DNA from: Promethearchaeia archaeon
Lineage (GTDB): Archaea > Asgardarchaeota > Lokiarchaeia > Sigyniarchaeales > SOKP01
Direction of reading: 5' to 3'
DNA: 64,000 bases
Assembly: GCA_029856045.1 (NCBI GenBank)
Contig: JAHQWG010000048.1
Span: forward strand, 1 to 64,000
In this document: positions 1 through 64,000 of the stretch, one piece after another
How the letters are laid out: each line of letters opens with the position of its first letter
Numbering within the stretch: the first letter of the stretch is position 1
The notes under the pieces: model-generated
Databases searched by the model: none
Told to the model about the DNA's origin: nothing
The model's input: only the letters and a program-made list of their open reading frames with translations
Translations under genes and position numbers: made by a program

Positions 1-100
1 GTATTAAGTTATATTATTTCATATTTTTTATTAGATTGTATCTCTTTTTATTTTATTTATATCGGATTAAATCGAGAAAAAACTCAAAATCAGAAAATAA

Positions 101-994
101 AATAAAAATAAAAATGAAAATAAAAGATTACTGAATAAGGTTATTCAGAAGGATTTAATTTTATTTTGTTTACCAATTTTTACGAGTAATTTATTTTACT
201 TTTTAAATACTAGATTTGGCACATTAATGTTGAGTGGTTTAAATGATGGTTCTTCGGAGATTTTTCATTTATCTTTAACTTTGTCTATATATTTAATTGC
301 TTTGCTGGGAGTAACTGTAAATGAATTATTATTTCCGTATGAATCTGCGGCATTTTATCACAATAATCAAAAAAAAATAAAGGAGATTTATAAATTAATT
401 TTTACTTTTGTTGCAGTAATAATTATTCCATTGTTATTGGTATGTATAACAGCTTCGAATCTAATTCTTGGGATTATTTATCCTGCTTATTTCACATCTT
501 ATCCTGTATTTGTAGATATTTTTCAATTGATGTTAATAGGAGGTTTTTTTTATAGTTTGAACCAATTTACGGCAAAATTTCTCTTAGCAAAGGGATTAAC
601 TATTAGATTTTTAATTATCCAGATAATTGGTGGATCATTAAATGCTTTATTTTTGATAATTTTTATTCCTTTAATTGGAGTATATTCTGCTATTTGGGGA
701 TTTATTATATCAATGGGGGTAATGTTTATCTTATATTTTTATAGTATATCTAGAATCATTAACTTATCGTTGTGGCAATTTAAATTGCTTCAATTATTTA
801 TATCCATCCTTATTGTTATTTTTGAATTTCTTATTTTAAAATTTGGTTTTGGGATAGATAATTTTTTAGTAGGGACAGCCTGTCTATTATCATATATTAT
901 TCTTTTATTCGGATTTAGAATTTTAAAATTTAAGGAATTGACAAAATTTTTCAATGATTTAAGAATTATGATTTTTAAAAGCAAAAAGGTTTGA
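101..994 (+). CDS. Polysaccharide flippase (Wzx/MOP superfamily), 3' part; 5' end runs off the window with an apparent frameshift near 100
   Basis: ORF track 227-994 is multi-TM. The frame stays open back to 101 (..DLILFCLPIFTSNLFYFLNTRFGTLML, a typical flippase mid-section). It heads a glycosyltransferase cluster. Confidence 0.75.
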   Translation, partial: NKNKNENKRLLNKVIQKDLILFCLPIFTSNLFYFLNTRFGTLMLSGLNDGSSEIFHLSLTLSIYLIALLGVTVNELLFPYESAAFYHNNQKKIKEIYKLIFTFVAVIIIPLLLVCITASNLILGIIYPAYFTSYPVFVDIFQLMLIGGFFYSLNQFTAKFLLAKGLTIRFLIIQIIGGSLNALFLIIFIPLIGVYSAIWGFIISMGVMFILYFYSISRIINLSLWQFKLLQLFISILIVIFEFLILKFGFGIDNFLVGTACLLSYIILLFGFRILKFKELTKFFNDLRIMIFKSKKV

Positions 995-997
995 GAT

Positions 998-2107
998 CTG
1001 AATAATTCAATAAATGTTTGTTATTTTGGGACTTATACAAAAGATACTATTCGAAATAGAGTCTTAATTAAAGGTTTAATTAACAACGGTATTAATGTAT
1101 TTGAATGTAATGAGAGAAGTCCAACATTATTAGAACTAAATAAAGGAAAATATATCATTAATTCTTTTGCACGTGTTTTAAAATTATTAAGGAAATTTAT
1201 AAATAGATATGATATTGATGTAGTAATTGTTGGGTATCCCGGATTTGATTCTGTGCTTCAAGTGAAGCGATTAACCAATAAACCCATTATTTATGACCCA
1301 TTTATTTCTTCTTATTTATCTTATGTTTATGATTACAAATATGTTAATGAAAAATCTCTATTAGCAAAATTATATTATTTTATTGATTATTTTTCATTTA
1401 AGCAAGCAAATTTAATATTAACGGATACCAAAATCCATGGAAAGATCTTTTCTAAATTTTTTAACCAAAACAAGGAGAAATTTGAGACTGTTTTGGTAGG
1501 TTCTGATTCCGATATTTTTTTTCCTCAAGGTCACAAGAACGAGAGTGATAAATTTATAATTGGTTTTTATGGTAAATATCTTCCGTTGCAGGGGGTAAAG
1601 ATCATAATAGCAACCGGAAAAATTCTAAAAAAATATCCAGAAATTAAGTTTGAAATTATTGGAGGGAGCCCAGAAAATAAGTTATACCGAGAGATTTTTA
1701 GATATAAAATTAAAAATAAGTTGGATAATATAGAATTAATACCACCTGTTCCGTTAAGTCAATTGCCGGAGAAAATTGCAAGATCTGATATACAGCTTGG
1801 AATTTTTGGGGGTACCTTAAAATCTAAAATTGTAATTCCAAATAAGGTCTATTCTGCCTTAGCAATGAAAAAGCCTGTTATTACTGCAAATAGCTTAGCA
1901 GTAAGGGAACTTCTGACTCATGAAGAAAATGTTTATTTATGCAAAAATGCAGATATTGATTCATTAGTTAGTGCGATTATTAAATTATACGAGGATAAAA
2001 ATTTAAGGGACAGCATTGCTCGAAATGGCTTTAAATTATTTAAAAAATATTTAACTCCTCAAATAATAGGAGCAAATTTAAAAGATATAATTATAAACTT
2101 ATTGTAA
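998..2107 (+). CDS. Glycosyltransferase family 4 (GT-B)
   Basis: C-terminal GT4 features (FYGKYLPLQG; PNKVYSALAMKKPVIT). The frame is open 85 codons upstream of the tracked GTG (1253) and encodes the N-terminal strand NVCYFGTY..RNRVLIKGL. Probable CTG start at 998. Confidence 0.85.
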   Translation: MNNSINVCYFGTYTKDTIRNRVLIKGLINNGINVFECNERSPTLLELNKGKYIINSFARVLKLLRKFINRYDIDVVIVGYPGFDSVLQVKRLTNKPIIYDPFISSYLSYVYDYKYVNEKSLLAKLYYFIDYFSFKQANLILTDTKIHGKIFSKFFNQNKEKFETVLVGSDSDIFFPQGHKNESDKFIIGFYGKYLPLQGVKIIIATGKILKKYPEIKFEIIGGSPENKLYREIFRYKIKNKLDNIELIPPVPLSQLPEKIARSDIQLGIFGGTLKSKIVIPNKVYSALAMKKPVITANSLAVRELLTHEENVYLCKNADIDSLVSAIIKLYEDKNLRDSIARNGFKLFKKYLTPQIIGANLKDIIINLL

Positions 2108-2134
2108 AAAAAATATTTATTTAGAGCTGTTAAC

Positions 2135-2827
2135 ATGATCGAAATTGTTCAAAAATTCATAAGAACAAAATTAATTTCAAAATATATGAATTTTATAGTA
2201 ATTAATTTACCAAGGTTTATCAGAGTTAAAATTAAATACATTTCCGAATTAAATTATTGGTATATTAGATCTAGAATAGAGGGAAAAGAGGTATTTATTC
2301 AAGAAGAATCCTTAAGAAATACTTTCATGCGATATTGTAGTAGGTTAGAAGTAAATAAAAATACATTTAAGGATAAAATCGTAATTGATGTTGGTTGTGG
2401 CCCTCGTGGGACCCTTCATTATTTTAATGCAAAATTGAAAATTGGTGCTGATCCTTTAGCGAATTTTTATCGAAAATTTTTTAATGTAGATAAGCAAGAC
2501 ATGATTTACATAAATTCTGAAGCAGAAAATATACAATTGGATGATAATTTTGCGGATTTTGTTATTTCAGTGAATGCATTAGATCATGTTGAGAATTTTA
2601 AACAAACAATTAAAGAGATTTACCGTATTCTTAAACCAGAAGGAATTATTATATTCCAATTGAATTTCAACAAAAAACCTACTGTTAATGAACCAATTTT
2701 ATTAGATTATTCGACAGTTAAAAATGAATTAGAAGAATTTTTCACTTACAAAGTGGTAAAAGAAACGGAGATTTCATTGTATATTACTGAAAAAAGCATC
2801 GTTGTTAAAGGTAAAAAAAAATCTTAA
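2135..2827 (+). CDS. Class I SAM-dependent methyltransferase (likely glycan modifying)
   Basis: VIDVGCGPRG motif I, DFVISVNALDHV, RILKPEG; lies in the glycan cluster. Confidence 0.85.
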   Translation: MIEIVQKFIRTKLISKYMNFIVINLPRFIRVKIKYISELNYWYIRSRIEGKEVFIQEESLRNTFMRYCSRLEVNKNTFKDKIVIDVGCGPRGTLHYFNAKLKIGADPLANFYRKFFNVDKQDMIYINSEAENIQLDDNFADFVISVNALDHVENFKQTIKEIYRILKPEGIIIFQLNFNKKPTVNEPILLDYSTVKNELEEFFTYKVVKETEISLYITEKSIVVKGKKKS

Positions 2828-2961
2828 TGACAAACATTTTTACGGATGCTGTAACAAAAGAAGGATAAATATCTAACGCTTATTATGTTAGGAAAAAATT
2901 TAAAACATATAAGCTTGAACATATTATAAAATATCATTAAAACGGAATTTCTTTAGACCCA

Positions 2962-4110
2962 ATGAAAATTTTACATATTATGGCATATTCGCTAGATTAT
3001 ATCGGGGGTTATTCAATATATTGTCGGAATTTAATCAGAAATCTAATTTCACAAGGTATAGAATGTGAAGTATTAACCTCAAATTATAAGCGGATTTCTA
3101 AAAAAAACGATTACATTGATTCCGATGGAGTTAAAATAATAAGTAAAACCTATTTTGGAAATCTTTTTGGTATTAATCCGATGTTGAATATTTTACCATT
3201 TCTAAGTAAACACTATATAGATTATGATATTATTCACGCTCATTCATATATTTTTTTTAGTTCAATCCAAGCAGCATTATTTCGGAAAATTCGCAAGTTT
3301 CCATTGGTTCTTCAATTACATGGTGGAATTCAAACTGATGCTTTTTATACTTCAAATTTATTTGAAAATCTTCAACTTTTATTCAAGAAAATAATATTTG
3401 ATCCAGTTTTTGGAAGATTTACTTTAAAAATTCCAGATTCTTTGGTATCAGTCTCAAATATAGACTTACAAACCGTTTTAAAAAAATTTAAGGTGAAACG
3501 GGAGAATAATTATTGGATTCCAAATGGGGTAAATACATCTCACTTCAAACCACTTGATGGAGTTAAAAAGAGATATGTAACTTTTATTGGTCGCTTAAGT
3601 TATATTAAGGGTTTTGATTTATTTTTGAAAATAATTGAAAAAATTTATAAAAAAAATCAAAATATTGAATTTCTTGTTGTTGGAGATGGTCCATTAGAAT
3701 ATATGCTCCATTCTTTTAAAAAGAGAATTCCCATTAGACATTATCATAGAGTTCCATATGAAAAGATGATTGAAATTTATAATCAATCAAAAATTTTATT
3801 GATTTCATCTCGATATGAGGGGATGCCTTCGACAATGCTGGAAGCAATGGCCTGTGGAACGCAGGTTGTATCTTCTAAAATTGGGGGTATTCCTGAAGTA
3901 ATTAAGGATGAAAATTACGGGTTTTTGTTTGACATAAATAATTTAAGGGAAGTTTCAGAAATTTGTCTAAAATTAATTGGGAATGAAAAAAAAGGAATTA
4001 CAAGTTCTAAAAAAATTAGAGAATACGTTAAAAAGAATTTTTCCTGGGAAATAATTACAGAGAAAATGATTAGAGTTTATAATGATTTGATAAAGGCGAA
4101 GTTTGACTAA
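2962..4110 (+). CDS. Glycosyltransferase family 4
   Basis: DIIHAH, IPNGVN, FIGRLSYIKG, SRYEGMPSTMLEAMACG (E-x7-E). Confidence 0.93.
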   Translation: MKILHIMAYSLDYIGGYSIYCRNLIRNLISQGIECEVLTSNYKRISKKNDYIDSDGVKIISKTYFGNLFGINPMLNILPFLSKHYIDYDIIHAHSYIFFSSIQAALFRKIRKFPLVLQLHGGIQTDAFYTSNLFENLQLLFKKIIFDPVFGRFTLKIPDSLVSVSNIDLQTVLKKFKVKRENNYWIPNGVNTSHFKPLDGVKKRYVTFIGRLSYIKGFDLFLKIIEKIYKKNQNIEFLVVGDGPLEYMLHSFKKRIPIRHYHRVPYEKMIEIYNQSKILLISSRYEGMPSTMLEAMACGTQVVSSKIGGIPEVIKDENYGFLFDINNLREVSEICLKLIGNEKKGITSSKKIREYVKKNFSWEIITEKMIRVYNDLIKAKFD

Positions 4111-4234
4111 GCAATAAAAATTTTTAATAAAAAAATTCAATAATTTTAATAAAGAGAACTTACAATATATAATAATATTATAAATATTTAGTTGATTAAT
4201 CAAATAGTTTCTAATACAAAATAGTGCCTCAATT

Positions 4235-5065
4235 TTGACGAAAGAACTCGTAGAACCATTAATTAGAACAAGTTATATTTCAAATGGATTGAGTCAACTT
4301 GATCGTGCAATAAAAATAATAATTCCCATCTATAATGAAGAAAATTCGATAACAAATTTAATCAAAAGAATCCAGTATACATTTTCTAAATTGAATGAAA
4401 AGGTTGATATAATTTGTATTGATGATGGTTCAATCGATAAAACAAGAGAAATTTTAGATAAATTAGATATAACACTCTTATGTAATGAAAGAAATCTAGG
4501 AAAGGGAGAGGCATTAAAAAAAGGTTTTGAATTTTGTGATTATTATGATACAATAATCACTCTTGATGGAGATGGAGAGCACTGTCCAGAAGATATTCCT
4601 AAATTATTAAAAACTCTTAGAAATAAAGAAGTAGATATAGTTATAGGGTCTCGATTTTTAAATACACAAAATGGAAATGGTAGCTATTTAGAAAATAAGA
4701 AATATCTGTCTCAATTAAGAAAAGTTGGAAATCAGTTATTTTCAATAATTGGTACGATGGTTACACAAAAATATATTTCCGACACCCAAAGTGGATTTAG
4801 AGCCTTTGGACCAAATATTGTTCATAATTTGAATCTTAAATCCTCGGGTTTTGAAATAGAAACAGAAATTATAATAGAAGCACTAGAAAAAGATTATACG
4901 ATTAAAGAAGTTGCTATTAATAATGGAGAAGCTCACAGAGATTCGTATATGAATCTTGTATTAGATAGTATTAAAATTGGACTTACTTTTTTTAGCGGAA
5001 TTTTTCCAAAGAAGCTTAAATTTATCCTTAGGTTTCTGACTGCTAAAATGAATAAAATAAGATAA
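4235..5065 (+). CDS. Glycosyltransferase family 2 (dolichol-phosphate-sugar synthase-like)
   Basis: IPIYNEE, DDGSID, NLGKGEA, DGDGEH, DIVIGSRF, DTQSGFRA, FEIETE. Confidence 0.92.
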   Translation: MTKELVEPLIRTSYISNGLSQLDRAIKIIIPIYNEENSITNLIKRIQYTFSKLNEKVDIICIDDGSIDKTREILDKLDITLLCNERNLGKGEALKKGFEFCDYYDTIITLDGDGEHCPEDIPKLLKTLRNKEVDIVIGSRFLNTQNGNGSYLENKKYLSQLRKVGNQLFSIIGTMVTQKYISDTQSGFRAFGPNIVHNLNLKSSGFEIETEIIIEALEKDYTIKEVAINNGEAHRDSYMNLVLDSIKIGLTFFSGIFPKKLKFILRFLTAKMNKIR

Positions 5066-5096
5066 TTATTAAGATACGATATTTTAATAATCATTA

Positions 5097-7298
5097 ATGA
5101 ATTTTATTGAATTCATAATTAAGAACAGAATTTTAAATAAGTGTAAATCAAAATCAGAGAAATTTATTTTTCTAATTGTAAGAAATTTTGATTTCTTGGT
5201 TAATTTTTTTCTAGTTTTAAGTATATTTTTAATTACCATTAATTTTTTCGGTTTTAATTTAAATTCATTGTTTATTTTAGTTCCAAGTGTGTTTCTTATT
5301 TATTTTATTCCTGGATACCAACTGTTCTTCAGAATTTTTGAATATAAATATAATTTCATTGAAAAAATCGCATTAACATTAATATTTAGTATGATTTTTA
5401 ATATTTTGATTGGAATAATTGGGGGATATTTAGGCATATTGATATCGGGTTTATTTTATATGATCTGTATTCTTATAGCATTTTATTTTTCTATGTTTTT
5501 AAATAAATGTATTAGAAAAACTGCACTTATTAAACAAAATGATGTAATGCATATTGGGAATTTAATTCCTAAAAATTTCTTACTATTTATTGTTTTTCTT
5601 GTATTATTTGCATTTTTCTCATTTTTACGATATCCCTTATTATTTGGAGATGATCCTTGGTTCCATTTAATTTTAACTAACGAGATTATTGAAACAGGAA
5701 AAATTCCATTTGAATCATATAGAGGATTAAATGGATTACATCTTATGGGAGCTGTTATACATTTATTTTCTGGATATCCAACTATTGAAATAGTTCGATA
5801 TTATCCAATTATTAATTATATAATTTCTGGCTTAATAGGATTGATAGTATTTAAAAAAATTTTTAAAAACGATCAAGTTGGAATACTTGGCTCATTTTTA
5901 TTATTAATTAGCCCCTATCGTTTTGATTTACAATTAAGTCAATATTCTCCTACTGCTTTGGGTTTATTAGTATTTCTATTTATGATGTTTTTTTATATTG
6001 AGCGTATTAAAGATTTTAAATTTGAGATTAAACAGTCTATAATAAGCTATATTTTCATAGGCATCGGTTTTTTTGCATTAATTTTTATTTCTGATATAAG
6101 TGCAATTTTATTTTTAGGTTTATTCATCTTTATTTCGTTTTTTTTTACAATTCTTGATAAAAAAAAAATCATTGATTTGGGGTTTTTTGCTCTCTTATTT
6201 CTAATTTATGTAGTGTATAATATTATTGGCTTTCAAACAATTATTGTTGAAAGCTTTTTGGTTGATCTATCATTGCCTATATATCTTTTCCCAATTCTTG
6301 GTGTAATTGGGGTTAGTTTAATATTTTTAATTAGTAAATATTCATCTGAACCAAAAGGGAAGTTTAAATCCTGGTTAAATGCAGAACTAAATACAAGTAT
6401 TTTAAAAAAGGTTAGTTTGATATATTTGAAACCAATTTTAATCGTATTAATCTTAATACTTCCGATTTTTATATCAATTTTGATCACAATCAGTTTTACT
6501 ATATCTTATGATTTTTTATATATATTTACATACATAGTGATTCCTATAACAATTATTGTTGCTTCCATGATCTTATCTGTTTTTGGAGTTATTATTTATC
6601 GTAAGAAGCATTTAGATGGCACATTAATATATCTTTGGACATATTATTCAATTTTGATTCTAGTAGTTTATTTGATTTATGATTTATTATTTATCAAATA
6701 TATGTTATGGATACGACTGATCACATATTCGAGTATTGGATTAATATGCGCAGAAATGGCATATTTATTTTATTTATATCAAGATAAATTCTTTAAACCA
6801 AAAACATACAAAAAGTTTTATTTAATTGTTTTTAATTTAACACTTATCAGTTCATTATTGACTACTTTAAATGCAACTGGGTTTAAAAAAGGTTATGAAA
6901 TCTCAAGTGCTCAATGGTTTGGGAGATATTTAAGTAAAGAGAGTTCTTTCCTGACCGGGTTTAGATGGAATTATATTCTAGATTATTATTCAGGAGAAAA
7001 TCAAAGTATTTATTTTAATGAAGCATTTCTTTTATTTCCGTCTAATCAAATAAATAAAACCAGTTTTAACAATTTAAGGCAATTTCAACAAGAATTAAAT
7101 GAAACTGATTTATTTTTATTGTTAGATGATAAGCAGATTACGGAAGGAATATTTGGTGATGTAATCGGAATTAATTTAGGGAAGTTAAATTCTACAATGT
7201 TAAAAGAATATTATAATTTACCCTATTTAAATAGAATATTTACATCAAAAAATGCAATAAATCAATCGGTTCAGGTTTATTGGCTTAATAGAAATTAA
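5097..7298 (+). CDS. Polytopic membrane protein, probable GT-C glycosyltransferase
   Basis: Many hydrophobic segments, an N-terminal FIPGY helix bundle, GDDPWFH in an extracellular loop (STT3/PMT-like acidic motif) and a soluble C-terminal domain. Follows the GT2 gene. Confidence 0.6.
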   Translation: MNFIEFIIKNRILNKCKSKSEKFIFLIVRNFDFLVNFFLVLSIFLITINFFGFNLNSLFILVPSVFLIYFIPGYQLFFRIFEYKYNFIEKIALTLIFSMIFNILIGIIGGYLGILISGLFYMICILIAFYFSMFLNKCIRKTALIKQNDVMHIGNLIPKNFLLFIVFLVLFAFFSFLRYPLLFGDDPWFHLILTNEIIETGKIPFESYRGLNGLHLMGAVIHLFSGYPTIEIVRYYPIINYIISGLIGLIVFKKIFKNDQVGILGSFLLLISPYRFDLQLSQYSPTALGLLVFLFMMFFYIERIKDFKFEIKQSIISYIFIGIGFFALIFISDISAILFLGLFIFISFFFTILDKKKIIDLGFFALLFLIYVVYNIIGFQTIIVESFLVDLSLPIYLFPILGVIGVSLIFLISKYSSEPKGKFKSWLNAELNTSILKKVSLIYLKPILIVLILILPIFISILITISFTISYDFLYIFTYIVIPITIIVASMILSVFGVIIYRKKHLDGTLIYLWTYYSILILVVYLIYDLLFIKYMLWIRLITYSSIGLICAEMAYLFYLYQDKFFKPKTYKKFYLIVFNLTLISSLLTTLNATGFKKGYEISSAQWFGRYLSKESSFLTGFRWNYILDYYSGENQSIYFNEAFLLFPSNQINKTSFNNLRQFQQELNETDLFLLLDDKQITEGIFGDVIGINLGKLNSTMLKEYYNLPYLNRIFTSKNAINQSVQVYWLNRN

Positions 7299-7319
7299 AT
7301 TATTTTTAATTTAAAACAA

Positions 7320-8375
7320 TTAAAAAATTATTTTATTTTTTTTTGTCCAATTAATTAATTTTTCTATTCCTTCTTGAGGATTTATTTTTGGGTTCCAATT
7401 GAGTTTTTGTTTTGCTTTGGATATATCAGAGATGTAAACCTTTTGATCACTTGGTCTCCAATCAAAAAATTCTATTTTTGTTTTTTTGTTTAATTTAGTT
7501 TTAAGTAAAGAGATTAACTCAAGTAAAGAAAGAGTATTTTCCTTTCCACCACCCATACAAAATACTTCATGTTTTAATTTTTGAGAATTTTTAATGAAAT
7601 TATCATATGCATCAATTAAATCAGATACATATAATAAATCGCGAACTTGTTTTCCATCTCCAAATATATTGATTTTTTTATCTAATATTGCTGAAATCAC
7701 AAAATGCGCAACCCAACCTTGATCTTCAAACCCAAACTGCCTTGTTCCATAAATACAGGACATTCTAAACACACCAGTTTTTAATCCATATATGTGTCCA
7801 TATTCTTGAACATAAACATCAGCACAAAATTTAGAAGCGCCGTATGGAGTATGTTCGCATAAATCTGTAGAAAATTCCTCAGATATGCCATTTTTATATT
7901 CTGAAGTAAATACATATCTTGTTTCTTTTTCCTCAATATCACATTCATTAACGTTATTTCCGAATACTTTATTTGTAGAACAAAATACTATTGCAGGACT
8001 TGAATTCGAAATTCTAACAGCTTCCAATATATTATATGTACCAATTAAATTATTCTCGAAATCTTCTTTTGGATTAGTTACTGAAGTGGTTACAGCAGTT
8101 TGTCCAGCAGTGTGAATTATCGCATCAATTTTAATTTTTTTAAATAAATCCTTTAAAAATTTGAAATTTCTTATATCTTCTTGGTAGAACTCGATATTCT
8201 TATATTGATGTAAATAATTCCAATTATACATTGCATTTTTATCATCTTTATGCAACAATCTTGCACGGGATAAATTATCAATTACATAGACTTTGTTATT
8301 TTTTTGTTTTGCATAATATTCAGCCACGTGTGAGCCAATAAAACCTCCACCTCCAGTAACAACGATTTGATTCAT
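7320..8375 (-). CDS. NAD-dependent epimerase, CDP-paratose 2-epimerase (RfbE)-like
   Basis: TGGGGFIGS, GQTAVTTS, STNKVFG, YGASK, FRMSCIYGTRQFG.EDQGWVAHF, WRPSDQKVY. Confidence 0.88.
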   Translation of the reverse strand: MNQIVVTGGGGFIGSHVAEYYAKQKNNKVYVIDNLSRARLLHKDDKNAMYNWNYLHQYKNIEFYQEDIRNFKFLKDLFKKIKIDAIIHTAGQTAVTTSVTNPKEDFENNLIGTYNILEAVRISNSSPAIVFCSTNKVFGNNVNECDIEEKETRYVFTSEYKNGISEEFSTDLCEHTPYGASKFCADVYVQEYGHIYGLKTGVFRMSCIYGTRQFGFEDQGWVAHFVISAILDKKINIFGDGKQVRDLLYVSDLIDAYDNFIKNSQKLKHEVFCMGGGKENTLSLLELISLLKTKLNKKTKIEFFDWRPSDQKVYISDISKAKQKLNWNPKINPQEGIEKLINWTKKNKIIF

Positions 8376-8692
8376 AACAAAAAAAAATTACTTTATAATA
8401 TTTGGTTTTCTATTAAATTAATTAATTTTCTTAACTATAGAAATTAAAATTGCCCATAATAATTAAATTTTCCACATAGTCCAATAAATTATTCAAATAT
8501 TCGAAATTAAATGTAGAGTCTCATAAGATTTTAAAAATGATTAGAACTTGAAAAATACATAAATACACAAATCGATAAAGATCAATTAAAAATTATATCA
8601 CCCAATAAAAAGAAAAATAAACTATTAGAAAATTAAATTTTATAAACTTGAGTTCGCATTATTATATTACGAAAAGAATGAAATAAGAAATT

Positions 8693-8791
8693 ATAGGAAC
8701 TCTCAAAAATCATAAGGACTTATATTTAAATTTCAAAAAAGATGCTAAAAATCATTCAATTTCGAATAATTATCGCGCAGAGTTATATTAA
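8693..8791 (+). pseudogene. Possible remnant of the upstream partner of the MNT gene
   Basis: 32 codons (I/M)GTLKNHKDLYLNFKKDAKNHSISNNYRAELY* ending 12 nt before the MNT start; recalls the N-terminus of small archaeal HEPN-like helical proteins. Confidence 0.3.
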
Positions 8792-8803
8792 AGGTTTTAG
8801 AAA

Positions 8804-9490
8804 ATGAATCTTAGATTAGAAGAAGAAAATATTAAATTCATTAAAAAAAACGAAAAACAAGAAAAATTAATAAAATATATTAAAAATTTTATAAAAAAAA
8901 ATCAATCTAAATTTAAAAATATTGATTCCATATTGGTTTTTGGTTCTTTAACTTCTGGAACTTTTACTGATGAGAGTGACATTGATATTTGCATATTTTT
9001 TAAAAAAAATATTCCGAAATCTATAGAAAATAATGTATTTAATAATTTTTTAGATTTAGAAAAAAAAATAGATCGATTAGTCCAATGTATTTTTATTTAT
9101 CCTGAAGAAATTGAAAATTGGGATTCAAATTTTATTGAAAATATTTTAGCTGAGGGCCGTTTAATATATGGATCTTCGAATTTTTTGGAGATTCCCTTTA
9201 AATTTTTGAAATTAAAACCATATTTAATTATAAAATTCAATTTAAGAGAGTTAGATAAATCTTCTAAAATGAAAATAAAAAGAATGTTGTATGGTTATCA
9301 AACCAAAAAGAGATATTCAAAAAAACTATATCAATATCAAAAAAATGGATTAGTACAAGAATTGAAAGGATTTAAATTAGGGCGAGGAGCTTTTCTTATT
9401 CCTGAAGAGTTTTTATGGTTAATTGAGGCAAAATTTAATAAATATAATATAAAGTTTACACATTTTCGAGTATGGCTTCAGAAAGAATAA
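8804..9490 (+). CDS. Minimal nucleotidyltransferase (MNT) with an extra C-terminal domain
   Basis: VFGS..G.FTDESDIDI (GS-x10-DxD), plus a ~90-aa C-terminal domain (LYGY..GLV..KLGRGAFLIP). Confidence 0.85.
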   Translation: MNLRLEEENIKFIKKNEKQEKLIKYIKNFIKKNQSKFKNIDSILVFGSLTSGTFTDESDIDICIFFKKNIPKSIENNVFNNFLDLEKKIDRLVQCIFIYPEEIENWDSNFIENILAEGRLIYGSSNFLEIPFKFLKLKPYLIIKFNLRELDKSSKMKIKRMLYGYQTKKRYSKKLYQYQKNGLVQELKGFKLGRGAFLIPEEFLWLIEAKFNKYNIKFTHFRVWLQKE

Positions 9491-9523
9491 ATTATTTTGG
9501 GCATCTTTAAAAATTAGGAAAAT

Positions 9524-10303
9524 TTAATAAAAGAATTCATGCTGTGGATAAATATCTTCAATTTTTTTTTTTAATAAAGTAAATTCATCGCCTGTAATCT
9601 TTACTATTTTTGGGATTTTTCCAACCTGTCCTACTTTTTCCTCCCTACTAATAAAAGCTCCGAATACACCCTCGATGTCATCCACTAGATCTAAACCTTT
9701 TTTTATCGATTTTTCAATATCTGCTCCTTTTACGATATTTGCTATTCTTGTTGCAGCAGCATCAGCAAGAGTCGCATTTTTTGCGAAAATAGTTACGAGA
9801 TCTGCTTCTCCAAAACTAATAGCATGACCAATTTTAGCGGAACTTGAGCCTATACCAGAAGGAGAATCGTTTTTAGTTATAAGGAAACCTAATTTTCCAC
9901 CCAGTAGATTTTTTCCTGCATATAATCCAACTTTAATGGATTCTACTGAATTAATCGAAATTTCTCCACCATTTTCAACAACTGCGATTTTCAATGGATA
10001 TAATTCCTCTCTCATCTTCATCATTTTTACCATTATATCTGCCAAAGCGCCAGCAACTGCTGCCATCGGACCAACATCGCATATTGTTGAGTATTCAACC
10101 ATTATCTCAATAATTTCAGGAGGATTTTTCACTTTTATGGGTGAAAGAGTTTTCAAGAAAATCTCATTTTTAAATACAAACTTCTCAAGAATTTTTCTAT
10201 GTTTATAAAATGATTCAATTCCAAATCTTAATGCTTTCCTAGATTCAGAAATTACTGTGACATCAGATTCTTTTTCAATAAAGTGAAATGAGAATTTTTT
10301 CAT
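9524..10303 (-). CDS. UPF0280 / ApbE-like family protein
   Basis: VGPMAAVAGALAD, VVENGGEI, SSAKIGHAISFGEAD, LADAAAT. Confidence 0.9.
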   Translation of the reverse strand: MKKFSFHFIEKESDVTVISESRKALRFGIESFYKHRKILEKFVFKNEIFLKTLSPIKVKNPPEIIEIMVEYSTICDVGPMAAVAGALADIMVKMMKMREELYPLKIAVVENGGEISINSVESIKVGLYAGKNLLGGKLGFLITKNDSPSGIGSSSAKIGHAISFGEADLVTIFAKNATLADAAATRIANIVKGADIEKSIKKGLDLVDDIEGVFGAFISREEKVGQVGKIPKIVKITGDEFTLLKKKIEDIYPQHEFFY

Positions 10304-10557
10304 TAAGATTTAAACCAATTAAATTAAATTAGAAATTTGAATAAATTTTTAAATTGAAAAATCAACTAAACAAATAATCTTGTATATTAAAAGAATTGAA
10401 TTAAAATAAAAATTATAGTAATAAAAATTTGGATTGAATATAAAAAGAGAAACGACATTTTGTAAAAAAATTTATAATATTATATTTACATGATTTACGT
10501 ATAAGGGTAAATTATTTTTATTGCTCATATCTCAATATTCCACAGAATGATTCCCAG

Positions 10558-11052
10558 ATGTCCGAAGAAGATAAATATAGTAAAATTGTAAAACAAATTA
10601 AATCAGAATTGGAAACCAATACTTTAATCGCAAATAAATATGGTGTAATATTAGGTTCTGAAATTGAAGATTTGAATAAAGGAAAAATTATTCCGCCAGA
10701 AATTTTGGATTTGATAAATCAGAGAGCGAAATTCGCTAAAAGTCTTAAATTGAAAGAAATATATTCAATAATTTTAGAAAGCGAAAAAGCTTTTTTCTTA
10801 ATTACTAAAACTAGTGAATTAATTTTACTAGCGCAATTAAAAAAAAGTGTAGATTTATCACAACTTATTCCAAGTGTAAAAAAGTTTCTCGAAAAATTAG
10901 CAGTGGGTATTGCAAAAAAACTTGAAATTGATGAATTTTCAAAATTTGAATTCGTAAAAGAAATAATTAAGTTAGATGATTCATTAAAAACAGATGAACA
11001 AAGGCAGCTAAAATTTAATATTATTAAAGATTTAATTAAATATATTTCATAA
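10558..11052 (+). CDS. Roadblock/LC7-like protein with C-terminal extension
   Basis: Helix, TLIANKYGVILGS beta-hairpin, helix, three strands (SIILESE/FLITK/LILLAQ), helix; directly upstream of a small-GTPase gene. Confidence 0.6.
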   Translation: MSEEDKYSKIVKQIKSELETNTLIANKYGVILGSEIEDLNKGKIIPPEILDLINQRAKFAKSLKLKEIYSIILESEKAFFLITKTSELILLAQLKKSVDLSQLIPSVKKFLEKLAVGIAKKLEIDEFSKFEFVKEIIKLDDSLKTDEQRQLKFNIIKDLIKYIS

Positions 11053-11113
11053 ATTTGTATAAATAAATTTAAAACGTGTATTATAAGTTAAAAGTATAAG
11101 ATTTAATATTTAG

Positions 11114-13105
11114 GTGAATATTATTCTAAGGCAAGTTTATATTTATAAAGAGGGTGAATTGATATATTCCTGTCAGTTTGGCAAGGCATTAACGCAAGAA
11201 GATTTTACTAGTTTGTTCAAACAACTACGTAAAGATGCTATGGCTGCACCAAGTGATAAGATTGAATATCATGATTATTATAAATATAGAATCACATACG
11301 CTACAGAAAAAAAATTAGATTTAATGTTTCTATTTGTAACCGGTTTAACTGATTCATCCAAAGATATTAAAACTGAATTGCTTAGATGTAAAAGGGAATT
11401 TCTGAATCTTTTTGGGGATATAATCAAAACTGAATTTGATTCTAAAACTTTTGAAGTATTTGACCCAACAATTGATGTAATTCATAAAAATTTACGCCCC
11501 AAAATTTCACTCGTAGGATTTTCTGGTGTTGGAAAGACAACAATAACTAGATTAATTAGGGCTGAAGAAATACCGATGGAACATATCCCTACTATAACTG
11601 GAGATATAGCAACTATAAAAATAGGGAAATTACACTTTCACTTATGGGATTTTGCAGGACAAGAACAGTTTAGCTATTTATGGAATAACTTTGTTAAAGG
11701 TAGTGACGCAGTCCTTCTCATTACAGATTCAACTTTAGAAAATATAGAAAAAAGTAGATTTTTCCTCGATTTAATAAAAGATGAAGCACCCCACGCACAT
11801 ACTGCAATAATTGGAAACAAACAAGATCTTTCAGATGCTCTTCCTGTAACAGAAATTGAGAATATTTTAGGTTTAAAAACTTATAAAATGATTGCAAATA
11901 AAAATGAAAATCGGGATAAAATGATTACAATAATTGCTGATATCCTTGAAATGAGTTCAGAAGTAAGCCCCTTATTGAAACCATTGATTGAGAGAGATAA
12001 ATTATTACAAGACGCTGAATTATCACTTAATGAAGGCAATTTCCAAAATTCTTTAACCTTATTTGAAAAAATTGCGGATTTATGTCTTGATTTAGGTGAT
12101 GATAGTTTAGGAAATGAATTTAATGAAAAAGCCCAGAAGATTAAAGAAATTTTAGTAAAGATGGAAACAACACCAGTTGAGATTGTTAAACCAAAGGAAG
12201 AAGGAGTTCAACCTGCATCGGTAAAATCAACATCACCTGAACCCAAAGTTGCTCCTAAACCGGCGATTCCTAAACCACCAGTAATAATAATACCAGATGC
12301 AGCTGAACCTAAAGCTGCTCCTAAACCGGCGATTCCTAAATCACCAGCAATAAAAAAACCAAGTGTACCAGAACCTAAAGCTGCTCCAAAACCAGCGATT
12401 CCTAAACCACCAGCAATAAAAAAACCAAGTGTACCAGAACCTAAAGCTGCTCCAAAACCAGCGATTCCTAAACCACCAACAATAAAAAAAACAACTGTAC
12501 CTGAATCCAAAGTTGCTCCAAAACCAACTTCACCTAAATCACAATCCACACAGCCAAAATTAACAATTAATCTCGCAGATTTTAAAATTAAACCCCGTCC
12601 AACAAATATCTTATCCGCAAAAACCACCGGACCTAAACAATCATTAACGGTCAGTCCGTTTAGTGCTATAAAACAAGAAGAAACTCAACCAAAACCATAC
12701 ACTACTAAACCCAAATCACCATATCAACAACCCTTGCCTGATTCTAAGAGACCATCTCCGCCAATGCAAATACCACAGCCACCCATCCCACCGAAAGCTC
12801 CCCCTCAAACCTCTATTCCAAAGCCTATGACTCAACCAACACCAGCTAAAACCAAACCCCCAATAACAATCATAAGTGACCAAGGAGGTACACAAAAAGA
12901 TGAACTTGAAAAAACTTTAATGGATTTAAAGATTAAATTTGCAAATATTTCTAAAATGGAACTCGACCTTGATATGAAAGAAATTTCAGGGGAAATAACC
13001 TCAGAAGAGTTTAATGAGAAATCACAAAAAATTAAAGCCATAAAAGAGAATATTTCAAAACAAATTGAAGATATTCAGAATCTGTTAAATAGTTTTAGCG
13101 CATAG
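11114..13105 (+). CDS. Multidomain Arf-related GTPase: longin-like domain, G domain, MIT/TPR-like bundle, Pro-rich repeats, C-terminal helical hairpin
   Basis: G1 GFSGVGKTT, G2 PTIT, G3 WDFAGQE, Arf-type LWNNF, G4 GNKQD. N-terminal longin-type pattern. True start may be ATT at 11123. Confidence 0.88.
   Translation: MNIILRQVYIYKEGELIYSCQFGKALTQEDFTSLFKQLRKDAMAAPSDKIEYHDYYKYRITYATEKKLDLMFLFVTGLTDSSKDIKTELLRCKREFLNLFGDIIKTEFDSKTFEVFDPTIDVIHKNLRPKISLVGFSGVGKTTITRLIRAEEIPMEHIPTITGDIATIKIGKLHFHLWDFAGQEQFSYLWNNFVKGSDAVLLITDSTLENIEKSRFFLDLIKDEAPHAHTAIIGNKQDLSDALPVTEIENILGLKTYKMIANKNENRDKMITIIADILEMSSEVSPLLKPLIERDKLLQDAELSLNEGNFQNSLTLFEKIADLCLDLGDDSLGNEFNEKAQKIKEILVKMETTPVEIVKPKEEGVQPASVKSTSPEPKVAPKPAIPKPPVIIIPDAAEPKAAPKPAIPKSPAIKKPSVPEPKAAPKPAIPKPPAIKKPSVPEPKAAPKPAIPKPPTIKKTTVPESKVAPKPTSPKSQSTQPKLTINLADFKIKPRPTNILSAKTTGPKQSLTVSPFSAIKQEETQPKPYTTKPKSPYQQPLPDSKRPSPPMQIPQPPIPPKAPPQTSIPKPMTQPTPAKTKPPITIISDQGGTQKDELEKTLMDLKIKFANISKMELDLDMKEISGEITSEEFNEKSQKIKAIKENISKQIEDIQNLLNSFSA
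12239..12525 (+). repeat. 66-bp coding tandem repeat (EPKAAPKPAIPKPPAIKKPSVP), ~4.3 copies
   Basis: Units start at 12239, 12305, 12371, 12437 and 12503. Confidence 0.92.
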
Positions 13106-13174
13106 AAAATTATAGAATAAATTCCTTAAAATTACATATATGCAGAAATATTTTATAACACTTTTTCTTTCTCA

Positions 13175-13186
13175 TTTTTTTTTTTT
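13175..13186 (+). terminator. Oligo-T tract, putative archaeal terminator
   Basis: T12 about 70 nt after the GTPase stop codon. Confidence 0.4.
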
Positions 13187-13227
13187 ATGCATAAAATTTA
13201 TGTTTTCAATTTGCAACTTTCCAAATA

Positions 13228-13235
13228 TTTATATA
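13228..13235 (+). promoter_or_regulatory. Putative TATA box of the dodecin gene
   Basis: TTTATATA about 55 nt upstream of ATG 13289; weak evidence in AT-rich DNA. Confidence 0.3.
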
Positions 13236-13288
13236 TTCGAAAATAAAAATTAACATTACCATAAAATTCTAATAAGAGTGATAATAAA

Positions 13289-13495
13289 ATGCCTGTTTAT
13301 AAATCAATTGAAATTGTTGCAACTTCAGATAAAAATTGGGCTGAGGCCGTAAAAGAAGGTTATGCCGAAGCAAAAAAGAGTTTAAAAGGTATTAGAAATA
13401 TATCCATAATTCAATCTGATGTTAAAGTAAAAGAAGATAAAGATGAACTAATCTATCGAGTAAGAATGCAAATAAATTTTGAACTTGAGAAATAA
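13289..13495 (+). CDS. Dodecin (flavin-binding)
   Basis: 68 aa, VYKSIEIVATSDKNWAEAV..AKKSLKGIR..YRVRMQINFEL. Confidence 0.92.
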   Translation: MPVYKSIEIVATSDKNWAEAVKEGYAEAKKSLKGIRNISIIQSDVKVKEDKDELIYRVRMQINFELEK

Positions 13496-13508
13496 ATAAT
13501 TAATAGCA

Positions 13509-13540
13509 TTTTTTTTTTTCTCTCGTGTCTTTTTTTTTTT
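13509..13540 (+). terminator. Double oligo-T tract, putative terminator
   Basis: Two T11 runs just after the dodecin stop codon. Confidence 0.45.
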
Positions 13541-13608
13541 ATTTAGAAAACAAAAGGGTTATTTATTTTAAATTATTAATTATTAGAATAAGCCGGGTAT
13601 ATTGATAA

Positions 13609-15012
13609 ATGGCAATTGTTATAATGAAATTTGGCGGTAGCTGCTTACAAGACGTAGACTCATTTAAAAACATACTTAATATTACAGAAATTTATAAAGA
13701 GCATAAAAAAGTTTATGTAGCCTCCGCATTTAAAGGGATCACGGATTTATTATTAGATATCGGCAAAAAAGCAGAAATGGGAATTGATATTGATAAAAAT
13801 ATTGCTTTTATCGAAAAAAAAAATTATGATATAATCGATGAAATTTTTGGTGATAATGAAGAATATGCAAATGTCGCTAAAATATATATTGATAAGAAAA
13901 TTAGCGAACTCGAAGATGCATTAATTGATGTTAATGAGTTTGGATTTGAGCCATTTTATCAAGATTATGTTCTAAGTTTTGGTGAGATCTTTTCTACTTA
14001 CATTTTACATCTATATCTTAAAATAAATGGATATAATGTAGTGTTTATCCCTGCAAATGAATTGATAATAACTGATGATAATTTCGGGAATGCTTTTCCA
14101 CTTTATAAATATACACAAAACCGAATTAGGAAGAAAATGATCCCACTCCTGGATAATCCAAATGACATTACAATATTTTGTATTACCGGGTTTATTGGTC
14201 GAAATAAAATCGGCTATATAACCACACTAGGTCGAGGTGGCTCCGATTATACAGCGACAATTCTCGCCCATACAATTTATGATAGCTGTAAATTTAAAGA
14301 TATTACAGTTATTCTCTGGAAGAATGTTGATGGACTGCTTGTTTCTGACCCAAAATATATAAATAATTCCAAACCACAATTAGTTAAAATTCTAGATTAT
14401 AACGAAGCAAAAGAAATGGCATTTTTTGGGGCAAAGATTCTGCACCCGAAATGTCTGGAAGCAATAGAACCATATAAAATCCCCTTAGAGATTAGAAATT
14501 TTAATAACCCTCTCGAGAAATCTCAATTTACCATAATTTCGGAAAAAACAGACAAATCAAATATAAAAGGAATCTCCACCGTCGAAGAAGTTGCAATGAT
14601 AACCGTTTCTTCGGGAAGTATGGTCGAGGTTCCTGGTGTTCTTGCCAAAATATTTAACATTATGGGAGATAATAAAATAAATGTTTCTTTAGTTGCTCAA
14701 AGCTCCAGTGAAATTAATACCACATTTATTGTAGATGTGAATGATGGAAAAAAAGCATCAAATTTAATTAAAGAAAATGAATTCTTCAAGAATTTCTTTG
14801 ATATAAAAATTGAGTCTGTAGGAATACTTGCAGTCATTGGATTACAAGTTCTTGATACAAAAATTAAGGCACGTATCTTTAATGCTCTTAGTTCAAATGA
14901 TATCAATGTTAAATCAATTTCACAATCCGCCCAAGGATTGAACATATCATTGGTTATTAATAAAGAGGATATCGAAAAAGCTGTAAATTGCCTCCACGAG
15001 GAATTTCAGTAG
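13609..15012 (+). CDS. lysC: Aspartate kinase with ACT domains
   Basis: MKFGGS, TTLGRGGSDYTA, EAKEMAFFGAKILHP, two ACT domains (QSSSEIN). Confidence 0.93.
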   Translation: MAIVIMKFGGSCLQDVDSFKNILNITEIYKEHKKVYVASAFKGITDLLLDIGKKAEMGIDIDKNIAFIEKKNYDIIDEIFGDNEEYANVAKIYIDKKISELEDALIDVNEFGFEPFYQDYVLSFGEIFSTYILHLYLKINGYNVVFIPANELIITDDNFGNAFPLYKYTQNRIRKKMIPLLDNPNDITIFCITGFIGRNKIGYITTLGRGGSDYTATILAHTIYDSCKFKDITVILWKNVDGLLVSDPKYINNSKPQLVKILDYNEAKEMAFFGAKILHPKCLEAIEPYKIPLEIRNFNNPLEKSQFTIISEKTDKSNIKGISTVEEVAMITVSSGSMVEVPGVLAKIFNIMGDNKINVSLVAQSSSEINTTFIVDVNDGKKASNLIKENEFFKNFFDIKIESVGILAVIGLQVLDTKIKARIFNALSSNDINVKSISQSAQGLNISLVINKEDIEKAVNCLHEEFQ

Positions 15013-15079
15013 TTAAATTCCACGTTTCCACTTATTGATTGAATTAAAATTAAATTAAAAAAAAAGAAAAATATTATAA

Positions 15080-15561
15080 TTAATATCTCGTTCTAACTGA
15101 TGTAATTCGTAGTTTTGCTTTTGTATTTTCTTCTTTATCTTGTAAAATATTATATTCAGTTTTCTGTGGCAGATTGATCTTAAATTTATGCTCAGAAACA
15201 GTTTGATCTTTTTTCCCCTTATCTTGTTCTCTTAAGAGAACTGAAACTTCCAACTCATTATCTTTCCCCGAACGAATTGTTTTAAATTGAGTCCATAAAT
15301 TCATATCAGATTTTGAAGTAAATGATTGATTTTTTTGCAACTTAATAACAACCTTGTCCGGAAAAGGTGCTTTCATCATCTTTTCCCCATCAATCTTAAA
15401 ATAAAATTCTCCAACTCGACCCAAAGAATCATAATCCTTTAGAGTTTTTAAGGAGATTAAATCTATACTAACTTGATACCTTTCTTTCTCCGTTGCCCCT
15501 TTGGTAAATGATTCTCCTTTAGCATGCGTTTTTTCCCTTTTACATAAACTCTTCTTCCCAT
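15080..15561 (-). CDS. C2-like beta-sandwich protein; 5' end frameshifted or non-canonically started
   Basis: The tracked frame (15080-15424) extends upstream: YQVSIDLISLKTLKDYDSLGRVGEFYFKI..LEVSVLLREQDKGKKDQ. The ATG at 15561 is one base out of frame across an A6 run. Confidence 0.5.
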
Positions 15562-15764
15562 AACCATCAAATTACTTAAATTCATTTAAAAATAGAATTA
15601 TGTAAATAGATAAGAATATATAAAATATAAAAAATTTTGCTTAAAAGAAAATAAGTTTGCAATTACTACACAATTTGGTTCAAATTGAATTTAAAAAATT
15701 AGATAGTGTAAAAAATAATAAACCAAAACTGTAAATTTTAAAAAGATAAAACTTAAACTGGGAA

Positions 15765-16301
15765 TTATTGGCCTGAACGAGATTTAATAATTCGTCGGGT
15801 CAATTCACCAAAAGCTTCCTCAACGTGCACTCCAGTCTTAGCAGATGTTTCAATGTAAATTGAATTCTCAGCCTCAGCAAATCTTTTTGCTTCCTCTCTG
15901 TCAATCACTTCCCCAACATCCTCAATTAAATCAACTTTATTACCTGCAAGAACAAATGGTATATGTTCTCCGGCAAATTGCCGAATCTCCGCTAACCATT
16001 TTCGAATTTCAGCATAAGTCTGTGCCCTTGAGAGATCGAAAACTAGAAGAACTCCCGCTGCACCCTTATAAAACGTGCTTCTAATGAACTCAAATCTTTG
16101 TTGCCCCCCAATATCCCATATGCTCAACGTTGCAATCTCGTCTCCATCATAATTAACATCCTTTGTTAAAATATCAACACCAACAGTTAGTTTATAGTTT
16201 GTAGCAAATCGATTCTTGATAAAACGCTGAACCAAGGAAGTTTTTCCTACTGCGGCAGCACCGCATAAAAGAACTTTAAGCTTATATGAAGACATAATCA
16301 A
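15765..16301 (-). CDS. Rab-like small GTPase
   Basis: GAAAVGKTS, YKLTVGVD, WDIGGQQRF, FYKGAAG, GNKVD, ETSAKTG; no C-terminal Cys. Confidence 0.95.
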   Translation of the reverse strand: MIMSSYKLKVLLCGAAAVGKTSLVQRFIKNRFATNYKLTVGVDILTKDVNYDGDEIATLSIWDIGGQQRFEFIRSTFYKGAAGVLLVFDLSRAQTYAEIRKWLAEIRQFAGEHIPFVLAGNKVDLIEDVGEVIDREEAKRFAEAENSIYIETSAKTGVHVEEAFGELTRRIIKSRSGQ

Positions 16302-16516
16302 CCAATTCCTATGAATTAAGTTATCACATTATTATTTTAGTTATAATGTTATTATTTAAATTATATCACAATATAAAAATACTTTTTTATTAGATTTATA
16401 TTCTTATAATCAATTTCGAATTTTTAAATTATTTCTTTTTGCCTTTATAAATATAGAAGTATAGAGGATGATCTTGCAATTTTTCACTTTTTAAACATTT
16501 CTTTTTATAAAATTAA

Positions 16517-17491
16517 TTAAATTGCATAATTTCTACTTTTGGACCATTCAATATAATCCTTAAGCCCTGATTGAATATCATATTTTGGCTCAAATTTTAA
16601 AATTTTATTCGCTTTTTTAATATCCGCAAAACTATCTCGAATATCACCTGGTCTGGGATCCGTATGATCAACCCTTAAATGCTCTTTCCCGCATACTTCT
16701 TTCATAATAGCTGCAAGTTTATTTACTGTAATTGGAGAGCTCGCTCCTATATTGAACATCTCACCTGAAATATTCTTCGTTGCCCCGGCAAGCAAATTTG
16801 CATCTACCACATCTTTAATGTAAGTGAAATCCCGACGCTGCTCCCCATCTCCAAACACAATCGGATTTTCATTCCGGTATATCCGCCCCAGCCAAATCGG
16901 TATAACTCCGCTATACGTTGAGTCCTTCTGTCTCGGACCATAAACATTGAAATACCTTAACGCTACGGTGTTTAAACCATAAACCTTAAAATAGGCATAA
17001 AGATACTTCTCACACGCCAACTTTGCTACGCCATAAGGAGAAATTGGGATAAGATTCATATCCTCCCTTTTCGGTAAGGTCGGTGTATCCCCATAAACCG
17101 ATGAACTCGAGGCAAAAATGATTGCTTCTACGTCCCGAATCCTCGCAGCATTCAAAATATTGAGCGTGCCACCAACATTCACCTCATTGCAAGTAATTGG
17201 CATCTTGATAGATTGCGGAACACTCGTAAATGCAGCCTCATGATAAATGATATCAATATCCTCGCACACCTCCAATAAAAACCCAAAATCCCGAATATCA
17301 GCCTTGTGAAATGTGAAATTCGGATTTTGCAGCGCACCACCCAAATTTTCCATACGACCGTTGAATAAATTATCAAGCCCAATTACATGTGCTCCTTTCT
17401 CCAAGAGTGTATCGGTCAAATTGCTGCCGATAAACCCTGCAGCACCTGAAACTAAAATTTTTATCCCGTCTAAATCTAAAATGTAAATCAC
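16517..17491 (-). CDS. NAD-dependent nucleotide-sugar epimerase (GalE/WbpP-like)
   Basis: GAAGFIGS, HEAAFTSVPQS, SSSSVYG, PISPYGVAK, LRYFNVYGPRQ. Confidence 0.93.
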   Translation of the reverse strand: MIYILDLDGIKILVSGAAGFIGSNLTDTLLEKGAHVIGLDNLFNGRMENLGGALQNPNFTFHKADIRDFGFLLEVCEDIDIIYHEAAFTSVPQSIKMPITCNEVNVGGTLNILNAARIRDVEAIIFASSSSVYGDTPTLPKREDMNLIPISPYGVAKLACEKYLYAYFKVYGLNTVALRYFNVYGPRQKDSTYSGVIPIWLGRIYRNENPIVFGDGEQRRDFTYIKDVVDANLLAGATKNISGEMFNIGASSPITVNKLAAIMKEVCGKEHLRVDHTDPRPGDIRDSFADIKKANKILKFEPKYDIQSGLKDYIEWSKSRNYAI

Positions 17492-17536
17492 CTAATTGAA
17501 AAAATCATTGCTATTATTATAAATTTCCCTTTTTAA

Positions 17537-18214
17537 AGAAAGAAAGAAAAATCTGTAATCGCTCCCGAACCAGAAATAGCTCCAGGACCAGTAAAAACAT
17601 CTAAACCAATAAAGGCACCAGAGCTGATAATTCCATCGCTAAAGATTCCCGGGCATGTTCCAATTGAAGAATTTGAGGAGACTATACCAACCACTACGGA
17701 TGAAGGTATATTAAAGGCGTAAAAAGACATTTATAAAGGTATTTCCAAATTTAAGGCACTTGAGGTACCAGAGGTGCTCGAGAAAGTTGATTTAACTCAT
17801 AAATTAGATACATTTAGAGAGAGATCGTCCGAAATCGCAAAAAAGATTTAAATTATAAAGAGGAAATTAGCGCGGTCGGAAAATTCTCTTGCGGATTTCA
17901 AATCGAGCAATACATCCTTAGAATTAGAATTACGGGATATTTTAAAGCAGATTGCGAAAATTAAGGAACTTATTGAATATCAAGAGTTAATTCAGAAGAG
18001 AGAAGTGGAACGAGAGTATGTTTCCAGTGCTGAAACAAAAGTTATAACTATATCAAAATCTATGGGCAGAAGGCGTTGTCCAAAATGCGGTAATAGCGAT
18101 AAATTTATGATAAGGGAAATGATTGATAAAGAGAATATTATTTTGGATTATCCACGTGTATATAGTGAAATATTCAGGTGCGAGCTCTGCGGAGTTGAGC
18201 GGCGTGAAAAATGA
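17537..18214 (+). pseudogene. Degraded gene: Pro-rich region, coiled coil, C-terminal Zn ribbon
   Basis: One protein-like frame with in-frame TAA at 17720 and 17849 and no start codon. Ends in RRRCPKCGN..CELCG (tracked ORF 18005-18214). Confidence 0.7.
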
Positions 18215-18359
18215 ATTTTAAAAATAATTTGCTATTTTTAACATTTTTAACTTGTATTAAATATAATTTGCCATTGAAAATAATTTTTTAATTCTTCAGA
18301 GACTTTTTGACGTGTTTAATTTTCCGCTCTCATCTTAATATATTTTTAAATCAAATGAT

Positions 18360-18977
18360 GTGAAAAATATAAAATTAAATTTAGAATATATATTATTAGA
18401 TTATAAAAAAGATGTAAAAAAAGTTTCAATTTCTAAAATGGATGATTTTAATTCAAATTTTTCCCAAGCAAGAAAGTGGATTTTAAGTTTTATTGGAGAT
18501 ATAAATCGAATAAAAAGAAGTTTTGATTTCGAGGATTATTCTGATGCTATTTTTAGAACTCAATTTGCTGTTGAGAAACTTAATAAAGCTATTTTAATTT
18601 TATTTGGATTAAAAATTAAAAAAACTCATACTCCATCAGATGCTATTAATGAAGACTTAATTTCTGAAAGAATAAAGATTTTAGATGAAGAAACAGAGAA
18701 ATTGTTATCAAAAATAACAAAGTCAACTAGAAAATTTGAAAAATTAGGGACTACTCCAAGATATGGGTTTGTTAGAGATAACGAACTAGTATTACCAGAG
18801 GAGCTTTATTCTTCAAAAGAGGATATAGAGCATTTGTTAAATGAATTCTTAACAATTTCAGAGGATTTTTTAATATTACTTAAAGGAAAATTTTCAAAAA
18901 ATGAGACAATTAAAGTGATTATAAAAAAATTAAGCAAATGTGTAGGAGAATATAAAGCATGGATAGAGAAAAAATAA
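18360..18977 (+). CDS. HEPN domain protein
   Basis: AIFRTQFAVEKLNKAIL..KTH..RYG; overlaps the downstream MNT gene. Confidence 0.82.
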   Translation: MKNIKLNLEYILLDYKKDVKKVSISKMDDFNSNFSQARKWILSFIGDINRIKRSFDFEDYSDAIFRTQFAVEKLNKAILILFGLKIKKTHTPSDAINEDLISERIKILDEETEKLLSKITKSTRKFEKLGTTPRYGFVRDNELVLPEELYSSKEDIEHLLNEFLTISEDFLILLKGKFSKNETIKVIIKKLSKCVGEYKAWIEKK

Positions 18978-19459
18978 ACTTAGATTTCATTCAAAATGGA
19001 TACTTTAGTAAGCGTATTAATAGATATATTGAAAGGTTATTAGATTTAAATGAAATAAATGTTTTTGGTGTGTTGCTTTTTGGGTCAGTAGCTCGAGGGG
19101 AAGAAAAGAGGAATAATGAATATACCAGTGATATTGATCTTCTTATAATAATAGAGGAGCAAGGTTTGCCTGAAAAACATATTGATCGTATCTCATTTGA
19201 AGTTGAATTAATGTTTGGCTATGATCAAGGTATTGAAGCAATATGGTGGAATTTATCTGAACTTAATACTGCTTTAAGTAATAAAATGCCGATGATTTTG
19301 GATGCCATGGATGAGGGAAAAATATTATACGATCCAAATAAAATTTTAAAAAATGCTCGTAAATCTTTATTAAAAGAATTAAAATTAATTGGAGTTAGAA
19401 AAAGGAAGAATTCATGGGTTTGGCCCTTAGAGAAAATTGGGGATAAAATTATTTTTTAA
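18959..19459 (+). CDS. Minimal nucleotidyltransferase (MNT), HEPN partner
   Basis: LLFGSVARGE..SDIDLLII, LDAMDEGKILYDP. Confidence 0.9.
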   Translation: MDREKINLDFIQNGYFSKRINRYIERLLDLNEINVFGVLLFGSVARGEEKRNNEYTSDIDLLIIIEEQGLPEKHIDRISFEVELMFGYDQGIEAIWWNLSELNTALSNKMPMILDAMDEGKILYDPNKILKNARKSLLKELKLIGVRKRKNSWVWPLEKIGDKIIF

Positions 19460-19505
19460 AAAAGCATAATTATTTTGGATTATCTTCGAGTATATGGCAA
19501 AAAAT

Positions 19506-20480
19506 TCAACTTCTAAACGTTGCATTAAAGCTAATTTGCCATTGATAATGATGTTTTAATCCTTCGGAGACTTTTATTTTTGGCGAATATTCTAAGATTT
19601 TTTTTGCTTTCTCGACGTTAGAGTATGTGATATCGACATCACCCAGTTGTTTCTCAATAAATTGAATTTTCTTCTGTTTATTTGCGATGGAATACATTTG
19701 CTCAACTAATTGATTTACGGTTATTGGACTCGAGCAGCCGAGATTGAATACCTCTCCAACTGCCTCTGGTTTTTCTCCTGCAGCGATTACTCCATTAATT
19801 ATATCTGATATATATGTAAAATCTCTAAGTTGTTCTCCATCCCCAAATATGGTTATCCTATGGTTATTAAGGATGAAATCAAAAAATTTTCGAATTGCCA
19901 TATCGGGGCGTTGGCGGGCGCCATACACGGTAAAAAAGCGTAGTGAGGTGATTGGTAGTCCATATAATCTGTGGTAAAACTCGGCGTATTTTTCGCAGCA
20001 TAGTTTTGACACGGCGTATGGTGAGATTGGGTTTTTGGGGTGGTTTTCATCTACAGGGGTATATTCCGGGTTGCCATACACGGAGGATGAGGAGGCATTT
20101 ACAATTTGTTTTATATTTTTATTTAAACAGAATTCAAATAATTTGACGGTTGATTTGATATTGTTGTCCATTACTTCTATTGGATGGATAATTGAATAGC
20201 GTACGCCTGCTTGAGCCGCCAGATGGAATATTATATCGATGTCATGCTCAATTTCTTGTAGAGTAGAATCATTTCTGAGGTCTTTCTTAATTAAAATGAA
20301 GTCTTTTCTGTTCTCATATTTTTGAGTTAAATCGAGCAAATTTTTTTCTTTCCCGGTGTAATATTCATTGAAGTTATCGATTAGTATTAAGAAATTTCCG
20401 TTTCCGATTAGTCTTTCAGATAGGTGTGAGCCTATAAAACCGGAGGCTCCAGTTATCAGGATATTTTTATTTTTTATCAT
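19506..20480 (-). CDS. NAD-dependent epimerase (UDP-glucuronate 4-epimerase-like)
   Basis: TGASGFIGS, HLAAQAGVRYS, PISPYAVSK, LRFFTVYGARQRPDMA. Confidence 0.93.
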   Translation of the reverse strand: MIKNKNILITGASGFIGSHLSERLIGNGNFLILIDNFNEYYTGKEKNLLDLTQKYENRKDFILIKKDLRNDSTLQEIEHDIDIIFHLAAQAGVRYSIIHPIEVMDNNIKSTVKLFEFCLNKNIKQIVNASSSSVYGNPEYTPVDENHPKNPISPYAVSKLCCEKYAEFYHRLYGLPITSLRFFTVYGARQRPDMAIRKFFDFILNNHRITIFGDGEQLRDFTYISDIINGVIAAGEKPEAVGEVFNLGCSSPITVNQLVEQMYSIANKQKKIQFIEKQLGDVDITYSNVEKAKKILEYSPKIKVSEGLKHHYQWQISFNATFRS

Positions 20481-20652
20481 TGATTCATCGTTAAAATTGT
20501 TTACACTATTAAATTTATAAACGGTGTGATTAGTTTTTTACTATAAAAAATAAATATTCAAGATTTAAAATATTAATATTATCGGAGTTATTTATTCTTA
20601 AACTAAGATAATATTATTTTCCAAATTATTTCATAAATCAAGGTATTTTTAA

Positions 20653-23600
20653 ATGTTTGAGAAACCATCACCCCAGCAATTAGCCGAGGAGGCAGTTCGG
20701 CATTTAGATTTAGCCGAGAAATTTGAATCTCAGGAGAATTGGGCAAAAGCTATTGAAGAGTATTCAAAAGCTGTTGATTTATTAAAGCGGAGTGGATTAC
20801 TATCGCTTCATATTGATGATATAAATGAGCGAATTAGGCATTTGACTCAAATATCTCAACAAAACAAGGCTTTGCAGCGAAAGAAAGCCGAAGCTGAGTT
20901 TTCTGGTTTAAGGGATGAAGCATTTCACTTTTTGGATAAGGCAAAGTCTTTAGAAGTCAATGGTCGTTATCAAGAAGCCATATCTTGTTATTCTTCTGCT
21001 ATAAAGTTATTGGAACAGGCTAAATGGGATGAGAGTTTATTAGGACAAATCAAGTTAAAACTTGAAAAATTAGTGGGAATCTTCAAACAACAACAAATTA
21101 TGGCCCATCAAAGAGCATTACAGACTGAACAGGCACCTATTAAGGTTGAAAAGTCTTTTGGAGCTCCGGAAACCACAATTGTTCCTGCAGGACTTGATAA
21201 ACGAAGTAAATTACGAATGGAATTTGAGACTCAAAAACGAAAGGAAGAGGATATACAAAATAGTGCATTTGAAGCGATTGATATGGGTAAAAAGCTTTTA
21301 GAGGAAAAGAATTTCAACGTAGCAAAATCAAAATATCTCGAAGCTTTAGACCTATTGAGATCTATTGGATGGACTGATGAAAATTTGTCTTATTTGTATG
21401 GTGATATTGATTCCGTTGAAAGGCAGAGGGTAGCATTTGAAAAGGTGGAAGGTCAGAAAGTTGAACAGGCTGCAAGAGATACACCCCAACCAATTATTTC
21501 GGAGATATATCCTCAGAAAGAAATAGTTCCAGAAATTATGGACGTACAATCAAAAACAATAATGAAATATGAAGCGAAAAAAAGACGTGAGGATGAGGTT
21601 CAAAAGAAAGCATTTGAATTGATGGATGAGGGAGAGCGTTTAATAAAGGTCAAGGAATTTGATGAAGCCATGGAAAAGTATGGTATGGCTGGGCAGCTCT
21701 TAGAATCTATTGGGTGGGCTGATCAATTAGTTCATATTAATAAAATCATTGATAAGATAAATAAAGATAGAGTAAATTATAAGAAATTGCAGACACAGCA
21801 AATTAAAGCAAAAAAAGAAGCGGTTACTGCACCAGTCCCTGAAATCTCAGCAAAAGCAAAAGCAGATATTGAAGTTAAAAAGCAGAAAATAGTAGAGTTT
21901 GAAGAACGAAAAAAGCATGAAGAGAGTATTCAAAAAGAAGCTTTTAAGATGATTGATATTGCAAAACGATTTGAGCGAGATAAGCAATATGACGGGGCAA
22001 TCGAGAATTTTAATGGAGCAATTGATTTATTACAATCAATAGGGTGGACTGATTATGTTAAACCAATATACAAGTTCATCTCGGATATTAGAAGAAGACA
22101 AGAAAATGAACAGAAAGTACTCGAGGAGAAAAAATCTCGAGAGAAAGAATATTTAAAATTCCAAGAAATTATAAAAAAGCATGAAAAGATTCAAACGGAG
22201 CAGGGATTAGAGGGAATTTCCCTAAAACAGAAAGAGCTTGAAAAGACACGAGAAATAGATCACGCAAAAGAGAAAAAAGCTTTTAATGTAATAAATGAAG
22301 CCGATGAATTGGTAAGAAAAGGCAGTTATGAAAAGGCAATAAAAACTTATAAAAAGGCACATGATATTTTTAGAGAGATAGGTTGGGTTGAACAAATTGC
22401 GACAATTGAAACTACAATAAATACAGTTCAACATAAATATAGAGAATTTTTAAAAAATGACGAGAAAGCCACGGAATTAAAAGTTAAGCGTGCTGTAGAA
22501 GATGAAGAATTTCGAAAAACAATTGCCGAGCAGATTCGAAAAGAAAGGGAAAAGTTAGAGAAGAAAAAGATCGAAATTAGAGAATATGAAACAGAGATTG
22601 AATATCGGAAGAAAAGAAAGGTTGAAGCTTTTAAAATTTTAGATGAGGCAGAAGAATATACATTGCGTGGGGATTTTGATGTTGCCATAGAAAAATATTA
22701 CATGGCATCAATGATTTTTGTAGAAATTCAATGGACTGATGAATTATCACTCATTCAAAGTGTTATTAGAAATCTTGAAAATAAAAAGAAAGAAAGGAGG
22801 CTTTTAAGTCTAAAGGAGAGAGAAGATGGGTTAAAAAGAGAAAAGGAAACAAAAGAATTTCAAGCCAAAATTTCTGAACAATTAAGAGAGGAACGTGAGA
22901 AGTTAAGAGAAAAAGAGATTACAGTTAGAGAATATGAAAAAGAAGTGAAATATCGGGAAAAACAAAAGGATAAAGCATTTAAGATCTTAGATGATGCTCA
23001 AAAATTAACAATCAGTGGAGATTTTGATGAAGCTATAGAAAAATATGAAGTAGCTTCGATTATTTTTGCAGAAATTCAATGGGATGATGAGTTGGCACTT
23101 ATCCAGAATGCAATTCGAGATCTTGAGAATAATAAGAAGGAAAGAGAATTAAGGGAACAAAAGATTCGAGAAGAGTTATTGAAACGTGAGCAAGAAACAC
23201 AAGAATTTCAGAATATGATTGCTAAAGAATTAAGGATAGAGCGTGAAAAGTTAAGAGAAAGTCAAATTACGTTAAGAGAATATGAACAAGAAGTAGATTA
23301 TCGTGAGAATCGAAAAAATGAAGCTTTTGATATTTTAGATGCTGCAAAGATGTTAATAATGAGGGGGGATTTAGATGCTGCGATTGAAAAATATCATGAG
23401 GCATCAATTATTTTTGCTGAAATTCGGTGGACAGAAGAGTTGGCACTTATTCAAGGTGCAATACGCAAACTTGAGCAAAAAAAGAAAGAGAAAGAACTTT
23501 GGGAACAAATTGTAAGAGAGGAATCTATCAAAAAGGAACAAGAAGTAAGAGAATTTCAGCATGAAATTGCTTTAATCAAGAGTCAACAAGAAGAGAAAGT

Positions 23601-26600
23601 AAAATTTGCACAATATATTCAAGAGCAGAAAGAAATCTTATCAGAGCAGAAATTAAAGAAACAAGAAGAAGCATTGAAAATGCTTGAGACTTCATATGAA
23701 CATATAAGTAATGGAAATTTAGATGAGGCTATTAGAATTCATAAATCGGCAATAGAAATTCTTAATCAAATTGGTTGGAAAAGTCCTTATCTTAGGGTAA
23801 TTAAAGATACACTGGAGAATTTAAATAGACGTAAGATTGAAATCGTACAAAAGCTACAGCGCCAGAAGGAATTAACAGTTAAACATGAAGCTGAAGAAAG
23901 AGAATTTCAAGCGAGAATTACTCATAATATTGAGTTAGAAAAGAAAAAAATGTATGTTAAAAAAATCGCGACTCAGACTAAAGAACGATTACTTGCTTAT
24001 CGAGAAAAAGAGCGTATTGAAGCATTTGATGTAATGAATAAGGCGGAGATTTTAACAAAACGTGGAAATTTTGATGAATCTTTAGATCTTTATCGTCAAG
24101 CTGATATTATTTTAAGTGAAATTCAATTCCCCTCACATGCTGTTAAAGAAATGATACAGAAAATTAAATTGAAACAAAAGGAACAAAAAGAATTATTACA
24201 GAAAGAAAGAAAGATTCAAATTCATAGGCAATTAGAAGAGGCAACATTTCAAAAAGAAATTACTCGTCGGTTAGCATTTGAGAGAGAGAAGATGATAGTG
24301 AAGAAAATAGCTATCGAAACACGCGAGAAAATAGAAGTATATCGTGAGCAAAAACGAGAGGAAGCATTTAAGATATTAGATGAGGCAGAAGATTTAACAA
24401 AAACTGGAAATTTTGAGTTGGCAATTAATAGATATCGAAATGCTATGCTTCTTTTAAGTAAAATACAATATCCTGTTGATTCGATTCATGAAATGATAGG
24501 AAAGGTTCGTTTAAAAAAGATTGAACAAGAAGAAATTAAACGAAGAGAAATTGACCTAGCAGCCCGAAGAGAGATAGAATCAAGAGAATTTCGGGAGAAA
24601 ATTGCTTGGGAATTAAGAAGAGAGAGTGAGAGATTAGCAAGAAGGACAATTGCTCTCATAGAATATGAAGCTGAAGTAGAATATCGTGAAGATAGAAAAA
24701 AGGAAGCTTTTGATGTGTTAGATTCGGCAAAGTTATTAACACTTAGAGGTGATTTTGATGCATCTATTGAGAAATATCGGGAAGCTTCTATAATATTAGC
24801 GGAAATACAATGGACAAAAGAATTAACACTTATTCAAAATACAATTCGCCAACTGGAAAATAGAAAGAAAGAACGAGAACTTTGGGAACAACAATATCGA
24901 GAAGAAGCAATTAAACGAGAGATTGAAGAGAGAGAATTTCAAGAAAAAATTACTGAAATTTCAAGAAAGGAGCGTGAAAAATTAAGAGAAAAAGAGATTG
25001 CACTTAGGGAATATGAACAAGAAAAAGAATATCGAGAAAAAAGGAGGGATGAGGCATTTAAGATTTTGGATAAAGCAGAAAAATTTACTATTGCTGGAGA
25101 TTTTGATGTAGCTATAGAAAAATATCATGAGGCATCTATTATTTTCGCTGAAATACAATGGACAGAGGAGTTAGCACTTATTCAGAATGCAGTTCGTGAT
25201 CTTGAATATAAAAAGAAAGAACGGGTATTTTGGGAACAAAAAGCTCGAGAGAATGCAATTTGGAGGGAATTAGAAGCAAAGAAATTTCAAACAGATATTA
25301 CTGAGGCATTAAAAAAGGAGCATGAAAGATTAAAGGAAAAAGAGATTGCAATCAGAGAATATGAAAAAGAAGTAAAATATCGGGAGATGAGAAAAGAAGA
25401 AGCATTTCATATTTTAGATTCGGCACAAATTTTAACAATGAGGGGAAATTTTGATGAGGCTATTGAGAGATATCATGAAGCCTCAATAATTTTAGCAGAA
25501 ATTCAATGGATAGAAGAATTAAATCATATTCAAAATGCAATTAGTGAGCTTAATAAGAAAAAGAAAGAAAGAGAGCTTTGGCAACTAGAATTAAGAGAAG
25601 CAGCACTCAAACAAGAGCATGAAATAAGAGAATTTCAGCATAAAATTTCTATAATGAAAAAGAGTGAAGAAGATAAAGTAAAAATGGCACAATTTATTCA
25701 AGAACAACAAGGGGTTTTATCAGAACAACAATTAAAAAAGCAAAATGAAGCGTTGAAGATGCTTGAAGTTGCAGATACTCATATAAAAAGAGGTCAATTA
25801 GATGATGCTATTGAAATTTATAGGTTAGCAGTAGATATTTTTAATAAGATAGGATGGAAGGGTTCTTATCTTAAAGTAATACAAGACACATTTGATAATT
25901 TAACTCAACGAAAATTTGAAGTTGAACAAATAAAACAACATCAAATTCAATTAGCAGCTCAACGTGAAGCAGAAGAAAGAGAATTTCAAGCTAAAATTAC
26001 TCGAAGTATAGAATCCGAAAAGAAGAAAATGCTGGCAAAAGAAATTGCTATTCAAACTCAGGAACAAATAATTGCTCATCGAGAGAAAAGACGTAACGAA
26101 GCATTTGATAATATGGATAAAGCAGAGGAATTAACTAAAACTGGAAAATTTGATGAATCATTAACACTTTATCGCCAAGCTGATATAATATTAAGTGAAA
26201 TTCAATTTCCATCATATGCGGTAAGAGAAATGATACAGAAAATCAAGATAAAGCAAAAGGAACAAGTGGAATTACGTCAAAAAGAGAGAGAAATTCAAAT
26301 AAAAAGACAACAAGAAGAAGAAGCATTTCAAAGAGAAGTTGCTCGTCAGGTAGCGCTTGAGAGAGAGAAGATGAAAGTGAAGGAAATCGAAATTGAGACT
26401 CAAGAAAATGTAAGAGCATACCGAGAAAAACGTCGAAATGAAGTATTTAATATATTAGATGAGGCGGAACTCTTAACAAAAAGAGGTAACTTAGATTTAG
26501 CCATTGATACTTATCGTAAAGCCGCTCTTTATCTAACTGAAATTCAATATCCGGTTGATGCAATTTATGAAATGATTAGTAAACTTCGCATTAAAAAAAT

Positions 26601-29436
26601 AGAACAAGATCAAATGAAACAGCAAGAAATTGAAGCATCTACTCGAAGAGAGCTTGAATATAGACGTTTTCAGGAAGAGATTGCTCAAGCATTGAAAAGA
26701 GAAGAGGAAAGACTCAAAGAAAAAGAAATTAAGCTTAGAGAATATGAAAAAGAAAAGGAATATCGTGAAAAAATAAAGGATGAAGCATTCATTATTTTAG
26801 ATAAGGCAAAACAATTTACGGCTAGGGGAAATTTTGATGCCGGTATAGAGAAGTATCACGAGGCTTCAATAATTTTAGCTGAAATTCAATGGACAGAGGA
26901 ATTAAGAAATATTCAAAATGCCATTCGAGAACTTGAAAAGAGAAAGAAGGAAAGAGAACTTTGGGAGCAAAAAGCTCGAGAAGAAGCACTTAAGAGGGAA
27001 CAAGAAGCGAGAGAATTTCAATACAATATTTCGCAAATGAAAGCAATGAACGAAGAAAAAATAAAAATGGCTCAATTTATTCAAGAGCAACAAAAGGTTT
27101 TATCAGAGAGAAATTTTTTAAAGCAAAATGAAACGCTAAAAATGCTTGAAGTTGCAGATGCACATATAAAAAGAGGTAAATTAGATGATGCTATTGAAAT
27201 ATACATGTCTGCTATGAAAATTTTTAATGAAATAGGGTGGAAAGGACCATATTTAAAATTAATTCAAGATACACTAGATAATTTAAATAAGCGTAAATTC
27301 GAAATTGAACAAATTAAACAACAAAAAATTGAGTTAGAAGTTAAACGTGATGCAGAGGAGAGAGATTTTCAAGCAAAAATTGCACAAGGTATAGAGATAC
27401 AAAAACAAAAAATGCTAGCAAAAAAAATTGCTATTCAAACTCAAGAAGAAATATTTGCCCATCGTGAAAATAGGCGTAAAGAAGCATTTGATATTATAGA
27501 TAAAGCTGAAAAGATGACGAAAGAAGAAAATTTTGATGATGCGTTAAGGCTATACCGTCAAGCCGACATATTTTTGAGTGAAATTCAATTCCCATCAAAC
27601 ATTGTAAAAGAAATGATACCGAAAATTAAATTAAAACAAAGGGAACAAGAAGATTTACGGCAAAGAGAAAGAGAGATTCAAATTCAAAAACAATTAGAAG
27701 AGGAGGGATTTCAAAGGGAAATTGCTTATCATATAAAGCTTGAGAAAGAAAAAATGAGGTCAAAAAAGACTACACTTGAAGCACAAGAAATAATTAAAGA
27801 TTATCGCGAACAAAGAAGAGAAGAAGCATTTAGAGTGCTAGAAGAGGCAGAACAATTAACCAACTCCGGAAAATATGAATTGGCAATTGGTACTTATAGA
27901 AATGCCATGTTAATTCTTAGCGAGATTCAATATCCTACCGATTCAATTAATGAGATGATTAAAAAAGTTCAGAATAAAAAATTAGAGCAAGAACATCTTA
28001 AACATATAGAAATGGAAGCAGTGCTCCAAAGAGAGCAAGAAGAAAAGTACCTTGAAGAAGAGATTGCCCAAAAAGTTCAGTTAGAACAAGGAAGAATGAT
28101 GGAGAAGTTAAAAGCTATTGTATCACGTGAAAAAATACAAGTACGTTTTGAACAACGAAGAGAAGAAGCATTCAAGGTATTAGAAGAAGCAGAACAATTA
28201 ATTAAAACTGATAAATTTGATGAAGCAATTGAAACATACCGAAAAGCTTCATTAATTCTAAGTGAAATTCAATATCCCTTAGAGTCAATTAATGAGATGA
28301 TCAGAAAATTACAAATGAGAAAATCCGAACAAGCACAGATTATTCAACAAGAAAAAGAAGCACGACTCCAGAGAGAAAGTGAAGAAGCCGAACTTAGAAG
28401 AATTATTGAAGAGCGTCAGCGTCAAGAAGAGGAGATGAAAAGAGCAAAATATTTGGCTCTAAAGCAAAGGGAGGAATTAATTAAAAAAGTAGAAAGTCGT
28501 AGAGAAGTTGCATTTTCCCTATTGGAGAATGCTGATAAATTTTTAAAGCAATTCCCTCCTGATTTTGATAAATCAATTGAGTTGTATTTAGAAGCAAGAA
28601 ATGTTCTTTTAGAGATAAATTGGGAGCCAGAAATTGCGAATTTAGACGCTATGATCAGAAGTTTAAGAGAAGAAAAACAAAAATTTATCATTCAACAAAA
28701 ACAAGAAGAAGAGGCTCGAATTCGTGCTGCTGAAGAATATGAGAAATTTAACCAAGAAATTCTAAGAAAAAAGTTAGAAGTTCAAAGAGTTCAAGAAGTA
28801 CAACGGATGAAACTTGAAGCATTTAAATTTGAACAAGAACAACGAGAAAAACTTCAACAAGAGGGTTTTAATCTTCTTGATGATGCGAAAAAATCAGTTT
28901 TAATGCATCAGTTTAATTTTGCTTACGAGCAATTTGATCAGGCTATTGAAAAATTTAAGAGGATTGGTTGGTTTGAACAGATAAAATATATTGAAAAGGA
29001 AATAGAGACCACTAAGAAATTAGAAGAAAATGCAATAAAAGCACAAGAAGAAGTTAAAAGAGCTCAAGAGGCACTCTTAAAACAAAAAGGATTGGAAGAC
29101 CAGCGGCGAATAGAAGAAGAGACAATAAAAATACATTCAGTCAAGGAAATTACAGCAATTTCAGATGACATTATCAAATCGTTAAGACAACAACGATTAG
29201 AACAAGAAAGTACTCAAGTTGTTTCTAAAGAACAAATTAAATCAGATGCTGCAAGTTTTGCAAAAGAGTTAACAAAAATGATTAAAATCAAACAAGATTT
29301 GATGGCTGAAATTGCAAAAGCTGAAGAAGACGAGAAAGAAAAAACAACAGAGAAAGAAAAACAAAAAACTAAGGAAGAACTTAAAGAACTACATAAGTGG
29401 ATAAAAGATGCTGCCAAAAAATCAAAGAAAAAATAA
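20653..29436 (+). CDS. Giant (2927 aa) all-helical repeat protein: 25 MIT/TPR-like units with E/K/R/Q-rich spacers
   Basis: Recurrent EAF.ILD.A....G.FD.AIE.Y..A..I..EI(Q/G)(W/Y/F) every ~115-117 aa; no signal peptide or TM segment. Confidence 0.9.
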   Translation: MFEKPSPQQLAEEAVRHLDLAEKFESQENWAKAIEEYSKAVDLLKRSGLLSLHIDDINERIRHLTQISQQNKALQRKKAEAEFSGLRDEAFHFLDKAKSLEVNGRYQEAISCYSSAIKLLEQAKWDESLLGQIKLKLEKLVGIFKQQQIMAHQRALQTEQAPIKVEKSFGAPETTIVPAGLDKRSKLRMEFETQKRKEEDIQNSAFEAIDMGKKLLEEKNFNVAKSKYLEALDLLRSIGWTDENLSYLYGDIDSVERQRVAFEKVEGQKVEQAARDTPQPIISEIYPQKEIVPEIMDVQSKTIMKYEAKKRREDEVQKKAFELMDEGERLIKVKEFDEAMEKYGMAGQLLESIGWADQLVHINKIIDKINKDRVNYKKLQTQQIKAKKEAVTAPVPEISAKAKADIEVKKQKIVEFEERKKHEESIQKEAFKMIDIAKRFERDKQYDGAIENFNGAIDLLQSIGWTDYVKPIYKFISDIRRRQENEQKVLEEKKSREKEYLKFQEIIKKHEKIQTEQGLEGISLKQKELEKTREIDHAKEKKAFNVINEADELVRKGSYEKAIKTYKKAHDIFREIGWVEQIATIETTINTVQHKYREFLKNDEKATELKVKRAVEDEEFRKTIAEQIRKEREKLEKKKIEIREYETEIEYRKKRKVEAFKILDEAEEYTLRGDFDVAIEKYYMASMIFVEIQWTDELSLIQSVIRNLENKKKERRLLSLKEREDGLKREKETKEFQAKISEQLREEREKLREKEITVREYEKEVKYREKQKDKAFKILDDAQKLTISGDFDEAIEKYEVASIIFAEIQWDDELALIQNAIRDLENNKKERELREQKIREELLKREQETQEFQNMIAKELRIEREKLRESQITLREYEQEVDYRENRKNEAFDILDAAKMLIMRGDLDAAIEKYHEASIIFAEIRWTEELALIQGAIRKLEQKKKEKELWEQIVREESIKKEQEVREFQHEIALIKSQQEEKVKFAQYIQEQKEILSEQKLKKQEEALKMLETSYEHISNGNLDEAIRIHKSAIEILNQIGWKSPYLRVIKDTLENLNRRKIEIVQKLQRQKELTVKHEAEEREFQARITHNIELEKKKMYVKKIATQTKERLLAYREKERIEAFDVMNKAEILTKRGNFDESLDLYRQADIILSEIQFPSHAVKEMIQKIKLKQKEQKELLQKERKIQIHRQLEEATFQKEITRRLAFEREKMIVKKIAIETREKIEVYREQKREEAFKILDEAEDLTKTGNFELAINRYRNAMLLLSKIQYPVDSIHEMIGKVRLKKIEQEEIKRREIDLAARREIESREFREKIAWELRRESERLARRTIALIEYEAEVEYREDRKKEAFDVLDSAKLLTLRGDFDASIEKYREASIILAEIQWTKELTLIQNTIRQLENRKKERELWEQQYREEAIKREIEEREFQEKITEISRKEREKLREKEIALREYEQEKEYREKRRDEAFKILDKAEKFTIAGDFDVAIEKYHEASIIFAEIQWTEELALIQNAVRDLEYKKKERVFWEQKARENAIWRELEAKKFQTDITEALKKEHERLKEKEIAIREYEKEVKYREMRKEEAFHILDSAQILTMRGNFDEAIERYHEASIILAEIQWIEELNHIQNAISELNKKKKERELWQLELREAALKQEHEIREFQHKISIMKKSEEDKVKMAQFIQEQQGVLSEQQLKKQNEALKMLEVADTHIKRGQLDDAIEIYRLAVDIFNKIGWKGSYLKVIQDTFDNLTQRKFEVEQIKQHQIQLAAQREAEEREFQAKITRSIESEKKKMLAKEIAIQTQEQIIAHREKRRNEAFDNMDKAEELTKTGKFDESLTLYRQADIILSEIQFPSYAVREMIQKIKIKQKEQVELRQKEREIQIKRQQEEEAFQREVARQVALEREKMKVKEIEIETQENVRAYREKRRNEVFNILDEAELLTKRGNLDLAIDTYRKAALYLTEIQYPVDAIYEMISKLRIKKIEQDQMKQQEIEASTRRELEYRRFQEEIAQALKREEERLKEKEIKLREYEKEKEYREKIKDEAFIILDKAKQFTARGNFDAGIEKYHEASIILAEIQWTEELRNIQNAIRELEKRKKERELWEQKAREEALKREQEAREFQYNISQMKAMNEEKIKMAQFIQEQQKVLSERNFLKQNETLKMLEVADAHIKRGKLDDAIEIYMSAMKIFNEIGWKGPYLKLIQDTLDNLNKRKFEIEQIKQQKIELEVKRDAEERDFQAKIAQGIEIQKQKMLAKKIAIQTQEEIFAHRENRRKEAFDIIDKAEKMTKEENFDDALRLYRQADIFLSEIQFPSNIVKEMIPKIKLKQREQEDLRQREREIQIQKQLEEEGFQREIAYHIKLEKEKMRSKKTTLEAQEIIKDYREQRREEAFRVLEEAEQLTNSGKYELAIGTYRNAMLILSEIQYPTDSINEMIKKVQNKKLEQEHLKHIEMEAVLQREQEEKYLEEEIAQKVQLEQGRMMEKLKAIVSREKIQVRFEQRREEAFKVLEEAEQLIKTDKFDEAIETYRKASLILSEIQYPLESINEMIRKLQMRKSEQAQIIQQEKEARLQRESEEAELRRIIEERQRQEEEMKRAKYLALKQREELIKKVESRREVAFSLLENADKFLKQFPPDFDKSIELYLEARNVLLEINWEPEIANLDAMIRSLREEKQKFIIQQKQEEEARIRAAEEYEKFNQEILRKKLEVQRVQEVQRMKLEAFKFEQEQREKLQQEGFNLLDDAKKSVLMHQFNFAYEQFDQAIEKFKRIGWFEQIKYIEKEIETTKKLEENAIKAQEEVKRAQEALLKQKGLEDQRRIEEETIKIHSVKEITAISDDIIKSLRQQRLEQESTQVVSKEQIKSDAASFAKELTKMIKIKQDLMAEIAKAEEDEKEKTTEKEKQKTKEELKELHKWIKDAAKKSKKK
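22620..28200 (+). repeat. Higher-order repeat in the giant protein: (AAABCD)x2 + ABCD + D
   Basis: Unit types are defined by EIQWTEEL (A), IGWK.PYL (B), SEIQFPS (C) and IQYP (D). B units lie at ~23671, ~25750 and ~27133 (spacings 2079 and 1383 nt). Confidence 0.85.
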
Positions 29437-29460
29437 TTCCTAATTTTAATTTATAAAGGT

Positions 29461-31050
29461 TTAAATTTTTTTTATTTCAATAACAGATTTATTAAGATCT
29501 CTGTGTAGATAGATTATTCCAATTATCATTAGAGCCGAAATTGCTACTATAATTAATAATCGATAATCAAAAATTATTGATAATAAAAAATTTCCTGAAC
29601 CACTGCCAAATATCAATTTTACAACTAAGAAATAATCATGATTGCTTGGTACAAAAATTCCACATCTTCTATAAAAATCAAATTGGTTAATAGTTGAAGC
29701 AGTTATTATAGGTTCTCCATAATAATTAGGTGTGGTATCAAAAATATAAAGCTCTGCTTCTGCATCATTTAATAAGGCTAAATCAAAAAAATAATGCATT
29801 CCACCTTGTAAGTTAATTTTTCTGCACCACACTTTTTTTTGATTAGAATTATCTCCTAAGGAAAAACAAACACTATTATTATTTTCAAAACTTACATATT
29901 GGTCCAATGCATCTAGAGCAGCATAACCTTGAACCATTCCCCATCCTTGATAATTATCTTTTATAACTCTTGGATAAATAGTCTTTAAGGAAGTTAAAGA
30001 AATAATACTTTTTACTTCAAGGGGTGTTAAAGAAAAGTCTTTTTCAAGCATTAATGATGCTAAGCCGCTAACCATAGGAGCTGCTGCAGATGTCCCAGAA
30101 GCGTACATATAGGTATTATTTCTCCCAAGATGGTCCTTTGTAGCTCCATATATACTAACAGCGGGTGCGCATAAATCTGGTTTGATAATATTTTCACTAG
30201 AAGGACCTTTACTGCTTTTTGAATACATCATACCGTTGTTTTTCACACCACCGACACCAATAACCGATTTTGCATCAGCAGGAGAATTAATTGTTTGAAA
30301 ACCTGTTCCCTCTCCCCCATCATTTCCTACAGCAGCAACCACAACAATTCCAGCTTCCACCAAGGATTCTGTGATTGAATTTAAGAGTATAATTGAATCA
30401 CTATCTGAGGAAGCTTCTACTCCAAAGCTCATACTCACTATTTTTATATTATATTTATTTTTATTTTCAAGAACCCAATTAATCCCATTTTCGATGGTTT
30501 GAATAGAAGATATTAATTCATCTTCCTCTTCAGAGTATTCAAATACTTTTATAGACACCAACTTTGCATCAGGGGCTACTCCAAGGTATTGTGGTGAATT
30601 CCCTACTGCAATTGATGATACATATGTTCCATGAGAATCAATATCTTCTGGACTTTTTTCTATTTGAGTAAAAGCATCATAAAACGCTATAATTTTTTCA
30701 TTCCAAGATTGGGTTCCATTATTTGTGAAAACTTCATGATACGGATAAATTCCCGTGTCGATTATTGCGATAGTTGAATTTTCTCCGCTTAAATCTTGAT
30801 CAATAAAAGATCTATTTACGCTAATCAAATCACTCACTTGAAATTGAGAAATATCTGCTACCTTAAAGGGTGCTTGATTGGTTTGAAGATTTAAATTATA
30901 ATTTGGATTTAATGAAAAAGTTATTTGATTTAAATGAATCATTAGAAAAAGATGGGGAGAATTAAGCCAGATTACTATTAACCAGAAGAAAATCAATTTT
31001 TTATTTAAAAATGGTTTGCACCTATTTGAATAGTGAAACATGAATTGCAC
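29461..31050 (-). CDS. Subtilisin-like S8 serine protease, exported and C-terminally anchored
   Basis: Catalytic triad motifs IIDTGI, HGTYVSS, SGTSAAAP; N-terminal hydrophobic segment and C-terminal TM. Confidence 0.93.
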   Translation of the reverse strand: MQFMFHYSNRCKPFLNKKLIFFWLIVIWLNSPHLFLMIHLNQITFSLNPNYNLNLQTNQAPFKVADISQFQVSDLISVNRSFIDQDLSGENSTIAIIDTGIYPYHEVFTNNGTQSWNEKIIAFYDAFTQIEKSPEDIDSHGTYVSSIAVGNSPQYLGVAPDAKLVSIKVFEYSEEEDELISSIQTIENGINWVLENKNKYNIKIVSMSFGVEASSDSDSIILLNSITESLVEAGIVVVAAVGNDGGEGTGFQTINSPADAKSVIGVGGVKNNGMMYSKSSKGPSSENIIKPDLCAPAVSIYGATKDHLGRNNTYMYASGTSAAAPMVSGLASLMLEKDFSLTPLEVKSIISLTSLKTIYPRVIKDNYQGWGMVQGYAALDALDQYVSFENNNSVCFSLGDNSNQKKVWCRKINLQGGMHYFFDLALLNDAEAELYIFDTTPNYYGEPIITASTINQFDFYRRCGIFVPSNHDYFLVVKLIFGSGSGNFLLSIIFDYRLLIIVAISALMIIGIIYLHRDLNKSVIEIKKI

Positions 31051-31149
31051 TTATCCATAAAAAATTGATTTAATATTTGAATAAAAATAAAAGTTAATAA
31101 TTATATGAATTACGTAATTTTATTTTTAATCCAATAAGTTGTAGTTATT

Positions 31150-32742
31150 ATGGAACCAAGGGAAAAAAGGGAATTTTCCTTAGAAGAAAGGAAGATGTAT
31201 GCTCGTCAGCAGCTCGTTGAAGGCTGGGATCAAGAGACTATAAAGAATAGTTGTGCTTTGATTATTGGAGTGGGAGCTCTCGGGTGCGAGATTGCTAAGG
31301 ATTTAGCTTTAATGGGTATAGGAAAATTAATTTTAGTTGATATGGATAAAATTGAAACCTCAAATCTCTCAAGACAAATGTTATTTCATGCAGGAGATGA
31401 GGGGAGAACAAAAGTTGAGGTTGCTGCAGAGCGTTTAAAATTGATGGCTCCGTTTCTCGAAGTTGAGTATTATTTTGATAAATTACAAAATCTTCCAATG
31501 AAGGTGTATGAAGAATCGGATGTTATTATTGCTGCATTAGATAACGTTAGGGCAAGAATGGATTTAAACAAGATTGCTTTAAGATTAAAAAAACCAATGG
31601 TGGAGTCTGGTACGGTAGGATTTGAAGGTCATGTTCAAAACATTATCCCAAAAGGCTCAAATATAAAATTTCATAAGAGAGAAAAAGTTATAGATGAAAT
31701 AGTGCAAGAAAAATTATGGAATTTATCAGAAGAAGAATATACTGAATATTTTGCTGCTCAAGAAAGTATAGAAAAGCTTGAGGAGCGAATAGTTCTATTA
31801 AAATCTCAATTTATGGAGCCTGTTGTTGAAAAAGTACGAAAACAAGTTGAAAATGAGTTTGATGAAAAATATTCTGAAGATTATCTTGATCAAACAGCTT
31901 GTTATAGGTGCCTAGTTCCTATTCCACCACCTGATGATAAATTAATTGCAGCATGCACATTAAAGGGTATTCCGAGAAATAGAAATCATTGTGTTTTAAA
32001 AGCAGAGTTAAATTTTGAAAAGAAACATGGACGGATGCCAGATTTGGATAATGATGAGGATATATACAAATTAATGGAATTATCTCAAGAGGAATTAAAA
32101 TTATTACGAGAACGAGTTTTTAAGGAAAACGTCTCTGATGAGCAGTTATCAACATTATCAGAAGAAGAAATTCGAGAGTGGAAAATCAATATTCAAGATA
32201 CATTCGGTCAAGATTATGTATTTGAAGATATGGAAAATATTTTAGGAAATAAAATCGCTGCCGTTCAGACAGTTAGTTCAATTATCGCAAGTATTCAGTC
32301 CCAAGAGGCATTAAAATTAATATTTAGAGCAAAGGGAAGAGATATTGGGCCCCCCATGGATCCTCCGTATGTTAATTATAGCGGAATTTATGGAATATTC
32401 GAACAAGTCCCAGTGTTTAAGAGAAAAGATTGCATTGATTGTGGGGATATTGAAGGAGAGGAAAATGTTAGTATTGTGGTTCCATTTAATTCAAAGGTTA
32501 AAGATATTTTTAATGCACTAGATGTTTCTGGTTATAAATTCGATACCGAAAAGTGGATGATCACAAATTCAATGAATAAGGAGATTCTTTGGCACCCCTC
32601 AATTCCCACATTTAAAGATCCTGAAGCTCTATTACAAAGCTTAAAAATAACGAGTAATGACGTTGTAACACTCACACCTTTAAGTAAAGATGTAAGTAAA
32701 TTAGAAATAAAGAAATATAACGTAATCGTTTCCTATTTATAA
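31150..32742 (+). CDS. Ubiquitin-activating enzyme E1-like (Uba2/Uba3 type)
   Basis: YARQ, IGVGALGCE, DMDKIETSNLSRQ, ALDNVRAR, Zn pairs TACYRC and DCIDC, catalytic ACTLKGIPRNRNHC, C-terminal ubiquitin-fold-like domain. Confidence 0.92.
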   Translation: MEPREKREFSLEERKMYARQQLVEGWDQETIKNSCALIIGVGALGCEIAKDLALMGIGKLILVDMDKIETSNLSRQMLFHAGDEGRTKVEVAAERLKLMAPFLEVEYYFDKLQNLPMKVYEESDVIIAALDNVRARMDLNKIALRLKKPMVESGTVGFEGHVQNIIPKGSNIKFHKREKVIDEIVQEKLWNLSEEEYTEYFAAQESIEKLEERIVLLKSQFMEPVVEKVRKQVENEFDEKYSEDYLDQTACYRCLVPIPPPDDKLIAACTLKGIPRNRNHCVLKAELNFEKKHGRMPDLDNDEDIYKLMELSQEELKLLRERVFKENVSDEQLSTLSEEEIREWKINIQDTFGQDYVFEDMENILGNKIAAVQTVSSIIASIQSQEALKLIFRAKGRDIGPPMDPPYVNYSGIYGIFEQVPVFKRKDCIDCGDIEGEENVSIVVPFNSKVKDIFNALDVSGYKFDTEKWMITNSMNKEILWHPSIPTFKDPEALLQSLKITSNDVVTLTPLSKDVSKLEIKKYNVIVSYL

Positions 32743-32758
32743 AACTTTCATTTATACT

Positions 32759-33382
32759 TCATTTTTTACTCCTTGCTTTCCTAATATTTGCAATGAATTT
32801 ATCAATCAAGTAAGTTTTTATTTTAGCATTTTTTCCTGCTTCCATATCAAACTCAGAATCTCCTACATAAATAGCTTGTTTGCTAGAAATATTAAAGTGT
32901 TTCAGAATTTTATAAAGACCTTCAGGATTAGGTTTCCATTCAACAACATCTTCTCTTCCTACAATATATTGGAATTTTCCCAAGAGATTTTGTTTAGTTA
33001 AAATAGAAAAAATTGTTGAGCGAAAGTTCAAAGAAAAAATTGCAAATTTTATATCTGAATTCAATCCCAACTCTTCTAAATTCTCGATAAAAAAAACTAT
33101 TTCTTCAAAGAATGAATATTCTTTTATATTTTCTCTTTCAAATTTTTCAATAGTTCGAATATAAGATTCAATTAAATCGGGATCTCCTCTCGCTACAACT
33201 TTTTGTAAACCCAAAGTAATTCTGTTAAATGCTTGATCTTCTCCAAAATCATCCATATATTTATCACTAAGTAATTTACGCAAAGCATCCCAATCTACAT
33301 GTAGTTTTACAAGAGTTCCATCAAAATCAAAGACCACTACTCGCAAATCTTTTGGAAAATCCAATAATTCACTTAGCAACAT
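32759..33382 (-). CDS. HAD-family phosphatase
   Basis: VVFDFDGTL, KPNPEG, YVGDSEFD..AG. Confidence 0.92.
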   Translation of the reverse strand: MLLSELLDFPKDLRVVVFDFDGTLVKLHVDWDALRKLLSDKYMDDFGEDQAFNRITLGLQKVVARGDPDLIESYIRTIEKFERENIKEYSFFEEIVFFIENLEELGLNSDIKFAIFSLNFRSTIFSILTKQNLLGKFQYIVGREDVVEWKPNPEGLYKILKHFNISSKQAIYVGDSEFDMEAGKNAKIKTYLIDKFIANIRKARSKK

Positions 33383-33491
33383 TTAATATTTTAATTATTA
33401 TTTTTTTATTCATTTATTATTTTGTAGGATTAATTTTTAAAAGGAAAAAAAAGAAAAAGGAAGTCATTAAAGATATTTCTATAAAAAATTC

Positions 33492-34001
33492 CTAATCCAT
33501 TGCGTATTTTTTCGTCCAGTTCTCTGCTTTCTTATCAAATTTCGATTTTTGTTTAAAATATTGCTCTCCTGCTTCATGATTTAAAGGATCGCCGGGATTA
33601 AAAAATGGTGGTTCCACATGCATCATTCCCTTCAATGCTTCGACAATATTTGTTAATGTTTTAGAAGGAGTCCACCCCGAAGCCCCAGTAGAGGCATCAA
33701 CCTTACCGACTAGATCGGGATTAATAAGATCAAGACAAATATTCAATTTTCCTGGTGGAATTGAAGAGTCGATATTAGGATGCCACATTAAAGTATGAGC
33801 ATATACATATGGAGGTGCAAAAGGATAGTTCTCGGGCATTTTTATCTCGAATAAAAATTTACCTCCTGAATACGGAATTCCTGGCTTTCCTATTATTGAA
33901 AGCCTAAGGTGGTCTATTGATCTTCCCCAAGGTTCGATAATAACGAATTGATTATCTTTAAATGCCTCAAGCGCCTCTGCATAATCAGTTTCTTCTCTAA
34001 T
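33492..34001 (-). CDS. Ubiquitin-conjugating enzyme E2 (UBC), ~169 aa
   Basis: IIGKPGIPYSGGKFLFEIKMPENYPFAPP, WHPNI, catalytic ICLD, WTP, DPLNHEAG, WTKKYA. The tracked ORF (33839) lacks the first 54 codons; the frame opens at ATT 34001. Confidence 0.94.
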   Translation of the reverse strand: MREETDYAEALEAFKDNQFVIIEPWGRSIDHLRLSIIGKPGIPYSGGKFLFEIKMPENYPFAPPYVYAHTLMWHPNIDSSIPPGKLNICLDLINPDLVGKVDASTGASGWTPSKTLTNIVEALKGMMHVEPPFFNPGDPLNHEAGEQYFKQKSKFDKKAENWTKKYAMD

Positions 34002-34006
34002 TTTTT

Positions 34007-34012
34007 ACACCT
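34007..34012 (-). promoter_or_regulatory. Shine-Dalgarno-like AGGTGT of the E2 gene
   Basis: Minus strand reads AGGTGT-AAAAA-ATT; an in-frame TAA rules out any start further upstream. Confidence 0.6.
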
Positions 34013-34139
34013 AATAAGTTTAATTGTAATCTCAATTTAAAATTAAATTAAAAATAATTATGTTAAGTAATTTTATAATATTAGAATATAGTTAAAAATG
34101 TATTTAATATATAAACATGCTAATTTTTTTGCAAAATTT

Positions 34140-35546
34140 TCTAAATTCGGACCCTTACGCGAGTTAAATTGTCATTATTCTTTATAGAATAATAATTGTG
34201 AATCTAACTCAAAAAATTCGAATATTTCCCTCAAAGAATCAAAAACTGATTCTGTGGGATTTGTCGGAAAAATGTCGATTAATATATAATTTTGCGTTAG
34301 CTGAAAGAATAGAAAATTGGAATAAAAACAAATATAAGCCAAAAGACGACAAAAAATATATATCTTATTTAGAGCAACAAAATAAATTAACTTTACTTAA
34401 AAAGAAATATCCTGAATATAAATGGGTTTATTCTAAAGTTTTACAAATGATATTGAAAAGACTCAACTCTGATTATAAATCGTTTTTTACGAAATGGATA
34501 AATGGAGATAAACAAGCTCGACCACCTAAATTTAAATCAAAAAAAAGATTTACAACAATCTGTTATAATCAGAGTGGTTTCAAATTAGAAAAGAAAGTGA
34601 TACAATTTTCGCATAAACACCCTTCAAAAATTCCATTAATATTTTCTCTTAAATATCCTTATTGTGCTGTTGAAATTGTTAAACAGGTGGAAATTTTTAA
34701 AGATTTCCAAAATCGATGGTTTATTTCTATTACATATGAAGTTCAAGCACTAAAATACAAAGATAACGGGCTATATCAAGCAATTGATTTAGGAGTTTCA
34801 AATATTGTATCTGCGGTGAATTTGCACTCTAAATTTATTCAAATTAAAAATAAAAGAGCAGATCTCTATTGGAAAAAGAAAATAGAAAGCATTCAATCAA
34901 GGCGAGACCACTGTAAAAAATATAGTAAAAAGTGGAGAAAATATCATTACAAATTCAGGAAGATGCATCAAAAGTGTGCTTATCAAATGCGTGATTTTCA
35001 ACATAAAATTTCAAAACATATTGTGACACATACCAAAGCAAATACAATAATTGTCGGAGACCTAAATGTGAAAGAGATGGCTAAAAAGAAAAAATCTATG
35101 GGAAATGCTCAAAAAAATAAAGCTAACAAAACTTTAAACTATTCTGTTAACAATACGGGATCGTTGGGTCGTTTTGTCGAATTCTTAATTTACAAGGCGA
35201 GACTTGTAGGGAAAAGAGTTATAAGAATTGACGAATCGTATACTACTCAACGATGTTCAATTTGTGGAAAGCTTAAAAAAAGAAATCTTTCCGAAAGAAT
35301 TATTCAATGCGATTGTGGAAATTATCTTGATCGTGATCTTAATTCTGTGATCAACATTATGATTAAATTTTTGAAACATAAGCATTGTTACGTATTCCTA
35401 TCGCATCAACCCTCCTTGAACGAGGAATCCTTTCTACAAAAAAAGGATTTGCTACGATACACAGCCCCATCCGTAGTAAAAGTGATGGCGGACTCGTAGT
35501 GATACTAAAAAATTAGAAATATTTACTAATTTTTCAGTAAGTTCAA
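34140..35546 (+). mobile_element. IS200/IS605-family non-autonomous element (tnpB only; IS1341-like)
   Basis: tnpB with no tnpA. Right-end hairpin 35503-35539 is followed by TTCAA (35542-35546). An 8-bp inverted repeat ATTATTCT/AGAATAAT precedes the start. Left end is approximate. Confidence 0.72.
34198..35499 (+). CDS. tnpB: RNA-guided endonuclease TnpB
   Basis: N-terminal HTH (KIRIFP..CRLIYNFAL), AIDLG, IVGDLN, IDESYTTQRCSICG..CDCG..DRDLNS. Confidence 0.95.
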   Translation: MNLTQKIRIFPSKNQKLILWDLSEKCRLIYNFALAERIENWNKNKYKPKDDKKYISYLEQQNKLTLLKKKYPEYKWVYSKVLQMILKRLNSDYKSFFTKWINGDKQARPPKFKSKKRFTTICYNQSGFKLEKKVIQFSHKHPSKIPLIFSLKYPYCAVEIVKQVEIFKDFQNRWFISITYEVQALKYKDNGLYQAIDLGVSNIVSAVNLHSKFIQIKNKRADLYWKKKIESIQSRRDHCKKYSKKWRKYHYKFRKMHQKCAYQMRDFQHKISKHIVTHTKANTIIVGDLNVKEMAKKKKSMGNAQKNKANKTLNYSVNNTGSLGRFVEFLIYKARLVGKRVIRIDESYTTQRCSICGKLKKRNLSERIIQCDCGNYLDRDLNSVINIMIKFLKHKHCYVFLSHQPSLNEESFLQKKDLLRYTAPSVVKVMADS

Positions 35547-35566
35547 TAATACATCTCGATTTTTAT
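35385..35566 (+). ncRNA. Putative TnpB omegaRNA (scaffold plus flank-derived guide)
   Basis: Stems overlap the tnpB 3' end (CCTC/GAGG, AATCCTTT/AAAGGATT, CCATC/GATGG, terminal 14-bp hairpin), then TTCAA. Boundaries are inferred. Confidence 0.55.
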
Positions 35567-35681
35567 TAATAAATCTTTTTAATAAATTTTTAGTTTAGTT
35601 AATTTCCTTACCATTTAATTTAATGGACCAATGAAATATTTTTAAGAATATATTTAATAAATAGCTTAGTATTATTACCAA

Positions 35682-36128
35682 TTGGTTAATATGGGAAAAG
35701 AATTACCTAAGGAACATTTAAAGGAAAGAATTTTAAAATTTTTGAATAAGAGGAAGGTTTTAGTCTTATGCACATGCAATAACAATATTCCTCGCGCAAC
35801 TCCGCTTGATTTCTACAATGATGGATTAGACATATATATGACACCTGCAGGTGGAGCGAAAGTTAAAAATCTAAAAGTGAACCCTATAGCAAGTATAGGA
35901 ATATATACACCACTGTCCGAAGGTGAGATTCAAGGATTGCAAATAACATCAACTAAAATAAGATTTATTTATCCTGAGGATGATGATTATGAACATGCGA
36001 GAAAGATTGTTAAAAGGAAAGCTAAAATGTTTTTGAAGATAATTCCTGAAAAAATCGATTATTTAGATTATTCTTTAAGTAAAGAGGGATATTCAAGGTT
36101 TCAAGTTTTAGAACTGAAGGTAGATTAG
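35682..36128 (+). CDS. Pyridoxamine 5'-phosphate oxidase-like (split-barrel flavin-binding) protein
   Basis: VLVLCT....PRATPL, KVKNLKVNP..SIGIY, GLQI. Confidence 0.85.
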   Translation: MVNMGKELPKEHLKERILKFLNKRKVLVLCTCNNNIPRATPLDFYNDGLDIYMTPAGGAKVKNLKVNPIASIGIYTPLSEGEIQGLQITSTKIRFIYPEDDDYEHARKIVKRKAKMFLKIIPEKIDYLDYSLSKEGYSRFQVLELKVD

Positions 36129-36248
36129 AAGAAGTAAATCTTGGATTATTATCTATAAATATTTTTTAAGCTAAGTTTTATAAAAGACTTATAAACTGAC
36201 AAAAATTAAGTATTTTATAATTTTTTAAAAAAAATGGTTTATTAAAAA

Positions 36249-37598
36249 TTGGTTACAAAAATTGTAGTCATTGGAATGGGATATGTTGGAATTCCTATGG
36301 CAGTACTTTTAGCGGATATTGAAGATTTTCAAGTCTTAGGAATACAACGTCGCTCAGAAAGGTCTGGTTGGAAAATTGATTACCTTAATGCTGGAAAGAA
36401 TCCATTCGAGGGTGAAGAACCTGGGCTCGATAAATTAATTGCCAGAGTAGTAAAAAATAAAAAATTTCGGGTTATTGATGATTATTCAGTTTGTAAGAAT
36501 GCAGATTATATTTTAATTGATGTTCAAACTCCCGTAGATGCAAAAAAGATACCTCGTTATGAATCCTTAAAAAAAGTTTCAGAAAATATATCGAAAAATT
36601 TATCCAAAGGGACTACTATAATAATTGAATCAACTGTAGCTCCTGGAACAACCGATTATTTTGTAAAACCAATTTTGGAAGAGGGAAGTGGTTTAGAAAG
36701 GGGTAAAGACTTCTATCTGGTATTTTCATTTGAAAGACTAATGCCTGGAGCGTTAATTGATTATATTGTGAATATGCCAAGAGTAATTGGTGGAGGCTGT
36801 GAAGAAGCAAATAAGCGAGCATTAGCATTATATAGTCGCGTGATAAAATCTGAACTTCATTTTACAGATACATTGACCGCAGAATTAACTAAAGTTATAG
36901 AAAACACATATAGAGATATTAATATCGCATTTTCAAACGAAATGGCATTATTATGCGAAGATTTTAATCGAAATATTTTTGAAATTATCAATCTTATCAA
37001 TATGAGAAAAGATAGAATGATGCATATACCTGGTTCAGGCGTTGGAGGTCATTGTTTGACGAAAGATCCATGGTTATTAGTTCATGGACATGATAAATAC
37101 ACAGAAAAGAAGTATTGTACAAAAATGGTGCCACTCTCAAGAAAAGTTAATGAATTTATGCCAGTTCATACAAGTGAGTTGCTTAATGAAGCTTTTATGG
37201 AAGCAGGAATAAAAGAAAACCCTTTTAAAATTGCAATTTTAGGAGTTGCATATAAAGCAGATTGTGATGATACCAGAAATACTCCCGTAGTATCGATTGT
37301 TGAAAAGGTTAGACGTCTATTTTCATATAATAAAATCGAAATCATTGCTCATGATCCATATGTTAAAACGAAGGACTATAATAATTCGGAATTGACAAGA
37401 GATCTTGATAAAGCAGTAACGGATGCTGATGGAATAATTATCGCTACAAATCATAGTATGTATAAACATTTAGATTTAGATGACATCAGAAAGAAAATGA
37501 GGCATCCCGTAATTATTGATGGTCGCAATATTCTTACAAAAAAAGAATGCCAAGACCATGGTTTTATCTATAGAAAAGTCGGAGAAGGACCAAATTAA
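36249..37598 (+). CDS. UDP-N-acetylhexosamine/nucleotide-sugar 6-dehydrogenase (WecC/WbpA-like)
   Basis: IGMGYVGIP, ESTVAPGTT, ERLMPG, KVIENTYRDINIA, PGSGVGGHC, LGVAYK..DDTRNTP. Confidence 0.93.
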   Translation: MVTKIVVIGMGYVGIPMAVLLADIEDFQVLGIQRRSERSGWKIDYLNAGKNPFEGEEPGLDKLIARVVKNKKFRVIDDYSVCKNADYILIDVQTPVDAKKIPRYESLKKVSENISKNLSKGTTIIIESTVAPGTTDYFVKPILEEGSGLERGKDFYLVFSFERLMPGALIDYIVNMPRVIGGGCEEANKRALALYSRVIKSELHFTDTLTAELTKVIENTYRDINIAFSNEMALLCEDFNRNIFEIINLINMRKDRMMHIPGSGVGGHCLTKDPWLLVHGHDKYTEKKYCTKMVPLSRKVNEFMPVHTSELLNEAFMEAGIKENPFKIAILGVAYKADCDDTRNTPVVSIVEKVRRLFSYNKIEIIAHDPYVKTKDYNNSELTRDLDKAVTDADGIIIATNHSMYKHLDLDDIRKKMRHPVIIDGRNILTKKECQDHGFIYRKVGEGPN

Positions 37599-37683
37599 TC
37601 CTAACTTCTCTTTTTAGAAAAACTAAAAAATAAATATTAATTTACACATATTAATTGATATTTGTTGGAAAAAATTATAACAA

Positions 37684-37815
37684 CCCCTGGTAGCTCAGTG
37701 GTAGTAGCGCACGGCTGTAGATTTTTATCGCGTATTGAGAAAAAGATCAATGAAAATACGTCAGCTAAAGCGAATAGATACCGTGTGGTCGCTGGTTCAA
37801 ATCCGGCCCAGGGGA
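37684..37815 (+). tRNA. tRNA-Tyr(GTA) with a 59-nt intron at 37/38 (37721-37779)
   Basis: Acceptor CCCCTGG/CCAGGGG plus A73 (C1:G72); anticodon stem CACGG/CCGTG with GTA at 37717-37719; T arm GCTGG-TTCAAAT-CCGGC; central helix CTGT/ATAG with 3-nt bulges; CCA not encoded. Confidence 0.95.
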
Positions 37816-37853
37816 CTTTCTATTTTTTTTTATTTTTAGAAAACTTAGAAAAT

Positions 37854-38942
37854 TTAAAGCTTTTCAGTTGATTTCTCCCATTTTTTAAATTCTGAGTCAA
37901 GTGTTGCGATAAAATCATCTGTTTTATCTACATCGAACTCTATTATATCTTTATCAATTTTAAAATTAAATTCCTCAGCCCAATCAAAAATAAAGTCCCA
38001 TAGATCGCTTTCTTTCATCTTAAGAACCTCAGCCATCCGAGATACCTCCAATCGCCGTGATACTCTAACTATTGTCGCCAACTTTGCTAGCCTTTGTTGT
38101 TGTAGCTGCTCTTGTTGTTGTTCTTCCGTGATGGGTTGTAATTTTTCTGGAACTGCTTTTATTTCTTTTTCCATTGGTGTGATGGGTTGTAATTTTTCTG
38201 GAACTGCTTTTATTTCTTTTTTAGTCGGTCTAAATTTATATAAGCTTATCGTAACAACAATATATCCGCACCAAGTGATTTGTATTGGAAACATATAGTA
38301 AAACCTTAAAATACCTGTTGTGATTATTAATAATATGCATCCAAGTATCCCAAATACAATAGAACTATTTACTTTTAACAATTGTGCAAATAAAATTGAG
38401 AGAAAAATGAAAAGGGGGCTACTCCATAAAAGAATGAGATAGAAAAAAGAATAGGGGGCTACTCCATAAAACACTGTTAGTATAAAAATTATAAGAAAGA
38501 TTAAATGAATTAATCCTATCCTGCGAAATATTCGTTTGTATTTTTCCTGAATAACCGAATATGTTAATGTATCCTTTAATTCCATCAATTTATATAAATA
38601 TAAGTTAATTGTAACCAAATAAAAACCAACAAATAAAGGTAATAATACTACATCAGCAGAACCAAAAAAAGCATCACCAATAATCAGGTTAATTCCAATT
38701 CCAATACATCCAAGTGCCCCTGATACTATAGCTTTATTTACTCTTGTAAAAAAAGCAAATATAATTGAAAGAAAAATAAAAAAAAGACCTTGCCAGCCAC
38801 CATAAACGAAAAGCATATATCCCCCTCCAGGTGGGATTGGTAAAAACGCGACTATTATAAAAAATATAATAACGATTAAATGTTTTAATCCAATGTTGCG
38901 AAACTTCTGTTTATTTTTCTCATTATCCAATAAATTTCTCAC
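37854..38942 (-). CDS. Membrane protein with a duplicated ~4-TM unit and a C-terminal PCI/winged-helix-like domain
   Basis: FRNIGLKHL..GALGCI and FRRIGLIHL..GILGCI duplication; polyQ linker; IVRVSRRLEVSRMAEVL..FDWAEEFNFKID. Confidence 0.7.
   Translation of the reverse strand: MRNLLDNEKNKQKFRNIGLKHLIVIIFFIIVAFLPIPPGGGYMLFVYGGWQGLFFIFLSIIFAFFTRVNKAIVSGALGCIGIGINLIIGDAFFGSADVVLLPLFVGFYLVTINLYLYKLMELKDTLTYSVIQEKYKRIFRRIGLIHLIFLIIFILTVFYGVAPYSFFYLILLWSSPLFIFLSILFAQLLKVNSSIVFGILGCILLIITTGILRFYYMFPIQITWCGYIVVTISLYKFRPTKKEIKAVPEKLQPITPMEKEIKAVPEKLQPITEEQQQEQLQQQRLAKLATIVRVSRRLEVSRMAEVLKMKESDLWDFIFDWAEEFNFKIDKDIIEFDVDKTDDFIATLDSEFKKWEKSTEKL
38128..38221. repeat. Exact 43-bp direct repeat, 51-bp period (KEIKAVPEKLQPIT x2)
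   Basis: GTGATGGGTTGTAATTTTTCTGGAACTGCTTTTATTTCTTTTT at 38128 and 38179. Confidence 0.93.
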
Positions 38943-39319
38943 CGAATAATTTAAATTATTAATTAATCCTTTCTGATCAATTATAATATTTGATTATATC
39001 AAATTTAATTTATTCCAAATCTGTATAAATATTTTTTAAAAATTTATGTAGCAAACCATATAGCGAATTAAGTGGAATTGATATTATTTACTCAGTTATT
39101 AATAATTAATATTTCCATAGGGAGCAAGGATGCCCTAATATTTCTAACAATTTTTATATTGATATTGCCCAATTCTTAGAAGTTAATGGAATTCTTATTT
39201 AATTTTAAGGATTAAACTTTTTATGAGTTAAATTTCTGCGCAAATTTTATTTTCTTTAATAATAATACTTTATAATAATCTAAATTTGCTAATCTTAAAA
39301 AAAAAAATTAGGAGCAAAC

Positions 39320-40252
39320 TTGCTAAAAAACAATGATAAGATTGATATAAACGATTTAGAAATCAATCCTTTATTACAACAACTTAGGGAAAACCCTATT
39401 GCAGGGAATGGAGAAAATCATTATTTCACAAGTTTTGATGGGGCAAAAATTTTTTATCGAGTTTGGAGACCGATTATTAAGATAAATAAGATTTTAATTG
39501 TAAGTCATGGGATGGGGGGACATGGAGAGTTTTTTGTGCTCTTGGCGGATAAAGTATTTAATGAAGGAATTATGGTTATCGCTCCAGATTACAGGAATCA
39601 TGGTCATTCGGATGGAAAAAAAGGAGATTTAAAGAGATTTAATTATATTTTACAAGATCTTCATGAATTCATAAATTATATTTCTGAGCAATATCCAGAT
39701 ACGCCAATTTATTTGTTGGGAGAAAGCATGGGCGGTGCAGTCAATATAAATTATGTAGCAGAATACCCTGAAAATTTAACTGGAATGATTTTATTTTCTC
39801 CAGCTGTGAAAATAGAATTTTCACTAAAGAGAAGAATATTATTGATACTTATTGCACTACCTTTACTAATTTTAAGAATTTTTGCACCAAGTTCAAGTAT
39901 AATTGGCGCAAGAGGAAGTGAGGATGAGGGAATTAGGAACCCCATTCATCAACAATATGATAAAACAGATCCAAATCATTTAAAAAAGATATCAGCACGA
40001 TATTTAATTCAACTTTTAAAATATATTCGCAAATCAGTCTCAAAGGCTTCAAAAATAAATATTCCTACTGTAATTTTTCAAGGAACATCAGATGTGGAAG
40101 TTTCACAAGAGGGGGTTTCTAAATTTTTTGAAAGACTAAATTCAGATATGAAAGAGTTGTATTTAATTGAGGGAGGTTATCATTGTCTTTTGACAGATCC
40201 AGATTTTCAAGATAAATGGCATATTTTAATTGAATGGTTAAAAAAGCATTAG
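39320..40252 (+). CDS. Alpha/beta hydrolase, lysophospholipase/monoacylglycerol lipase-like
   Basis: HGMGGH, DYRNHGHS, GESMGG nucleophile, QGTSD, GGYH. Confidence 0.92.
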   Translation: MLKNNDKIDINDLEINPLLQQLRENPIAGNGENHYFTSFDGAKIFYRVWRPIIKINKILIVSHGMGGHGEFFVLLADKVFNEGIMVIAPDYRNHGHSDGKKGDLKRFNYILQDLHEFINYISEQYPDTPIYLLGESMGGAVNINYVAEYPENLTGMILFSPAVKIEFSLKRRILLILIALPLLILRIFAPSSSIIGARGSEDEGIRNPIHQQYDKTDPNHLKKISARYLIQLLKYIRKSVSKASKINIPTVIFQGTSDVEVSQEGVSKFFERLNSDMKELYLIEGGYHCLLTDPDFQDKWHILIEWLKKH

Positions 40253-40270
40253 TAAAGGATTATTTATTAT

Positions 40271-41245
40271 TTGTTATTTGACTATCTAAGACTAGATGTT
40301 AAAAAAAAATTGATTTTCGAAATGAAAGATAAAAGAACTGCGGTTGTTGGAGCGGGATGGTTTGGTCGAGCGCATATAAGGAATTATAATCAACTTTCCA
40401 AATTAGTTGCTGTTTGTGATGCAAATAAAGAGAATTTAGAGCTTGTGAAAACACTTTATGATAATATTAACGTTTATACTAATGTAGATGATATGATTAA
40501 AAGTGAAGATATTGATGCAGCTAGTGTAGTTACACCACCATCAAATATTCCAGCAATATCTAGGAAATTTGCTGAGAAAGGTATAGATGTATTGATGGAG
40601 AAGCCAATGGCATTAAGATTATCTGATTTAGAACAATTTAAAGAATTTACAAATTGCCGTATCATGCCTGGTTTTATTGAATTATATAACCCCGTTTTTG
40701 ATAAACTATTAGAGAATCTTCCAGAGATTGGTGAGATCATTACTGTTGCCTCAAAAAGGATAGGTCTTTATCCCAAAAGAGATTGGAATATGGGAGTTAT
40801 TTTGGATTTATCAATTCATGATATTTATTTGCAAGAGAGAATTCTAGGTGAAGTAAAAAATGCTATTGGAATGGTAAATCGGTTTGTTGATAACAAACAT
40901 GAGGATGCGGCATTTATTTTATTAGATTTTGGAAAAGCAAAAGGTTCAATTGAATCTAATTGGTATACTCCAACAAAATTTCGAAGAATGTATGTTCATG
41001 GAGCTAATGGAACTATTGAGATAAATTTTATATCTCAAACATTTAATTTTCAAAAAGGTTTGAATTTATTGGGAGACAACCCAGCGACTAAGGATGAGAC
41101 ATATTCTCCATTAAAACTGGAAGAACCATTAAAAAGGGAAATCTTAAATTTCCTATATGATAAGGATAAAGATATTAAGGTAACTCTAGATGATGGAATA
41201 CGAGCTCTAAAGATTGCATTGGAAGTTATTGAGAAAGCAAATTAA
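40271..41245 (+). CDS. Gfo/Idh/MocA oxidoreductase (possible nucleotide-sugar 3-dehydrogenase)
   Basis: VGAGWFG..H, MEKP, DLSIHD; start is more likely ATG 40322. Confidence 0.88.
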   Translation: MLFDYLRLDVKKKLIFEMKDKRTAVVGAGWFGRAHIRNYNQLSKLVAVCDANKENLELVKTLYDNINVYTNVDDMIKSEDIDAASVVTPPSNIPAISRKFAEKGIDVLMEKPMALRLSDLEQFKEFTNCRIMPGFIELYNPVFDKLLENLPEIGEIITVASKRIGLYPKRDWNMGVILDLSIHDIYLQERILGEVKNAIGMVNRFVDNKHEDAAFILLDFGKAKGSIESNWYTPTKFRRMYVHGANGTIEINFISQTFNFQKGLNLLGDNPATKDETYSPLKLEEPLKREILNFLYDKDKDIKVTLDDGIRALKIALEVIEKAN

Positions 41246-41326
41246 AAATGGAAAGATTAATTATTAATAAATTATTGGATTAAATTAAGTCTTGATAAAC
41301 TTTTAGAAGAACTGGTGAATTAGAAA

Positions 41327-41746
41327 TTGCCTGAAGATGAAAAAGAGGAACATGAATTGGAGAAAATTCGAATGAATAAATTAAAAATGATGTTGGAAAG
41401 ACAAAAGATACACGAAATTCAAAATGTACAAGAAAAACAGATTTATGATAAAATTGATGTGATATTTCGTGCAATTCTCAGCCCCGATGCTTATAATCAT
41501 TTAATTAATTTAAAAAATTCAGATCCAAAAGTTTATTGGGCGATCTTTAATACTTTAGTGACTCCAAGTGTAATTGAACAGATCGATTTATTATTAATGA
41601 TAATCAATGAAGGAAATGCCTTATTAAGAAGAATGCCTCTTGAAACTATCGTATATCTAGAAAGAAAGTTTAAAGGGACAAAGATATCAATTAAAGTCAA
41701 AAGACGAGACGAGGAAGCTGTTGACCTATCGTCTTATTTAAAATAG
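41327..41746 (+). CDS. Divergent PDCD5-like DNA-binding protein
   Basis: ELEKIRMNKL, RAILSPDAYNHLINLK..P, C-terminal ISIKVKRR. Confidence 0.55.
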   Translation: MPEDEKEEHELEKIRMNKLKMMLERQKIHEIQNVQEKQIYDKIDVIFRAILSPDAYNHLINLKNSDPKVYWAIFNTLVTPSVIEQIDLLLMIINEGNALLRRMPLETIVYLERKFKGTKISIKVKRRDEEAVDLSSYLK

Positions 41747-41772
41747 ATGGATTTTTAAAAAAAATACATTAA

Positions 41773-42327
41773 TTATTGTTCTCTTCCTGAAATAATTGCA
41801 GTCACTTTATAACTATTATTATTTATCTTTTCTCCGTCAATTGAAAAAAATTGAAATGCAAATGGTCGTTTAAAGATTTGTTCGACCATATATCCATAGG
41901 AACTTATTGTAAAAATAAAAAGTCGTTTAGAGATACTCTCAACAGAAACATCAAGATTTAATTCATGTAGGACCTCCTTTAAGGTCTCAATTTCTTTTTC
42001 GTTATATTGATAAGAAAATACAAGTTTGAAATCTACTGGCGTTGGAGCTTCAGGATCATCATATGTAAGGTCAGATTTTCGAAAAGGAAAAAGTGTAGAT
42101 AAATAAAAATTGAAAAATTCACGATAATGATTTTTTAAGAGATAAGAGATTTTGAACCCCTCAGCATATTTTGGCCAATGTTCTCTCATGGCTTCAAATA
42201 ATTTGGGATAATTTTTTTTCTTTCGTTCGCTTTCTTTTTTTAAAAATAATAATAGCTTATTCTCTATTGGTTTAAACTCACATTCTTTTCCAACTCGTAA
42301 TAAAAATTGCTTAAAGCGAACGGACAT
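41773..42327 (-). CDS. Hypothetical protein
   Basis: 184-aa ORF with ATG filling the gap; no recognised motif. Confidence 0.7.
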   Translation of the reverse strand: MSVRFKQFLLRVGKECEFKPIENKLLLFLKKESERKKKNYPKLFEAMREHWPKYAEGFKISYLLKNHYREFFNFYLSTLFPFRKSDLTYDDPEAPTPVDFKLVFSYQYNEKEIETLKEVLHELNLDVSVESISKRLFIFTISSYGYMVEQIFKRPFAFQFFSIDGEKINNNSYKVTAIISGREQ

Positions 42328-42627
42328 AATTTTCTTGATAAATTAAGTTAATTTATGATATATTTTTAGACAGTAAGAACTTAATTCTTATGTTAACACC
42401 TATTAAGATCTATTAAATTTTATTTTTTTTGATTTTATATTTAGTTATATTATGAAAATATTATATTACGCCTTTTTTTATCTTCTTGTTATAAATTTTG
42501 AATATTTTTTTGATAAGTAAATTTATTTAAATTTAAAATGGAATTTAAAGTAAATATTATTATGCAAATATAGTTAATTCATTCCTATTGAATGATATTA
42601 CACTTTATTAATCCTTGAGAATAAATT

Positions 42628-44118
42628 ATGAAAAGACACATAACTTCTCTATTATTAATTATACTCTTATTTTTCAATGTCATAATTGTTGGAAATTCTT
42701 TAGTCTGTGCAAATGAGAATGAAACAATTGATGAGACAATAGTAAATGTAAGAGCAAAAAATATTTTTCTACAGACTAAATTATTTTTATATGAAATAGA
42801 AAACGGATTAAAAGGAGTTGGATATGATGATTATATCGGGTTAATTGATATTGAAGCAGAAAATAATTCATATGCCCAAGAAAAAATCTTTACATTGGCT
42901 GCGTTTTATCATAAATATTTTATATCAGGAACTACGATGACTTATGCATGGGCAGAAAATGAGCTATTAACACCATTACAATCAAATTTTTGGAAATATC
43001 ACAAGATTTTGAGAGCGGAAAGTGAAGAAAATGGGAGTAAATATTTTACAATTGATAGTATGATTGCTTTAGAATTTTTATCAAGTGCATATCGTGATTC
43101 TCAAAACAATATTATTAAAAACCAATTAATAGAACCTTTATTCATTCAGCGAGAATCTATGAAGGCAAATAATACACTTGAATATCACGGTCCCTCTCAA
43201 TCTGATCATTTAGCATTCTGGACTGCAATTGAAGGAGTAGGTTATGAAACAGATCTTAATTCTTATCATAAATATATATCTGGAGGAGATCCGAATCTTC
43301 AATATTGCTTAGCGAATACCTCTTTATGGGCAATTGCAGGTATGCTAAATTATGGATTGTTGGGTAGAGAAACTTCAATCGATGTTGAGAAAGAAGTTTT
43401 TAATGCATCTCTTAACGATGCTCAAAAAACAATGAAATATCTTGAAGATATATTATTTATTAATGGAACTGGGTTTAAAGAATATAATATTGCTTCAACA
43501 GATAAAATCATCTTCAGAACGCAAGCTCTATCATTATTATCTTATGCAAGACTATATCAAGCCACTGGAAATGTGGTATATATTGATAAAGCAGAGAATG
43601 TTATCGTTAATATTATAAAACCTTATTTTATTGATTCTGAAGAAGGGGGAGCTGTTTTATGGTTTAACTCAACTTCAGGAATAGGTGCAAATATTAAAGA
43701 AGGTTATGGGAACGCACTCTATGCATATAGTTTAATTGAATTATATAAGGCAACTGGCAGAGAAAGATATTTAATACTATCTTTGGAAGTAATTAATTTC
43801 TTAAATAATTATATGTATAAAAAAAGCGCTGATGGATTAATCGAAGGATATATAGAATATATTCGAAAAAATGGAACAATTTACGATCCCCCCGGATTTC
43901 TCAGTAATACAACTAGATTGTGGAAAACAAATGCACTTATATTTTATGTTAATGAGGAAATATATTCCACCTATAGACCTTTGCATGTTAAATACATATT
44001 ATGGATGATTATCGGCATAACAACTGTAATTGGAGTAATAATAATTATAAATATCGCCGTTAAACGAAAAATTGTCTATAAAAATTTATCCAAATCAACA
44101 AAAATTTTGACTAAATAA
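42628..44118 (+). CDS. Exported, C-terminally anchored (alpha/alpha)-barrel protein (GH76/AGE-like)
   Basis: Signal peptide; RLYQATGN..YIDKA and ELYKATG.ERYL hairpin repeats; C-terminal TM plus basic tail. Confidence 0.7.
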   Translation: MKRHITSLLLIILLFFNVIIVGNSLVCANENETIDETIVNVRAKNIFLQTKLFLYEIENGLKGVGYDDYIGLIDIEAENNSYAQEKIFTLAAFYHKYFISGTTMTYAWAENELLTPLQSNFWKYHKILRAESEENGSKYFTIDSMIALEFLSSAYRDSQNNIIKNQLIEPLFIQRESMKANNTLEYHGPSQSDHLAFWTAIEGVGYETDLNSYHKYISGGDPNLQYCLANTSLWAIAGMLNYGLLGRETSIDVEKEVFNASLNDAQKTMKYLEDILFINGTGFKEYNIASTDKIIFRTQALSLLSYARLYQATGNVVYIDKAENVIVNIIKPYFIDSEEGGAVLWFNSTSGIGANIKEGYGNALYAYSLIELYKATGRERYLILSLEVINFLNNYMYKKSADGLIEGYIEYIRKNGTIYDPPGFLSNTTRLWKTNALIFYVNEEIYSTYRPLHVKYILWMIIGITTVIGVIIIINIAVKRKIVYKNLSKSTKILTK

Positions 44119-44439
44119 TTCTAATCGAATTTTTATTTTCTCTTTAATATTAAATGTAAAACCCATTTCTAAGAGTTATTTAATCTTAGATTTTAAAAAG
44201 TTTTAAGAACATGCTCTATTATTTATTTTTTTTTAATTCTCTTATTTTTTCTACTTTTAACTAAATTCCATTAATTTATCGTGTTGAATAGTTATGAACA
44301 AAAAATAAAAATTCGGTGGATAATTGAGAAAAAAAATTAAAAATAAACATAATTTTTATTTGATAATTGTGACAATATTTAAAAACATATAGAGAGAGAT
44401 CTATACATTTAATTAAACTTCATATGGGTGTAATAATCT

Positions 44440-47286
44440 ATTAAACGAAACAATTTTAAATTAGTCTTATTGATCTCTTTGATCATTTTTTTTAGTGGCT
44501 TCACAGCTATTTCTCTCTATAATAACATCAATTTATTGAAGGATAGTGTCGTCGAAGATTTAGAGAGATTTTCAGATGAATTAAAAATTTCTGCTTGGAA
44601 TTGGAGCACGACCAAGGTTGTCTCCACGGAAAGCACAGAGGATTCTGGATATCCAACAATCGCAGTGGACGGTTCCGGAAACGTGCACATCGCATGGTAT
44701 GATGAGACGGAATATGGTGGATCGGGAGATGATTGGGATATATTTTATAAGCACTGGAACATGACCACGGCGAACTGGACTACGACGGAGGTGATCTCCA
44801 CGGAAGGCACTAATGTTTCTTATACTCCAACAATAGCAGTTGACGATTACGGAAACGTATTTATTGCATGGGAAGATCTTGCGGATTATAACAATTCGGG
44901 AGTGGACCGTGATATATTTTATAAGTATTGGAACGCGACTACGGCGACCTGGACCACAACCGAAGTCGTTTCCACGGAAAGTACTGGTTCTTCTTATTTT
45001 TCAACAATGGCAGTGGACGGTTCAGGAAACGTACATATTGCGTGGAATGATTATACGAATTATAAAAGTTCAGGAGGGGATCTTGACATATTTTATAAGT
45101 ATTGGAACGCAACCACGGCGACTTGGAACACGACCGAGGTGGTCTCCACGGAAAGTACTGCTTTTTCTTCAGAGCCAACAATAGCAGTGGACGGTTTCGG
45201 AAACGTATATATTGCGTGGGAGGATCAAACGGATTATAAAAGTTCAGGAGCGGACAATGATATATTTTATAAGTATTGGAACGCGACTACGGCGACTTGG
45301 AATACGACCGAGGTCATCTCTAATGAAAGCACTAGTGATTCTTGTTCTCCAACATTAGCAGTGGACGGTTCCGAAAACGTGCACATTGCGTGGCATGATG
45401 AGACGGAATATGGTGGATCGGGAGATGATTGGGATATTTTTTATAAGTATTGGAACGCAACCACGGCGAACTGGACTACGACGGAAGTGATCTCCACCGA
45501 AAGCACTGATGATTCTTTTTCTCCAACATTAGCAGTGGACTTTTTGGGAAAATTGCACATTGCATGGCAGGATGAAACGAATTATGGCGGTTCGGGAGGT
45601 GATTATGACATATTTTATAAACACTGGAACGCGACCACGGCGACTTGGACCACGACCGAGGTAATCTCCACGGAAAGCGCTGGTAATTCTCATTCTCCAA
45701 CAATAGCAGTGGACTTTTTGGGAAAAGTGCATATTGCATGGACTGATAAAACGAATTATGGCGGTTCGGGAGGCGATGATGATATATTTTATAAAAAATT
45801 CATATTATCTCCATCGGATCCATCAATAGTAATAAATAATGGAGATGCGAGTACAAATTCCACCTTAGCGAATCTCACGCTCTCGGCGGATGGAGCAGAA
45901 GAAATGTGTTTTAGAAATGGGACATCCATATTTTGGACTAATTGGGAAGCATACGCCACAACAAAACAACTATATTTAGAAGGCTCTACAAATAATACGG
46001 GATATTCAATCTATGTGAAATTTCGAAATGCAACAGGAGTATCTCCCCAAGTCGGTGATAGCATTTTATTTTTAATTTTCACACCCTTGAATCCATCAAT
46101 AATTATAAATAACGGAGATGCAAGTACAAATTCCACCTTAGTGAATCTCACGCTTTCAGTGGATGGAGCAACAGAAATGTGCTTCAAAAATGGGACGGAT
46201 GTTACATGGACCAGTTGGGAGGCGTATATTACGACAAAACAGTTGTATTTAGAAGGGTCTACAAATAATACGCAATATTCAATCGATGTGAAGTTTCGAA
46301 ATGCAACAGGAGAGACCTCCCCAGTTGGTGATAGCATCCTCTATTTAATTTTCACACCATTGAATCCATCAATAATTATAAATAATGGAGATGCAACTAC
46401 TGATTCTGTCTTAGTGACTCTCACGCTCTCGGCGGATGGAGCAACAGAAATGTGCTTTAGAAATTGGACGGGTGGTTCATGGACCAGTTGGGAGGCGTAT
46501 AGTACAACAAAACAGTTGTATTTAGAAGGCTCTACAAACAATACGGAATATTCAGTCTATGTGAAATTTCGAAATGCAGCAGGAGAAACTTCCCCAGTCG
46601 GTGATAGCATCCTATATTTAATTTTCACACCATTAAATCCATCAATAGTAATAAATAATGGAGATGCAACTACTGATTCTATCTTAGTGAATTTAACGCT
46701 CTCGGCGGATGGAGCAACAGAAATGTGCCTTAGAAATGGGACGGGTGGTGCCTGGACCAGTTGGGAGGCGTATAGTACAACAAAACAGTTGTATTTAGAA
46801 GGCTCTGTAAACAATGTGGTATATTCAATCTATGTGAAATTTCGAAATGCAATAGGAGAGATTTCCCCAGTCGGTGATAGTATCCTATTCTTAATTTACA
46901 CACCATCGAATCCATCAATAATTATAAATAATGGAGATGCGAGTACTGATTCTACCTTAGTAACTCTCACACTCTCGGTGGATGGAGCAGACGAAATGTG
47001 TTTCAGAAATGGAACAACTGGTACATGGACCAGTTGGGAGTCGTATGGTACAACAAAACAGTTATATTTAGAAGGCTCTGTAAACAATATGGAATATTCA
47101 ATTTATGTGAAATTTCGAAATGCATTAGGAGATACTTCCCCAGTCAGTGATAACATTCTATATTTGATCACGGAAGAAACGGTAATCCCTGGATATCCAG
47201 TCGGATTTATTATCATTTCATTACTTGCAGGAATAGGAGTAATTGTAATTCTTAATAAATCTAAGAGAATAAAATTGAGAAACTAA
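44440..47286 (+). CDS. Cell-surface glycoprotein: 7-bladed propeller-like region, 5 Ig-like repeats, Loki-CTERM
   Basis: Signal peptide (n-region KRNNFK from ATT 44440; track starts at 44470), many N-x-S/T sequons, C-terminal IPGYP-TM-basic tail. Confidence 0.88.
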   Translation: MKRNNFKLVLLISLIIFFSGFTAISLYNNINLLKDSVVEDLERFSDELKISAWNWSTTKVVSTESTEDSGYPTIAVDGSGNVHIAWYDETEYGGSGDDWDIFYKHWNMTTANWTTTEVISTEGTNVSYTPTIAVDDYGNVFIAWEDLADYNNSGVDRDIFYKYWNATTATWTTTEVVSTESTGSSYFSTMAVDGSGNVHIAWNDYTNYKSSGGDLDIFYKYWNATTATWNTTEVVSTESTAFSSEPTIAVDGFGNVYIAWEDQTDYKSSGADNDIFYKYWNATTATWNTTEVISNESTSDSCSPTLAVDGSENVHIAWHDETEYGGSGDDWDIFYKYWNATTANWTTTEVISTESTDDSFSPTLAVDFLGKLHIAWQDETNYGGSGGDYDIFYKHWNATTATWTTTEVISTESAGNSHSPTIAVDFLGKVHIAWTDKTNYGGSGGDDDIFYKKFILSPSDPSIVINNGDASTNSTLANLTLSADGAEEMCFRNGTSIFWTNWEAYATTKQLYLEGSTNNTGYSIYVKFRNATGVSPQVGDSILFLIFTPLNPSIIINNGDASTNSTLVNLTLSVDGATEMCFKNGTDVTWTSWEAYITTKQLYLEGSTNNTQYSIDVKFRNATGETSPVGDSILYLIFTPLNPSIIINNGDATTDSVLVTLTLSADGATEMCFRNWTGGSWTSWEAYSTTKQLYLEGSTNNTEYSVYVKFRNAAGETSPVGDSILYLIFTPLNPSIVINNGDATTDSILVNLTLSADGATEMCLRNGTGGAWTSWEAYSTTKQLYLEGSVNNVVYSIYVKFRNAIGEISPVGDSILFLIYTPSNPSIIINNGDASTDSTLVTLTLSVDGADEMCFRNGTTGTWTSWESYGTTKQLYLEGSVNNMEYSIYVKFRNALGDTSPVSDNILYLITEETVIPGYPVGFIIISLLAGIGVIVILNKSKRIKLRN
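44596..45801 (+). repeat. Seven 174-bp (58-aa) coding repeats
   Basis: W.TTEV.STES...S..PT.AVD..G.VHIAW.D...Y..SG.D.DIFYK.WNATT x7. Confidence 0.93.
45811..47165 (+). repeat. Five 273-bp (91-aa) coding repeats
   Basis: PSI.INNGDA.T.S.LV.LTLS.DGA.EMC..NGT...WT.WEAY.TTKQLYLEGS.NN..YSIYVKFRNA.G..SPVGDSIL x5. Confidence 0.93.
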
Positions 47287-47819
47287 CTTCCAAAAAGAGA
47301 ACTGGAAATTGCTTTTTTAAATTATAACTCTTTTCCTTTTCGTATAAATCAAGCTACTAATTCATTGCATTTAAGAGAGTTATTTAAAACTTGAATTTTT
47401 TCCATGATATTAAGAGCACATGAAAAATCCATTTAAGGGTATAATATCCAATTGATATGAAGGAGAAATCTTATAGCATGTGAAATTATCTAATGCGTTA
47501 TATTAATCAATACAAAAATATTAGAAATTATATTAATTACCAAATTTTCATAAATATTTGTAAGGTTAAATTTATAAAATAAGATAAAGAATTCTTTCTA
47601 AAGTGATTAGATAAATGTAAAAATAACCCAATAAATTATATACATCATTTTTTACCTCCTTTTTTCGAGTAAATTCAATTTTATATTAGATAAAAATTTT
47701 CAATACTTCCATTTTATAAAAAATTAATCTCCAGAAAGACTATGATTAAAAGAGAAAAAATCCTTAAAATATTCAAAGAATATAAAATTTTCTAATAAAA
47801 GAGTGAAAATAAGATAGAT

Positions 47820-48113
47820 ATGATTAGGAAAGAAGAAATTTTAAAAACTCTAAAAAAGTTTAAACAAGAAGTGAAAAAGAAATATAAAGTAAGAGAATTA
47901 GGTCTTTTTGGCTCATACATAAATGAAAAACAAAAAGAAAGTAGTGATATTGATATTCTTGTAGAATTTGATGAAAAAGCTGACCTTTTCGATCTTATAA
48001 GACTTTCGCTATTTCTTGAGGAAAAATTAAATAAGAAAGTTGATATTGTTCCAAAAAGTGCATTAAGGGAGGAGATTAAGGAGAATATCCTTCAAAAGGT
48101 AATATATGCATGA
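47820..48113 (+). CDS. MntA-type nucleotidyltransferase antitoxin
   Basis: LGLFGSY....QKESSDIDILVEF..LEEKLNKKVDIV. Confidence 0.92.
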   Translation: MIRKEEILKTLKKFKQEVKKKYKVRELGLFGSYINEKQKESSDIDILVEFDEKADLFDLIRLSLFLEEKLNKKVDIVPKSALREEIKENILQKVIYA

Positions 48114-48412
48114 GAAATTATAGAATCTACTTAAAGGACATATTTAATGCATTAGAAAGCATAGAAAAATTCATACAAGAGATGAATTTTGAAGAGTTTA
48201 AGAAAGACGATAAAACCTCAAGCGCTGTTATTAGAAAGTTTGAAATAATTGGGGAAGCTGCAAAAAATATTTCAGAAGGGTTAAAACAAAAATATCCTCG
48301 AGTTCCATGGAAAGAAATGGCAGGAATGAGAGATAAATTGATTCATTTTTATTTTGGAGTGGATTATAAATTAGTTTGGATGACGATAAAAGAAAGGTTA
48401 ATCAAAATTTAA
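48110..48412 (+). CDS. HepT-type HEPN ribonuclease toxin (DUF86), possibly C-terminally clipped
   Basis: EIIGEAAK, VPWKEMAGMRDKLIHFYFGVD (R-x4-H-x-Y); ATGA overlap with mntA. Confidence 0.9.
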   Translation: MRNYRIYLKDIFNALESIEKFIQEMNFEEFKKDDKTSSAVIRKFEIIGEAAKNISEGLKQKYPRVPWKEMAGMRDKLIHFYFGVDYKLVWMTIKERLIKI

Positions 48413-48529
48413 TTTTCTCTTTAATAATAATTATAAAATCAATCTCTCTTCCGCCACCTCCTTGAATCATAATCAATTTTTTAAAAGTATAAAAATGAAA
48501 TTAAAATAAAACAAAGCATATGATTATTT

Positions 48530-49744
48530 ATGGAAAAAAAGGTGGGATTACTATATTCAGAAGACTTCATAACATATAATTTCGGTAAAACACACCCTCT
48601 AAAACCAATAAGATTAGAATTAACTTATAAATTATTTAAGGAGCTTGGTCTTATGTCCCACCCTAAAATTGAGATTATTGCTCCAGAAATGGCAACCGAG
48701 CAAGATTTGATGATGCTGCATTCGGAAGAATATATAAAAGCTGTAAAAAAATTAAGTGAAGATCCAGCTAATCCAACCGTTAAAGGTTGGAAATACGGTT
48801 TAGGTCCGGGAGATAATCCAATTTTTAAAGGAATGTATGAAGCTTCCGCTTTAATCGCGGGTGCAAGTATTAAAGCTGCTGAAATGATCATGAATCAATC
48901 TGAAAATTATGAGGTAATTTTCAATCCTGCTGGAGGCTTGCATCATGCACATAAAGATCAAGCGTCAGGATTTTGTATTTTTAATGACGTGGCTTTAGCT
49001 ATCAAGAAAATGAAAATAATAAAACCCGATATAAGAATCACATATTTAGATATTGATGCACACCATGGGGATGGCGTACAATGGTTTTATTATAATGATC
49101 CTAATGTTTTAACTATATCTTTTCATGAAAGTGGAAGGTATCTATTCCCCGGAACTGGCGATGTAAATGAAATTGGAGATGGAGATGGGAAATATTTCTC
49201 TATTAATTTTCCGTTATTACCTGGTTTTTACGATGATTTATATCTAAACCTTCTAAGAACCATTATTCCAGAAATCCTTAATATATATAAACCAGATGTT
49301 TTAGTTACACAACTTGGTGTAGATGCTTATAATATGGACCCCCTTACTCAATTGGGTTTATCTCTTTCAGGTTACCGCGAAATTGCTAAAGAGATACACC
49401 AATATAGCAAAAAATATTGTAAAAATAAATGGCTCGCCGTTGGCGGAGGAGGCTATTTAGTAACGGTTGTTCCTCGGGCTTGGTCAATTTTTCTTGCAGA
49501 AATGCTTGACGTTAAGCTCAATAATGATCTTCCTACAGAATGGAAAAATGAATGCCAAAAAAATGCTGCAGATGAAATAGCTCCAACAACAATGTTCGAT
49601 AAAAATGATAAGTTGGTATTAGAACTTTTTTCCCACACAGAATTGAAAAAAAGAATGATGGATTATTATAACATGTTAATGAAAGTTAGTCGTGAAAAAT
49701 ATATACCTAATTTAAAAAACGCCGTAGAAAAGTTGAATTTTTAA
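48530..49744 (+). CDS. acuC: Histone deacetylase-family protein (AcuC-like)
   Basis: HPLKPIRL, DNPIF, GGLHHA..ASGFCIFND, DIDAHHGDGVQ, HESGRYLFPGTG, GVD...DPL, GGGGY. Confidence 0.93.
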   Translation: MEKKVGLLYSEDFITYNFGKTHPLKPIRLELTYKLFKELGLMSHPKIEIIAPEMATEQDLMMLHSEEYIKAVKKLSEDPANPTVKGWKYGLGPGDNPIFKGMYEASALIAGASIKAAEMIMNQSENYEVIFNPAGGLHHAHKDQASGFCIFNDVALAIKKMKIIKPDIRITYLDIDAHHGDGVQWFYYNDPNVLTISFHESGRYLFPGTGDVNEIGDGDGKYFSINFPLLPGFYDDLYLNLLRTIIPEILNIYKPDVLVTQLGVDAYNMDPLTQLGLSLSGYREIAKEIHQYSKKYCKNKWLAVGGGGYLVTVVPRAWSIFLAEMLDVKLNNDLPTEWKNECQKNAADEIAPTTMFDKNDKLVLELFSHTELKKRMMDYYNMLMKVSREKYIPNLKNAVEKLNF

Positions 49745-50045
49745 AACAAAAAAAAATAAAATCATCAATAATTACTAGAAAAAGAGTATATCTAAAAAAA
49801 AATAAAAAAAAAAATCAGTAAAATATTTACTTTAATTTATTTATCTTTAATAACACGTTAATTATAATAAAATTATTTGTTTCTAAAATTGGCGTCAAAT
49901 TTAGATTTTTTTTACATTAATATGTACATTGTCGATTTTCCCGTTTTTCTCGGGAAAAGAAAAACTTTAAATAGTTTTCGAGTTCATATAGAACTTAAGA
50001 AGTTTAAAACTTTGATTTAAATATTCGGATACTGGAGAAATAAAA

Positions 50046-50111
50046 ATGTATTCTTATACCTCAACCCTTAACCCTATTGTTAGAAACTACATCTCCCTCA
50101 TTCTAGAATAG
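50046..50111 (+). other. Candidate 21-aa small ORF / leader peptide
   Basis: GGAG-N8-ATG, MYSYTSTLNPIVRNYISLILE*, within a 520-bp intergenic region containing inverted repeats. Confidence 0.3.
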
Positions 50112-50264
50112 TTTTTAAATTATTTCTTCAAACCGAATATCTCCCTTTTCCTTATTACGCCGACATTTTTAATCATTTTACCAAATTTAAAAATCTAGTT
50201 TGAATTATCAAGAAATTGTAAAAATACTTCTTTTTTCTAGATTTTTATTTTATATCTCTCCTTT

Positions 50265-51380
50265 ATGATAAATATGAGAATTAAAAAACTTTTTTTGAAT
50301 GAGAAAATTACTTCTAACCAAATAAAGGTCGATGCGTTTTATATTAAGAAACAAGAGAATTTATTATACTTACTGGGCTTAAAAATTGAATCCGATTCAC
50401 TTTTACTAATACCAAATGTGGATTTTAAAAATTTTAGTATTCCAAAATTTTTTGTTACTGAATTGGATTATGAGCTGACTCATTTGAAGCTTAAGGACTT
50501 GGGTATTTCAGATAAGTTAGAGTTGGTAAAGATACCTAAGGGAAATCCGGATTTTGTTAAAAAGGAATTAGGTAAATTAAAGCTAAGAAGATTAGGATTT
50601 GAAGATGGATTCGTATCATATAATAATTATAAAGAATTAAAGGAAAAATTTAAAGATATTAAGTTTGAAGGAATATCGAGCATAATCCAAGAAGCACGCA
50701 TGAGCAAAGATGAAGATGAGATTATAAAAATAAAGGAAGCTGCCAGAATAGGAGATATTGGTCTTAAGGCTGCGATTGAAAATACTAAAGTTGGAATTAC
50801 TGAATTGGACCTTGCCGCGGAGGCTGAATATTATATGAGAAAAAATGGTTCAAGTAGGGTGGCATTTGAAACGATTGTTGCTTCAGGTGAAAGGTCTTGG
50901 TTTCCCCACGGTACTTCAACTTCACGAAAGATAAAAGATGGAGATATAATTACTATAGATATTGGAGCGGTATATGATGGATATTGCTCTGATATGACGA
51001 GAACTTTTATTCATGGAAAAGTCTCGGATGAGAAAGCGGAAATTATTAACTTTGTTAATAAGGCACAACAAGCTGTTTTAGACGTTATTAAGGCAGGTGA
51101 GAAATGTTCAGAAATGGACCGCATTGCACGTGATTCGTTTAATGAAGATGGAGTTGCAGAGTATTTTATTCATGGATTGGGGCATGGGGTAGGGATTGAT
51201 ATTCACGAAGATCCCTATTTAAACACAACCTCAAAATTCGTTTTAAAAGAAAATATGGTTGTAACAGTCGAACCAGGAATTTATATACCTGGGAAAGGCG
51301 GTTCTCGCACAGAGGATTTAATAGTTGTTAAAGAAAACGGTTTCGAGTGTTTATCTAAATCAGAAGTTAAGCATTATTAG
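50265..51380 (+). CDS. Xaa-Pro aminopeptidase (M24B)
   Basis: FPHG, IDIGA..GYCSDMTRT, HGLGHGVGIDIHEDP, TVEPGIY, RTED. Confidence 0.93.
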   Translation: MINMRIKKLFLNEKITSNQIKVDAFYIKKQENLLYLLGLKIESDSLLLIPNVDFKNFSIPKFFVTELDYELTHLKLKDLGISDKLELVKIPKGNPDFVKKELGKLKLRRLGFEDGFVSYNNYKELKEKFKDIKFEGISSIIQEARMSKDEDEIIKIKEAARIGDIGLKAAIENTKVGITELDLAAEAEYYMRKNGSSRVAFETIVASGERSWFPHGTSTSRKIKDGDIITIDIGAVYDGYCSDMTRTFIHGKVSDEKAEIINFVNKAQQAVLDVIKAGEKCSEMDRIARDSFNEDGVAEYFIHGLGHGVGIDIHEDPYLNTTSKFVLKENMVVTVEPGIYIPGKGGSRTEDLIVVKENGFECLSKSEVKHY

Positions 51381-51536
51381 TGAAAAAAAACTCGGGATCT
51401 TTTGAATAAAACTAGATATTGATTTTTTTTTATATTTTGGACTTTTTAAAGTTTAAGTATTTATATTAGAAGAGTTATTAATGGGTTAGAGCCGATTAAG
51501 ACAAAATAAATTCGAATAAAGATATATATAAAATAA

Positions 51537-52604
51537 TTGAAGATTTTTATAAAGATGGAAAAAAACCCAATTAGAGGAATTATTTATTCGCAATTCCATG
51601 AAATCGAAGGTCCAACAACACTGTTATGGGAACCTGATGGTTTATCTGAAGATATAAAAAGGTTGGTCAATAATAAATCAATTTCTCTACTAAGAGGTGA
51701 AAGTGGATTAATTCCCAAATCGTTAATTATCATTCCATTCCCATCCTTTAACCTAAAAAGTATTGTAAAATATTTACTTGTTAAAGATAGAAGTTATCCG
51801 GGAGGATTTCGAGTTTCTGCGATCAATTTACTATTCAATGATATTGAGGATGTTATTTTTTACAAGTATCATAGAAATTTTGAATCAGTTTTTAAGAAAA
51901 TTACTAAAAAAATCACTCAATTAGAAAAATCGAGAGCCGGTATAAAATTGATTGCAGGAGAACTAAAGATTTTTAAAATTGATTTATTAAATTTAATAAA
52001 AGAACTGCGAGATGAAGAAATTTCCACTTTCCATGGAGAGGAATTTCCTGAAACTAAAGTGGATTTATCTAAATTTAGTGATTTTAGATTTAAGTTAATT
52101 ATTTGCGGCGATCCAGAGGTTGGAAAGACCTCAGCGGTCTTAAGATTCACGGATAAAGCGTTTAAGAGAACCTATCTTCCAACAATTGGGGTAAATGTAA
52201 GCGAGAAAGAAGTTCAATTAAAAGAATTTAACATAGAAATCGCTTTTACGATTTGGGATATAGCTGGGCAACAAAAATTCCAATCTATGAGAAAACATTT
52301 CTATACTGGAGCTGAAGGCGTGTTTTTAATGTTTGATTTAACAAGTCACGAATCTTTTCAGAATATATCTAATTGGTATGAAGATATTAAATTAAAATTA
52401 AAGGATGATTTTGTAGGTTTTTTATTAGGAAACAAAAGAGATTTAGTTACTGAGAGAAGAGTAGGTATAGAAGAGATACATAAACTCGCAAAAGATTTGA
52501 ATATGGATTATATAGAGACATCTGCTTTAACGGGGATAAATATTGATAAGGCCTTTTATGATATGAGTAAGGCTATAGTCTCGCTTAATGAGTTAAAATC
52601 TTAA
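51537..52604 (+). CDS. uDENN/NPRL2-like longin domain fused to a Rab-like GTPase
   Basis: N-terminal IIYSQFHEIEGP..WEP; C-terminal GDPEVGKTS, YLPTIGV, WDIAGQQKF, GNKRD, ETSALTG. Confidence 0.88.
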   Translation: MKIFIKMEKNPIRGIIYSQFHEIEGPTTLLWEPDGLSEDIKRLVNNKSISLLRGESGLIPKSLIIIPFPSFNLKSIVKYLLVKDRSYPGGFRVSAINLLFNDIEDVIFYKYHRNFESVFKKITKKITQLEKSRAGIKLIAGELKIFKIDLLNLIKELRDEEISTFHGEEFPETKVDLSKFSDFRFKLIICGDPEVGKTSAVLRFTDKAFKRTYLPTIGVNVSEKEVQLKEFNIEIAFTIWDIAGQQKFQSMRKHFYTGAEGVFLMFDLTSHESFQNISNWYEDIKLKLKDDFVGFLLGNKRDLVTERRVGIEEIHKLAKDLNMDYIETSALTGINIDKAFYDMSKAIVSLNELKS

Positions 52605-52627
52605 AATTAGAAATAAAATGGAAAGGA

Positions 52628-53443
52628 TTATGACACATCAACTAATTTTGTTATTCTATTGATTGTTGTATCTAGAAAAGTACTATCTTCGATTTTTAAT
52701 TCAATCGCATTTTGAGGACAAATTAGAACACATCTTCCACATCCTCTGCATTCATTACTAATAGTGGCATGTTTATTAATTAATTTGATTGCATCAACAA
52801 AGCATATATTTTTAGTGCATGTTCCGCAACCTACGCATTTCTCAGTAACTTTAATGGAGACACCAGGCATCTTTGTAAATTTTTCTCCAATTTCTGATTT
52901 GACATGAGGTAATATTCTATAAAGACAACAGCATGGACAACAATTACAGATACTTAAAAGCTTATTTCCCGGGTTAACATTTAGCCAAGACGAATCTAAC
53001 TTATTTCTGCCTATTAAATGAACAAGACCGGCTTCTCGACAGCGTCTCACATGTTCTAATGCTTCCTCTTTTGTAACACGACGTCCTAGTTGTGGATTGA
53101 TGCCCATTACGGCTTCTCCAAGAAAGAGACAACCAAGATTAATAGGATAATCTTTACATTTCATGGAATCTCGACATATACAGAAATTCATGATCCAATG
53201 ATAATTGGCTTTCTCAATGAAATATTCGACTATTTTAGATGGTAATATTATTTCATCCTGAGGCTCCAAGCTTTCATTAATTTGTATTACTTTATCCTTG
53301 GGCAAAAAAATTATATTATCGCCCTCAAAGAGCATCTTCTCAATTAATTTTCCTATGATTGGAACCCTTGTCATCTTAGCAATAATAATTATATGAGGAA
53401 ATGTCTTTTTTAGAATTTCTACAAACCATAATGGACGTGCCAT
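52628..53443 (-). CDS. 4Fe-4S dicluster ferredoxin-domain protein
   Basis: CICR..C..C, ICNCCPCCC, CVGCGTC..C and CRGCGRC..CP. Confidence 0.9.
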   Translation of the reverse strand: MARPLWFVEILKKTFPHIIIIAKMTRVPIIGKLIEKMLFEGDNIIFLPKDKVIQINESLEPQDEIILPSKIVEYFIEKANYHWIMNFCICRDSMKCKDYPINLGCLFLGEAVMGINPQLGRRVTKEEALEHVRRCREAGLVHLIGRNKLDSSWLNVNPGNKLLSICNCCPCCCLYRILPHVKSEIGEKFTKMPGVSIKVTEKCVGCGTCTKNICFVDAIKLINKHATISNECRGCGRCVLICPQNAIELKIEDSTFLDTTINRITKLVDVS

Positions 53444-53472
53444 ATTATATCATTATTGTTGTGTAATAGAAA

Positions 53473-54276
53473 TTAGATATTTATTTTTTTAGCCGTATTA
53501 TATAAGTAGCTATAATAATATGTTGCAGCGGGTCCAAAGGCAAGGTGGTCTGTAACTATTCCAAAATATGAAATTTTTTCAAAGAATTGTTGAGAAAAGA
53601 TTAAAAATGCGTTTTTTCCACCATCAATAACAATACCATTTCCAAATATTTGATCTCTTTCTCTAACTTCTGCAATTTCGGTGTATTTTGTTAAAATTTC
53701 TTTATAACTATCATCTTTAACTGATTTTTCTTCAACTAATAGTTTGATTTCAATAACGCCTCTTGCACGAGCCTTCTTTATTGGTTCATAACAATCTACT
53801 AAAAATTCCAGGTCTGGAGAAGCAAAAGATATCGATTTTTTTGCTAGTTTAAATAGACTTAAGACAGTATTTAAACAAGTTTCCTTACCTCTATGTATAT
53901 AAAGTGCTATTTTAATTGGACTTTTTTGGCTTTGATATATTGGATTTAACTCTCTTATAACAAGATTAGAATCTTCTTCATAATCTTTTAACATTTGCTG
54001 TTTGGCAATTAATAAGGCTTCATCGGGTGATTTTGCATGATATTTTGAGGGTCTAGATTCTTCTTCTTTTATAATAAAAGATTTTTCTTTTTCCAAAATG
54101 CTTAAAATATTATAAATTCGGGAATATGGAACACCAGATACATCAGAAAGATTGCGTGCATCCATAGCTCCCTCTGAAACAAGTGCTAAATAGATAGAAA
54201 TTTCATAATCCGTCAAACCAATTCTCTTTAGACTTTCTTTGACATTTTCTGGAATTCCACTTTCTTCTTGCTCCAT
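53473..54276 (-). CDS. TrmB-family transcriptional regulator
   Basis: GLTDYE..IYLAL....ARNLS..SGVPYSRIY.IL..LE; C-terminal sugar-binding-like domain. Confidence 0.92.
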   Translation of the reverse strand: MEQEESGIPENVKESLKRIGLTDYEISIYLALVSEGAMDARNLSDVSGVPYSRIYNILSILEKEKSFIIKEEESRPSKYHAKSPDEALLIAKQQMLKDYEEDSNLVIRELNPIYQSQKSPIKIALYIHRGKETCLNTVLSLFKLAKKSISFASPDLEFLVDCYEPIKKARARGVIEIKLLVEEKSVKDDSYKEILTKYTEIAEVRERDQIFGNGIVIDGGKNAFLIFSQQFFEKISYFGIVTDHLAFGPAATYYYSYLYNTAKKINI

Positions 54277-54506
54277 TTTTTTATAACCTTTTCATTAAAG
54301 GTAATCCTAATTTTTTCTTAAGATTAATTCAAAAATAAATTAATTAAATATTAATAGTTTTTCTGTACTATTAAAAGTTCATCACTTTATTATTTAAGAG
54401 TAATTTTAATAACTTAAAATTATTGAGGGAGAGATCGATAAAAGGATTAGATATAAAAGGGGCACAAAATAAATTTCTTTTAGAGAAATTAAAGATGTTA
54501 TAAGTT

Positions 54507-55691
54507 ATGGTTGATGAGTTAGATATTTTAACAAAAAAATTAGAGGAAAGAAATATTAAAATTGAAATGGTTCTTCAAAAACTAGACATTTTCAAGATTG
54601 CAACGCCATCTTGGGGTTATTCAGAAGGTGGAACTAGATTTCATATATTTCGGGATAAATTTGCAGCAAGAGATTTAATGGAGAGGCTAGATGATGCAGC
54701 GCAGGTGAACAAATTTACAGGGATTGCGCCAGATGTTGCTATTCATATACCATGGGATAAAGTTGATGCATTCAATGAGATTGCCGATTATACTCAGAAT
54801 TTAGGTCTAAAAATAACAGCAATAAACCCAAACTTATTTCAAGAAGAAGAATATAAATTTGGAAGCATAACCAATTCTAAACCAGAGATTAGAGAGAAGG
54901 CGATTGGCCATATCATGGAATGTATTGATATTGGTCGAATTTTAAGGATTCCTTATCTAAGTCTTTGGTTCGCCGATGGGACAAATTTTCCCGGTCAGGG
55001 AGATTTTATAAAACGAAAAAAGTGGATGTTACAATCACTTCGAGAGGTTTATTCAGCAATGCCTGATTTTATGAATATGTTATTAGAATATAAGTTTTTT
55101 GAGCCTGCCTATTATCACACGGATTTACCAGATTGGGGACAATCCTATATATTTTGTAAGAATCTGGGAGAAAGAGCAAAGGTTTTAGTGGATTTGGGGC
55201 ACCATCCTCAAGGGACAAATATTGAATTCATTATTGCAAATCTGATAGATGAAGATATATTAGGAGGATTTCATTTAAATTGTAGAAAATATGGCGATGA
55301 CGATTTAACAACAGGTTCATTGAATATATATGAATTATTTCTAATTTTTCATGAATTAATTAAAGGGAATGCTGATGATTACAGAAAGACCGCATTTATG
55401 TTGGATCAAAGTCATAATATTAAACCAAAGATCGAAGCAATGATTCAATCAGTAATTTCTACACAAGAAATATATACTAAAGCTCTTACAATTGATAATG
55501 AACGTTTAGAAGAAGCCCAGGAAAATCAAGATATTATCAGAGCAGAATCATGTTTAAAAGAAGCATTTTTTACAGATGTCAGTTCAATATTACTAAAATA
55601 CAGAGAGGATAAAGATATACCAAGAAATCCTCTTAAGATGTTTATAGATTCTGGATATAAAGCTCAAATATCAAAAAAAAGAAATATCTAA
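54507..55691 (+). CDS. rhaI: L-rhamnose isomerase (RhaI type)
   Basis: PSWG...GGTRF, AIHIPWD, AINPNLFQ, LWFADGTNFPGQ, LEYKFFEP, DWG, VDLGHH, GGFH.N.RKYGDDDL, MLDQSHN. Confidence 0.88.
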   Translation: MVDELDILTKKLEERNIKIEMVLQKLDIFKIATPSWGYSEGGTRFHIFRDKFAARDLMERLDDAAQVNKFTGIAPDVAIHIPWDKVDAFNEIADYTQNLGLKITAINPNLFQEEEYKFGSITNSKPEIREKAIGHIMECIDIGRILRIPYLSLWFADGTNFPGQGDFIKRKKWMLQSLREVYSAMPDFMNMLLEYKFFEPAYYHTDLPDWGQSYIFCKNLGERAKVLVDLGHHPQGTNIEFIIANLIDEDILGGFHLNCRKYGDDDLTTGSLNIYELFLIFHELIKGNADDYRKTAFMLDQSHNIKPKIEAMIQSVISTQEIYTKALTIDNERLEEAQENQDIIRAESCLKEAFFTDVSSILLKYREDKDIPRNPLKMFIDSGYKAQISKKRNI

Positions 55692-55887
55692 AAAAAGAGA
55701 ACAATATTTATTACTGAATTAATAAAAAAATATATTTTAACTATTTAATTCCACAATTTTTTCTTATTTGATATATCTTATTTTTAAAAATTAATTTTTT
55801 TATTTATGAAATTGAAAATTTTTATATAGAAAGTAAATTTCATTTTCCATAGTATAAGTAAGTTTATCAAAAAATAACATAATAAAA

Positions 55888-56337
55888 ATGGAAGTTGTTA
55901 AAAAAATGGACCCTATTGATATAAGAATTTTAGAAGAATTAAAAGATAATTCTAGAAAGTCTTTTAATGATATTGCTGAAAGTGTTGGCAGAACTGAGGC
56001 AACTGTTCGAAGAAGAGTTAATCATTTGAAAGAGGGTGGAGTAATAAAAAGGTTTACAATTGTATATGAAGCAGATAGTAAACCCAAAATAAAGGCAACT
56101 GTAAAAATTGAGCCAGATTTTAAGAGGATAAAAGAAATTTGTGCAGCACTTTCGAAAATTGAAGAGGTTACTGATATCTGGCGCCTAAGTGGAGATTGTG
56201 GTATCTTTTTAAAAGTTGAAATTGATTCTATAGAGAAATTTAATCCATTAATCGAAACAAAAATCTCACAAATTGATGGAATATCTATTAAAGAAACATG
56301 TTTTATCACACAGGAGATAAAGAGTAAATTTCTTTAG
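55888..56337 (+). CDS. Lrp/AsnC transcriptional regulator
   Basis: DPIDIRILEELKDNSRKSF..IA..VG.TEATVRRRV..L..GVIKRF. Confidence 0.94.
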   Translation: MEVVKKMDPIDIRILEELKDNSRKSFNDIAESVGRTEATVRRRVNHLKEGGVIKRFTIVYEADSKPKIKATVKIEPDFKRIKEICAALSKIEEVTDIWRLSGDCGIFLKVEIDSIEKFNPLIETKISQIDGISIKETCFITQEIKSKFL

Positions 56338-56500
56338 TTTCTTCTGCCGCTTTCATTTGCCCTTCACTAGCTAAGGGTTTTTAATACCCAACTCAATTTT
56401 TATATCTTCTTCTTTTATTTTAATTACAGCTTGTTTTATAAAAGATAAAAATAATAAAATATTTTCTAGTTTAACAGTTTGAAATCATCTATAAATTAAA

Positions 56501-57832
56501 ATGAGCTATAAATTCACAAAAGAGGAATTATCAAAATTACTTTTTGATTATAATTCCCTTAAAGATGTGCTCCCTATATATAAACCTTCAAAAGTATATA
56601 TTTGGGATGAAACTTTACGTGATGGCGAGCAATCTCCTGCAGTCTTCCTTACATTGGATGAAAAAATCCATCTTTCAAAACTTCTTGATGAAGCTGGAGT
56701 AAAATTGATAGCAGTAGGTTTTCCTGCTGTCTCTAAATCGGAAAAAGATATTGTTAGGGCATTAATGAGAGAGAAACATAACAATGCATCTATATTAGCT
56801 ATTGCAAGACCAAAAAAAGAAGATATTGATGCTTGTATCGATAGTGATGCAAAAGAGATTGTAATTTTTATGCCAATTTCCGATTTTTTTATGAAACTAC
56901 TAAAATTGGATGAAGAGCAAGAATTGTCAATAATCGAAGAAGCGATTATTTATGCTAAAGATCATGGTTTAAAGGTAAATTGGGTATCTGAAGATTGTAC
57001 AAGAGCAAAATTGGCCCATATCTTTAATGTGTTCAACACAGCGATAGACACTGGTGCGGATCGTATTGTAATAGGTGATACTGTTGGCGTATTAACTCCA
57101 TATTCAACAAGATTCCTCGTCAACCAGATTATGGAAAATGTAATAAGAAAAAATAAAAACACGGCAGATATTGGAATACATTGCCATGATGATTTCGGAT
57201 TAGCCACAAGTAATACCATTGTAGGAGTATTTGAGGGTTGTGTTTATCCTCATACATGCATTAATGGTTATGGCGAAAGGGCTGGAAATGCAGCTCTCGA
57301 AGAGGTTGTTTTAATATTGGAAAGGAATGGAATTGATACTGGTATAAAAATGGACAAATTAATGGAGTTAAGTGAAATAACAGAGAAATATTTTAGCCAA
57401 CCCCTCGCCTTAAATAAAGCAATAGTTGGACGTTATGCCTTTTCTCATGAAAGTGGACTTCACATCGCAGGAATTCTTGCACATCCTTTAAGTTATGAAC
57501 CAATAAATCCAAAAATAATTGGTAGACGACGAAAATTTTATCTTGGAAAGGGGAGTGGTTCTCATTCAATTATTAACGCAATTAAAGAGAAGATTAAAGT
57601 ACTTGATTTAGATATTCCTGATGAGATTATTAAAAAGATTGTAGCTGCAGTAAAAGCAGCCCATGAAGAATCGAGTAAGGGAGATATACAAAAAAGTTTT
57701 CAAATAATAAAGAAAGAGTTAGATAAGATATCCAAGGGAGTTTCTGATAAAGATTTTTTTGATATTGTTAATAAATATGCCCAACCATATGTACCTGATG
57801 AATTTAAGCCAAAAAAAAAAATAAACGAATAG
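56501..57832 (+). CDS. DRE-TIM acyltransferase (homocitrate/isopropylmalate synthase family) without a LeuA regulatory domain
   Basis: DETLRDGEQ, GDTVG, HCHDDFGLA, GYGERAGNA.LEE, AFSHESGLH. Confidence 0.9.
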   Translation: MSYKFTKEELSKLLFDYNSLKDVLPIYKPSKVYIWDETLRDGEQSPAVFLTLDEKIHLSKLLDEAGVKLIAVGFPAVSKSEKDIVRALMREKHNNASILAIARPKKEDIDACIDSDAKEIVIFMPISDFFMKLLKLDEEQELSIIEEAIIYAKDHGLKVNWVSEDCTRAKLAHIFNVFNTAIDTGADRIVIGDTVGVLTPYSTRFLVNQIMENVIRKNKNTADIGIHCHDDFGLATSNTIVGVFEGCVYPHTCINGYGERAGNAALEEVVLILERNGIDTGIKMDKLMELSEITEKYFSQPLALNKAIVGRYAFSHESGLHIAGILAHPLSYEPINPKIIGRRRKFYLGKGSGSHSIINAIKEKIKVLDLDIPDEIIKKIVAAVKAAHEESSKGDIQKSFQIIKKELDKISKGVSDKDFFDIVNKYAQPYVPDEFKPKKKINE

Positions 57833-57970
57833 AATGATATTATTATCAGTTTTCTCGTTAGAAGATGATTTTAATAAACAGTTGTAATAAAAATTTTAAT
57901 AAATAGTTAGAAATTTATTTGAAATTTTTTATTAAATATTTAGTATTCATTATTTTTATGAGAGATTTCA

Positions 57971-59551
57971 ATGTCTAAACAAGAAGATATAATTGCTGGA
58001 AAGTTAATTGGTAAAACAACAACACACACGGTTAATTTGTTAATTGTGGATAAAAATGTAGGACGAAATGATCATTTGGTAATTTATACTGATTCTGATA
58101 GTAATGAAGACAAAAATTATTATTTATTTAAGATAATTGATATCTGGAATGATAAACAAGGATTAATGGCAACACTAAAAGTTCTCGGCCATATGCCGAA
58201 AAGACCCTTTAAGATTGGAACAGAAGTTTATCTTGCTAAAAAGAAGCAAATCATAGAAACTTTAGGGATTGATAATCCCGAAGAAGAATCATTATATTTT
58301 GGGTCACTACTCGGTTATTCTAAATATGATGTGCACTTATTAATAAAAAATTTTGGTAGAATTTTTATTACGGGTAAATCTGGCTCGGGTAAATCATATA
58401 CTATGGGAGTGTTAATTGAAGAATTCCTCAAAAAAGGAATCCCTGTAGTCATTTTTGATCGACATGGTGAATATTCAAGTTTAAAAATTTCTAGAGAAAT
58501 TTCAGAATCTGATGAAGAAATCCCTGCTGAAGATTCAGAACCTGAATATTGGGATATAAGTAAATCTTCAGAACCAATTGAAGAATTAACAAGTATTACT
58601 TCAGATTCCGAAATGGAAATTCCAATTGAAGAATTAGAAAAGGAAAAAATAAATCCCAGTGAATTTGTTGAAAAAATAATAGAATTTGCTGATTTGAATA
58701 TGAATGAGGGAGCGGATGTGGACATAAAATACATTTTTTCTTTAGATGCAACTGATTTAGTATCTTCAAATTTATGTACAATTATAAATTTTAGAGGTTT
58801 ACCATTGGAACTTCAAGAGGTTATTGCCAATGATATTCTTATGAAATTATATAATGCAAGCACCTCAAAACAAATTCAGCCATTCTATCTTTTTATAGAT
58901 GAGGCTCATCTTTTTGCAGGTAAAAAAAAAACAGACACATCTGAAACTGTAAAACTATTTTCTCAAGAAGGAAGGAAATTTGGAGCAAATCTCGTTATCT
59001 CTACTCAAAAACCCCAATTATTAGATGTTACGATAAGAGGTCAGGCAGGAACATGGATAATACATCAATTAACTGATATTAGAGATGTTGATATAACTGT
59101 TTCAAGTGCTGAAGATTTAGGTCCAGAATATAAAGAAGAAATTCAAAGATTAGACCCAGGTGAATGTATAATTTGTGGCGATGCCGTTAAGATAGCACCG
59201 TTATTTCTAAAAATTAGAAAACGAAAAACCGAACATGGAGGTATAGGATTTAATCCTCTCGATTTTCTTTCCAAAGACACTATTGAAGATATAAAGAAGA
59301 AAAGACTAAAAATTTTAGAAGCCAAATCAGAAGGTGAATTGGCAGAAGCGGAAAATCTCTTTCAAAAATATTTTACTGGAAAAGAAATACAAAAATCGGC
59401 TAAAGAAATAGAACTTTTAACAAAAATGATTGAAGAATTAGATGCTGAAGTTAAAATATGGAAAGATAAATATAAAAAACAAAAAGAAAAGGCAAATAAA
59501 GCTACAAAATTAGCAGAAGAAGCTTTAATTGAAGCAAAGAGAAAATCTTAA
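57971..59551 (+). CDS. HerA/DUF87-family ATPase
   Basis: N-terminal HAS-barrel-like region, GKSGSGKS, DRHGEY, FIDEAH, EGRKFG, STQKP, HGG. Confidence 0.9.
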   Translation: MSKQEDIIAGKLIGKTTTHTVNLLIVDKNVGRNDHLVIYTDSDSNEDKNYYLFKIIDIWNDKQGLMATLKVLGHMPKRPFKIGTEVYLAKKKQIIETLGIDNPEEESLYFGSLLGYSKYDVHLLIKNFGRIFITGKSGSGKSYTMGVLIEEFLKKGIPVVIFDRHGEYSSLKISREISESDEEIPAEDSEPEYWDISKSSEPIEELTSITSDSEMEIPIEELEKEKINPSEFVEKIIEFADLNMNEGADVDIKYIFSLDATDLVSSNLCTIINFRGLPLELQEVIANDILMKLYNASTSKQIQPFYLFIDEAHLFAGKKKTDTSETVKLFSQEGRKFGANLVISTQKPQLLDVTIRGQAGTWIIHQLTDIRDVDITVSSAEDLGPEYKEEIQRLDPGECIICGDAVKIAPLFLKIRKRKTEHGGIGFNPLDFLSKDTIEDIKKKRLKILEAKSEGELAEAENLFQKYFTGKEIQKSAKEIELLTKMIEELDAEVKIWKDKYKKQKEKANKATKLAEEALIEAKRKS

Positions 59552-59574
59552 GAATTTAAATGCTTCGATTACAC

Positions 59575-60957
59575 TTATTTTTTTTTAAGTAATTTTTTAA
59601 TCTCTTCAATTTTATTGGTAGCATTTTCTAAATCATACTTCAATTTTTTCATTTGTTTATTGTAATCATTTTGTTTAATTTTTCCGTCTCCTTTCTTTTT
59701 CTTAAGGAAGTTAATTAAATTCTTAACTGAATTTATTTTACTCTCTAATCCTTCTAATTCAGCATTTAATTCTTTTTTAGACTGTTTCTTTTTTGTTGAA
59801 GGCATTCCTTTCGGTCTTGGGGGTAACGGCTTTTCAGTTGATGGTTTTTTAGGTAATTCAGTTAATTCTGATAATTCATTGTCCTCTTCAACGGTTTCCG
59901 CTTCAACTTCTCTTTTTAATTTCTCAAAATCTATTCCAAGATCTGGGGCTTCTTCTAACTGTGGCGGTTGTTGAACCTTTTCTTGCATTTCTTTGATTGC
60001 CTGTAATTCAATGATTTCATCTTCTGATCCGATTACTGAATCTATTAATTTATTTACAACATCACTTAAAGCATTTAATTCATCTAATACTGAATACAGA
60101 GTCTGTATAAGGTCACTTTTTGAGGAGATTTTAATTTCTGACTTTACCGTAATTGGGGAATACATTTGAGAACCAACCTCCCCTTCAGCATCAGAAAGTG
60201 AAGGATGTAAACTTGAACCATAACCCAGTCCAGGTTTTTTGGATGGAATTGTAGAAATCCCTTTTTTCTTCATTGTTAATCGATATTCAGAAATCAACCA
60301 AGTAAATAAATTTAAGGCAAGTTTTTTATGTTGATCATTTTCAATTCCACAGCCAATCTCATCTCTAAATATTTCATAACTACCAATTGCACATACTAAT
60401 CCATTATCAGCTTCTGATACAATTATCAAAGGAACTGAGAAGGGATCTGCATCTTGATCACTCATTGCAATTGGAACAGAACCCCCAATTGTTGTAAGAG
60501 AACAACCCGCACGATAGCAAATTTCATTAATTTCTTCAGTGATTTGATGAGGTGGTGTAAATGTAGAGGCTTTTGGTAAATTTTCCATGCCATAATTATT
60601 AGGTGAAAGCACTTGATCATTTTCAAATGTAATTCCAAACCGTTCCGCTAGAGCGGAAAGGTTAGTTTGACGACCCTTATCACCTCCAGCATGACTTAAT
60701 AATAATAATCCACCACCATCTTCTCTCACCCAATTCTCAATCTCATTTATTTCCTGAGGTGCAATCTTTGCAAAATCAGGACAAGCAAACACCAAAATAT
60801 CGTAAGGTTTTAGAGTTTTATGGGTAATTGGAAATTCTGAAAATTGATATGATTCAAAACCTTGAGAATCCAAGAGTTGTTTTATCGTTTTGTAGTTGAT
60901 ATCAATTCTCCCTCTTGGTTTATGGCTCTCATTCCAAGCTATGAAATTTCCAACCAA
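59575..60957 (-). CDS. GIFT (IFT52/GldG/DUF4350)-like domain with coiled coil, Pro-rich linker and C-terminal hairpin
   Basis: ESH, YDILVFACP....EINEIENWV..GGGLLLLSHAGG...TNLSALAERFGI.F.ND, VCAIGS..IF.D, NLFTWL; no signal peptide or TM. Confidence 0.78.
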   Translation of the reverse strand: MVGNFIAWNESHKPRGRIDINYKTIKQLLDSQGFESYQFSEFPITHKTLKPYDILVFACPDFAKIAPQEINEIENWVREDGGGLLLLSHAGGDKGRQTNLSALAERFGITFENDQVLSPNNYGMENLPKASTFTPPHQITEEINEICYRAGCSLTTIGGSVPIAMSDQDADPFSVPLIIVSEADNGLVCAIGSYEIFRDEIGCGIENDQHKKLALNLFTWLISEYRLTMKKKGISTIPSKKPGLGYGSSLHPSLSDAEGEVGSQMYSPITVKSEIKISSKSDLIQTLYSVLDELNALSDVVNKLIDSVIGSEDEIIELQAIKEMQEKVQQPPQLEEAPDLGIDFEKLKREVEAETVEEDNELSELTELPKKPSTEKPLPPRPKGMPSTKKKQSKKELNAELEGLESKINSVKNLINFLKKKKGDGKIKQNDYNKQMKKLKYDLENATNKIEEIKKLLKKK

Positions 60958-61075
60958 TTGTTAAAAGTCACCTTTTTTCATTAAAAATAAAAATTATATA
61001 AATAATCAATAAATCTTCTTGCTTTAATCTTTATTTTTATTTCATTTAAAATTTTATTTCAATTCTGACGTTTAA

Positions 61076-62200
61076 TTATTTATCATTGTTTAAAACTAGT
61101 TGGCATTTATCGCCAATCATCAAATTATCTTTAGAAAGATTATCAATTTTAACATAACTCCCGATAATTGAATTTTCTGTAATTATATTTGAGAGATAGG
61201 CGCCATCTTCGATTATGCAATTTTTTAAGATACATTTCTTTAATTTACAATTTTTACCAATCGAAACATATGGTCCAATAATAGAATGAGTAATTTCAGT
61301 GTTTTCTTCAATATTTACTGGTGTGTTAATTACGCTATATTTGAAATTTCCATATTGTGTTGGGGATTTTTCATTTATTTGAGCCATATGCTCTAATATA
61401 TAGCGGTTGCCTTTCAAAAGTTCGGTAGTTCTCCCAAAATCCAAAATCCCTTTTTTCAATTCGACTGCAGCGATTTTGTAGTTTTGATCTATCAAATCTT
61501 GAAGTGCTGGAGTCATATAAATTTCACCAGAATCTTCAGATTTGTTGTCCAAATAATTTTTTATGTTGTTAAATAAAGCTTTGGTTGTTTTTCTACTAAA
61601 TGCATAGATTCCTGCGATTGCCAGATCAGAGATAAATTCCTTAGGCTTCTCAACCAAATTCTTGATTATCATATTATCATCAACAGACACAATTCCATAA
61701 GAACTAGCTTCTTCTTTTGGAACTCTCATAACGGTTATTATTCCATCCACATCTGATTCATAATATCGATATAAAATAAATGAATACTCATCAAGTGGAA
61801 TCATATCACCTAAGAAAATCAAACATCCATCTTTTTTTTCATTTATACTTTTTTTATTTAAATCATCTTCTTGAAAATTGAATTGTTTCTTGGCTAGATA
61901 AATAGCTTCGCCGAGACCCCAATAATATGGTACATCTCCATCAAAACCTCTGGGAGTTTGTTCAATAAATGTTAAATTAAAATCCTTTGAGTAATTTTTA
62001 TTTATGTAATCAATTATTTGCTCTTTCTTATAACCAACGATCAATATTAATTCGGTACTCTGATCGAATGTGTCTTTTAATTTATCTAAAATGTGATCTA
62101 AGACAGTCTTTCCTGCAACTTTGATAAAAGCCTTAGGTTTCTTAAAAGTAAAAGGTCTTAAACGCGTTCCTGTGCCTGCTATTGGTCCAATAATTTTCAT
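61076..62200 (-). CDS. Sugar-1-phosphate nucleotidyltransferase (long-form RmlA-like)
   Basis: AGTGTRLRPFT..KPK, FLGD, YGIV, VEKP, AGIY, GEIY.T, C-terminal left-handed beta-helix. Confidence 0.92.
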   Translation of the reverse strand: MKIIGPIAGTGTRLRPFTFKKPKAFIKVAGKTVLDHILDKLKDTFDQSTELILIVGYKKEQIIDYINKNYSKDFNLTFIEQTPRGFDGDVPYYWGLGEAIYLAKKQFNFQEDDLNKKSINEKKDGCLIFLGDMIPLDEYSFILYRYYESDVDGIITVMRVPKEEASSYGIVSVDDNMIIKNLVEKPKEFISDLAIAGIYAFSRKTTKALFNNIKNYLDNKSEDSGEIYMTPALQDLIDQNYKIAAVELKKGILDFGRTTELLKGNRYILEHMAQINEKSPTQYGNFKYSVINTPVNIEENTEITHSIIGPYVSIGKNCKLKKCILKNCIIEDGAYLSNIITENSIIGSYVKIDNLSKDNLMIGDKCQLVLNNDK

Positions 62201-62267
62201 ATTAAGGATACAATTCTTTCTATGCTATTTTTATAAAAAAATCTTTAAAATTTAAAACTATTTTTAT

Positions 62268-63044
62268 TCAATAAAACTCTGATTTATCCGAATCAAAAAT
62301 GCGTTGAAGAGTCCCAAATAAAATGTCTAAACCATCCTCTCTTAACGTTGTGATTGGAATTAATTCAGATGTAGAGCCGAGTTGAGAAAATACTTCGGAT
62401 ATTAAAAGAGATAATTCACGTATTAAACCTTTTTCCCTTTCATTGGTAGCTTCACTTAATTTTTGAAAGTCTGTGCTCCACTCGAGAACCATATCAATTA
62501 AATCATCATCTAATAAATCGATTTTGGAAAGAGCGTTAATTTGTGGAATATTTATAAAACGATATTGAACTGAAGCAGCTAATAGCAGGGTAGAAATAAA
62601 CCCATTCGGTCGTTTTACCATATTGGAATCAAATAAAAAAGTTGTTGATCTCTGAACATCACCGAAACCTAAGGAACTTGCGATAATTGGACCCACTTCC
62701 CTGAAAGCAAATAATTCTAACTGACCTGCAGTGTCAATTAAAACCCAATCAGGTTGATATTGACCGATTTCATACTTAATATCGTCAATAAAATTTATCA
62801 TTAGATCCGAGGCTAAAACCATCCCTCCATTTGGACCTAAATTATACTTCCTCATAACTTCATCTAACGTGATATAATCCCTTATATCAATCTCTGGATT
62901 AAACTTTAAATCTAAAGCTCCCGGATCCAAGTTAATTGCAATTACAGTTATTTCTGAATCTCTCATCGAGATGTAGTGTTTTAACTGAGCAACCAATGTG
63001 GATTTTCCGCTTCCGGCAGGTCCGATTACATAATTAAATAACAT
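62268..63044 (-). CDS. GPN-loop GTPase
   Basis: GPAGSGKST, INLDPG, DIRD, LGPNGG, IDTAGQLELF, LSKIDLL. Confidence 0.95.
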   Translation of the reverse strand: MLFNYVIGPAGSGKSTLVAQLKHYISMRDSEITVIAINLDPGALDLKFNPEIDIRDYITLDEVMRKYNLGPNGGMVLASDLMINFIDDIKYEIGQYQPDWVLIDTAGQLELFAFREVGPIIASSLGFGDVQRSTTFLFDSNMVKRPNGFISTLLLAASVQYRFINIPQINALSKIDLLDDDLIDMVLEWSTDFQKLSEATNEREKGLIRELSLLISEVFSQLGSTSELIPITTLREDGLDILFGTLQRIFDSDKSEFY

Positions 63045-63338
63045 TGGGCTTGAAAATTGTGATTTGCTCTGTAATAAGTAAAATAATCTTTTAAAGATTA
63101 TAAAATCTATTGATACGATTTGTATTTTATTTTTTACTCAATGAAAATTATTCTATATTTAATAAATTCATTAAAAGAAGGATATTATTGAGTCGCTCTA
63201 ATGCAATTAAAGAGAGTAGAGATGAAAAATATTAGAATTATTTGTGAAAAAAAATATAAATGAAAAGAAAATTCTAAAAAAAAGCATTTATATTTGTAAA
63301 ACCTATTATACTTAGGTATAAGAAGGGTTTCTACCGAT

Positions 63339-63494
63339 TTGAGAAATAAACAAACCATATTGAATGATAAAACAGGTTTAAAATTATGCGAAAAGTGTGG
63401 AAGTATATTAGTTAACCGCGTATTAATCTTAAAAAACGGCAGAAAACAGAAAATACATCAGTGCATTGTCTGTAGGCATTGGTATCCCGTTTAA
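63339..63494 (+). CDS. Small Zn-ribbon protein (51 aa, below the ORF-track cutoff)
   Basis: TTG..MRNKQTILNDKTGLKLCEKCGSILVNRVLILKNGRKQKIHQCIVCRHWYPV*; two CxxC pairs. Confidence 0.65.
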   Translation: MRNKQTILNDKTGLKLCEKCGSILVNRVLILKNGRKQKIHQCIVCRHWYPV

Positions 63495-63590
63495 ACTATT
63501 ATATTTTAATTTTAAAATATTTATTATTTCTTAGAAAATTTTAAATTTCTAAGATTTTATTTATTTAATAAAATTATTATTCTTAAATAG

Positions 63591-63854
63591 GTGATAAAAA
63601 TTAATCTTGAATCTACTGTAAGTGATAAAGGATTAACCACAATACCAAAGGAGATCCGAAAAAAACTCAATATTAAAAAGGGAGATAAATTATATTGGAT
63701 TTTTAAAGAACAAGAAAGAACTGAATTAATTGTTATTAAAAAACCACTTAAATTTCTAAAAGGAAGATATGCTCAAAAGGATCTAACTTATGAGAAACTA
63801 GAACACAAAGCTGATGAACTAATTGAAAAAAAGGTGGAAAATAAATCCCGCTAA
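63591..63854 (+). CDS. AbrB/MazE/SpoVT-family antitoxin
   Basis: TVSDKGLTTIPKEIRKKLNIKKGDKL.W. Confidence 0.9.
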   Translation: MIKINLESTVSDKGLTTIPKEIRKKLNIKKGDKLYWIFKEQERTELIVIKKPLKFLKGRYAQKDLTYEKLEHKADELIEKKVENKSR

Positions 63855-64000
63855 TCGAATTAGATTTAATGATTGGATTAGTTTCTAAAACTGATAGATT
63901 TCATGAACTTTCAATAAAGATTTTTGATAAGATTAAAAAAAATTACATTAAAAATGTGTATATTCCATCTAGCGCATATTTAGAATATGAATTACTGCTA
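63845..64000 (+). CDS. PIN-domain (VapC-like) toxin, 5' part, truncated by the window end
   Basis: (ATC)PLIELDLMIGLVSKTDRFHELS..VYIPSSAYLEYELLL; overlaps the antitoxin end; SD AGGTGG at 63832. Confidence 0.75.
   Translation, partial: MPLIELDLMIGLVSKTDRFHELSIKIFDKIKKNYIKNVYIPSSAYLEYELLL

Follow-up and report, generated by a model that had tools for sequence, protein, structure and literature searches.

The ESCRT-I headpiece is formed by antiparallel helical hairpins of Vps28 (N-terminal region, PF03997), Vps23/TSG101 (PF09454) and Vps37 (PDB 2F6M, 2F66 and 6VME). Mixed bundles of such steadiness-box (SB) hairpins are described for both eukaryotes and Odinarchaeota (PMC10936438, PMC9192718). 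In the latter, a Vps23 dimer combines with Vps28 to give a trimer, and a free-standing SB protein of Loki is reported to interact, in yeast two-hybrid assays, with both Vps28 and Vps22 (PMC9192718). Makarova et al. (2024, mBio, PMC10936438) suggest that multidomain Asgard proteins bearing an SB may dock onto the SB motifs of ESCRT-I, with their other domains recognizing substrates; the general notion of a modular SB tag shared by diverse Asgard heads is already published there. The SB calls in that work rest on HHpred probabilities rather than Pfam cut-offs (its Table S3), and PF18822 serves as the model for 'CdvA coiled-coil or SB'. Among 39 of the 81 'steadiness' rows of its Table S2, the entries are just Znr_CC_PH_SB, PH+SB and 'Steadiness/Vps23 box'. 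The written content of its main text and of supplementary files 1-6 and 8-10 was found to hold no GTPase or GIFT protein tied to an SB.

The proteins considered here are an Arf-like GTPase and a GIFT protein, each ending in a predicted hairpin of the same length as those of the headpiece, and both encoded in one window of 64,000 nucleotides (the whole stretch of DNA analysed) from a Promethearchaeia archaeon. Neither architecture, GTPase-hairpin or GIFT-hairpin, was found in any searchable text. We take the head-linker-hairpin layout of these proteins to resemble that of TSG101. Unlike in ESCRT-I, neither a UEV domain nor a partner that would form a stalk was identified here. The Znr_PH_CC_SB protein (asCOG cog.011556) likewise ends in a hairpin of ~70 residues after a low-complexity linker, whereas the present hairpins are borne by an Arf-like GTPase head and a GIFT head. 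IFT52 is not known to carry such a hairpin. The ArfR/AArf GTPases of Asgard archaea share the kind of head domain found in the GTPase. Described ArfRs bind membranes through an N-terminal amphipathic helix (bioRxiv 10.1101/2024.02.28.582541), whereas the GTPase here has an N-terminal domain of ~125 aa instead; the terms 'coiled-coil', 'CdvA' and 'C-terminal extension' are absent from the text of that preprint.

Two further families resemble the tails. The CdvA coiled coil (PF18822; S. islandicus, PDB 9S9G/9S9I), which is reported to polymerize via hydrophobic faces (Drobnic et al. 2026, PMC12818579), provides both their best Pfam family and their best superposition, with all matches below cut-off. 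CdvA is a filament-forming protein in which a PRC barrel is joined by a coiled coil of three helices and a peptide that binds ESCRT-III, whereas the tails consist of two helices that end soluble multidomain proteins. SHOCT (PF09851) shares the C-terminal position and a similarly worded helix-Gly-helix turn, but is 28 residues long; on the GTPase tail of the window it covers the turn only (12 residues) and scores 14.2 bits, below the curated cut-off of 27.

The features of the two genes and of the upstream neighbour are given below, with tail coordinates that include the stop codons, as did those of the original prediction.

10558-11052, + strand: 164-aa gene directly upstream of the GTPase gene and co-directional with it, a likely operon partner from the position of its homologues in other genomes
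11114-13105, + strand: whole GTPase gene, 663 aa, with an N-terminal ~125-aa domain, an Arf-family G domain, a short conserved helical region, a Pro/Lys linker and the hairpin
12155-12886, + strand: Pro/Lys-rich flexible linker of the GTPase, ~240 residues
12887-13105, + strand: predicted C-terminal helical hairpin of SB type in the GTPase, covering residues 592-663 and the stop codon (69-tail alignment, AlphaFold2, hhalign)
59575-60957, - strand: whole GIFT gene, 460 aa, with an N-terminal IFT52-type GIFT domain, an acidic helical middle, a short Pro-rich stretch and the hairpin
59575-59787, - strand: predicted C-terminal helical hairpin of SB type in the GIFT protein, covering its last 70 residues and the stop codon (alignment, hhalign)

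The GTPase head belongs to the Arf family. Pfam Arf (PF00025) matches residues 127-258 (E 6.4e-21, 75 bits vs a cut-off of 22.3), the G1, G3 and G4 motifs are intact, and the P-loop, DxxGQ and NKxD are invariant across 22 orthologues. The nearest solved chains to the G domain are 8oun_A, a 'GTP-binding protein' (E 1.7e-16), and then Arf1 (~1e-16), with 8oum_A also close. All 16 orthologues retrieved combine Arf/Roc domains with the tail; this GTPase-plus-tail version is restricted to the order, and is present in about 88% of the sampled genomes of its family. The N-terminal domain (residues 1-125) has no Pfam match, and its sole lead in the ESM Atlas, SRP-alpha_N at 0.75, falls below the trustworthy range. 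Within the linker lie a tandem repeat with a unit of 66 nt (4.4 copies at 12235-12526 by Tandem Repeats Finder) and, at about 12560-12682, a linear motif of ~40 aa conserved across orthologues (alignment columns 601-660). Of the 31 other genomes having a match, 25 place a homologue of the 164-aa gene immediately 5' of their GTPase-tail gene, and the 164-aa gene is likely the operon partner of the GTPase. Its product has no Pfam or PDB match, and the idea that it is roadblock-like was dropped as unsupported.

The GIFT protein matches Pfam IFT52_GIFT (PF23355) at E 8.4e-12 and 45.1 bits, above the cut-off of 27.2, which places its head in this family. The same domain was recovered in eight of the nine orthologues retrieved, the ninth having been truncated by the start rule applied. 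GIFT homologues are widespread (112 of 151 Asgard genomes). Promethearchaeum syntrophicum encodes an orthologue (P0058), and its genome (G038) also has the GTPase gene, preceded by the candidate operon partner.

The likeness between the two tails was first noticed as a gapless alignment of two quoted peptides, each said to follow a Pro-rich linker. Both peptides are indeed the C-termini of real ORFs, and the linker amounts to the ~240 Pro/Lys-rich residues of the GTPase and to seven prolines in the 23 residues that precede the GIFT tail. The alignment contains 20 identities over 65 positions, with a BLOSUM62 raw score of 83, whereas shuffled sequences average -29.9 (SD 18.1, z 6.2) and none of 20,000 shuffles reaches 83. 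The host genome itself (29.4% GC) served as the background for ranking: of the 762,786 windows (65 aa each) cut from 3,214 of its ORFs, two score at least 83 against the GTPase tail. One is the query, and the other, the best non-self match, is the GIFT tail. The next best window, at 67, is again a C-terminus, that of a third protein. Composition-adjusted BLASTP finds no significant similarity between the two tails (E 0.96), a result superseded by the proteome-wide ranking and the profile tests. Judged from their sequences, the GTPase and GIFT tails are homologous and belong to a single hairpin family.

This family can be followed well beyond the two genes. A total of 69 tails from 41 genomes align without any gap over a domain of ~70 residues in which the turn glycine (domain residue 35, G35) is invariant, and all of them lie 0-15 residues from the protein C-terminus. 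The hairpin form proposed for the tail agrees with AlphaFold2, which from the 69 aligned tails predicts an antiparallel hairpin with helices at 2-34 and 39-71 and a mean pLDDT of 95.8. The models thus have the ~60-70-residue antiparallel two-helix hairpin by which the SB/CdvA-like superfamily is recognized. Several paralogous tails, with 2-5 matches per genome, coexist in 39 of 41 genomes of the order. The host genome holds at least five carriers, which are the GTPase, the GIFT protein, a 472-aa protein (p3), Znr_PH_CC_SB and Vps28; giant tail-bearing proteins range from 1,291 to 4,380 aa. Family HMMs run against the whole proteome (13,245 ORFs) cross-match almost wholly inside the tail set, with weak outside matches to C41, C27_80, C25 and C27_276.

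The tails are Lys-rich in the 69-tail alignment, and their two helices differ in surface. The conserved hydrophobic positions of helix 1, 12 in number in the GTPase tail, cover an arc of 280 degrees there and of 260 degrees in p3, while the arc on helix 2 spans 80-140 degrees. Each tail family conserves its own distinct helix-1 surface. In the AlphaFold2 model of p3, both the hairpin (residues 406-471, pLDDT ~95) and the head are confident, but the overall pTM is 0.25, so that no fixed contact between head and hairpin is predicted. In p3 the head is a bundle of four helices of generic kind, with Foldseek matches to BRIL, FAT and FliS at E>0.1 and no usable match in the ESM Atlas.

Profile-profile comparison with hhalign was controlled with 30 reversed templates, the best of which gave P 3.4e-4, and with 24 real helical families drawn from the proteins under study, the best of which gave P 0.0057 and spanned just 10-32 columns. 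The GTPase tail matches the GIFT tail at P 2.4e-5, p3 at 6.5e-5 and the giant tails at 1.5e-6. Links among the others are stronger, with P 1e-11 between GIFT and p3 and 2.4e-19 between p3 and the giant tails, and the registers of all links are transitively consistent. The original prediction was to fall if the likeness proved no better than a coiled-coil background; at P 2.4e-5 against a best control of 3.4e-4, the match between the two tails exceeds that background.

The proposed resemblance to steadiness-box and Vps28 hairpins is borne out for some tails only. The tail of the Znr_PH_CC_SB protein of the host genome (L038) is matched by p3 (P 1.3e-11), the giant tails (4.5e-9) and GIFT (2.8e-7), and itself matches the Vps28 N-hairpin of the same order at P 6.2e-9. 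That Vps28 hairpin is also matched by GIFT (P 2.9e-6) and p3 (4.7e-6). The similarity of GIFT and p3 to Asgard SB hairpins therefore stands above the best of the 54 controls (3.4e-4). Compared directly, the GTPase tail does not resemble the Vps28 hairpin (P 0.52) and matches the Znr_PH_CC_SB tail at control level (P 0.0047). On these profiles it is the most diverged member and joins the SB family solely through the GIFT, p3 and giant-protein tails. Taken with these links, a relationship of the hairpin family to the ESCRT-I steadiness-box hairpins is supported.

Searches with single families give a more mixed picture. The Pfam family matched by the largest number of tails is PF18822 (CdvA), with 17 of 69 at E<=0.01. 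Its match to the GTPase tail has E 5.7e-5 to 2.3e-6 and 23.6-29 bits, vs a cut-off of 30, and it takes the same register in both window tails (profile positions 42-106/107). PF18822 also has matches at E<=1 in 10 of 14 control genomes. The GIFT tail scores E 0.011 with Vps23_core and 0.092 with CdvA. Two of the families that the original prediction had singled out for checking, Vps23_core (PF09454) and SHOCT, are matched at E<=0.01 by two and nine of the 69 tails respectively (best SHOCT E 4.6e-5), in no case at a curated cut-off; the generic helical families GvpG and FlgN are matched by 12 and 10. None of the 69 tails reaches the curated cut-off of PF18822, PF09454 or PF03997, the closest being the 29 bits with PF18822. 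Designed coiled coils dominate a profile search of the PDB. Among the best 60 of its 96 matches, CdvA is the only natural full-length sequence match (E 0.006), and there is no Vps23, Vps28 or Vps37 chain. The search gave no significant sequence match to eukaryotic chains of the headpiece. A phmmer search of the PDB with the GIFT tail returned nothing useful.

Structure comparison leads to a similar point. The top Foldseek matches of the predicted hairpin are chains of the human ESCRT-I headpiece (6vme_K/M/C; E 0.48, TM 0.76-0.84, 23% identity), with no match at E<=0.001. The best VIA superposition is on CdvA residues 124-195 (Z 10.8, rmsd 0.9-1.0 over 72 residues, 21-24% identity), with seryl-tRNA synthetase arms and designed hairpins scoring about as well (Z 10.3-10.7), and 2f6m_C follows at Z 9.8. 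As modelled, the fold itself is generic, and neither Foldseek nor VIA can separate SB or CdvA from seryl-tRNA synthetase arms.

The genomic context does not mark the tail proteins as ESCRT-I subunits, since neither gene neighbourhood nor strict co-occurrence ties them to Vps28, Vps23 or ESCRT-II genes. No ESCRT gene lies near the GTPase or GIFT gene; the neighbours encode a dodecin, an aspartate kinase, a nucleotidyltransferase, a HerA-like ATPase and sugar-nucleotide enzymes, and the host Vps28 gene is on a different contig (C37). A canonical Vps28 with its N-hairpin is absent from the PF03997 search of four genomes that are 96-97% complete (G008, G011, G012 and G022), which have only a Vps28_C domain inside a protein of ~790 aa, and the same search of a fifth (G027, 88% complete) gave no match. 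The tails are kept in all five. Vps28 was therefore rejected as an obligatory partner.

On balance, the tail is probably an SB-class hairpin whose most likely job is assembly, tethering heads to a small helical bundle. It would belong to the same module family as the Asgard Vps28 N-hairpin and the Znr_PH_CC_SB tail, with the CdvA coiled coil as a more distant relative. The hairpin appears to have been placed at the extreme C-terminus of unrelated heads (Arf-like GTPase, GIFT, the four-helix bundle of p3 and the giants), from which a long flexible linker would part it. The hydrophobic surface of helix 1 seems to exceed what packing against helix 2 would need, and the extra face may pack beside other hairpins. 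Each head would then be tethered via its linker to a small helical bundle, so that, going by sequence, the shared tail is probably a docking tag on the GTPase and the GIFT protein. We infer that the hairpin oligomerizes, and that its bundle partners may be other SB hairpins (Znr_PH_CC_SB, p3 or Vps28) or copies of the same tail.

The closest competitor, which we consider rather unlikely, holds that the tails self-associate only: each family would form a homodimer or homotrimer through its own tail and raise the avidity of its heads, with no mixing and no tie to ESCRT-I. The conservation of a separate helix-1 surface in each family, the distance of the GTPase tail from Vps28 and the persistence of tails where canonical Vps28 was not found would all fit, as would the reported Odin Vps23 homodimer (PMC9192718) and the self-polymerizing CdvA hairpins (PMC12818579). 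The coexistence of paralogous tails in nearly every genome of the order speaks against it, however, as do the mixed SB bundles reported outside this order (PMC10936438, PMC9192718). It is quite improbable that the hairpin is regulatory rather than a glue between proteins, folding back on its own head as an autoinhibitor or serving as a modification site. Asgard UEV-Vps23 is reported to toggle between autoinhibited and active states and to be ubiquitinated on its SB (bioRxiv 10.1101/2023.07.25.550441), the long linker would permit fold-back, and the tails are rich in lysine; but the same tail occurs on heads of unrelated fold, which makes a common head-binding surface unlikely, and the p3 model predicts no fixed contact of this kind. 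Convergence is highly improbable. In that case, K/E/L-rich helices with a Gly turn would recur by chance in an AT-rich genome, as generic coiled coils or extended SHOCT-like domains, and the BLASTP result, the generic fold and the sub-threshold, mixed Pfam matches (GvpG, FlgN, and SHOCT on the turn region) could be read in this way. Chance recurrence accords poorly with the first rank of the GIFT tail in its own proteome, the gapless, in-register alignment with its invariant glycine, hhalign links of P 2.4e-5 to 2.4e-19 that exceed every control, HMMs that find almost nothing but one another, and the unfailing position at the extreme C-terminus.

A broader version of the assembly reading, distinctly unlikely as a whole, would have the GTPase, GIFT, p3 and Znr_PH_CC_SB hairpins of Lokiarchaeales form an ESCRT-I-like headpiece hub of their own, independent of Vps28. 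From it, the linkers would hang a nucleotide switch, a GIFT head binding cargo or glycans and a membrane-binding PH domain, giving a GTPase-controlled membrane adaptor made of parts later split in eukaryotes between ESCRT-I, Arf and IFT-B.

The tail bears on the wiring among ESCRT, small-GTPase and trafficking-like proteins of Asgard archaea. It offers a concrete conserved handle, one SB-class hairpin shared by an Arf-like GTPase, a GIFT protein that occurs across a large part of the phylum, and three other kinds of protein. The system is tractable, with tails of ~70 residues and both genes present in the cultured P. syntrophicum. If the tails only self-associate, they would be an ordinary oligomerization tag, and the published view that the SB docks onto ESCRT-I would need narrowing. 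If the hairpins do bundle with one another, a GTPase switch would be physically coupled to an ESCRT-I-type assembly in an archaeon.

The hairpin-bearing proteins come from a genome of 55 contigs (3.34 Mb, GC 29.4%), and their named relatives all belong to Promethearchaeota/Lokiarchaeota-type metagenome bins and Promethearchaeum syntrophicum. The relevant features of the window are:

10558-11052, + strand, 164-aa ORF without a known family, co-directional with the GTPase gene and lying 61 bp ahead of it
11114-13105, + strand, GTPase gene, 663 aa
12235-12526, + strand, tandem repeat of 66 nt (22 aa), 4.4 copies with 90% matches, in the Pro/Lys linker of the GTPase
about 12560-12682, + strand, linker motif of ~40 residues, coordinates counted by hand
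59575-60957, - strand, GIFT gene, 460 aa

The 663-aa ORF contains an Arf-family G domain at residues 127-258 (Pfam Arf, E 6.4e-21, 75 bits), and its nearest solved chains are 8oun_A, a 'GTP-binding protein', and Arf1 (near 1e-16 in the PDB comparison). Its N-terminal ~125 residues (11114-11488, + strand) are conserved and have no Pfam match; a weak Atlas lead (0.75) points to the SRX/longin-type N-domain of SRP receptor alpha, and longin-GTPase fusions are known in Asgards. The linker varies widely in length among orthologues (alignment A6), and the ~40-residue motif in its middle, conserved across the order's orthologues (A6 columns 601-660) within otherwise variable sequence, may be a short linear motif for binding. 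The 460-aa ORF carries an IFT52-type GIFT domain (Pfam, 45.1 bits, cut-off 27.2); by hand count, 7 Pro fall within the 23 residues that precede its tail. Convergent with the GIFT gene, with stop codons 23 bp apart, lies the gene of a HerA/DUF87-type ATPase (57971-59551, + strand), which carries its own C-terminal coiled coil; no link to the hairpin family was detected.

The last ~70 residues of both ORFs are the peptides quoted in the original prediction, and the gapless likeness claimed for them is confirmed. The two tails share 20 of 65 positions ungapped with a raw BLOSUM62 score of 83, reached by none of 20,000 shuffles (z 6.2). Of the 762,786 windows of 65 residues that 3,214 ORFs of this K/E/I-rich genome yield, just two scored at least 83 against the GTPase tail: its own and that of the GIFT protein, the top non-self window; the next best window (67) was the extreme C-terminus of p3, a 472-aa ORF on contig C15. 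Composition-adjusted BLASTP of the pair was not significant (E 0.96), and the likeness needed profile methods for conviction.

A three-sequence profile searched in 41 genomes of the order Sigyniarchaeales found matches in 39, with 2-5 per genome. The matches whose sequence was read comprise 73 distinct tails, all located 0-21 residues from the ORF end, in reading frames 111 to 4,388 aa long. Sixty-nine of these align over 72 columns without a single gap, with an invariant turn Gly and with Leu14 and Ile60 more than 90% conserved. From this alignment, AlphaFold2 predicts a hairpin of two helices (2-34 and 39-71) joined by a four-residue turn, at a mean pLDDT of 95.8. The tails sort into clear orthologous groups, namely the GTPase, GIFT, p3 and giant types. 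Arf/Roc domains occur in 16/16 fetched GTPase-type ORFs and a GIFT domain in 8/9 fetched GIFT-type ORFs, the ninth being shortened by the crude first-Met rule used to set ORF starts in relatives.

The Pfam evidence for this family is thin. Both window tails match PF18822, the CdvA-like coiled coil, at E 7.3e-5 and 0.092 and in a shared register (42-106/107 of the profile). In a six-frame scan of the genome no PF18822 match outscores the GTPase tail, whose 29 bits fall short of the cut-off of 30. At E<=0.01, the 69 tails match PF18822 (only 17, sub-cut-off), GvpG (12), FlgN (10), SHOCT (9) and Vps23_core (2); PF18822 also matches at E<=1 in 10/14 control genomes. Sequence similarity of the steadiness box (SB) hairpin to CdvA was reported by Makarova et al. 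(PMC10936438), and the link also appears in a 2023 preprint (10.1101/2023.07.25.550441).

Structure comparison adds little, as the tail fold is a generic antiparallel coiled coil. Foldseek ranked human ESCRT-I headpiece chains first (6vme_K/M/C, TM 0.76-0.84, 23% identity, E 0.48). VIA-align placed the CdvA hairpin on top (9s9i_B and 9s9g_A, with Z 10.8 and 21-24% identity; rmsd 0.9-1.0 across the full 72 residues), but arms of seryl-tRNA synthetase and designed hairpins tie with this score (Z 10.3-10.7), and 2f6m_C and 6vme_K reach Z 9.8. A PDB profile search returned CdvA as the only natural full-length match (E 0.006). Of the two kinds of signal, sequence alone supports kinship of the tails.

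Because the Pfam evidence is thin, alignments were built for two hairpins accepted as Asgard SBs, both taken from this order: that at the N-terminus of Vps28 (Vps28N; 26 sequences, window-genome orthologue on C37 with a PF03997 score of 47 bits) and the C-terminal hairpin of Znr_PH_CC_SB (Znr tail; 29 sequences, window-genome protein of 624 aa on C15, published as cog.011556).

Profile-profile comparisons (hhalign; each P value refers to one comparison, and subfamily alignments are drawn from one order, whose related genomes are not independent)
p3 vs giant: 2.4e-19
p3 vs Znr tail: 1.3e-11
GIFT vs p3: 1e-11
giant vs Znr tail: 4.5e-9
Znr tail vs Vps28N: 6.2e-9
GIFT vs Znr tail: 2.8e-7
GTPase vs giant: 1.5e-6
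GIFT vs Vps28N: 2.9e-6
p3 vs Vps28N: 4.7e-6
GTPase vs GIFT: 2.4e-5 (65 columns)
GTPase vs p3: 6.5e-5 (70 columns)
GTPase vs Znr tail: 0.0047
GTPase vs Vps28N: 0.52

Alignment registers are transitively consistent across the tail families. Thirty controls with column-reversed templates reached no P lower than 3.4e-4, and 24 comparisons with four real-helix families from the same proteins (GTPase helical region, p3 long helix, p3 head and GIFT middle region) none lower than 0.0057, spanning only 10-32 columns. All P values listed above except those of GTPase vs Znr tail and GTPase vs Vps28N lie below the best control. The proposed likeness to ESCRT-I steadiness boxes stands for the GIFT and p3 tails, which beat the controls against both Vps28N and the Znr tail, but not for the GTPase tail compared directly. 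Run against the full set of 13,245 stop-to-stop ORFs in the window genome, the family HMMs match one another and almost nothing else; for example, Vps28N finds Znr (1.2e-6), the Znr tail finds Vps28 (9.5e-6) and p3 (5.6e-6), GIFT finds p3 (1.6e-5) and giant finds GTPase (0.0016). Weak extra matches fall in a 422-aa ORF on C41 (0.0047), an 80-aa ORF on C27 (0.0019) and two more (0.028-0.043). From these profiles, we conclude that the tails and the Asgard steadiness boxes form one family, of which the GTPase tail is the most diverged member, its membership resting on its sister tails.

Further proteins carry the hairpin or resemble its carriers:

L004:280-1698 (G000, the window genome, contig C15), p3, 472 aa, best-conserved SB-type tail, present across the order
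L071-L076 and L081 (genomes G027, G029, G031), giant proteins of 1,291-4,380 aa with the same terminal hairpin
L006 (G000:C41), 422-aa ORF whose C-terminal hairpin is SB-like but weaker (HMM E 0.0047 to 8.9e-4)
L080 (G033:C1:3650250-3651920), Ribophorin I (OST1-like) homologue, 30.5 bits vs 25

In p3, the head is a conserved four-helix bundle bearing acidic 'PTPDDE' and 'WDTL..WF' motifs; a long helix (120-157), some 240 residues of disorder and finally the tail follow. Neither Pfam nor the Atlas matches the protein, and no PDB match is specific. The giant type belongs to another family of the order, where genomes have up to 5 tail-bearing ORFs and neither the GTPase type nor the 164-aa partner; these proteins have no Pfam domain at E<=1e-4. 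Conservation of the 422-aa protein extends at least across its genus (G002, G004), and its helical head is without Pfam matches. The tail-like C-terminal helical segment of the Ribophorin I homologue is weak (E about 1e-4) and may be chance.

Counted at E<=1e-10, the GTPase-type tail occurs in 66 of 301 sampled Asgard genomes, usually in single copy; without the window's own genome, these comprise 60/68 of its family (SOKP01), 5/7 of the sister family and 0/225 of all other families. GIFT homologues are found in 112/151 Asgard genomes, and 7 of 12 GIFT ORFs from seven other families have an HMM-recognised near-C-terminal hairpin (best E 2e-6 to 2.2e-9 per ORF), 5 being without. These distributions indicate that joining GIFT to the hairpin is an old and widespread arrangement and that the GTPase gained its tail within one order. 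The 164-aa gene, without Pfam or PDB match, lies directly upstream of the GTPase gene in the same direction in 25 of 31 other genomes with a match; the two likely form an operon, and this recurrent position makes the 164-aa protein a candidate GTPase regulator. The GTPase and GIFT genes (12887 and 59578 in the window) are separated by 29-61 kb of a shared contig in G000, G001, G004, G005, G014, G020 and G024, and likewise, judged by ORF size, in G021 and G022, which we read as long-range conserved gene order across the family, not an operon.

The idea that multidomain Asgard proteins carry an SB through which they may dock onto ESCRT-I was already published by Makarova et al. (PMC10936438). 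GTPase-SB or GIFT-SB architectures are not mentioned in the text and supplementary files 1-6 and 8-10 of that paper, nor among 39 of the 81 'steadiness' rows of its Table S2, nor in the portions covered of the Asgard Arf preprint (10.1101/2024.02.28.582541) and Liu et al.'s 2020 preprint, nor in the literature retrieved by steadiness box, Asgard and GTPase searches, as far as its text was available.

SB hairpins serve as modules for assembly: the eukaryotic ESCRT-I headpiece consists of three SB hairpins (PMC10936438), the odinarchaeal trimer of a Vps23 dimer plus Vps28, and a free-standing SB protein of Lokiarchaeota binds Vps28 and Vps22 in two-hybrid assays (both PMC9192718). A simple reading of the tails as ESCRT-I subunits is counted against by two observations: the GTPase and GIFT genes have no ESCRT neighbours, and tails are kept in genomes where no canonical Vps28 was found. 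By the Pfam VPS28 model, canonical Vps28 was not found in G008, G011, G012 and G022 (96-97% complete), where PF03997 matches only as a Vps28_C domain inside a ~790-aa protein, and G027 (88% complete) has no match; all five keep tails. The ~790-aa protein (L041, G000:C36:77934-78206, and L138-L141; PF03997 positions 87-180) fits a published class of Vps28_C multidomain proteins.

CdvA coiled coils polymerise via hydrophobic faces (PMC12818579). With positions hydrophobic in at least 80% of tail members taken as conserved, the arc on helix 1 spans 280 degrees for the GTPase tails (12 positions), 260 for p3 and 180 for the GIFT tails, compared with 80-140 degrees on helix 2. The wider arc on helix 1 would therefore leave a conserved greasy surface spare after packing on helix 2, as would be expected if helix 1 also packs on another hairpin. 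The tail is best read as a putative docking tag attached through a flexible tether. Should a common hub exist, Znr_PH_CC_SB, found in 38/41 genomes, and p3 are better candidates than Vps28.

Follow-up and report, generated by a model that had tools for sequence, protein, structure and literature searches.

A giant periodic rod protein of Lokiarchaeia with a possible link to actin filaments

Introduction

The 64,000-nucleotide stretch of lokiarchaeal DNA analyzed here (hereinafter the window) contains a single open frame for a protein of 2,927 aa with 25 three-helix bundles, and the question that this locus raises is whether such an array is a passive spacer, a multivalent docking platform or a scaffold that matches a periodic partner. 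The original prediction favored a periodic scaffold or ruler for ESCRT-III or the cytoskeleton. Literature searches, which included six accessions or locus tags, found no published description of this architecture, and an ESCRT survey, in its accessible parts, does not mention the family.

Repeat architecture of the giant protein

The gene (hereinafter family A) comprises the following regions:

20653-29436, plus strand: giant rod protein, family A, 25 three-helix bundles (reading frame, unit HMM and orthologs)
20671-21105, plus strand: N-terminal head, units 1-2, with a short 36-residue link between them
21106-22257, plus strand: units 3-5, with the links that connect units 2 through 6
22258-29046, plus strand: invariant core, units 6-25, with 19 successive 77-residue links, estimated at ~11 nm per unit and ~212 nm in total
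22606-24684, plus strand: six-unit super-repeat, copy 1, units 7-12, unit types A, A, B, C, D, E
24685-26763, plus strand: six-unit super-repeat, copy 2, units 13-18
26764-28146, plus strand: four-unit block, units 19-22, unit types B, C, D, E
29047-29436, plus strand: conserved charged tail of ~126 aa

An HMM of the repeat unit detects exactly 25 units (60-90 bits each), the number given in the original prediction, and the period of ~116 aa proposed there holds as well: the first five periods are 76, 115, 115, 110 and 113 aa, and those that follow are 114-118 aa. From unit 5 onward, the spacers are rich in E/K/R/Q (58%) and nearly devoid of Pro and Gly (0.7%), as had been claimed, and in addition contain 27% large hydrophobic residues. 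The protein was also said to be cytosolic and to lack enzymatic motifs, and both statements agree with the present results: there is no transmembrane or signal segment (maximum 19-residue hydropathy 0.95), and the Pfam matches of the 2,927-aa protein are limited to MIT and TPR, with no enzyme domain and no known actin-binding domain detected.

Unit 1 has its own SG(Y/F)L..R/H motif that is conserved in orthologs. The links from 2-3 to 4-5 contain proline, differ in length among orthologs and are probably flexible; link 5-6 is 74 residues long. Higher-order repeats are apparent at an offset of 2,079 nt (six units) and of 1,383 nt (four units), and three clades of unit subtypes have 94-100% bootstrap support. 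The tail terminates in an amphipathic motif with the consensus D/E-I-x-x-M-I-K and a lysine run. Orthologs of 2,927 aa with the same 25 units are present in two other species of the genus, and the differences from the one of these that was compared are distributed 169/133/354 by codon position, with no indels. Because the orthologs are of equal length and the differences, in this one comparison, are biased toward third positions, an assembly artefact is excluded and the gene can be considered real.

Predicted structure and dimensions

In the AF2 model of one unit, helices 1 and 2 are followed by a helix of 72 residues (pLDDT 93), and the model of three units contains unbroken helices of 94 and 93 residues (H43-136 and H159-251; pLDDT 94.8, pTM 0.52), which extend from helix 3 of one bundle through the spacer into helix 1 of the next bundle. 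The bundle itself (hereinafter the knob) occupies ~62 of the 116 aa of a unit in these models. Covariation analysis of 648 repeats (Meff ~500) recovered the intra-bundle contacts and the i+3/i+4 spacer pairs independently of AF2. Forced fits to compact TPR proteins gave rmsd values of 101-103 Å for units 1 and 3 and 46-50 Å for adjacent units, which translate into roughly 11 nm per unit; the arithmetic estimate of the unit length is 10.8-11.6 nm.

In these models, the protein is an extended, periodic, non-solenoid rod with three-helix knobs on continuous helices. A TPR solenoid and a compact globule, the two outcomes that would have contradicted the original proposal, were both rejected because the three-unit model is extended and the forced-fit rmsd is about 100 Å. 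The AlphaFold predictions of single and tandem units that had been suggested as a check thus gave an extended shape, and the span of possibly hundreds of nm envisaged at that time is matched by estimates that put the invariant core at ~212 nm and the whole protein at no more than ~280 nm. Complex prediction for two copies of the three-unit fragment returned a score of 0.00, which gives no verdict and is counted neither for nor against self-pairing.

Distribution and paralogs

A profile of the N-terminal region matches 61 of the 68 genomes of the same taxonomic family, usually with one strong ortholog, and weakly matches all 7 genomes of a second family, whereas a unit profile matches 14 of 14 genomes of this second family and none of the 94 genomes from other Asgard families searched, so that within this set the rod family is not found outside Lokiarchaeia. 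A search for related loci that started from a single protein recovered members of the genus only. The database names of the homologs are mostly Promethearchaeota/Lokiarchaeota, in agreement with the lokiarchaeal origin assumed in the original prediction. Some homologs are labelled Hodarchaeota, Thorarchaeota or Odinarchaeota by NCBI; since at least one of these comes from a genome that GTDB places in the same taxonomic family as the source genome, such labels are no sign of a wider range.

A second paralog (family B) is widespread and, in the source genome, is a protein of 1,562 aa with 14 units. Two cultured species have both families, namely L. ossiferum (UYP48113.1 for A, UYP47749.1 for B) and P. 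syntrophicum (QEE16137.1 for A, QEE15784.2 for B). The L. ossiferum homologs are distant from the 2,927-aa protein (22-28% identity), and the family A protein of this species has 7 units, with only two measurable 77-residue links. The number of units is largely genus-specific (7, 9, 10, 14, 17, 18, 20 or 25), with the head and the tail fixed and the middle expanding across orthologs, and differs between A and B (25 vs 14 in the source genome, 7 vs 18 in L. ossiferum).

Several peculiarities of individual loci were observed. Some of the 14 units of the family B protein in the source genome (L001:7439-13604; G000:C15:134438-140603) have a PY-type insertion, and its gene belongs to a same-strand trio that is conserved in two taxonomic families, with a small winged-helix-like gene upstream and, downstream, a ~106-aa member of an archaeal family without a name, weakly PC4-like by structure; a UPF0182-like gene is divergent from this trio. 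In L. ossiferum and H. repetitus (L068:6824-13648; L042:3434-10687), family B contains near-identical runs of 127-aa repeats in which the 77-residue link is kept, and this near-identity implies a very recent expansion. Other family B members (L052:2768-11035; L053:2240-9763) show alternating periods of 116 and 88 aa, with long and short links in turn. In two genomes, family A is split into two ORFs (365+1242 aa and 1489+703 aa; L022:6333-11265 and L058:3164-9963), which may reflect a frameshift, a stop codon or an assembly error.

The invariant link between bundles

Link length, measured from the isoleucine of helix 3 to the alanine of helix 1 in the next unit, is exactly 77 residues in 19 of the 19 core links of the 2,927-aa protein and in 235 links of 40 proteins that represent several families and both paralogs. 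In a larger set, again including both paralogs and several families of Lokiarchaeia, 81% of the 868 proline-free links are 77 residues long and a further 9% are 74, compared with 77 residues in 3.7% of the 243 links that contain proline. The length is fixed despite a median spacer identity of only ~19%; the variation of the period between 114 and 119 aa is located in the bundle loops, and the 127-aa units of paralog B keep the 77-residue link (in one unit, counted by hand). We also rejected a model in which links vary in steps of one full helical turn, since no phase concentration was found at 3.5-3.67.

The spacers show strong i+3/i+4 pairing of opposite charges. Offsets 31, 35 and 53 of the repeat are hydrophobic in 91, 90 and 82% of the repeats (weighted), respectively, and form, together with offset 46, a conserved hydrophobic patch of the continuous helix. 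These conserved positions lie on two faces, with no continuous heptad stripe, and Fourier analysis of the spacers found no dominant heptad. Spacers of the ER/K single alpha-helix type are present in myosin VI/X, caldesmon and INCENP; the rod spacers are likewise E/K/R/Q-rich and proline-free, with i+3/i+4 pairs of opposite charge, but differ in having ~27% large hydrophobics at conserved positions and a strictly invariant length. The original description of the spacers as similar to a single alpha-helix or a coiled coil is accordingly retained for the salt-bridged sequence without Pro and Gly and abandoned insofar as it implies a generic linker.

Indels in the spacer would be tolerable if it were passive, and we therefore infer a partner that reads the knobs and the mid-spacer patches in register. 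Judged by the sequences, the rod would thus engage in register-dependent binding with a period of ~11 nm rather than act as a passive spacer.

Comparison with known repeat systems

The knob was originally described as an MIT/TPR-like motif of three helices, and the AF2 models do contain a three-helix bundle, the fold of which ties among MIT, TPR and designed bundles. The MIT domain of archaeal Vps4 (2w2u) is the tied top structural match (Z 10.6, rmsd 1.2 Å over 62 residues), with tied Z scores for SRP68, AIP, CHIP and designed bundles. MIT is also the commonest Pfam match (14 of the 25 units at E<=0.1), although a partial one, the best stretch covering profile positions 2-37 of 66; taken singly, only unit 2 reaches the MIT cut-off (30.2 bits). 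Comparison with the Asgard Vps4 MIT profile using hhalign gives an alignment of 33 columns confined to helices 1-2, and the Vps4-type helix-3 motif Y-x2-R-A-K/E is found in none of the 1,550 units, as against 25 of the 26 Asgard Vps4 MIT domains. Units also match TPR_1/2/11/12, and consensus TPRs are the best sequence matches in the PDB. No PDB structure was matched by Foldseek at E<=0.001, and searches of the Atlas returned nothing related by structure or features. Thus, the knob is MIT/TPR-like and is not a member of the MIT family.

The MIT domains (PF04212: Vps4/CdvC, katanin p60, MITD1, calpain-7, Vta1, ULK3) share with the knob the up-down-up three-helix bundle (Z 9-10.6) and the pattern A-x6-A-x6-G-x-F/Y-x2-A-x3-Y-x2-A in helices 1-2. 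The rod knob departs from MIT in its shorter helix 2, in an (I/L)-G/Q-W turn that is conserved, and in the usual lack of Asp at the MIT position; it is present in 7-25 copies instead of 1-2, has no ATPase attached and has its helices 1 and 3 at the two ends of 94-residue helices. The TPR proteins (clan CL0020) have in common with it the helix A/B signature G-x-Y/F-x2-A-x3-Y-x2-A, but the rod unit consists of one hairpin and a capping helix every 114-118 aa, not of contiguous 34-aa repeats, and does not form a solenoid.

Among actin-associated rods, spectrin, alpha-actinin and dystrophin consist of tandem three-helix bundles of ~106-122 aa, with helix C continuing into the next helix A and ~5 nm per repeat. 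Successive bundles are similarly joined by a continuous helix in the lokiarchaeal rod, and a pairing of its two paralogs is conceivable, but its bundle comprises only ~62 aa, with ~55 residues of lone helix between bundles and ~11 nm per unit; Pfam detects no spectrin or CH domain in the 2,927-aa protein. Nebulin, tropomyosin and titin are periodic giants with super-repeats, which they share with the rod along with lineage-variable length and, possibly, register with the actin helix. The rod differs from them in its proposed period of four subunits rather than one per strand subunit and in that its actin binding is only proposed, and it shows no similarity to them in sequence or fold (no nebulin-repeat or tropomyosin homology by Pfam or PDB sequence searches). 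The architecture, three-helix knobs on indel-free 94-residue helices, thus fits no named family tested, and the literature, PDB and Atlas searches bear out the earlier statement that no described protein with this architecture could be recognized; the proposed function has eukaryotic analogs.

Gene neighborhood and genomic context

Two neighbors of the rod gene are relevant for functional inference:

15765-16301, minus strand: Rab-like small GTPase of 178 aa, upstream and divergent, with the deepest conservation among the neighbors
31150-32742, plus strand: eukaryote-like E1 (ThiF and weak E1_4HB), downstream

L. ossiferum and P. syntrophicum carry the same Rab-like GTPase gene upstream of family A (67-69% identity), and across two taxonomic families it is kept there while most other neighbors change, which suggests a functional link between the rod and the GTPase. 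The E1 gene is located beside the rod gene in the family of the source genome and in one other family, and is not found beside it in the family of the cultured species; it follows the rod gene in 18 loci, on the same strand with a single exception, and in 11 loci an E2 gene lies 2-4 genes beyond E1. No ESCRT genes were detected near the rod in the ~45 loci read, and the two ESCRT-III genes and one Vps4 gene of the source genome are all on other contigs. This genome also encodes ~38 GTPase-like proteins, three actins and two tubulin-family matches; both of the latter are FtsZ-type, which makes a microtubule partner disfavored.

Other genes observed in the course of this analysis include, in the window, an E2 gene at 33492-34001 that is called as only 115 aa (orthologs are ~169 aa), a TnpB/IS605 OrfB gene at 34198-35499, and, conserved upstream of the rod gene within the family, a 663-aa protein (11114-13105) that has an Arf/Roc-like GTPase domain and, at the C-terminus, a weak CdvA-like match. 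Outside the window, an N-terminal MIT-like domain and a C-terminal zinc ribbon are combined in a 209-aa protein (L037:1465-2094), whose neighbor on the opposite strand is a long ORF for a coiled coil (L037:1-1161; both in G000:C47:72083-74176). Both ESCRT-III proteins (L040:142-789; L041:1408-2067) end in a similar amphipathic helix of the L/I-x2-L-x2-E-L type.

Enrichment of rod homologs with Lokiactin

A Lokiactin co-immunoprecipitation (co-IP) dataset for Ca. L. ossiferum has been reported (bioRxiv 10.1101/2025.11.30.690169, Supplementary Table 2; journal version PMC13716822). The locus tags were mapped to accessions via the tag offsets in Table 3 of that paper and exact monoisotopic masses, which identifies GNAMCCOK_04434 as UYP48113.1 (A; 124.58 kDa, exact mass match) and GNAMCCOK_04068 as UYP47749.1 (B; 270.5 kDa). 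Both homologs are present in the proteome and hence expressed, and both are enriched with Lokiactin, A with log2 2.04 (adjusted P 0.017, 21 peptides) and B with log2 2.00 (adjusted P 0.0015, 82 peptides, 325 spectra) (bioRxiv 10.1101/2025.11.30.690169). This is similar to the enrichment of gelsolins (log2 2.08-3.97) and above that of the Arf protein highlighted by the authors (1.34) in the same dataset (bioRxiv 10.1101/2025.11.30.690169). By our own count of non-contaminant rows, A and B rank 35 and 38 among ~569 tested proteins, the latter figure being derived from the adjusted P values. The controls, one SMC and one ESCRT-III only, are not significantly enriched (0.88, P 0.39 and 0.01, P 0.95, respectively), and two other ESCRT-III candidates and two more SMC-like proteins of L. 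ossiferum are not among the co-IP rows listed. Thus, the cytoskeletal part of the original prediction gains support from the ~4-fold enrichment of both L. ossiferum homologs in a cross-linked co-IP.

Because the co-IP employed formaldehyde cross-linking, enrichment indicates that the proteins lie close to Lokiactin and need not mean direct binding; roughly 100 proteins, abundant ones included, exceed log2 1. The B homolog is also present in the IgG controls, the control values for the A homolog are imputed, and the two are not independent evidence if the paralogs bind each other. The rod homologs are not mentioned in the accessible text of the paper (bioRxiv 10.1101/2025.11.30.690169; PMC13716822). 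Four further tags, GNAMCCOK_00333, 02751, 04250 and 04085, are enriched above Lokiactin itself and fall outside the authors' identifier table (Supplementary Table 2).

Proposed function and alternative explanations

The rise of Lokiactin is 27.9 Å per subunit (PMC9834061), so that four subunits span 11.16 nm axially, which falls inside the 10.8-11.6 nm estimated for one rod unit. A path along the long-pitch strand at a radius of 3.5-5 nm would require 11.6-12.0 nm per unit, at or above the upper end of the estimate, and the period match is therefore compatible with such binding and suggestive, not discriminating. Taken together with this match, the link invariance and the co-IP enrichment make lateral binding to Lokiactin the most likely reading. 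Specifically, we tentatively propose, at a little under even chances, that the protein is a cytosolic extended rod with an axial period of ~11 nm that lies lengthwise on Lokiactin filaments as a stabilizer, bundler or length-setting scaffold and would be a functional analog, not a homolog, of nebulin or tropomyosin. In this scheme, the invariant links would keep knobs and patches in register with the periodic polymer, with one rod unit per four Lokiactin subunits; lineage-specific block duplication (7-25 units) would set the span covered, ~70-250 nm; and the conserved head and tail might anchor the rod, possibly via the neighboring Rab-like GTPase. Fold, helix continuity and link invariance are computational results, and the expression and Lokiactin co-purification of homologs are published, whereas we infer from these that the rod binds Lokiactin directly, in a 1:4 register, and acts as a ruler. 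A more specific version, which we consider possible but on balance doubtful, is a hard-wired four-subunit register on Lokiactin in which the repeat number sets filament span or bundling, that is, an independently evolved analog of nebulin, tropomyosin and spectrin, assembled from MIT/TPR-like knobs, with two paralogs, in cultured Lokiarchaea. An argument against the actin-based reading is the phyletic pattern: Lokiactin is reported in virtually all Asgard genomes (PMC13716822), and the rod family is found only in Lokiarchaeia among the genomes searched.

Apart from Lokiactin, the invariant register could reflect pairing of the rods themselves, either as a homodimer or, in the manner of spectrin, as a heterodimer or filament of A and B; knobs or mid-spacer patches of one chain would then dock on the other, and the actin link would be indirect. 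This arrangement is compatible with a rod on actin. Both paralogs keep the 77-residue link and the hydrophobics at offsets 31 and 35, co-occur in the genomes examined for both and are nearly equally enriched in the co-IP, and covariation shows a slight excess at offsets 7 and 11. Nevertheless, no antiparallel or spacer-bundle covariation rises clearly above background in the 648 repeats, the conserved hydrophobics lie on two faces instead of a heptad stripe, and the unit numbers of A and B within a genome are far apart, so that such pairing appears unlikely, if still worth serious consideration. A GTPase-regulated long-range tether or spacer, akin to golgins or EEA1, that bridges membranes or complexes, with each unit binding an elongated ~11-nm partner or the Rab-like GTPase, would account for the conservation of this GTPase upstream of family A in two taxonomic families, and the GTPase is abundant in L. 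ossiferum (GNAMCCOK_04432, identified by tag offset); a middle that can expand between fixed ends is a typical feature of tethers. The GTPase is, however, on the opposite strand with 0-5 genes between, is one of ~38 GTPase-like genes in the genome and has no row among the co-IP rows listed, and a tether does not need an exact linker length; we regard this role as distinctly unlikely.

The ESCRT-III scaffold of the original prediction, in which multiple MIT domains would bind MIM tails and set the spacing or organization of ESCRT-III polymers, draws on the predominance of MIT among the Pfam matches, the tied top match to 2w2u and the presence of two ESCRT-III proteins and Vps4 in the genome. 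MIM1 binds between MIT helices 2 and 3 (PMC7240154), but the resemblance to Asgard Vps4 MIT extends over helices 1-2 only, the helix-3 motif is missing from all units, the fold ties with unrelated bundles, none of the loci read contains ESCRT genes, and ESCRT-III is not co-enriched with the rods in the actin co-IP; this part of the prediction is not supported, and we consider it improbable. Very improbable is a scaffold of a ubiquitin-like system co-expressed with the downstream E1 and nearby E2: recurrent as this gene order is, the E1/E2 arrangement is confined to one taxonomic family, with E1 inverted in the second and missing from the loci of the cultured species' family, an opposite-strand subtilase often lies between the rod gene and E1, and the ~11-nm period is left unexplained.

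Implications

Profilins and gelsolins are considered the main regulators of Asgard actin (PMC13716822), and thin protrusions contain long filaments, at times in bundles, as seen by cryo-ET (PMC9834061); we found no account of a giant protein that binds the sides of Asgard actin filaments or defines their length. Should the partner be something other than actin, the architecture described here would still match none of the named families tested, and the proposal can be tested in cultured species with the available accessions (UYP48113.1, UYP47749.1, QEE16137.1 and QEE15784.2). A rod that is conserved throughout Lokiarchaeia, with a fixed period of ~11 nm, is a concrete candidate for a giant that may bind along Asgard actin filaments or define their length.

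Follow-up and report, generated by a model that had tools for sequence, protein, structure and literature searches.

Many intact genes of this uncultured Loki-type (Promethearchaeota) Asgard archaeon and of its family, including six or seven in the 64-kb stretch of DNA analysed here (the window), begin at ATT, ATA or ATC (ATH) a few bases behind a ribosome-binding site (SD), so that standard gene callers cut these proteins short. We reach this conclusion with good confidence from sequence comparison, without protein-level or ribosome-profiling evidence. The original prediction, which described seven non-canonical initiation sites (ATT, ATC or CTG) behind AGGTG-type SD motifs and suggested relaxed start-codon selection and widespread mis-annotation of N-termini, was confirmed for the presence of the sites and supported in its interpretation, with three qualifications: ATA, which it did not list, is as common as ATT genome-wide; the CTG case is unresolved; and relaxed selection as a mechanism remains inferred.

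The window is the first 64 kb of a 95-kb contig, in an assembly of 3.34 Mb in 55 contigs with a G + C content of 29.4%. The genome has an archaeal 16S gene, whose 3′ end reads GGATCACCTCCT, and intron-bearing tRNA genes. Sequence inspection found all seven motifs. The E2, PIN and glycosyltransferase (GT4) genes each have an in-frame stop at most two codons upstream of the proposed start, whereas the GTPase, epimerase and AbrB genes share the arrangement TAG-GTG-A-N5-ATT, in which the only upstream canonical codon is the GTG inside the SD. The ATH codons of the window lie at spacings 6, 6, 6, 6, 8 and 9 from the SD, while ATG starts in this genome peak at an aligned spacing of 6-8.

Genes with proposed non-canonical starts and other features noted (window positions unless a contig is named)
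Feature	Position	Strand	Proposed start	SD	In-frame upstream stop	Other candidate or first canonical codon	Remarks
E2 (UBC-fold) gene	33492..34001	-	ATT 34001-33999	AGGTGT 34012-34007, then AAAAA; 6 nt between GGTG and ATT	TAA 34007-34005, started by the last base of the SD	ATG 33839, 54 codons downstream	169 codons plus stop
PIN/VapC gene	63845..64000	+	ATC 63845	AGGTGG 63832-63837, then N7; inside the 3′ end of the AbrB gene	TAA directly before the ATC	ATG 63869, 8 codons downstream	146 codons; runs past the window end to contig position 64282, with the stop at 64285
AbrB/MazE-type antitoxin gene	63600..63854	+	ATT 63600 (probable)	AGGTGA 63589-63594, then N5		in-frame GTG within the SD	
Arf/Roc-type small-GTPase gene	11123..13105	+	ATT 11123	AGGTGA 11112-11117, then N5		in-frame GTG within the SD	long N-terminal extension
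NAD-dependent epimerase gene	16517..17482	-	ATT 17482 (probable)	AGGTGA 17493-17488, then N5		in-frame GTG 17491 within the SD	
GT4 glycosyltransferase gene	998..2107	+	CTG 998 or ATA 1010	AGGTTT 987-992, then N5 to the CTG (SD-like AGGT at spacing 6)	TGA 992-994	GTG 1253, 85 codons downstream	
Large surface protein gene	44440..47286	+	ATT 44440	GGGTG 44426-44430, spacing 9	TAA TAA	TTG 44470	ATT follows GGGTG-TAA-TAA-TCT
Possible eighth case	18360-18371	+	ATA 18369, spacing 6	GTGA-N5-ATA arrangement		in-frame GTG 18360, part of GATGTGA	heads a 205-codon ORF
ORF with long leader	10444-10560	+				ATA 10501, weak TGAT motif at spacing 8	start unresolved
ORF with long leader	15571-15424	-					start unresolved
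ORF with long leader	63137-63044	-					start unresolved
ORF with long leader	101-227	+					start unresolved
Giant ORF, presumably a surface protein	20653-29436	+	ATG	AGGT, then N7			2,927 codons; normal start
tRNA-Tyr (GTA)	37684-37816	+					59-nt intron
Initiator tRNA (CAU)	contig C27: 220557-220656	-					intron of roughly 20 nt next to the anticodon loop
aIF1 (SUI1) gene	contig C27: 190727-191116	+				GTG or, four codons later, ATA	no ATG before the zinc knuckle
tRNA-Sec (TCA)	contig C1: 2264-2356	-					

Orthologue alignments placed the N-terminus at or next to the proposed codon in every case. For E2, the UQ_con domain (PF00179, E=7.5e-25) covers residues 22-162 of the ATT-started product, corresponding to profile positions 19-139; the domain therefore starts near residue 4, and the first ATG, at residue 55, lies inside it. 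The translation carries the HPN motif and the catalytic Cys (WHPNIDSSIPPGKLNICLD), and the product would begin (M)REETDYAEALEAFK. In 19 relatives with usable loci the aligned codon is always followed by R-E-E-(T/N)-D-Y, with an in-frame stop within a few codons upstream; it is ATT in 6 more genomes (three of the same genus and three from other genera), ATC in 1, ATG in 8 and TTG in 3. The SD plus spacer is identical in three other species of the genus. The genomes with ATH carry GGTG-type SDs, and those with ATG mostly do not. Within the genus, the 53 E2 codons upstream of the first ATG show pN/pS of 0.15-0.26 at pS of 0.47, and are therefore translated in this frame.

For the PIN gene, the PIN model covers residues 12-126 (profile positions 11-118), so the domain begins at the ATC, and the first ATG lies after the first conserved Asp. 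Two orthologues from other genera keep ATC behind AAGGTG(G/A)A, and three paralogues have ATG at that codon (M-P-L-I-E/D-T-D/S). The MazE_antitoxin hit of the AbrB gene begins at residue 9 counted from the in-frame GTG; one orthologue has ATG aligned to the ATT, with a stop where the GTG would be, and another has ATT. For the surface protein, a same-genus orthologue and an in-genome paralogue have ATG at the aligned codon, followed by K/T-R-x-x-F-K-L. Starting at the downstream TTG, which remains possible, would remove the basic n-region.

For the GTPase, among 16 relatives the aligned position is ATT, ATA or ATC in 14 and ATG in 2, and a wider scan gave 79 species with ATT in 45, ATA in 22, ATC in 5, ATG in 6 and ACG in 1, each followed by L-R-Q-V/I. 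GGTG is found 6-7 nt upstream in 69 of the 73 non-ATG loci. Same-genus species keep ATT at both the E2 and the GTPase sites despite synonymous divergence of about 0.3-0.5, whereas more distant species interchange ATG, TTG, ATT, ATA and ATC at the same aligned position. The GTPase has a conserved 125-residue N-terminal extension, and a weak, sub-threshold CdvA-like coiled-coil hit at its C-terminus (PF18822, 24.6 bits against a cutoff of 30). Some MAGs whose GTPase is about 70% identical to this Loki-type gene are labelled Hod-, Hermod-, Odin- or Thorarchaeota in their records, and these submitter labels look inconsistent with sequence relatedness.

The two remaining genes are less clear. The Epimerase domain starts at residue 12 counted from the in-frame GTG. 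Relatives start one codon downstream of the ATT at ATG, TTG or GTG; a same-genus species has TTG there, and this genome has TTA. The ATT is thus probable, but the GTG is not excluded. For GT4, the conserved I-C-(Y/F)-F-G motif lies upstream of the first canonical codon and a non-canonical start is forced, but its identity is open: the homologues' ATG aligns with the ATA, four codons after the CTG, while SD spacing favours the CTG, and both codons are kept in three orthologues. Readthrough of the TGA, or fusion with ORF 227-994 in the same frame, was rejected, as a same-genus orthologue has several stops in that frame and the upstream ORF has no Pfam domain.

To determine whether such starts are used genome-wide, 2,817 ORFs of at least 100 codons whose frame scores best by codon usage were taken; of these, 133 have at least 30 codons after the upstream stop with no ATG, GTG or TTG, and 51 have at least 50. 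Four ORFs of the window (listed above as ORFs with long leaders) have 31-49 such codons before their first ATG or TTG. A plain tally of triplets downstream of every AGGTG, GGTGA or GGAGG showed no ATG peak, as most occurrences are inside genes, and a test over all leader codons with a wide spacing window gave only 1.6-fold ATH enrichment, because background SD-like 5-mers are frequent. Gene-anchored tallies by spacing were therefore used. Confident ATG starts show a moderate SD signal, about 19% having an exact 5-mer of AGGAGGTGATC, peaking 7-8 nt from the GGTG. In ORFs with at least 25 canonical-free codons after the upstream stop, the in-frame codon at spacing 7 is ATA in 15, ATT in 13 and ACG in 4 of 43 counts; at the neighbouring in-frame positions, spacings 4 and 10, ATH is 4/40 and 3/44, and ATT or ATA reaches at most 18% in the other well-populated spacing classes. 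The filter drops GGTG-type SDs at spacings 6 and 9, where the GTG is in frame, so the sharpness of the peak at 7 is partly a filter effect, and the count is conservative. Over all SD-headed ORFs, ATH is 82/323 of non-canonical codons at spacing 6-8 against 288/2241 at spacing 13-24 (25% against 13%; Fisher p=2e-8). Control codons of similar composition (AAT, TTA, TAT) give 4% where ATH gives 21%.

Eighty-nine genes have a 5-mer-SD-backed non-canonical codon at the head of the ORF (ATT 42, ATA 35, ATC 8, CTG 2 and ACG 2), and 45 of them have no canonical codon in the next ten codons. Of 20 such genes searched against Pfam, 8 had an N-terminal domain, and in 7 of these the domain begins upstream of the first canonical codon and 4-53 residues after the proposed ATH: AFOR_N (6-204), ETF (14-190), adh_short (10-206), PAS (18-127), Zn ribbon (4-26), DUF7065 and Hydant_A_N. 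From the SD tally we estimate that ATH accounts for roughly 13% of SD-led starts, and from the leader-length distribution, with a geometric expectation of 3.7% canonical codons per coding position, that 6-10% of genes start this way.

The same pipeline was applied to samples of other genomes. A same-genus species and another genus of the family, pooled, gave ATH in 29% at spacing 6-8 against 15% at 13-24 (p=0.019), with 2.3% of ORFs of ≥200 codons having a leader of ≥40 codons, compared to 2.0% in this genome. A sister-family genome (Ca. Harpocratesius repetitus, 31% GC, 1.2 Mb sampled) gave 19% against 12% (p=0.08) and 0.7% (p=0.025 against this genome). The habit is family-wide and is weaker, though not clearly absent, in the sister family. 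A GC-rich same-order genome (53% GC) was unusable as a control, because long stop-free leaders arise there by composition.

We suggest that in the clearest cases a GGUG-type SD pairs with the 16S 3′ end and places AUU, AUA or the rarer AUC, 6-8 nt downstream, in the P site, where the ordinary initiator Met-tRNA would be accepted despite a mismatch at the third codon base; CUG or ACG may be used occasionally. Strong AT mutation pressure keeps turning ATG into ATA or ATT, and the change is tolerated where an SD fixes the position. That Met-tRNAi reads these codons with adequate efficiency, and that lowered discrimination by aIF1 or the ribosome is the cause, is inferred. The one initiator tRNA found has anticodon CAU, A1:U72 and three G-C pairs closing the anticodon stem. 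No second copy or variant was found by motif search or blastn, although tRNA detection was incomplete (25-35 genes by ARAGORN and Rfam, many with introns at odd positions; the default mode of ARAGORN missed the tRNA-Tyr of the window) and a second initiator-like tRNA cannot be fully excluded. Only about 13-20% of starts in this genome have an exact 5-mer SD, and most ATH-start candidates, like most genes here, have none; SD positioning therefore cannot explain the ATH-start genes that lack an SD.

On the GTPase tree ATG arose six times, and in five of those six the GGTG of the SD is lost; it never goes the other way (sign test p=0.06, the best possible with five informative pairs; naive Fisher p=3e-5). 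SDs in front of ATH starts contain the GGTG core in 68% of cases against 23% for SD-led ATG starts, which more often use GGAGG or AGGAG, but SD length does not differ. These results fit SD-anchored placement with a tolerated third-base mismatch and compensation between codon and SD, although this reading is an inference. A further possibility, which we put forward only tentatively, is that behind a GGUG-type SD 6-7 nt upstream the third base of the start codon is effectively unread (AUN) in this family: the codon proportions at the GTPase start are roughly those expected from base composition alone, and the site changed at least 19 times on the tree. It would also mean that initiation rate is tuned jointly by codon and SD.

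Alternative explanations appear less likely. Initiation only at the next canonical codon, with the upstream stretch an untranslated remnant or the genes decaying pseudogenes, agrees with gene-caller models, and database E2 entries 97% identical to this one are 115 aa, while homologues with canonical starts are 169 aa. However, the truncated products would lose the first 50 residues of the UBC fold, the first PIN Asp, the Rossmann glycine motif and most of AFOR_N, among others; the E2 leader is under purifying selection, the frames stay open, and the ATH is kept across genera, so this is very unlikely. Chance is even less likely. ATH codons do make up 10.8% of all codons in this AT-rich DNA, but the enrichment is specific to the spacing at which ATG peaks, the control codons do not show it, the sister-family genome at 31% GC shows a weaker signal, and orthologues place ATG at the same codon.

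For the GTPase, epimerase and AbrB genes, the in-frame GTG of TAGGTGA, a normal archaeal start, could itself be the start codon and its likeness to an SD coincidental, and for the epimerase no relative excludes this. We nevertheless consider it unlikely for the three, as in at least five GTPase relatives the GGTGA is shifted by one base so that TGA is an in-frame stop, yet ATH and the protein are kept; GGTGA sits at a fixed distance in nearly all non-ATG GTPase orthologues; the AbrB orthologue with ATG has a stop in place of the GTG; and GTG is rare as an SD-spaced start in this genome. A dedicated mechanism, such as a modified C34 on the initiator tRNA (as may occur with f5C in mitochondria), an unrecognised second initiator tRNA, or an altered aIF1 or aIF2, is compatible with the high and old use of these codons and with the incomplete tRNA detection. 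It remains doubtful, as the only initiator-like tRNA found by sequence search is standard and the use of ATT, ATA and ATC fits loss of third-base reading better than a new specific pairing, although no factor was examined in depth.

Initiation at AUU, AUA or AUC behind an SD is known in bacteria (E. coli infC and pcnB; alternative initiators ATT, ATC, ATA and CTG of NCBI table 11), with an Ile-type codon at normal SD spacing, presumably read by the initiator tRNA. In bacteria, however, it concerns a handful of genes per genome, often with a regulatory purpose (IF3 autoregulation), whereas here it concerns an estimated 6-10% of genes of all kinds in an archaeon with eukaryote-type initiation factors. 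Mitochondria probably also use AUA, AUU and AUC as initiators in very AT-rich genomes, but with one tRNA-Met for initiation and elongation, and with AUA read as Met in table 2; here a separate, standard initiator tRNA exists. Eukaryotic near-cognate initiation involves homologous factors (aIF1, aIF1A, aIF2) and appears to favour first-base variants such as CUG, found by scanning; the codon counts and SD spacing reported above do not fit that pattern. The only Asgard mention found in the literature searched is a rare ATT start codon of the tubulin gene atubA in a Kariarchaeaceae MAG (Sci Adv 2026, PMC13394414), where the deposited protein lacks the first beta-strand and an upstream ATT at a plausible distance from an RBS restores it. 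That paper treats it as a one-off in a different Asgard lineage, whereas here it is systematic and conserved across a Lokiarchaeial family.

Reviews state that archaea start at AUG, GUG or UUG, and that SD sequences are rare in Lokiarchaea. A lineage that routinely accepts third-base mismatches behind an SD bears on how start-codon fidelity evolved on the eukaryote-type ribosome, and offers a natural system for studying the trade-off between start-codon and SD strength. Asgard proteomes are mined heavily for eukaryote-like proteins such as E2 enzymes, small GTPases, tubulins and ESCRT components, for structure prediction, phylogeny and expression; if 6-10% of genes in this family start at ATH, default gene callers truncate or miss those proteins, the E2 here losing a third of its fold and the VapC a catalytic Asp. 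The aIF1 gene would, from the ATA, encode a product beginning M-P-N-D-Q-N-I-C-P-K-C, which would be of interest if start-codon fidelity is autoregulated as in infC. The presence of a tRNA-Sec gene indicates that this archaeon probably makes selenoproteins.

Follow-up and report, generated by a model that had tools for sequence, protein, structure and literature searches.

A soluble GIFT-domain protein of Asgard archaea with an IFT52-homologous head: a probable non-enzymatic scaffold

Introduction

Why would an archaeon without cilia or intraflagellar transport (IFT) carry a protein that resembles this subunit of the ciliary transport machinery? The question is raised by a reading frame of 460 amino acids in a 64,000-nucleotide stretch of DNA (the window, ~30% G+C) from a Loki-type Asgard archaeon, which an initial annotation had described as an IFT52-like, cytosolic GIFT-domain protein. 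IFT52 (OSM-6/BLD1) belongs to the IFT-B1 core and its structure has been solved (PDB 5FMR, 5FMS and 8BD7 chain B). The IFT52 GIFT head contacts the TPRs of IFT88 and the coiled coil of IFT57/38, residues 271-370 lie as extended motifs in TPR solenoids (those of IFT88 and IFT70 hold the central extended region), and the C-terminal domain pairs with IFT46 (PMC9753473). It was shown that the N-terminal domain, IFT52N, has no catalytic residues and binds no sugar, and that K130 and R204 (Chlamydomonas numbering) are required for the association of IFT-B1 with IFT-B2 (PMC4818760).

A full-text search found no paper that joins IFT52 with Asgard archaea, and no paper describing the GIFT family analyzed here was found in the library searched. 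Nine papers there name both IFT52 and archaea, none of them on an archaeal IFT52 homologue according to their titles and abstracts. We know of no described prokaryotic relative of this IFT-B core subunit beyond the general GIFT superfamily. In this paper we looked at the gene, at the structure predicted for its product and at its relatives, and we ask how special the likeness to IFT52 is and what it may say about function.

The gene and its genomic setting

The coding sequence spans positions 59575..60957 of the minus strand and comprises 460 codons and a stop, as given by the ORF list and its translation. The start must be the TTG at 60957, since a TAA closes the frame two codons further upstream and residue 5 already opens the conserved first β-strand. 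A putative TATA-like box, TTTATATAA (61002-60994), and a putative ribosome-binding site, GGTGA (60972-60968, 10 nt upstream of the start), can be read in the sequence before the gene (60966..61002, minus strand). The host genome of 3.34 Mb in 55 contigs is 100% complete by marker genes. An identical 460 amino acid protein is already on record, and a word-index search retrieved 549 relatives, every one labelled Lokiarchaeota or Promethearchaeota under various names; nearly all are called 'hypothetical' and all have a precomputed PF23355 match. We conclude that 59575-60957 is a genuine gene, that its product is soluble and cytoplasmic, and that the family of this product is kept in Asgard archaea.

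Convergent with the GIFT gene, across a gap of 23 nt, lies a gene for a HerA/DUF87-type ATPase of 526 amino acids (57971-59551, plus strand). Behind its Walker A region this protein carries an acidic insert, and it ends in a Lys-rich coiled coil, in which no similarity to the tail of the GIFT protein was found. An AT-rich inverted repeat at 59526-59571 (11-nt arms, 91% complementary, 24 nt apart) covers the stop codon of the HerA-like gene and the short gap to the stop of the GIFT gene, and it may be a shared terminator-like hairpin of both genes.

Directly upstream on the same strand (61076-63044, minus) are genes for a GPN-loop GTPase (PF03029, 189 bits) and for an NTP_transferase that ends in a left-handed β-helix (LbH) and shows weak eIF2B-epsilon/GlmU-like matches. 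The order GPN GTPase, NTP_transferase/LbH and GIFT is conserved in three Loki-family genomes (including contigs L007 and L008), with a homocitrate-synthase-like gene as the fourth member. In other Asgard lineages it was not found around 13 orthologues, within flanks of 1-1.5 kb. Since this order is kept only among Loki-family genomes it says little about the role of the protein, and we dropped a functional tie to the neighbor genes. On the related Loki contig L007, a second, stand-alone GIFT gene of 241 amino acids (L007:9491-10216, plus strand; PF23355, 43.6 bits) directly follows the orthologue; in the present window its place is taken by the HerA-like gene.

The GIFT head

Residues 1-232 (60262..60957, minus strand) make up a GIFT domain, which has a class I glutamine-amidotransferase-like fold without the catalytic triad. 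Within it, residues 20-121 match the Pfam family PF23355 (IFT52_GIFT) with 45.1 bits and E 8e-12, the curated gathering cut-off being 27.2 bits. PF23355 ranks first both here and in each of the 14 orthologues that were scanned, above PF09822, PF14258, ThuA and OST48_N, and in ten orthologues of other Asgard lineages it reaches 45-100 bits and leads the other families by 14-63 bits. By Pfam the protein is therefore not a generic GldG or DUF4350 member, since it scores 23.2 bits on PF09822 (GldG/ABC_transp_aux; cut-off 34.7 bits) and 18.7 bits on PF14258 (DUF4350; cut-off 30.4 bits). Some orthologues of other lineages do pass the PF14258 cut-off, with up to 42 bits, yet always under their own PF23355 score. 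In the source annotations the relatives appear as 'hypothetical', 'DUF4350' or 'GldG family'.

A search against solved chains returned IFT52 (Chlamydomonas and mouse) as the only match, at E 1.4e-6 when the single sequence was the query and at 4e-10 when the query was a Loki-family profile. An Asgard-wide profile built from 19 heads found the IFT52 chains at 2e-24, 1e-23 and 1.5e-21 (89/87/80 bits) and no other solved chain below E 0.05; its match spans residues 9-247 of mouse IFT52, which is the whole domain. The predicted head shares its fold with solved IFT52N over that same extent, and IFT52 is also the best match in the fold search, where glycosidases, OST48 and ThuA-like proteins rank next. 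[quoted passage not shown] It had been proposed that the N-domain tracks IFT52; the Pfam, solved-sequence and fold searches agree with this, and the profile alignments reproduce every motif pair that had been quoted for it. Residues 1-232 form a GIFT domain, and this domain is a homologue of the one at the N-terminus of eukaryotic IFT52.

Fifteen residues are invariant in the Asgard-wide alignment (G16, L29, P60, K64, E69, G81, G92, D93, G95, N99, P172, G186, G192, Y194 and G204), and nine of them also occur in IFT52 (P60, K64, E69, G81, G92, N99, P172, G186 and G192). None of the invariant positions is a Cys, Ser or His. The Cys-His-Glu triad of class I glutamine amidotransferases, whose Cys sits at the nucleophile elbow after strand 4, is absent, and this elbow, which we placed after strand 83-87 from the secondary structure of the predicted model, reads H, D, L or N followed by Ala. 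Given this lack of invariant Cys, Ser and His, and that IFT52N itself has neither catalytic residues nor sugar binding, the protein is unlikely to be an enzyme.

The two basic residues that IFT52 needs for IFT-B1/B2 association are not found in the archaeal head: in the profile alignment Chlamydomonas K130 and R204 fall on non-basic positions, at about N126/L127 and V175.

The tail

The GIFT head is followed by a Ser/Pro/Gly-rich linker (residues 233-274; 60136..60261, minus strand) that is predicted to be disordered, with pLDDT below 50 at 242-274, and that varies in length and sequence. Next comes a conserved long helix at about residues 275-330 (59968..60135, minus strand), which extends from 280 to 328 in the model and follows the pattern I-K-I-S-x-K-S-[DE]-L ... 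N-x-L-I; in 40 Loki-family orthologues S278, K280, L283, L287 and I305 are nearly invariant. A second low-pLDDT, apparently disordered linker, acidic and Pro-rich, covers residues 331-392 (59782..59967, minus strand), with 15 Asp or Glu and 10 Pro among its 62 residues.

Near the end of this linker stands the sequence LPPRP (residues 378-382; 59812..59826, minus strand). Of 119 full-length Loki-family homologues, 95 have the form LPP[KR]P and 100 the looser form LP[PTA][KRA]P, which turns up in 17 of 5950 shuffled tails; from these frequencies we conclude that LPP[KR]P is a real short linear motif.

The last part of the protein is a Lys-rich helical hairpin (residues 393-460; 59578..59781, minus strand), modelled as helices 394-423 and 429-459 with pLDDT of about 90. 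Orthologues of the Loki, Frey/Jord and Thor types have kept this hairpin; in other Asgard lineages the helical tail is of another kind and often includes a Pro-containing motif at the corresponding place. The coiled coil, Pro motif and hairpin that had been pointed out in the tail are indeed conserved features among the Loki-family orthologues. Because the tail differs so greatly between the Asgard lineages, a single conserved partner for it appears doubtful.

In Pfam scans of 30 tails the hairpin matched generic coiled-coil families only. We considered whether it could be a SHOCT domain or a Vps23 'steadiness box' and rejected both; Vps23_core was not recurrent and Vps28 chains came at E 0.6. 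A second copy of the hairpin was not found elsewhere in the host genome. A complex prediction for two copies of residues 385-460 (score 0.01) speaks neither for nor against self-association.

Comparison of the tail with that of IFT52 gives no homology, and only the GIFT head is common to the two proteins. No PF23352 (IFT52_central) match is present in the protein, and the sole one in the genome (16.9 bits, below the cut-off) lies on another contig and is broken by stop codons. PF21178 (Itf52_C) matches neither the protein nor anything in the marker-complete host genome, and for IFT46 (PF12317, IFT46_B_C) no match was obtained there at E up to 1. On this comparison of sequences the protein is best classed as a member of the IFT52_GIFT domain family and not as an IFT52 orthologue.

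Cellular location

The protein has no signal peptide or transmembrane segment, and no membrane-grade hydrophobic segment occurs in it or in 39 aligned Loki-family orthologues. The five orthologues of other lineages and the four small paralogues that were checked lack a hydrophobic N-terminus; in one orthologue of the f5 type there is a helix of borderline hydrophobicity, close to the C-terminus only. All non-Asgard relatives sampled (from Halobacteriota, Bacteroidota and Planctomycetota) carry an N-terminal signal or anchor, one of them also a PGF-CTERM. The initial annotation had noted that many prokaryotic GIFT proteins are exported. The sampled bacterial relatives add VWA, BACON/Ig-like or GDSL-lipase modules. 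The description 'cytosolic like IFT52' holds, since the family lacks an export signal and every sampled non-Asgard relative has one; the GIFT protein is thus predicted to be cytosolic, unlike each of them.

Distribution and paralogues

Of the 151 Asgard genomes sampled, 147 have PF23355 matches, and 14 control genomes gave no match. At orthologue level, defined as at least 250 bits with the Asgard-wide head profile, the family is present in 85 of the 151 genomes and in 60 of the 73 high-quality ones, nearly always as a single copy. Such orthologues occur in 13 of 27 sampled Asgard families and were not found at that score in several others; named holders include Promethearchaeota, Frey/Jordarchaeia and Thorarchaeota, and a next, lower-scoring tier has Njordarchaeia and Helarchaeales proteins among its members. 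In three orthologue matches of the Asgard family f5 (G097:C177, G115:C108 and G068:C150) a single in-frame stop, TGA or TAA, interrupts the GIFT head, perhaps through a sequencing error or because the copy is decaying.

The host genome has six PF23355 loci, that is, five besides the present gene (contigs C27, C55, C36 and C8; L001, L002, L004, L005 and L006). Three of the five are small cytosolic proteins of 306, 368 and 273 amino acids, and two are domains in frames of 1332 and 1623 amino acids. The small cytosolic Asgard paralogues (about 300-370 amino acids; L001 and L002 here) have the same kind of cytosolic GIFT head, with PF23355 on top at 40-54 bits and 26-28% identity to the present head, but they differ in having no long linker, no LPP[KR]P and no C-terminal hairpin.

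Is the likeness to IFT52 special to this family?

A best match to IFT52 does not by itself tell whether the cytosolic Asgard family stands closer to IFT52 than other GIFT proteins do. We therefore ran the same solved-chain profile test on four further prokaryotic GIFT groups, of which three are exported, and for all four the first solved match was again IFT52. The exported giant/Methanofastidiosia-type profile (A7) matched it with 90/88/74 bits, as compared with 89/87/80 bits for the cytosolic Asgard family, the small cytosolic Asgard paralogues with 77/75/65, the exported Halobacteriota-type profile (A6) with 66/64/64 and the bacterial exported profile (A8) with 61/59/56. On PF23355 the exported giants score 59-80 bits, and Halobacteriota and bacterial DUF4350-type proteins at most 33 bits.

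Five metagenomic examples of the giants (P0218, P0239, P0260, P0262 and P0248) are exported proteins of 820-2400 amino acids with a GIFT domain at 59-80 bits on PF23355, and some of this type are annotated as PKD or β-helix repeat proteins. The one A7-type organism that could be identified is a member of Methanofastidiosia. An Asgard origin of the A7-type giants was considered and rejected, as they were not found with an orthologue-level score in the 151 Asgard genomes sampled.

The search in the opposite direction points the same way. An exhaustive search with the family profile gave 6693 proteins at E up to 0.001, and the best 150 of the prokaryotic clusters listed all reach at least 127 bits, compared with 80-89 for IFT52. 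Since at least 150 prokaryotic clusters score higher, IFT52 is not the nearest relative of the family. The best 150 consist of about 64 orthologue clusters, then of small cytosolic proteins and GIFT domains in exported giants; some exported GIFT proteins, with single-domain scores of 120-185 bits, are thus nearer to the family than IFT52 is. In other phyla, with genomes gathered by a universal 16S primer pattern (101 for each), the best match to the family profile was 55 bits in Planctomycetota, 75.5 in Bacteroidota and 89.4 in Halobacteriota.

The Halobacteriota protein that gives this best non-Asgard match (89 bits; L155:781-2430, minus strand) is an exported protein of 549 amino acids with a signal peptide and a PGF-CTERM anchor, a surface GIFT protein in the S-layer style. 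Exported GldG/ABC_transp_aux (PF09822), DUF4350 (PF14258) and giant-surface-protein GIFT domains belong to the same superfamily as the present protein, and they differ from it by signal peptides or membrane anchors, PGF-CTERM, and PKD or β-helix modules. In the listed part of a midpoint-rooted, prokaryote-only tree of 185 GIFT domains, the cytosolic Asgard orthologues appear to cluster together, with the small cytosolic paralogues adjoining them and the exported groups outside.

Exported and bacterial GIFT groups match IFT52 as well or nearly as well as the Asgard family does, so the resemblance is a graded trait of the prokaryotic, and especially the archaeal, GIFT radiation and not a mark of the cytosolic Asgard family. 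Being common to that wider radiation, it is on its own no eukaryotic signature. The earlier proposal of an archaeal relative of a ciliary-transport subunit must therefore be divided: the head is a true homologue of the IFT52 GIFT domain, and a special tie to IFT52 is not borne out. The family may be regarded as a candidate source of the IFT52 head.

What the protein may do

The explanation that fits our data best, and that we consider probable, is that this is a soluble, non-enzymatic scaffold or adaptor with an IFT52-homologous head. A folded head joined to about 230 residues of mostly disordered tail, which holds a helix, a Pro motif and a hairpin, is the anatomy of an adaptor. The GIFT head would serve as a protein-binding platform, and the linear motif and the helical tail would recruit partners or drive assembly. 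In such a mechanism the likeness to IFT52, a GIFT head followed by extended motifs, would be analogous and not demonstrably ancestral, and the family would be one cytosolic branch of the wider prokaryotic GIFT radiation. Against a scaffold speaks the strong conservation of the polar residues K64, E69, D93, N99 and Y194 together with a Gly-rich loop, AGGDxG, which could point to a site for a small ligand and not to a surface for proteins. The GPN-loop GTPase and the sugar-nucleotidyl-transferase-like neighbors could also hint at another role.

These last points lead to a different proposal, in which a generic GIFT/DUF4350-type head binds or processes a carbohydrate or another small molecule, in connection with the nucleotidyl-transferase neighbor, and the likeness to IFT52 has no functional meaning. 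GIFT-fold domains do occur in the glycosidases, OST48 and ThuA-like proteins that come next in the fold search, some relatives carry the NCBI names DUF4350 or GldG family, the gene order recurs in three Loki-family genomes, and the invariant polar residues lie, to judge from the model, in loops after strands, which is the usual place for a ligand in this fold. Yet PF09822 and PF14258 stay below threshold while PF23355 is always on top, the synteny was not found outside the Loki family, a conserved nucleophile is missing, IFT52N binds no sugars (PMC4818760), and it is adaptors, not enzymes, that typically have a long and disordered tail bearing a linear motif and a coiled coil. We regard this proposal as improbable. 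A chance open frame or a mis-called gene, to which a TTG start and the ease with which AT-rich DNA yields long frames might lead one, can practically be dismissed; it is refuted by hundreds of conserved homologues with the same architecture, by a confident domain model and by single-copy orthologues across the phylum.

A further possibility is that the GIFT head of IFT52 descends specifically from the cytosolic Asgard lineage, which would make the family its direct archaeal forerunner; the head, the extended motifs and the helical tail would then have formed a scaffold for complex assembly already in the time before cilia. In favor of this, the Pfam, solved-sequence and fold searches all rank IFT52 first, IFT52 has nine of the 15 residues that are invariant Asgard-wide, and the family occurs widely among Asgard archaea as a single copy. 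Moreover, both proteins are cytosolic and similar in length, and in both the head leads through a Pro-containing linker to a helical end (for IFT52, PMC9753473). This is opposed by the control profiles, in which exported A7 equals the Asgard family against IFT52 and A6 and A8 follow, by PF23355 scores of up to 80 bits in exported groups, and by the many prokaryotic clusters that the family profile scores above IFT52. The tails are not homologous, the genome searches did not find IFT52_central, Itf52_C or IFT46, the family has not kept K130 and R204, and orthologues of at least 250 bits were not found in several Asgard families. A direct forerunner is therefore unlikely in our judgement, and the scaffold or adaptor with a homologous head remains the reading that we prefer.

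Significance

What is new here is a cytosolic prokaryotic GIFT protein with a tail of its own; the GIFT superfamily was already known. The control profiles of other GIFT groups guard against over-reading the likeness to IFT52. The most far-reaching option, which we think has only a small chance of being right, is that the cytosolic Asgard GIFT family is the lineage that gave the head of IFT52, the backbone of IFT-B1, and was already a head-plus-linear-motif scaffold for solenoid or coiled-coil partners. If this were true, the origin of the non-coatomer part of the intraflagellar transport machinery would have a first anchor point among prokaryotes. An Asgard protein that is soluble, widespread and single-copy and has a head of the IFT52 type offers a concrete candidate for expression, for structure determination and for use as bait in cultured Loki-type archaea.
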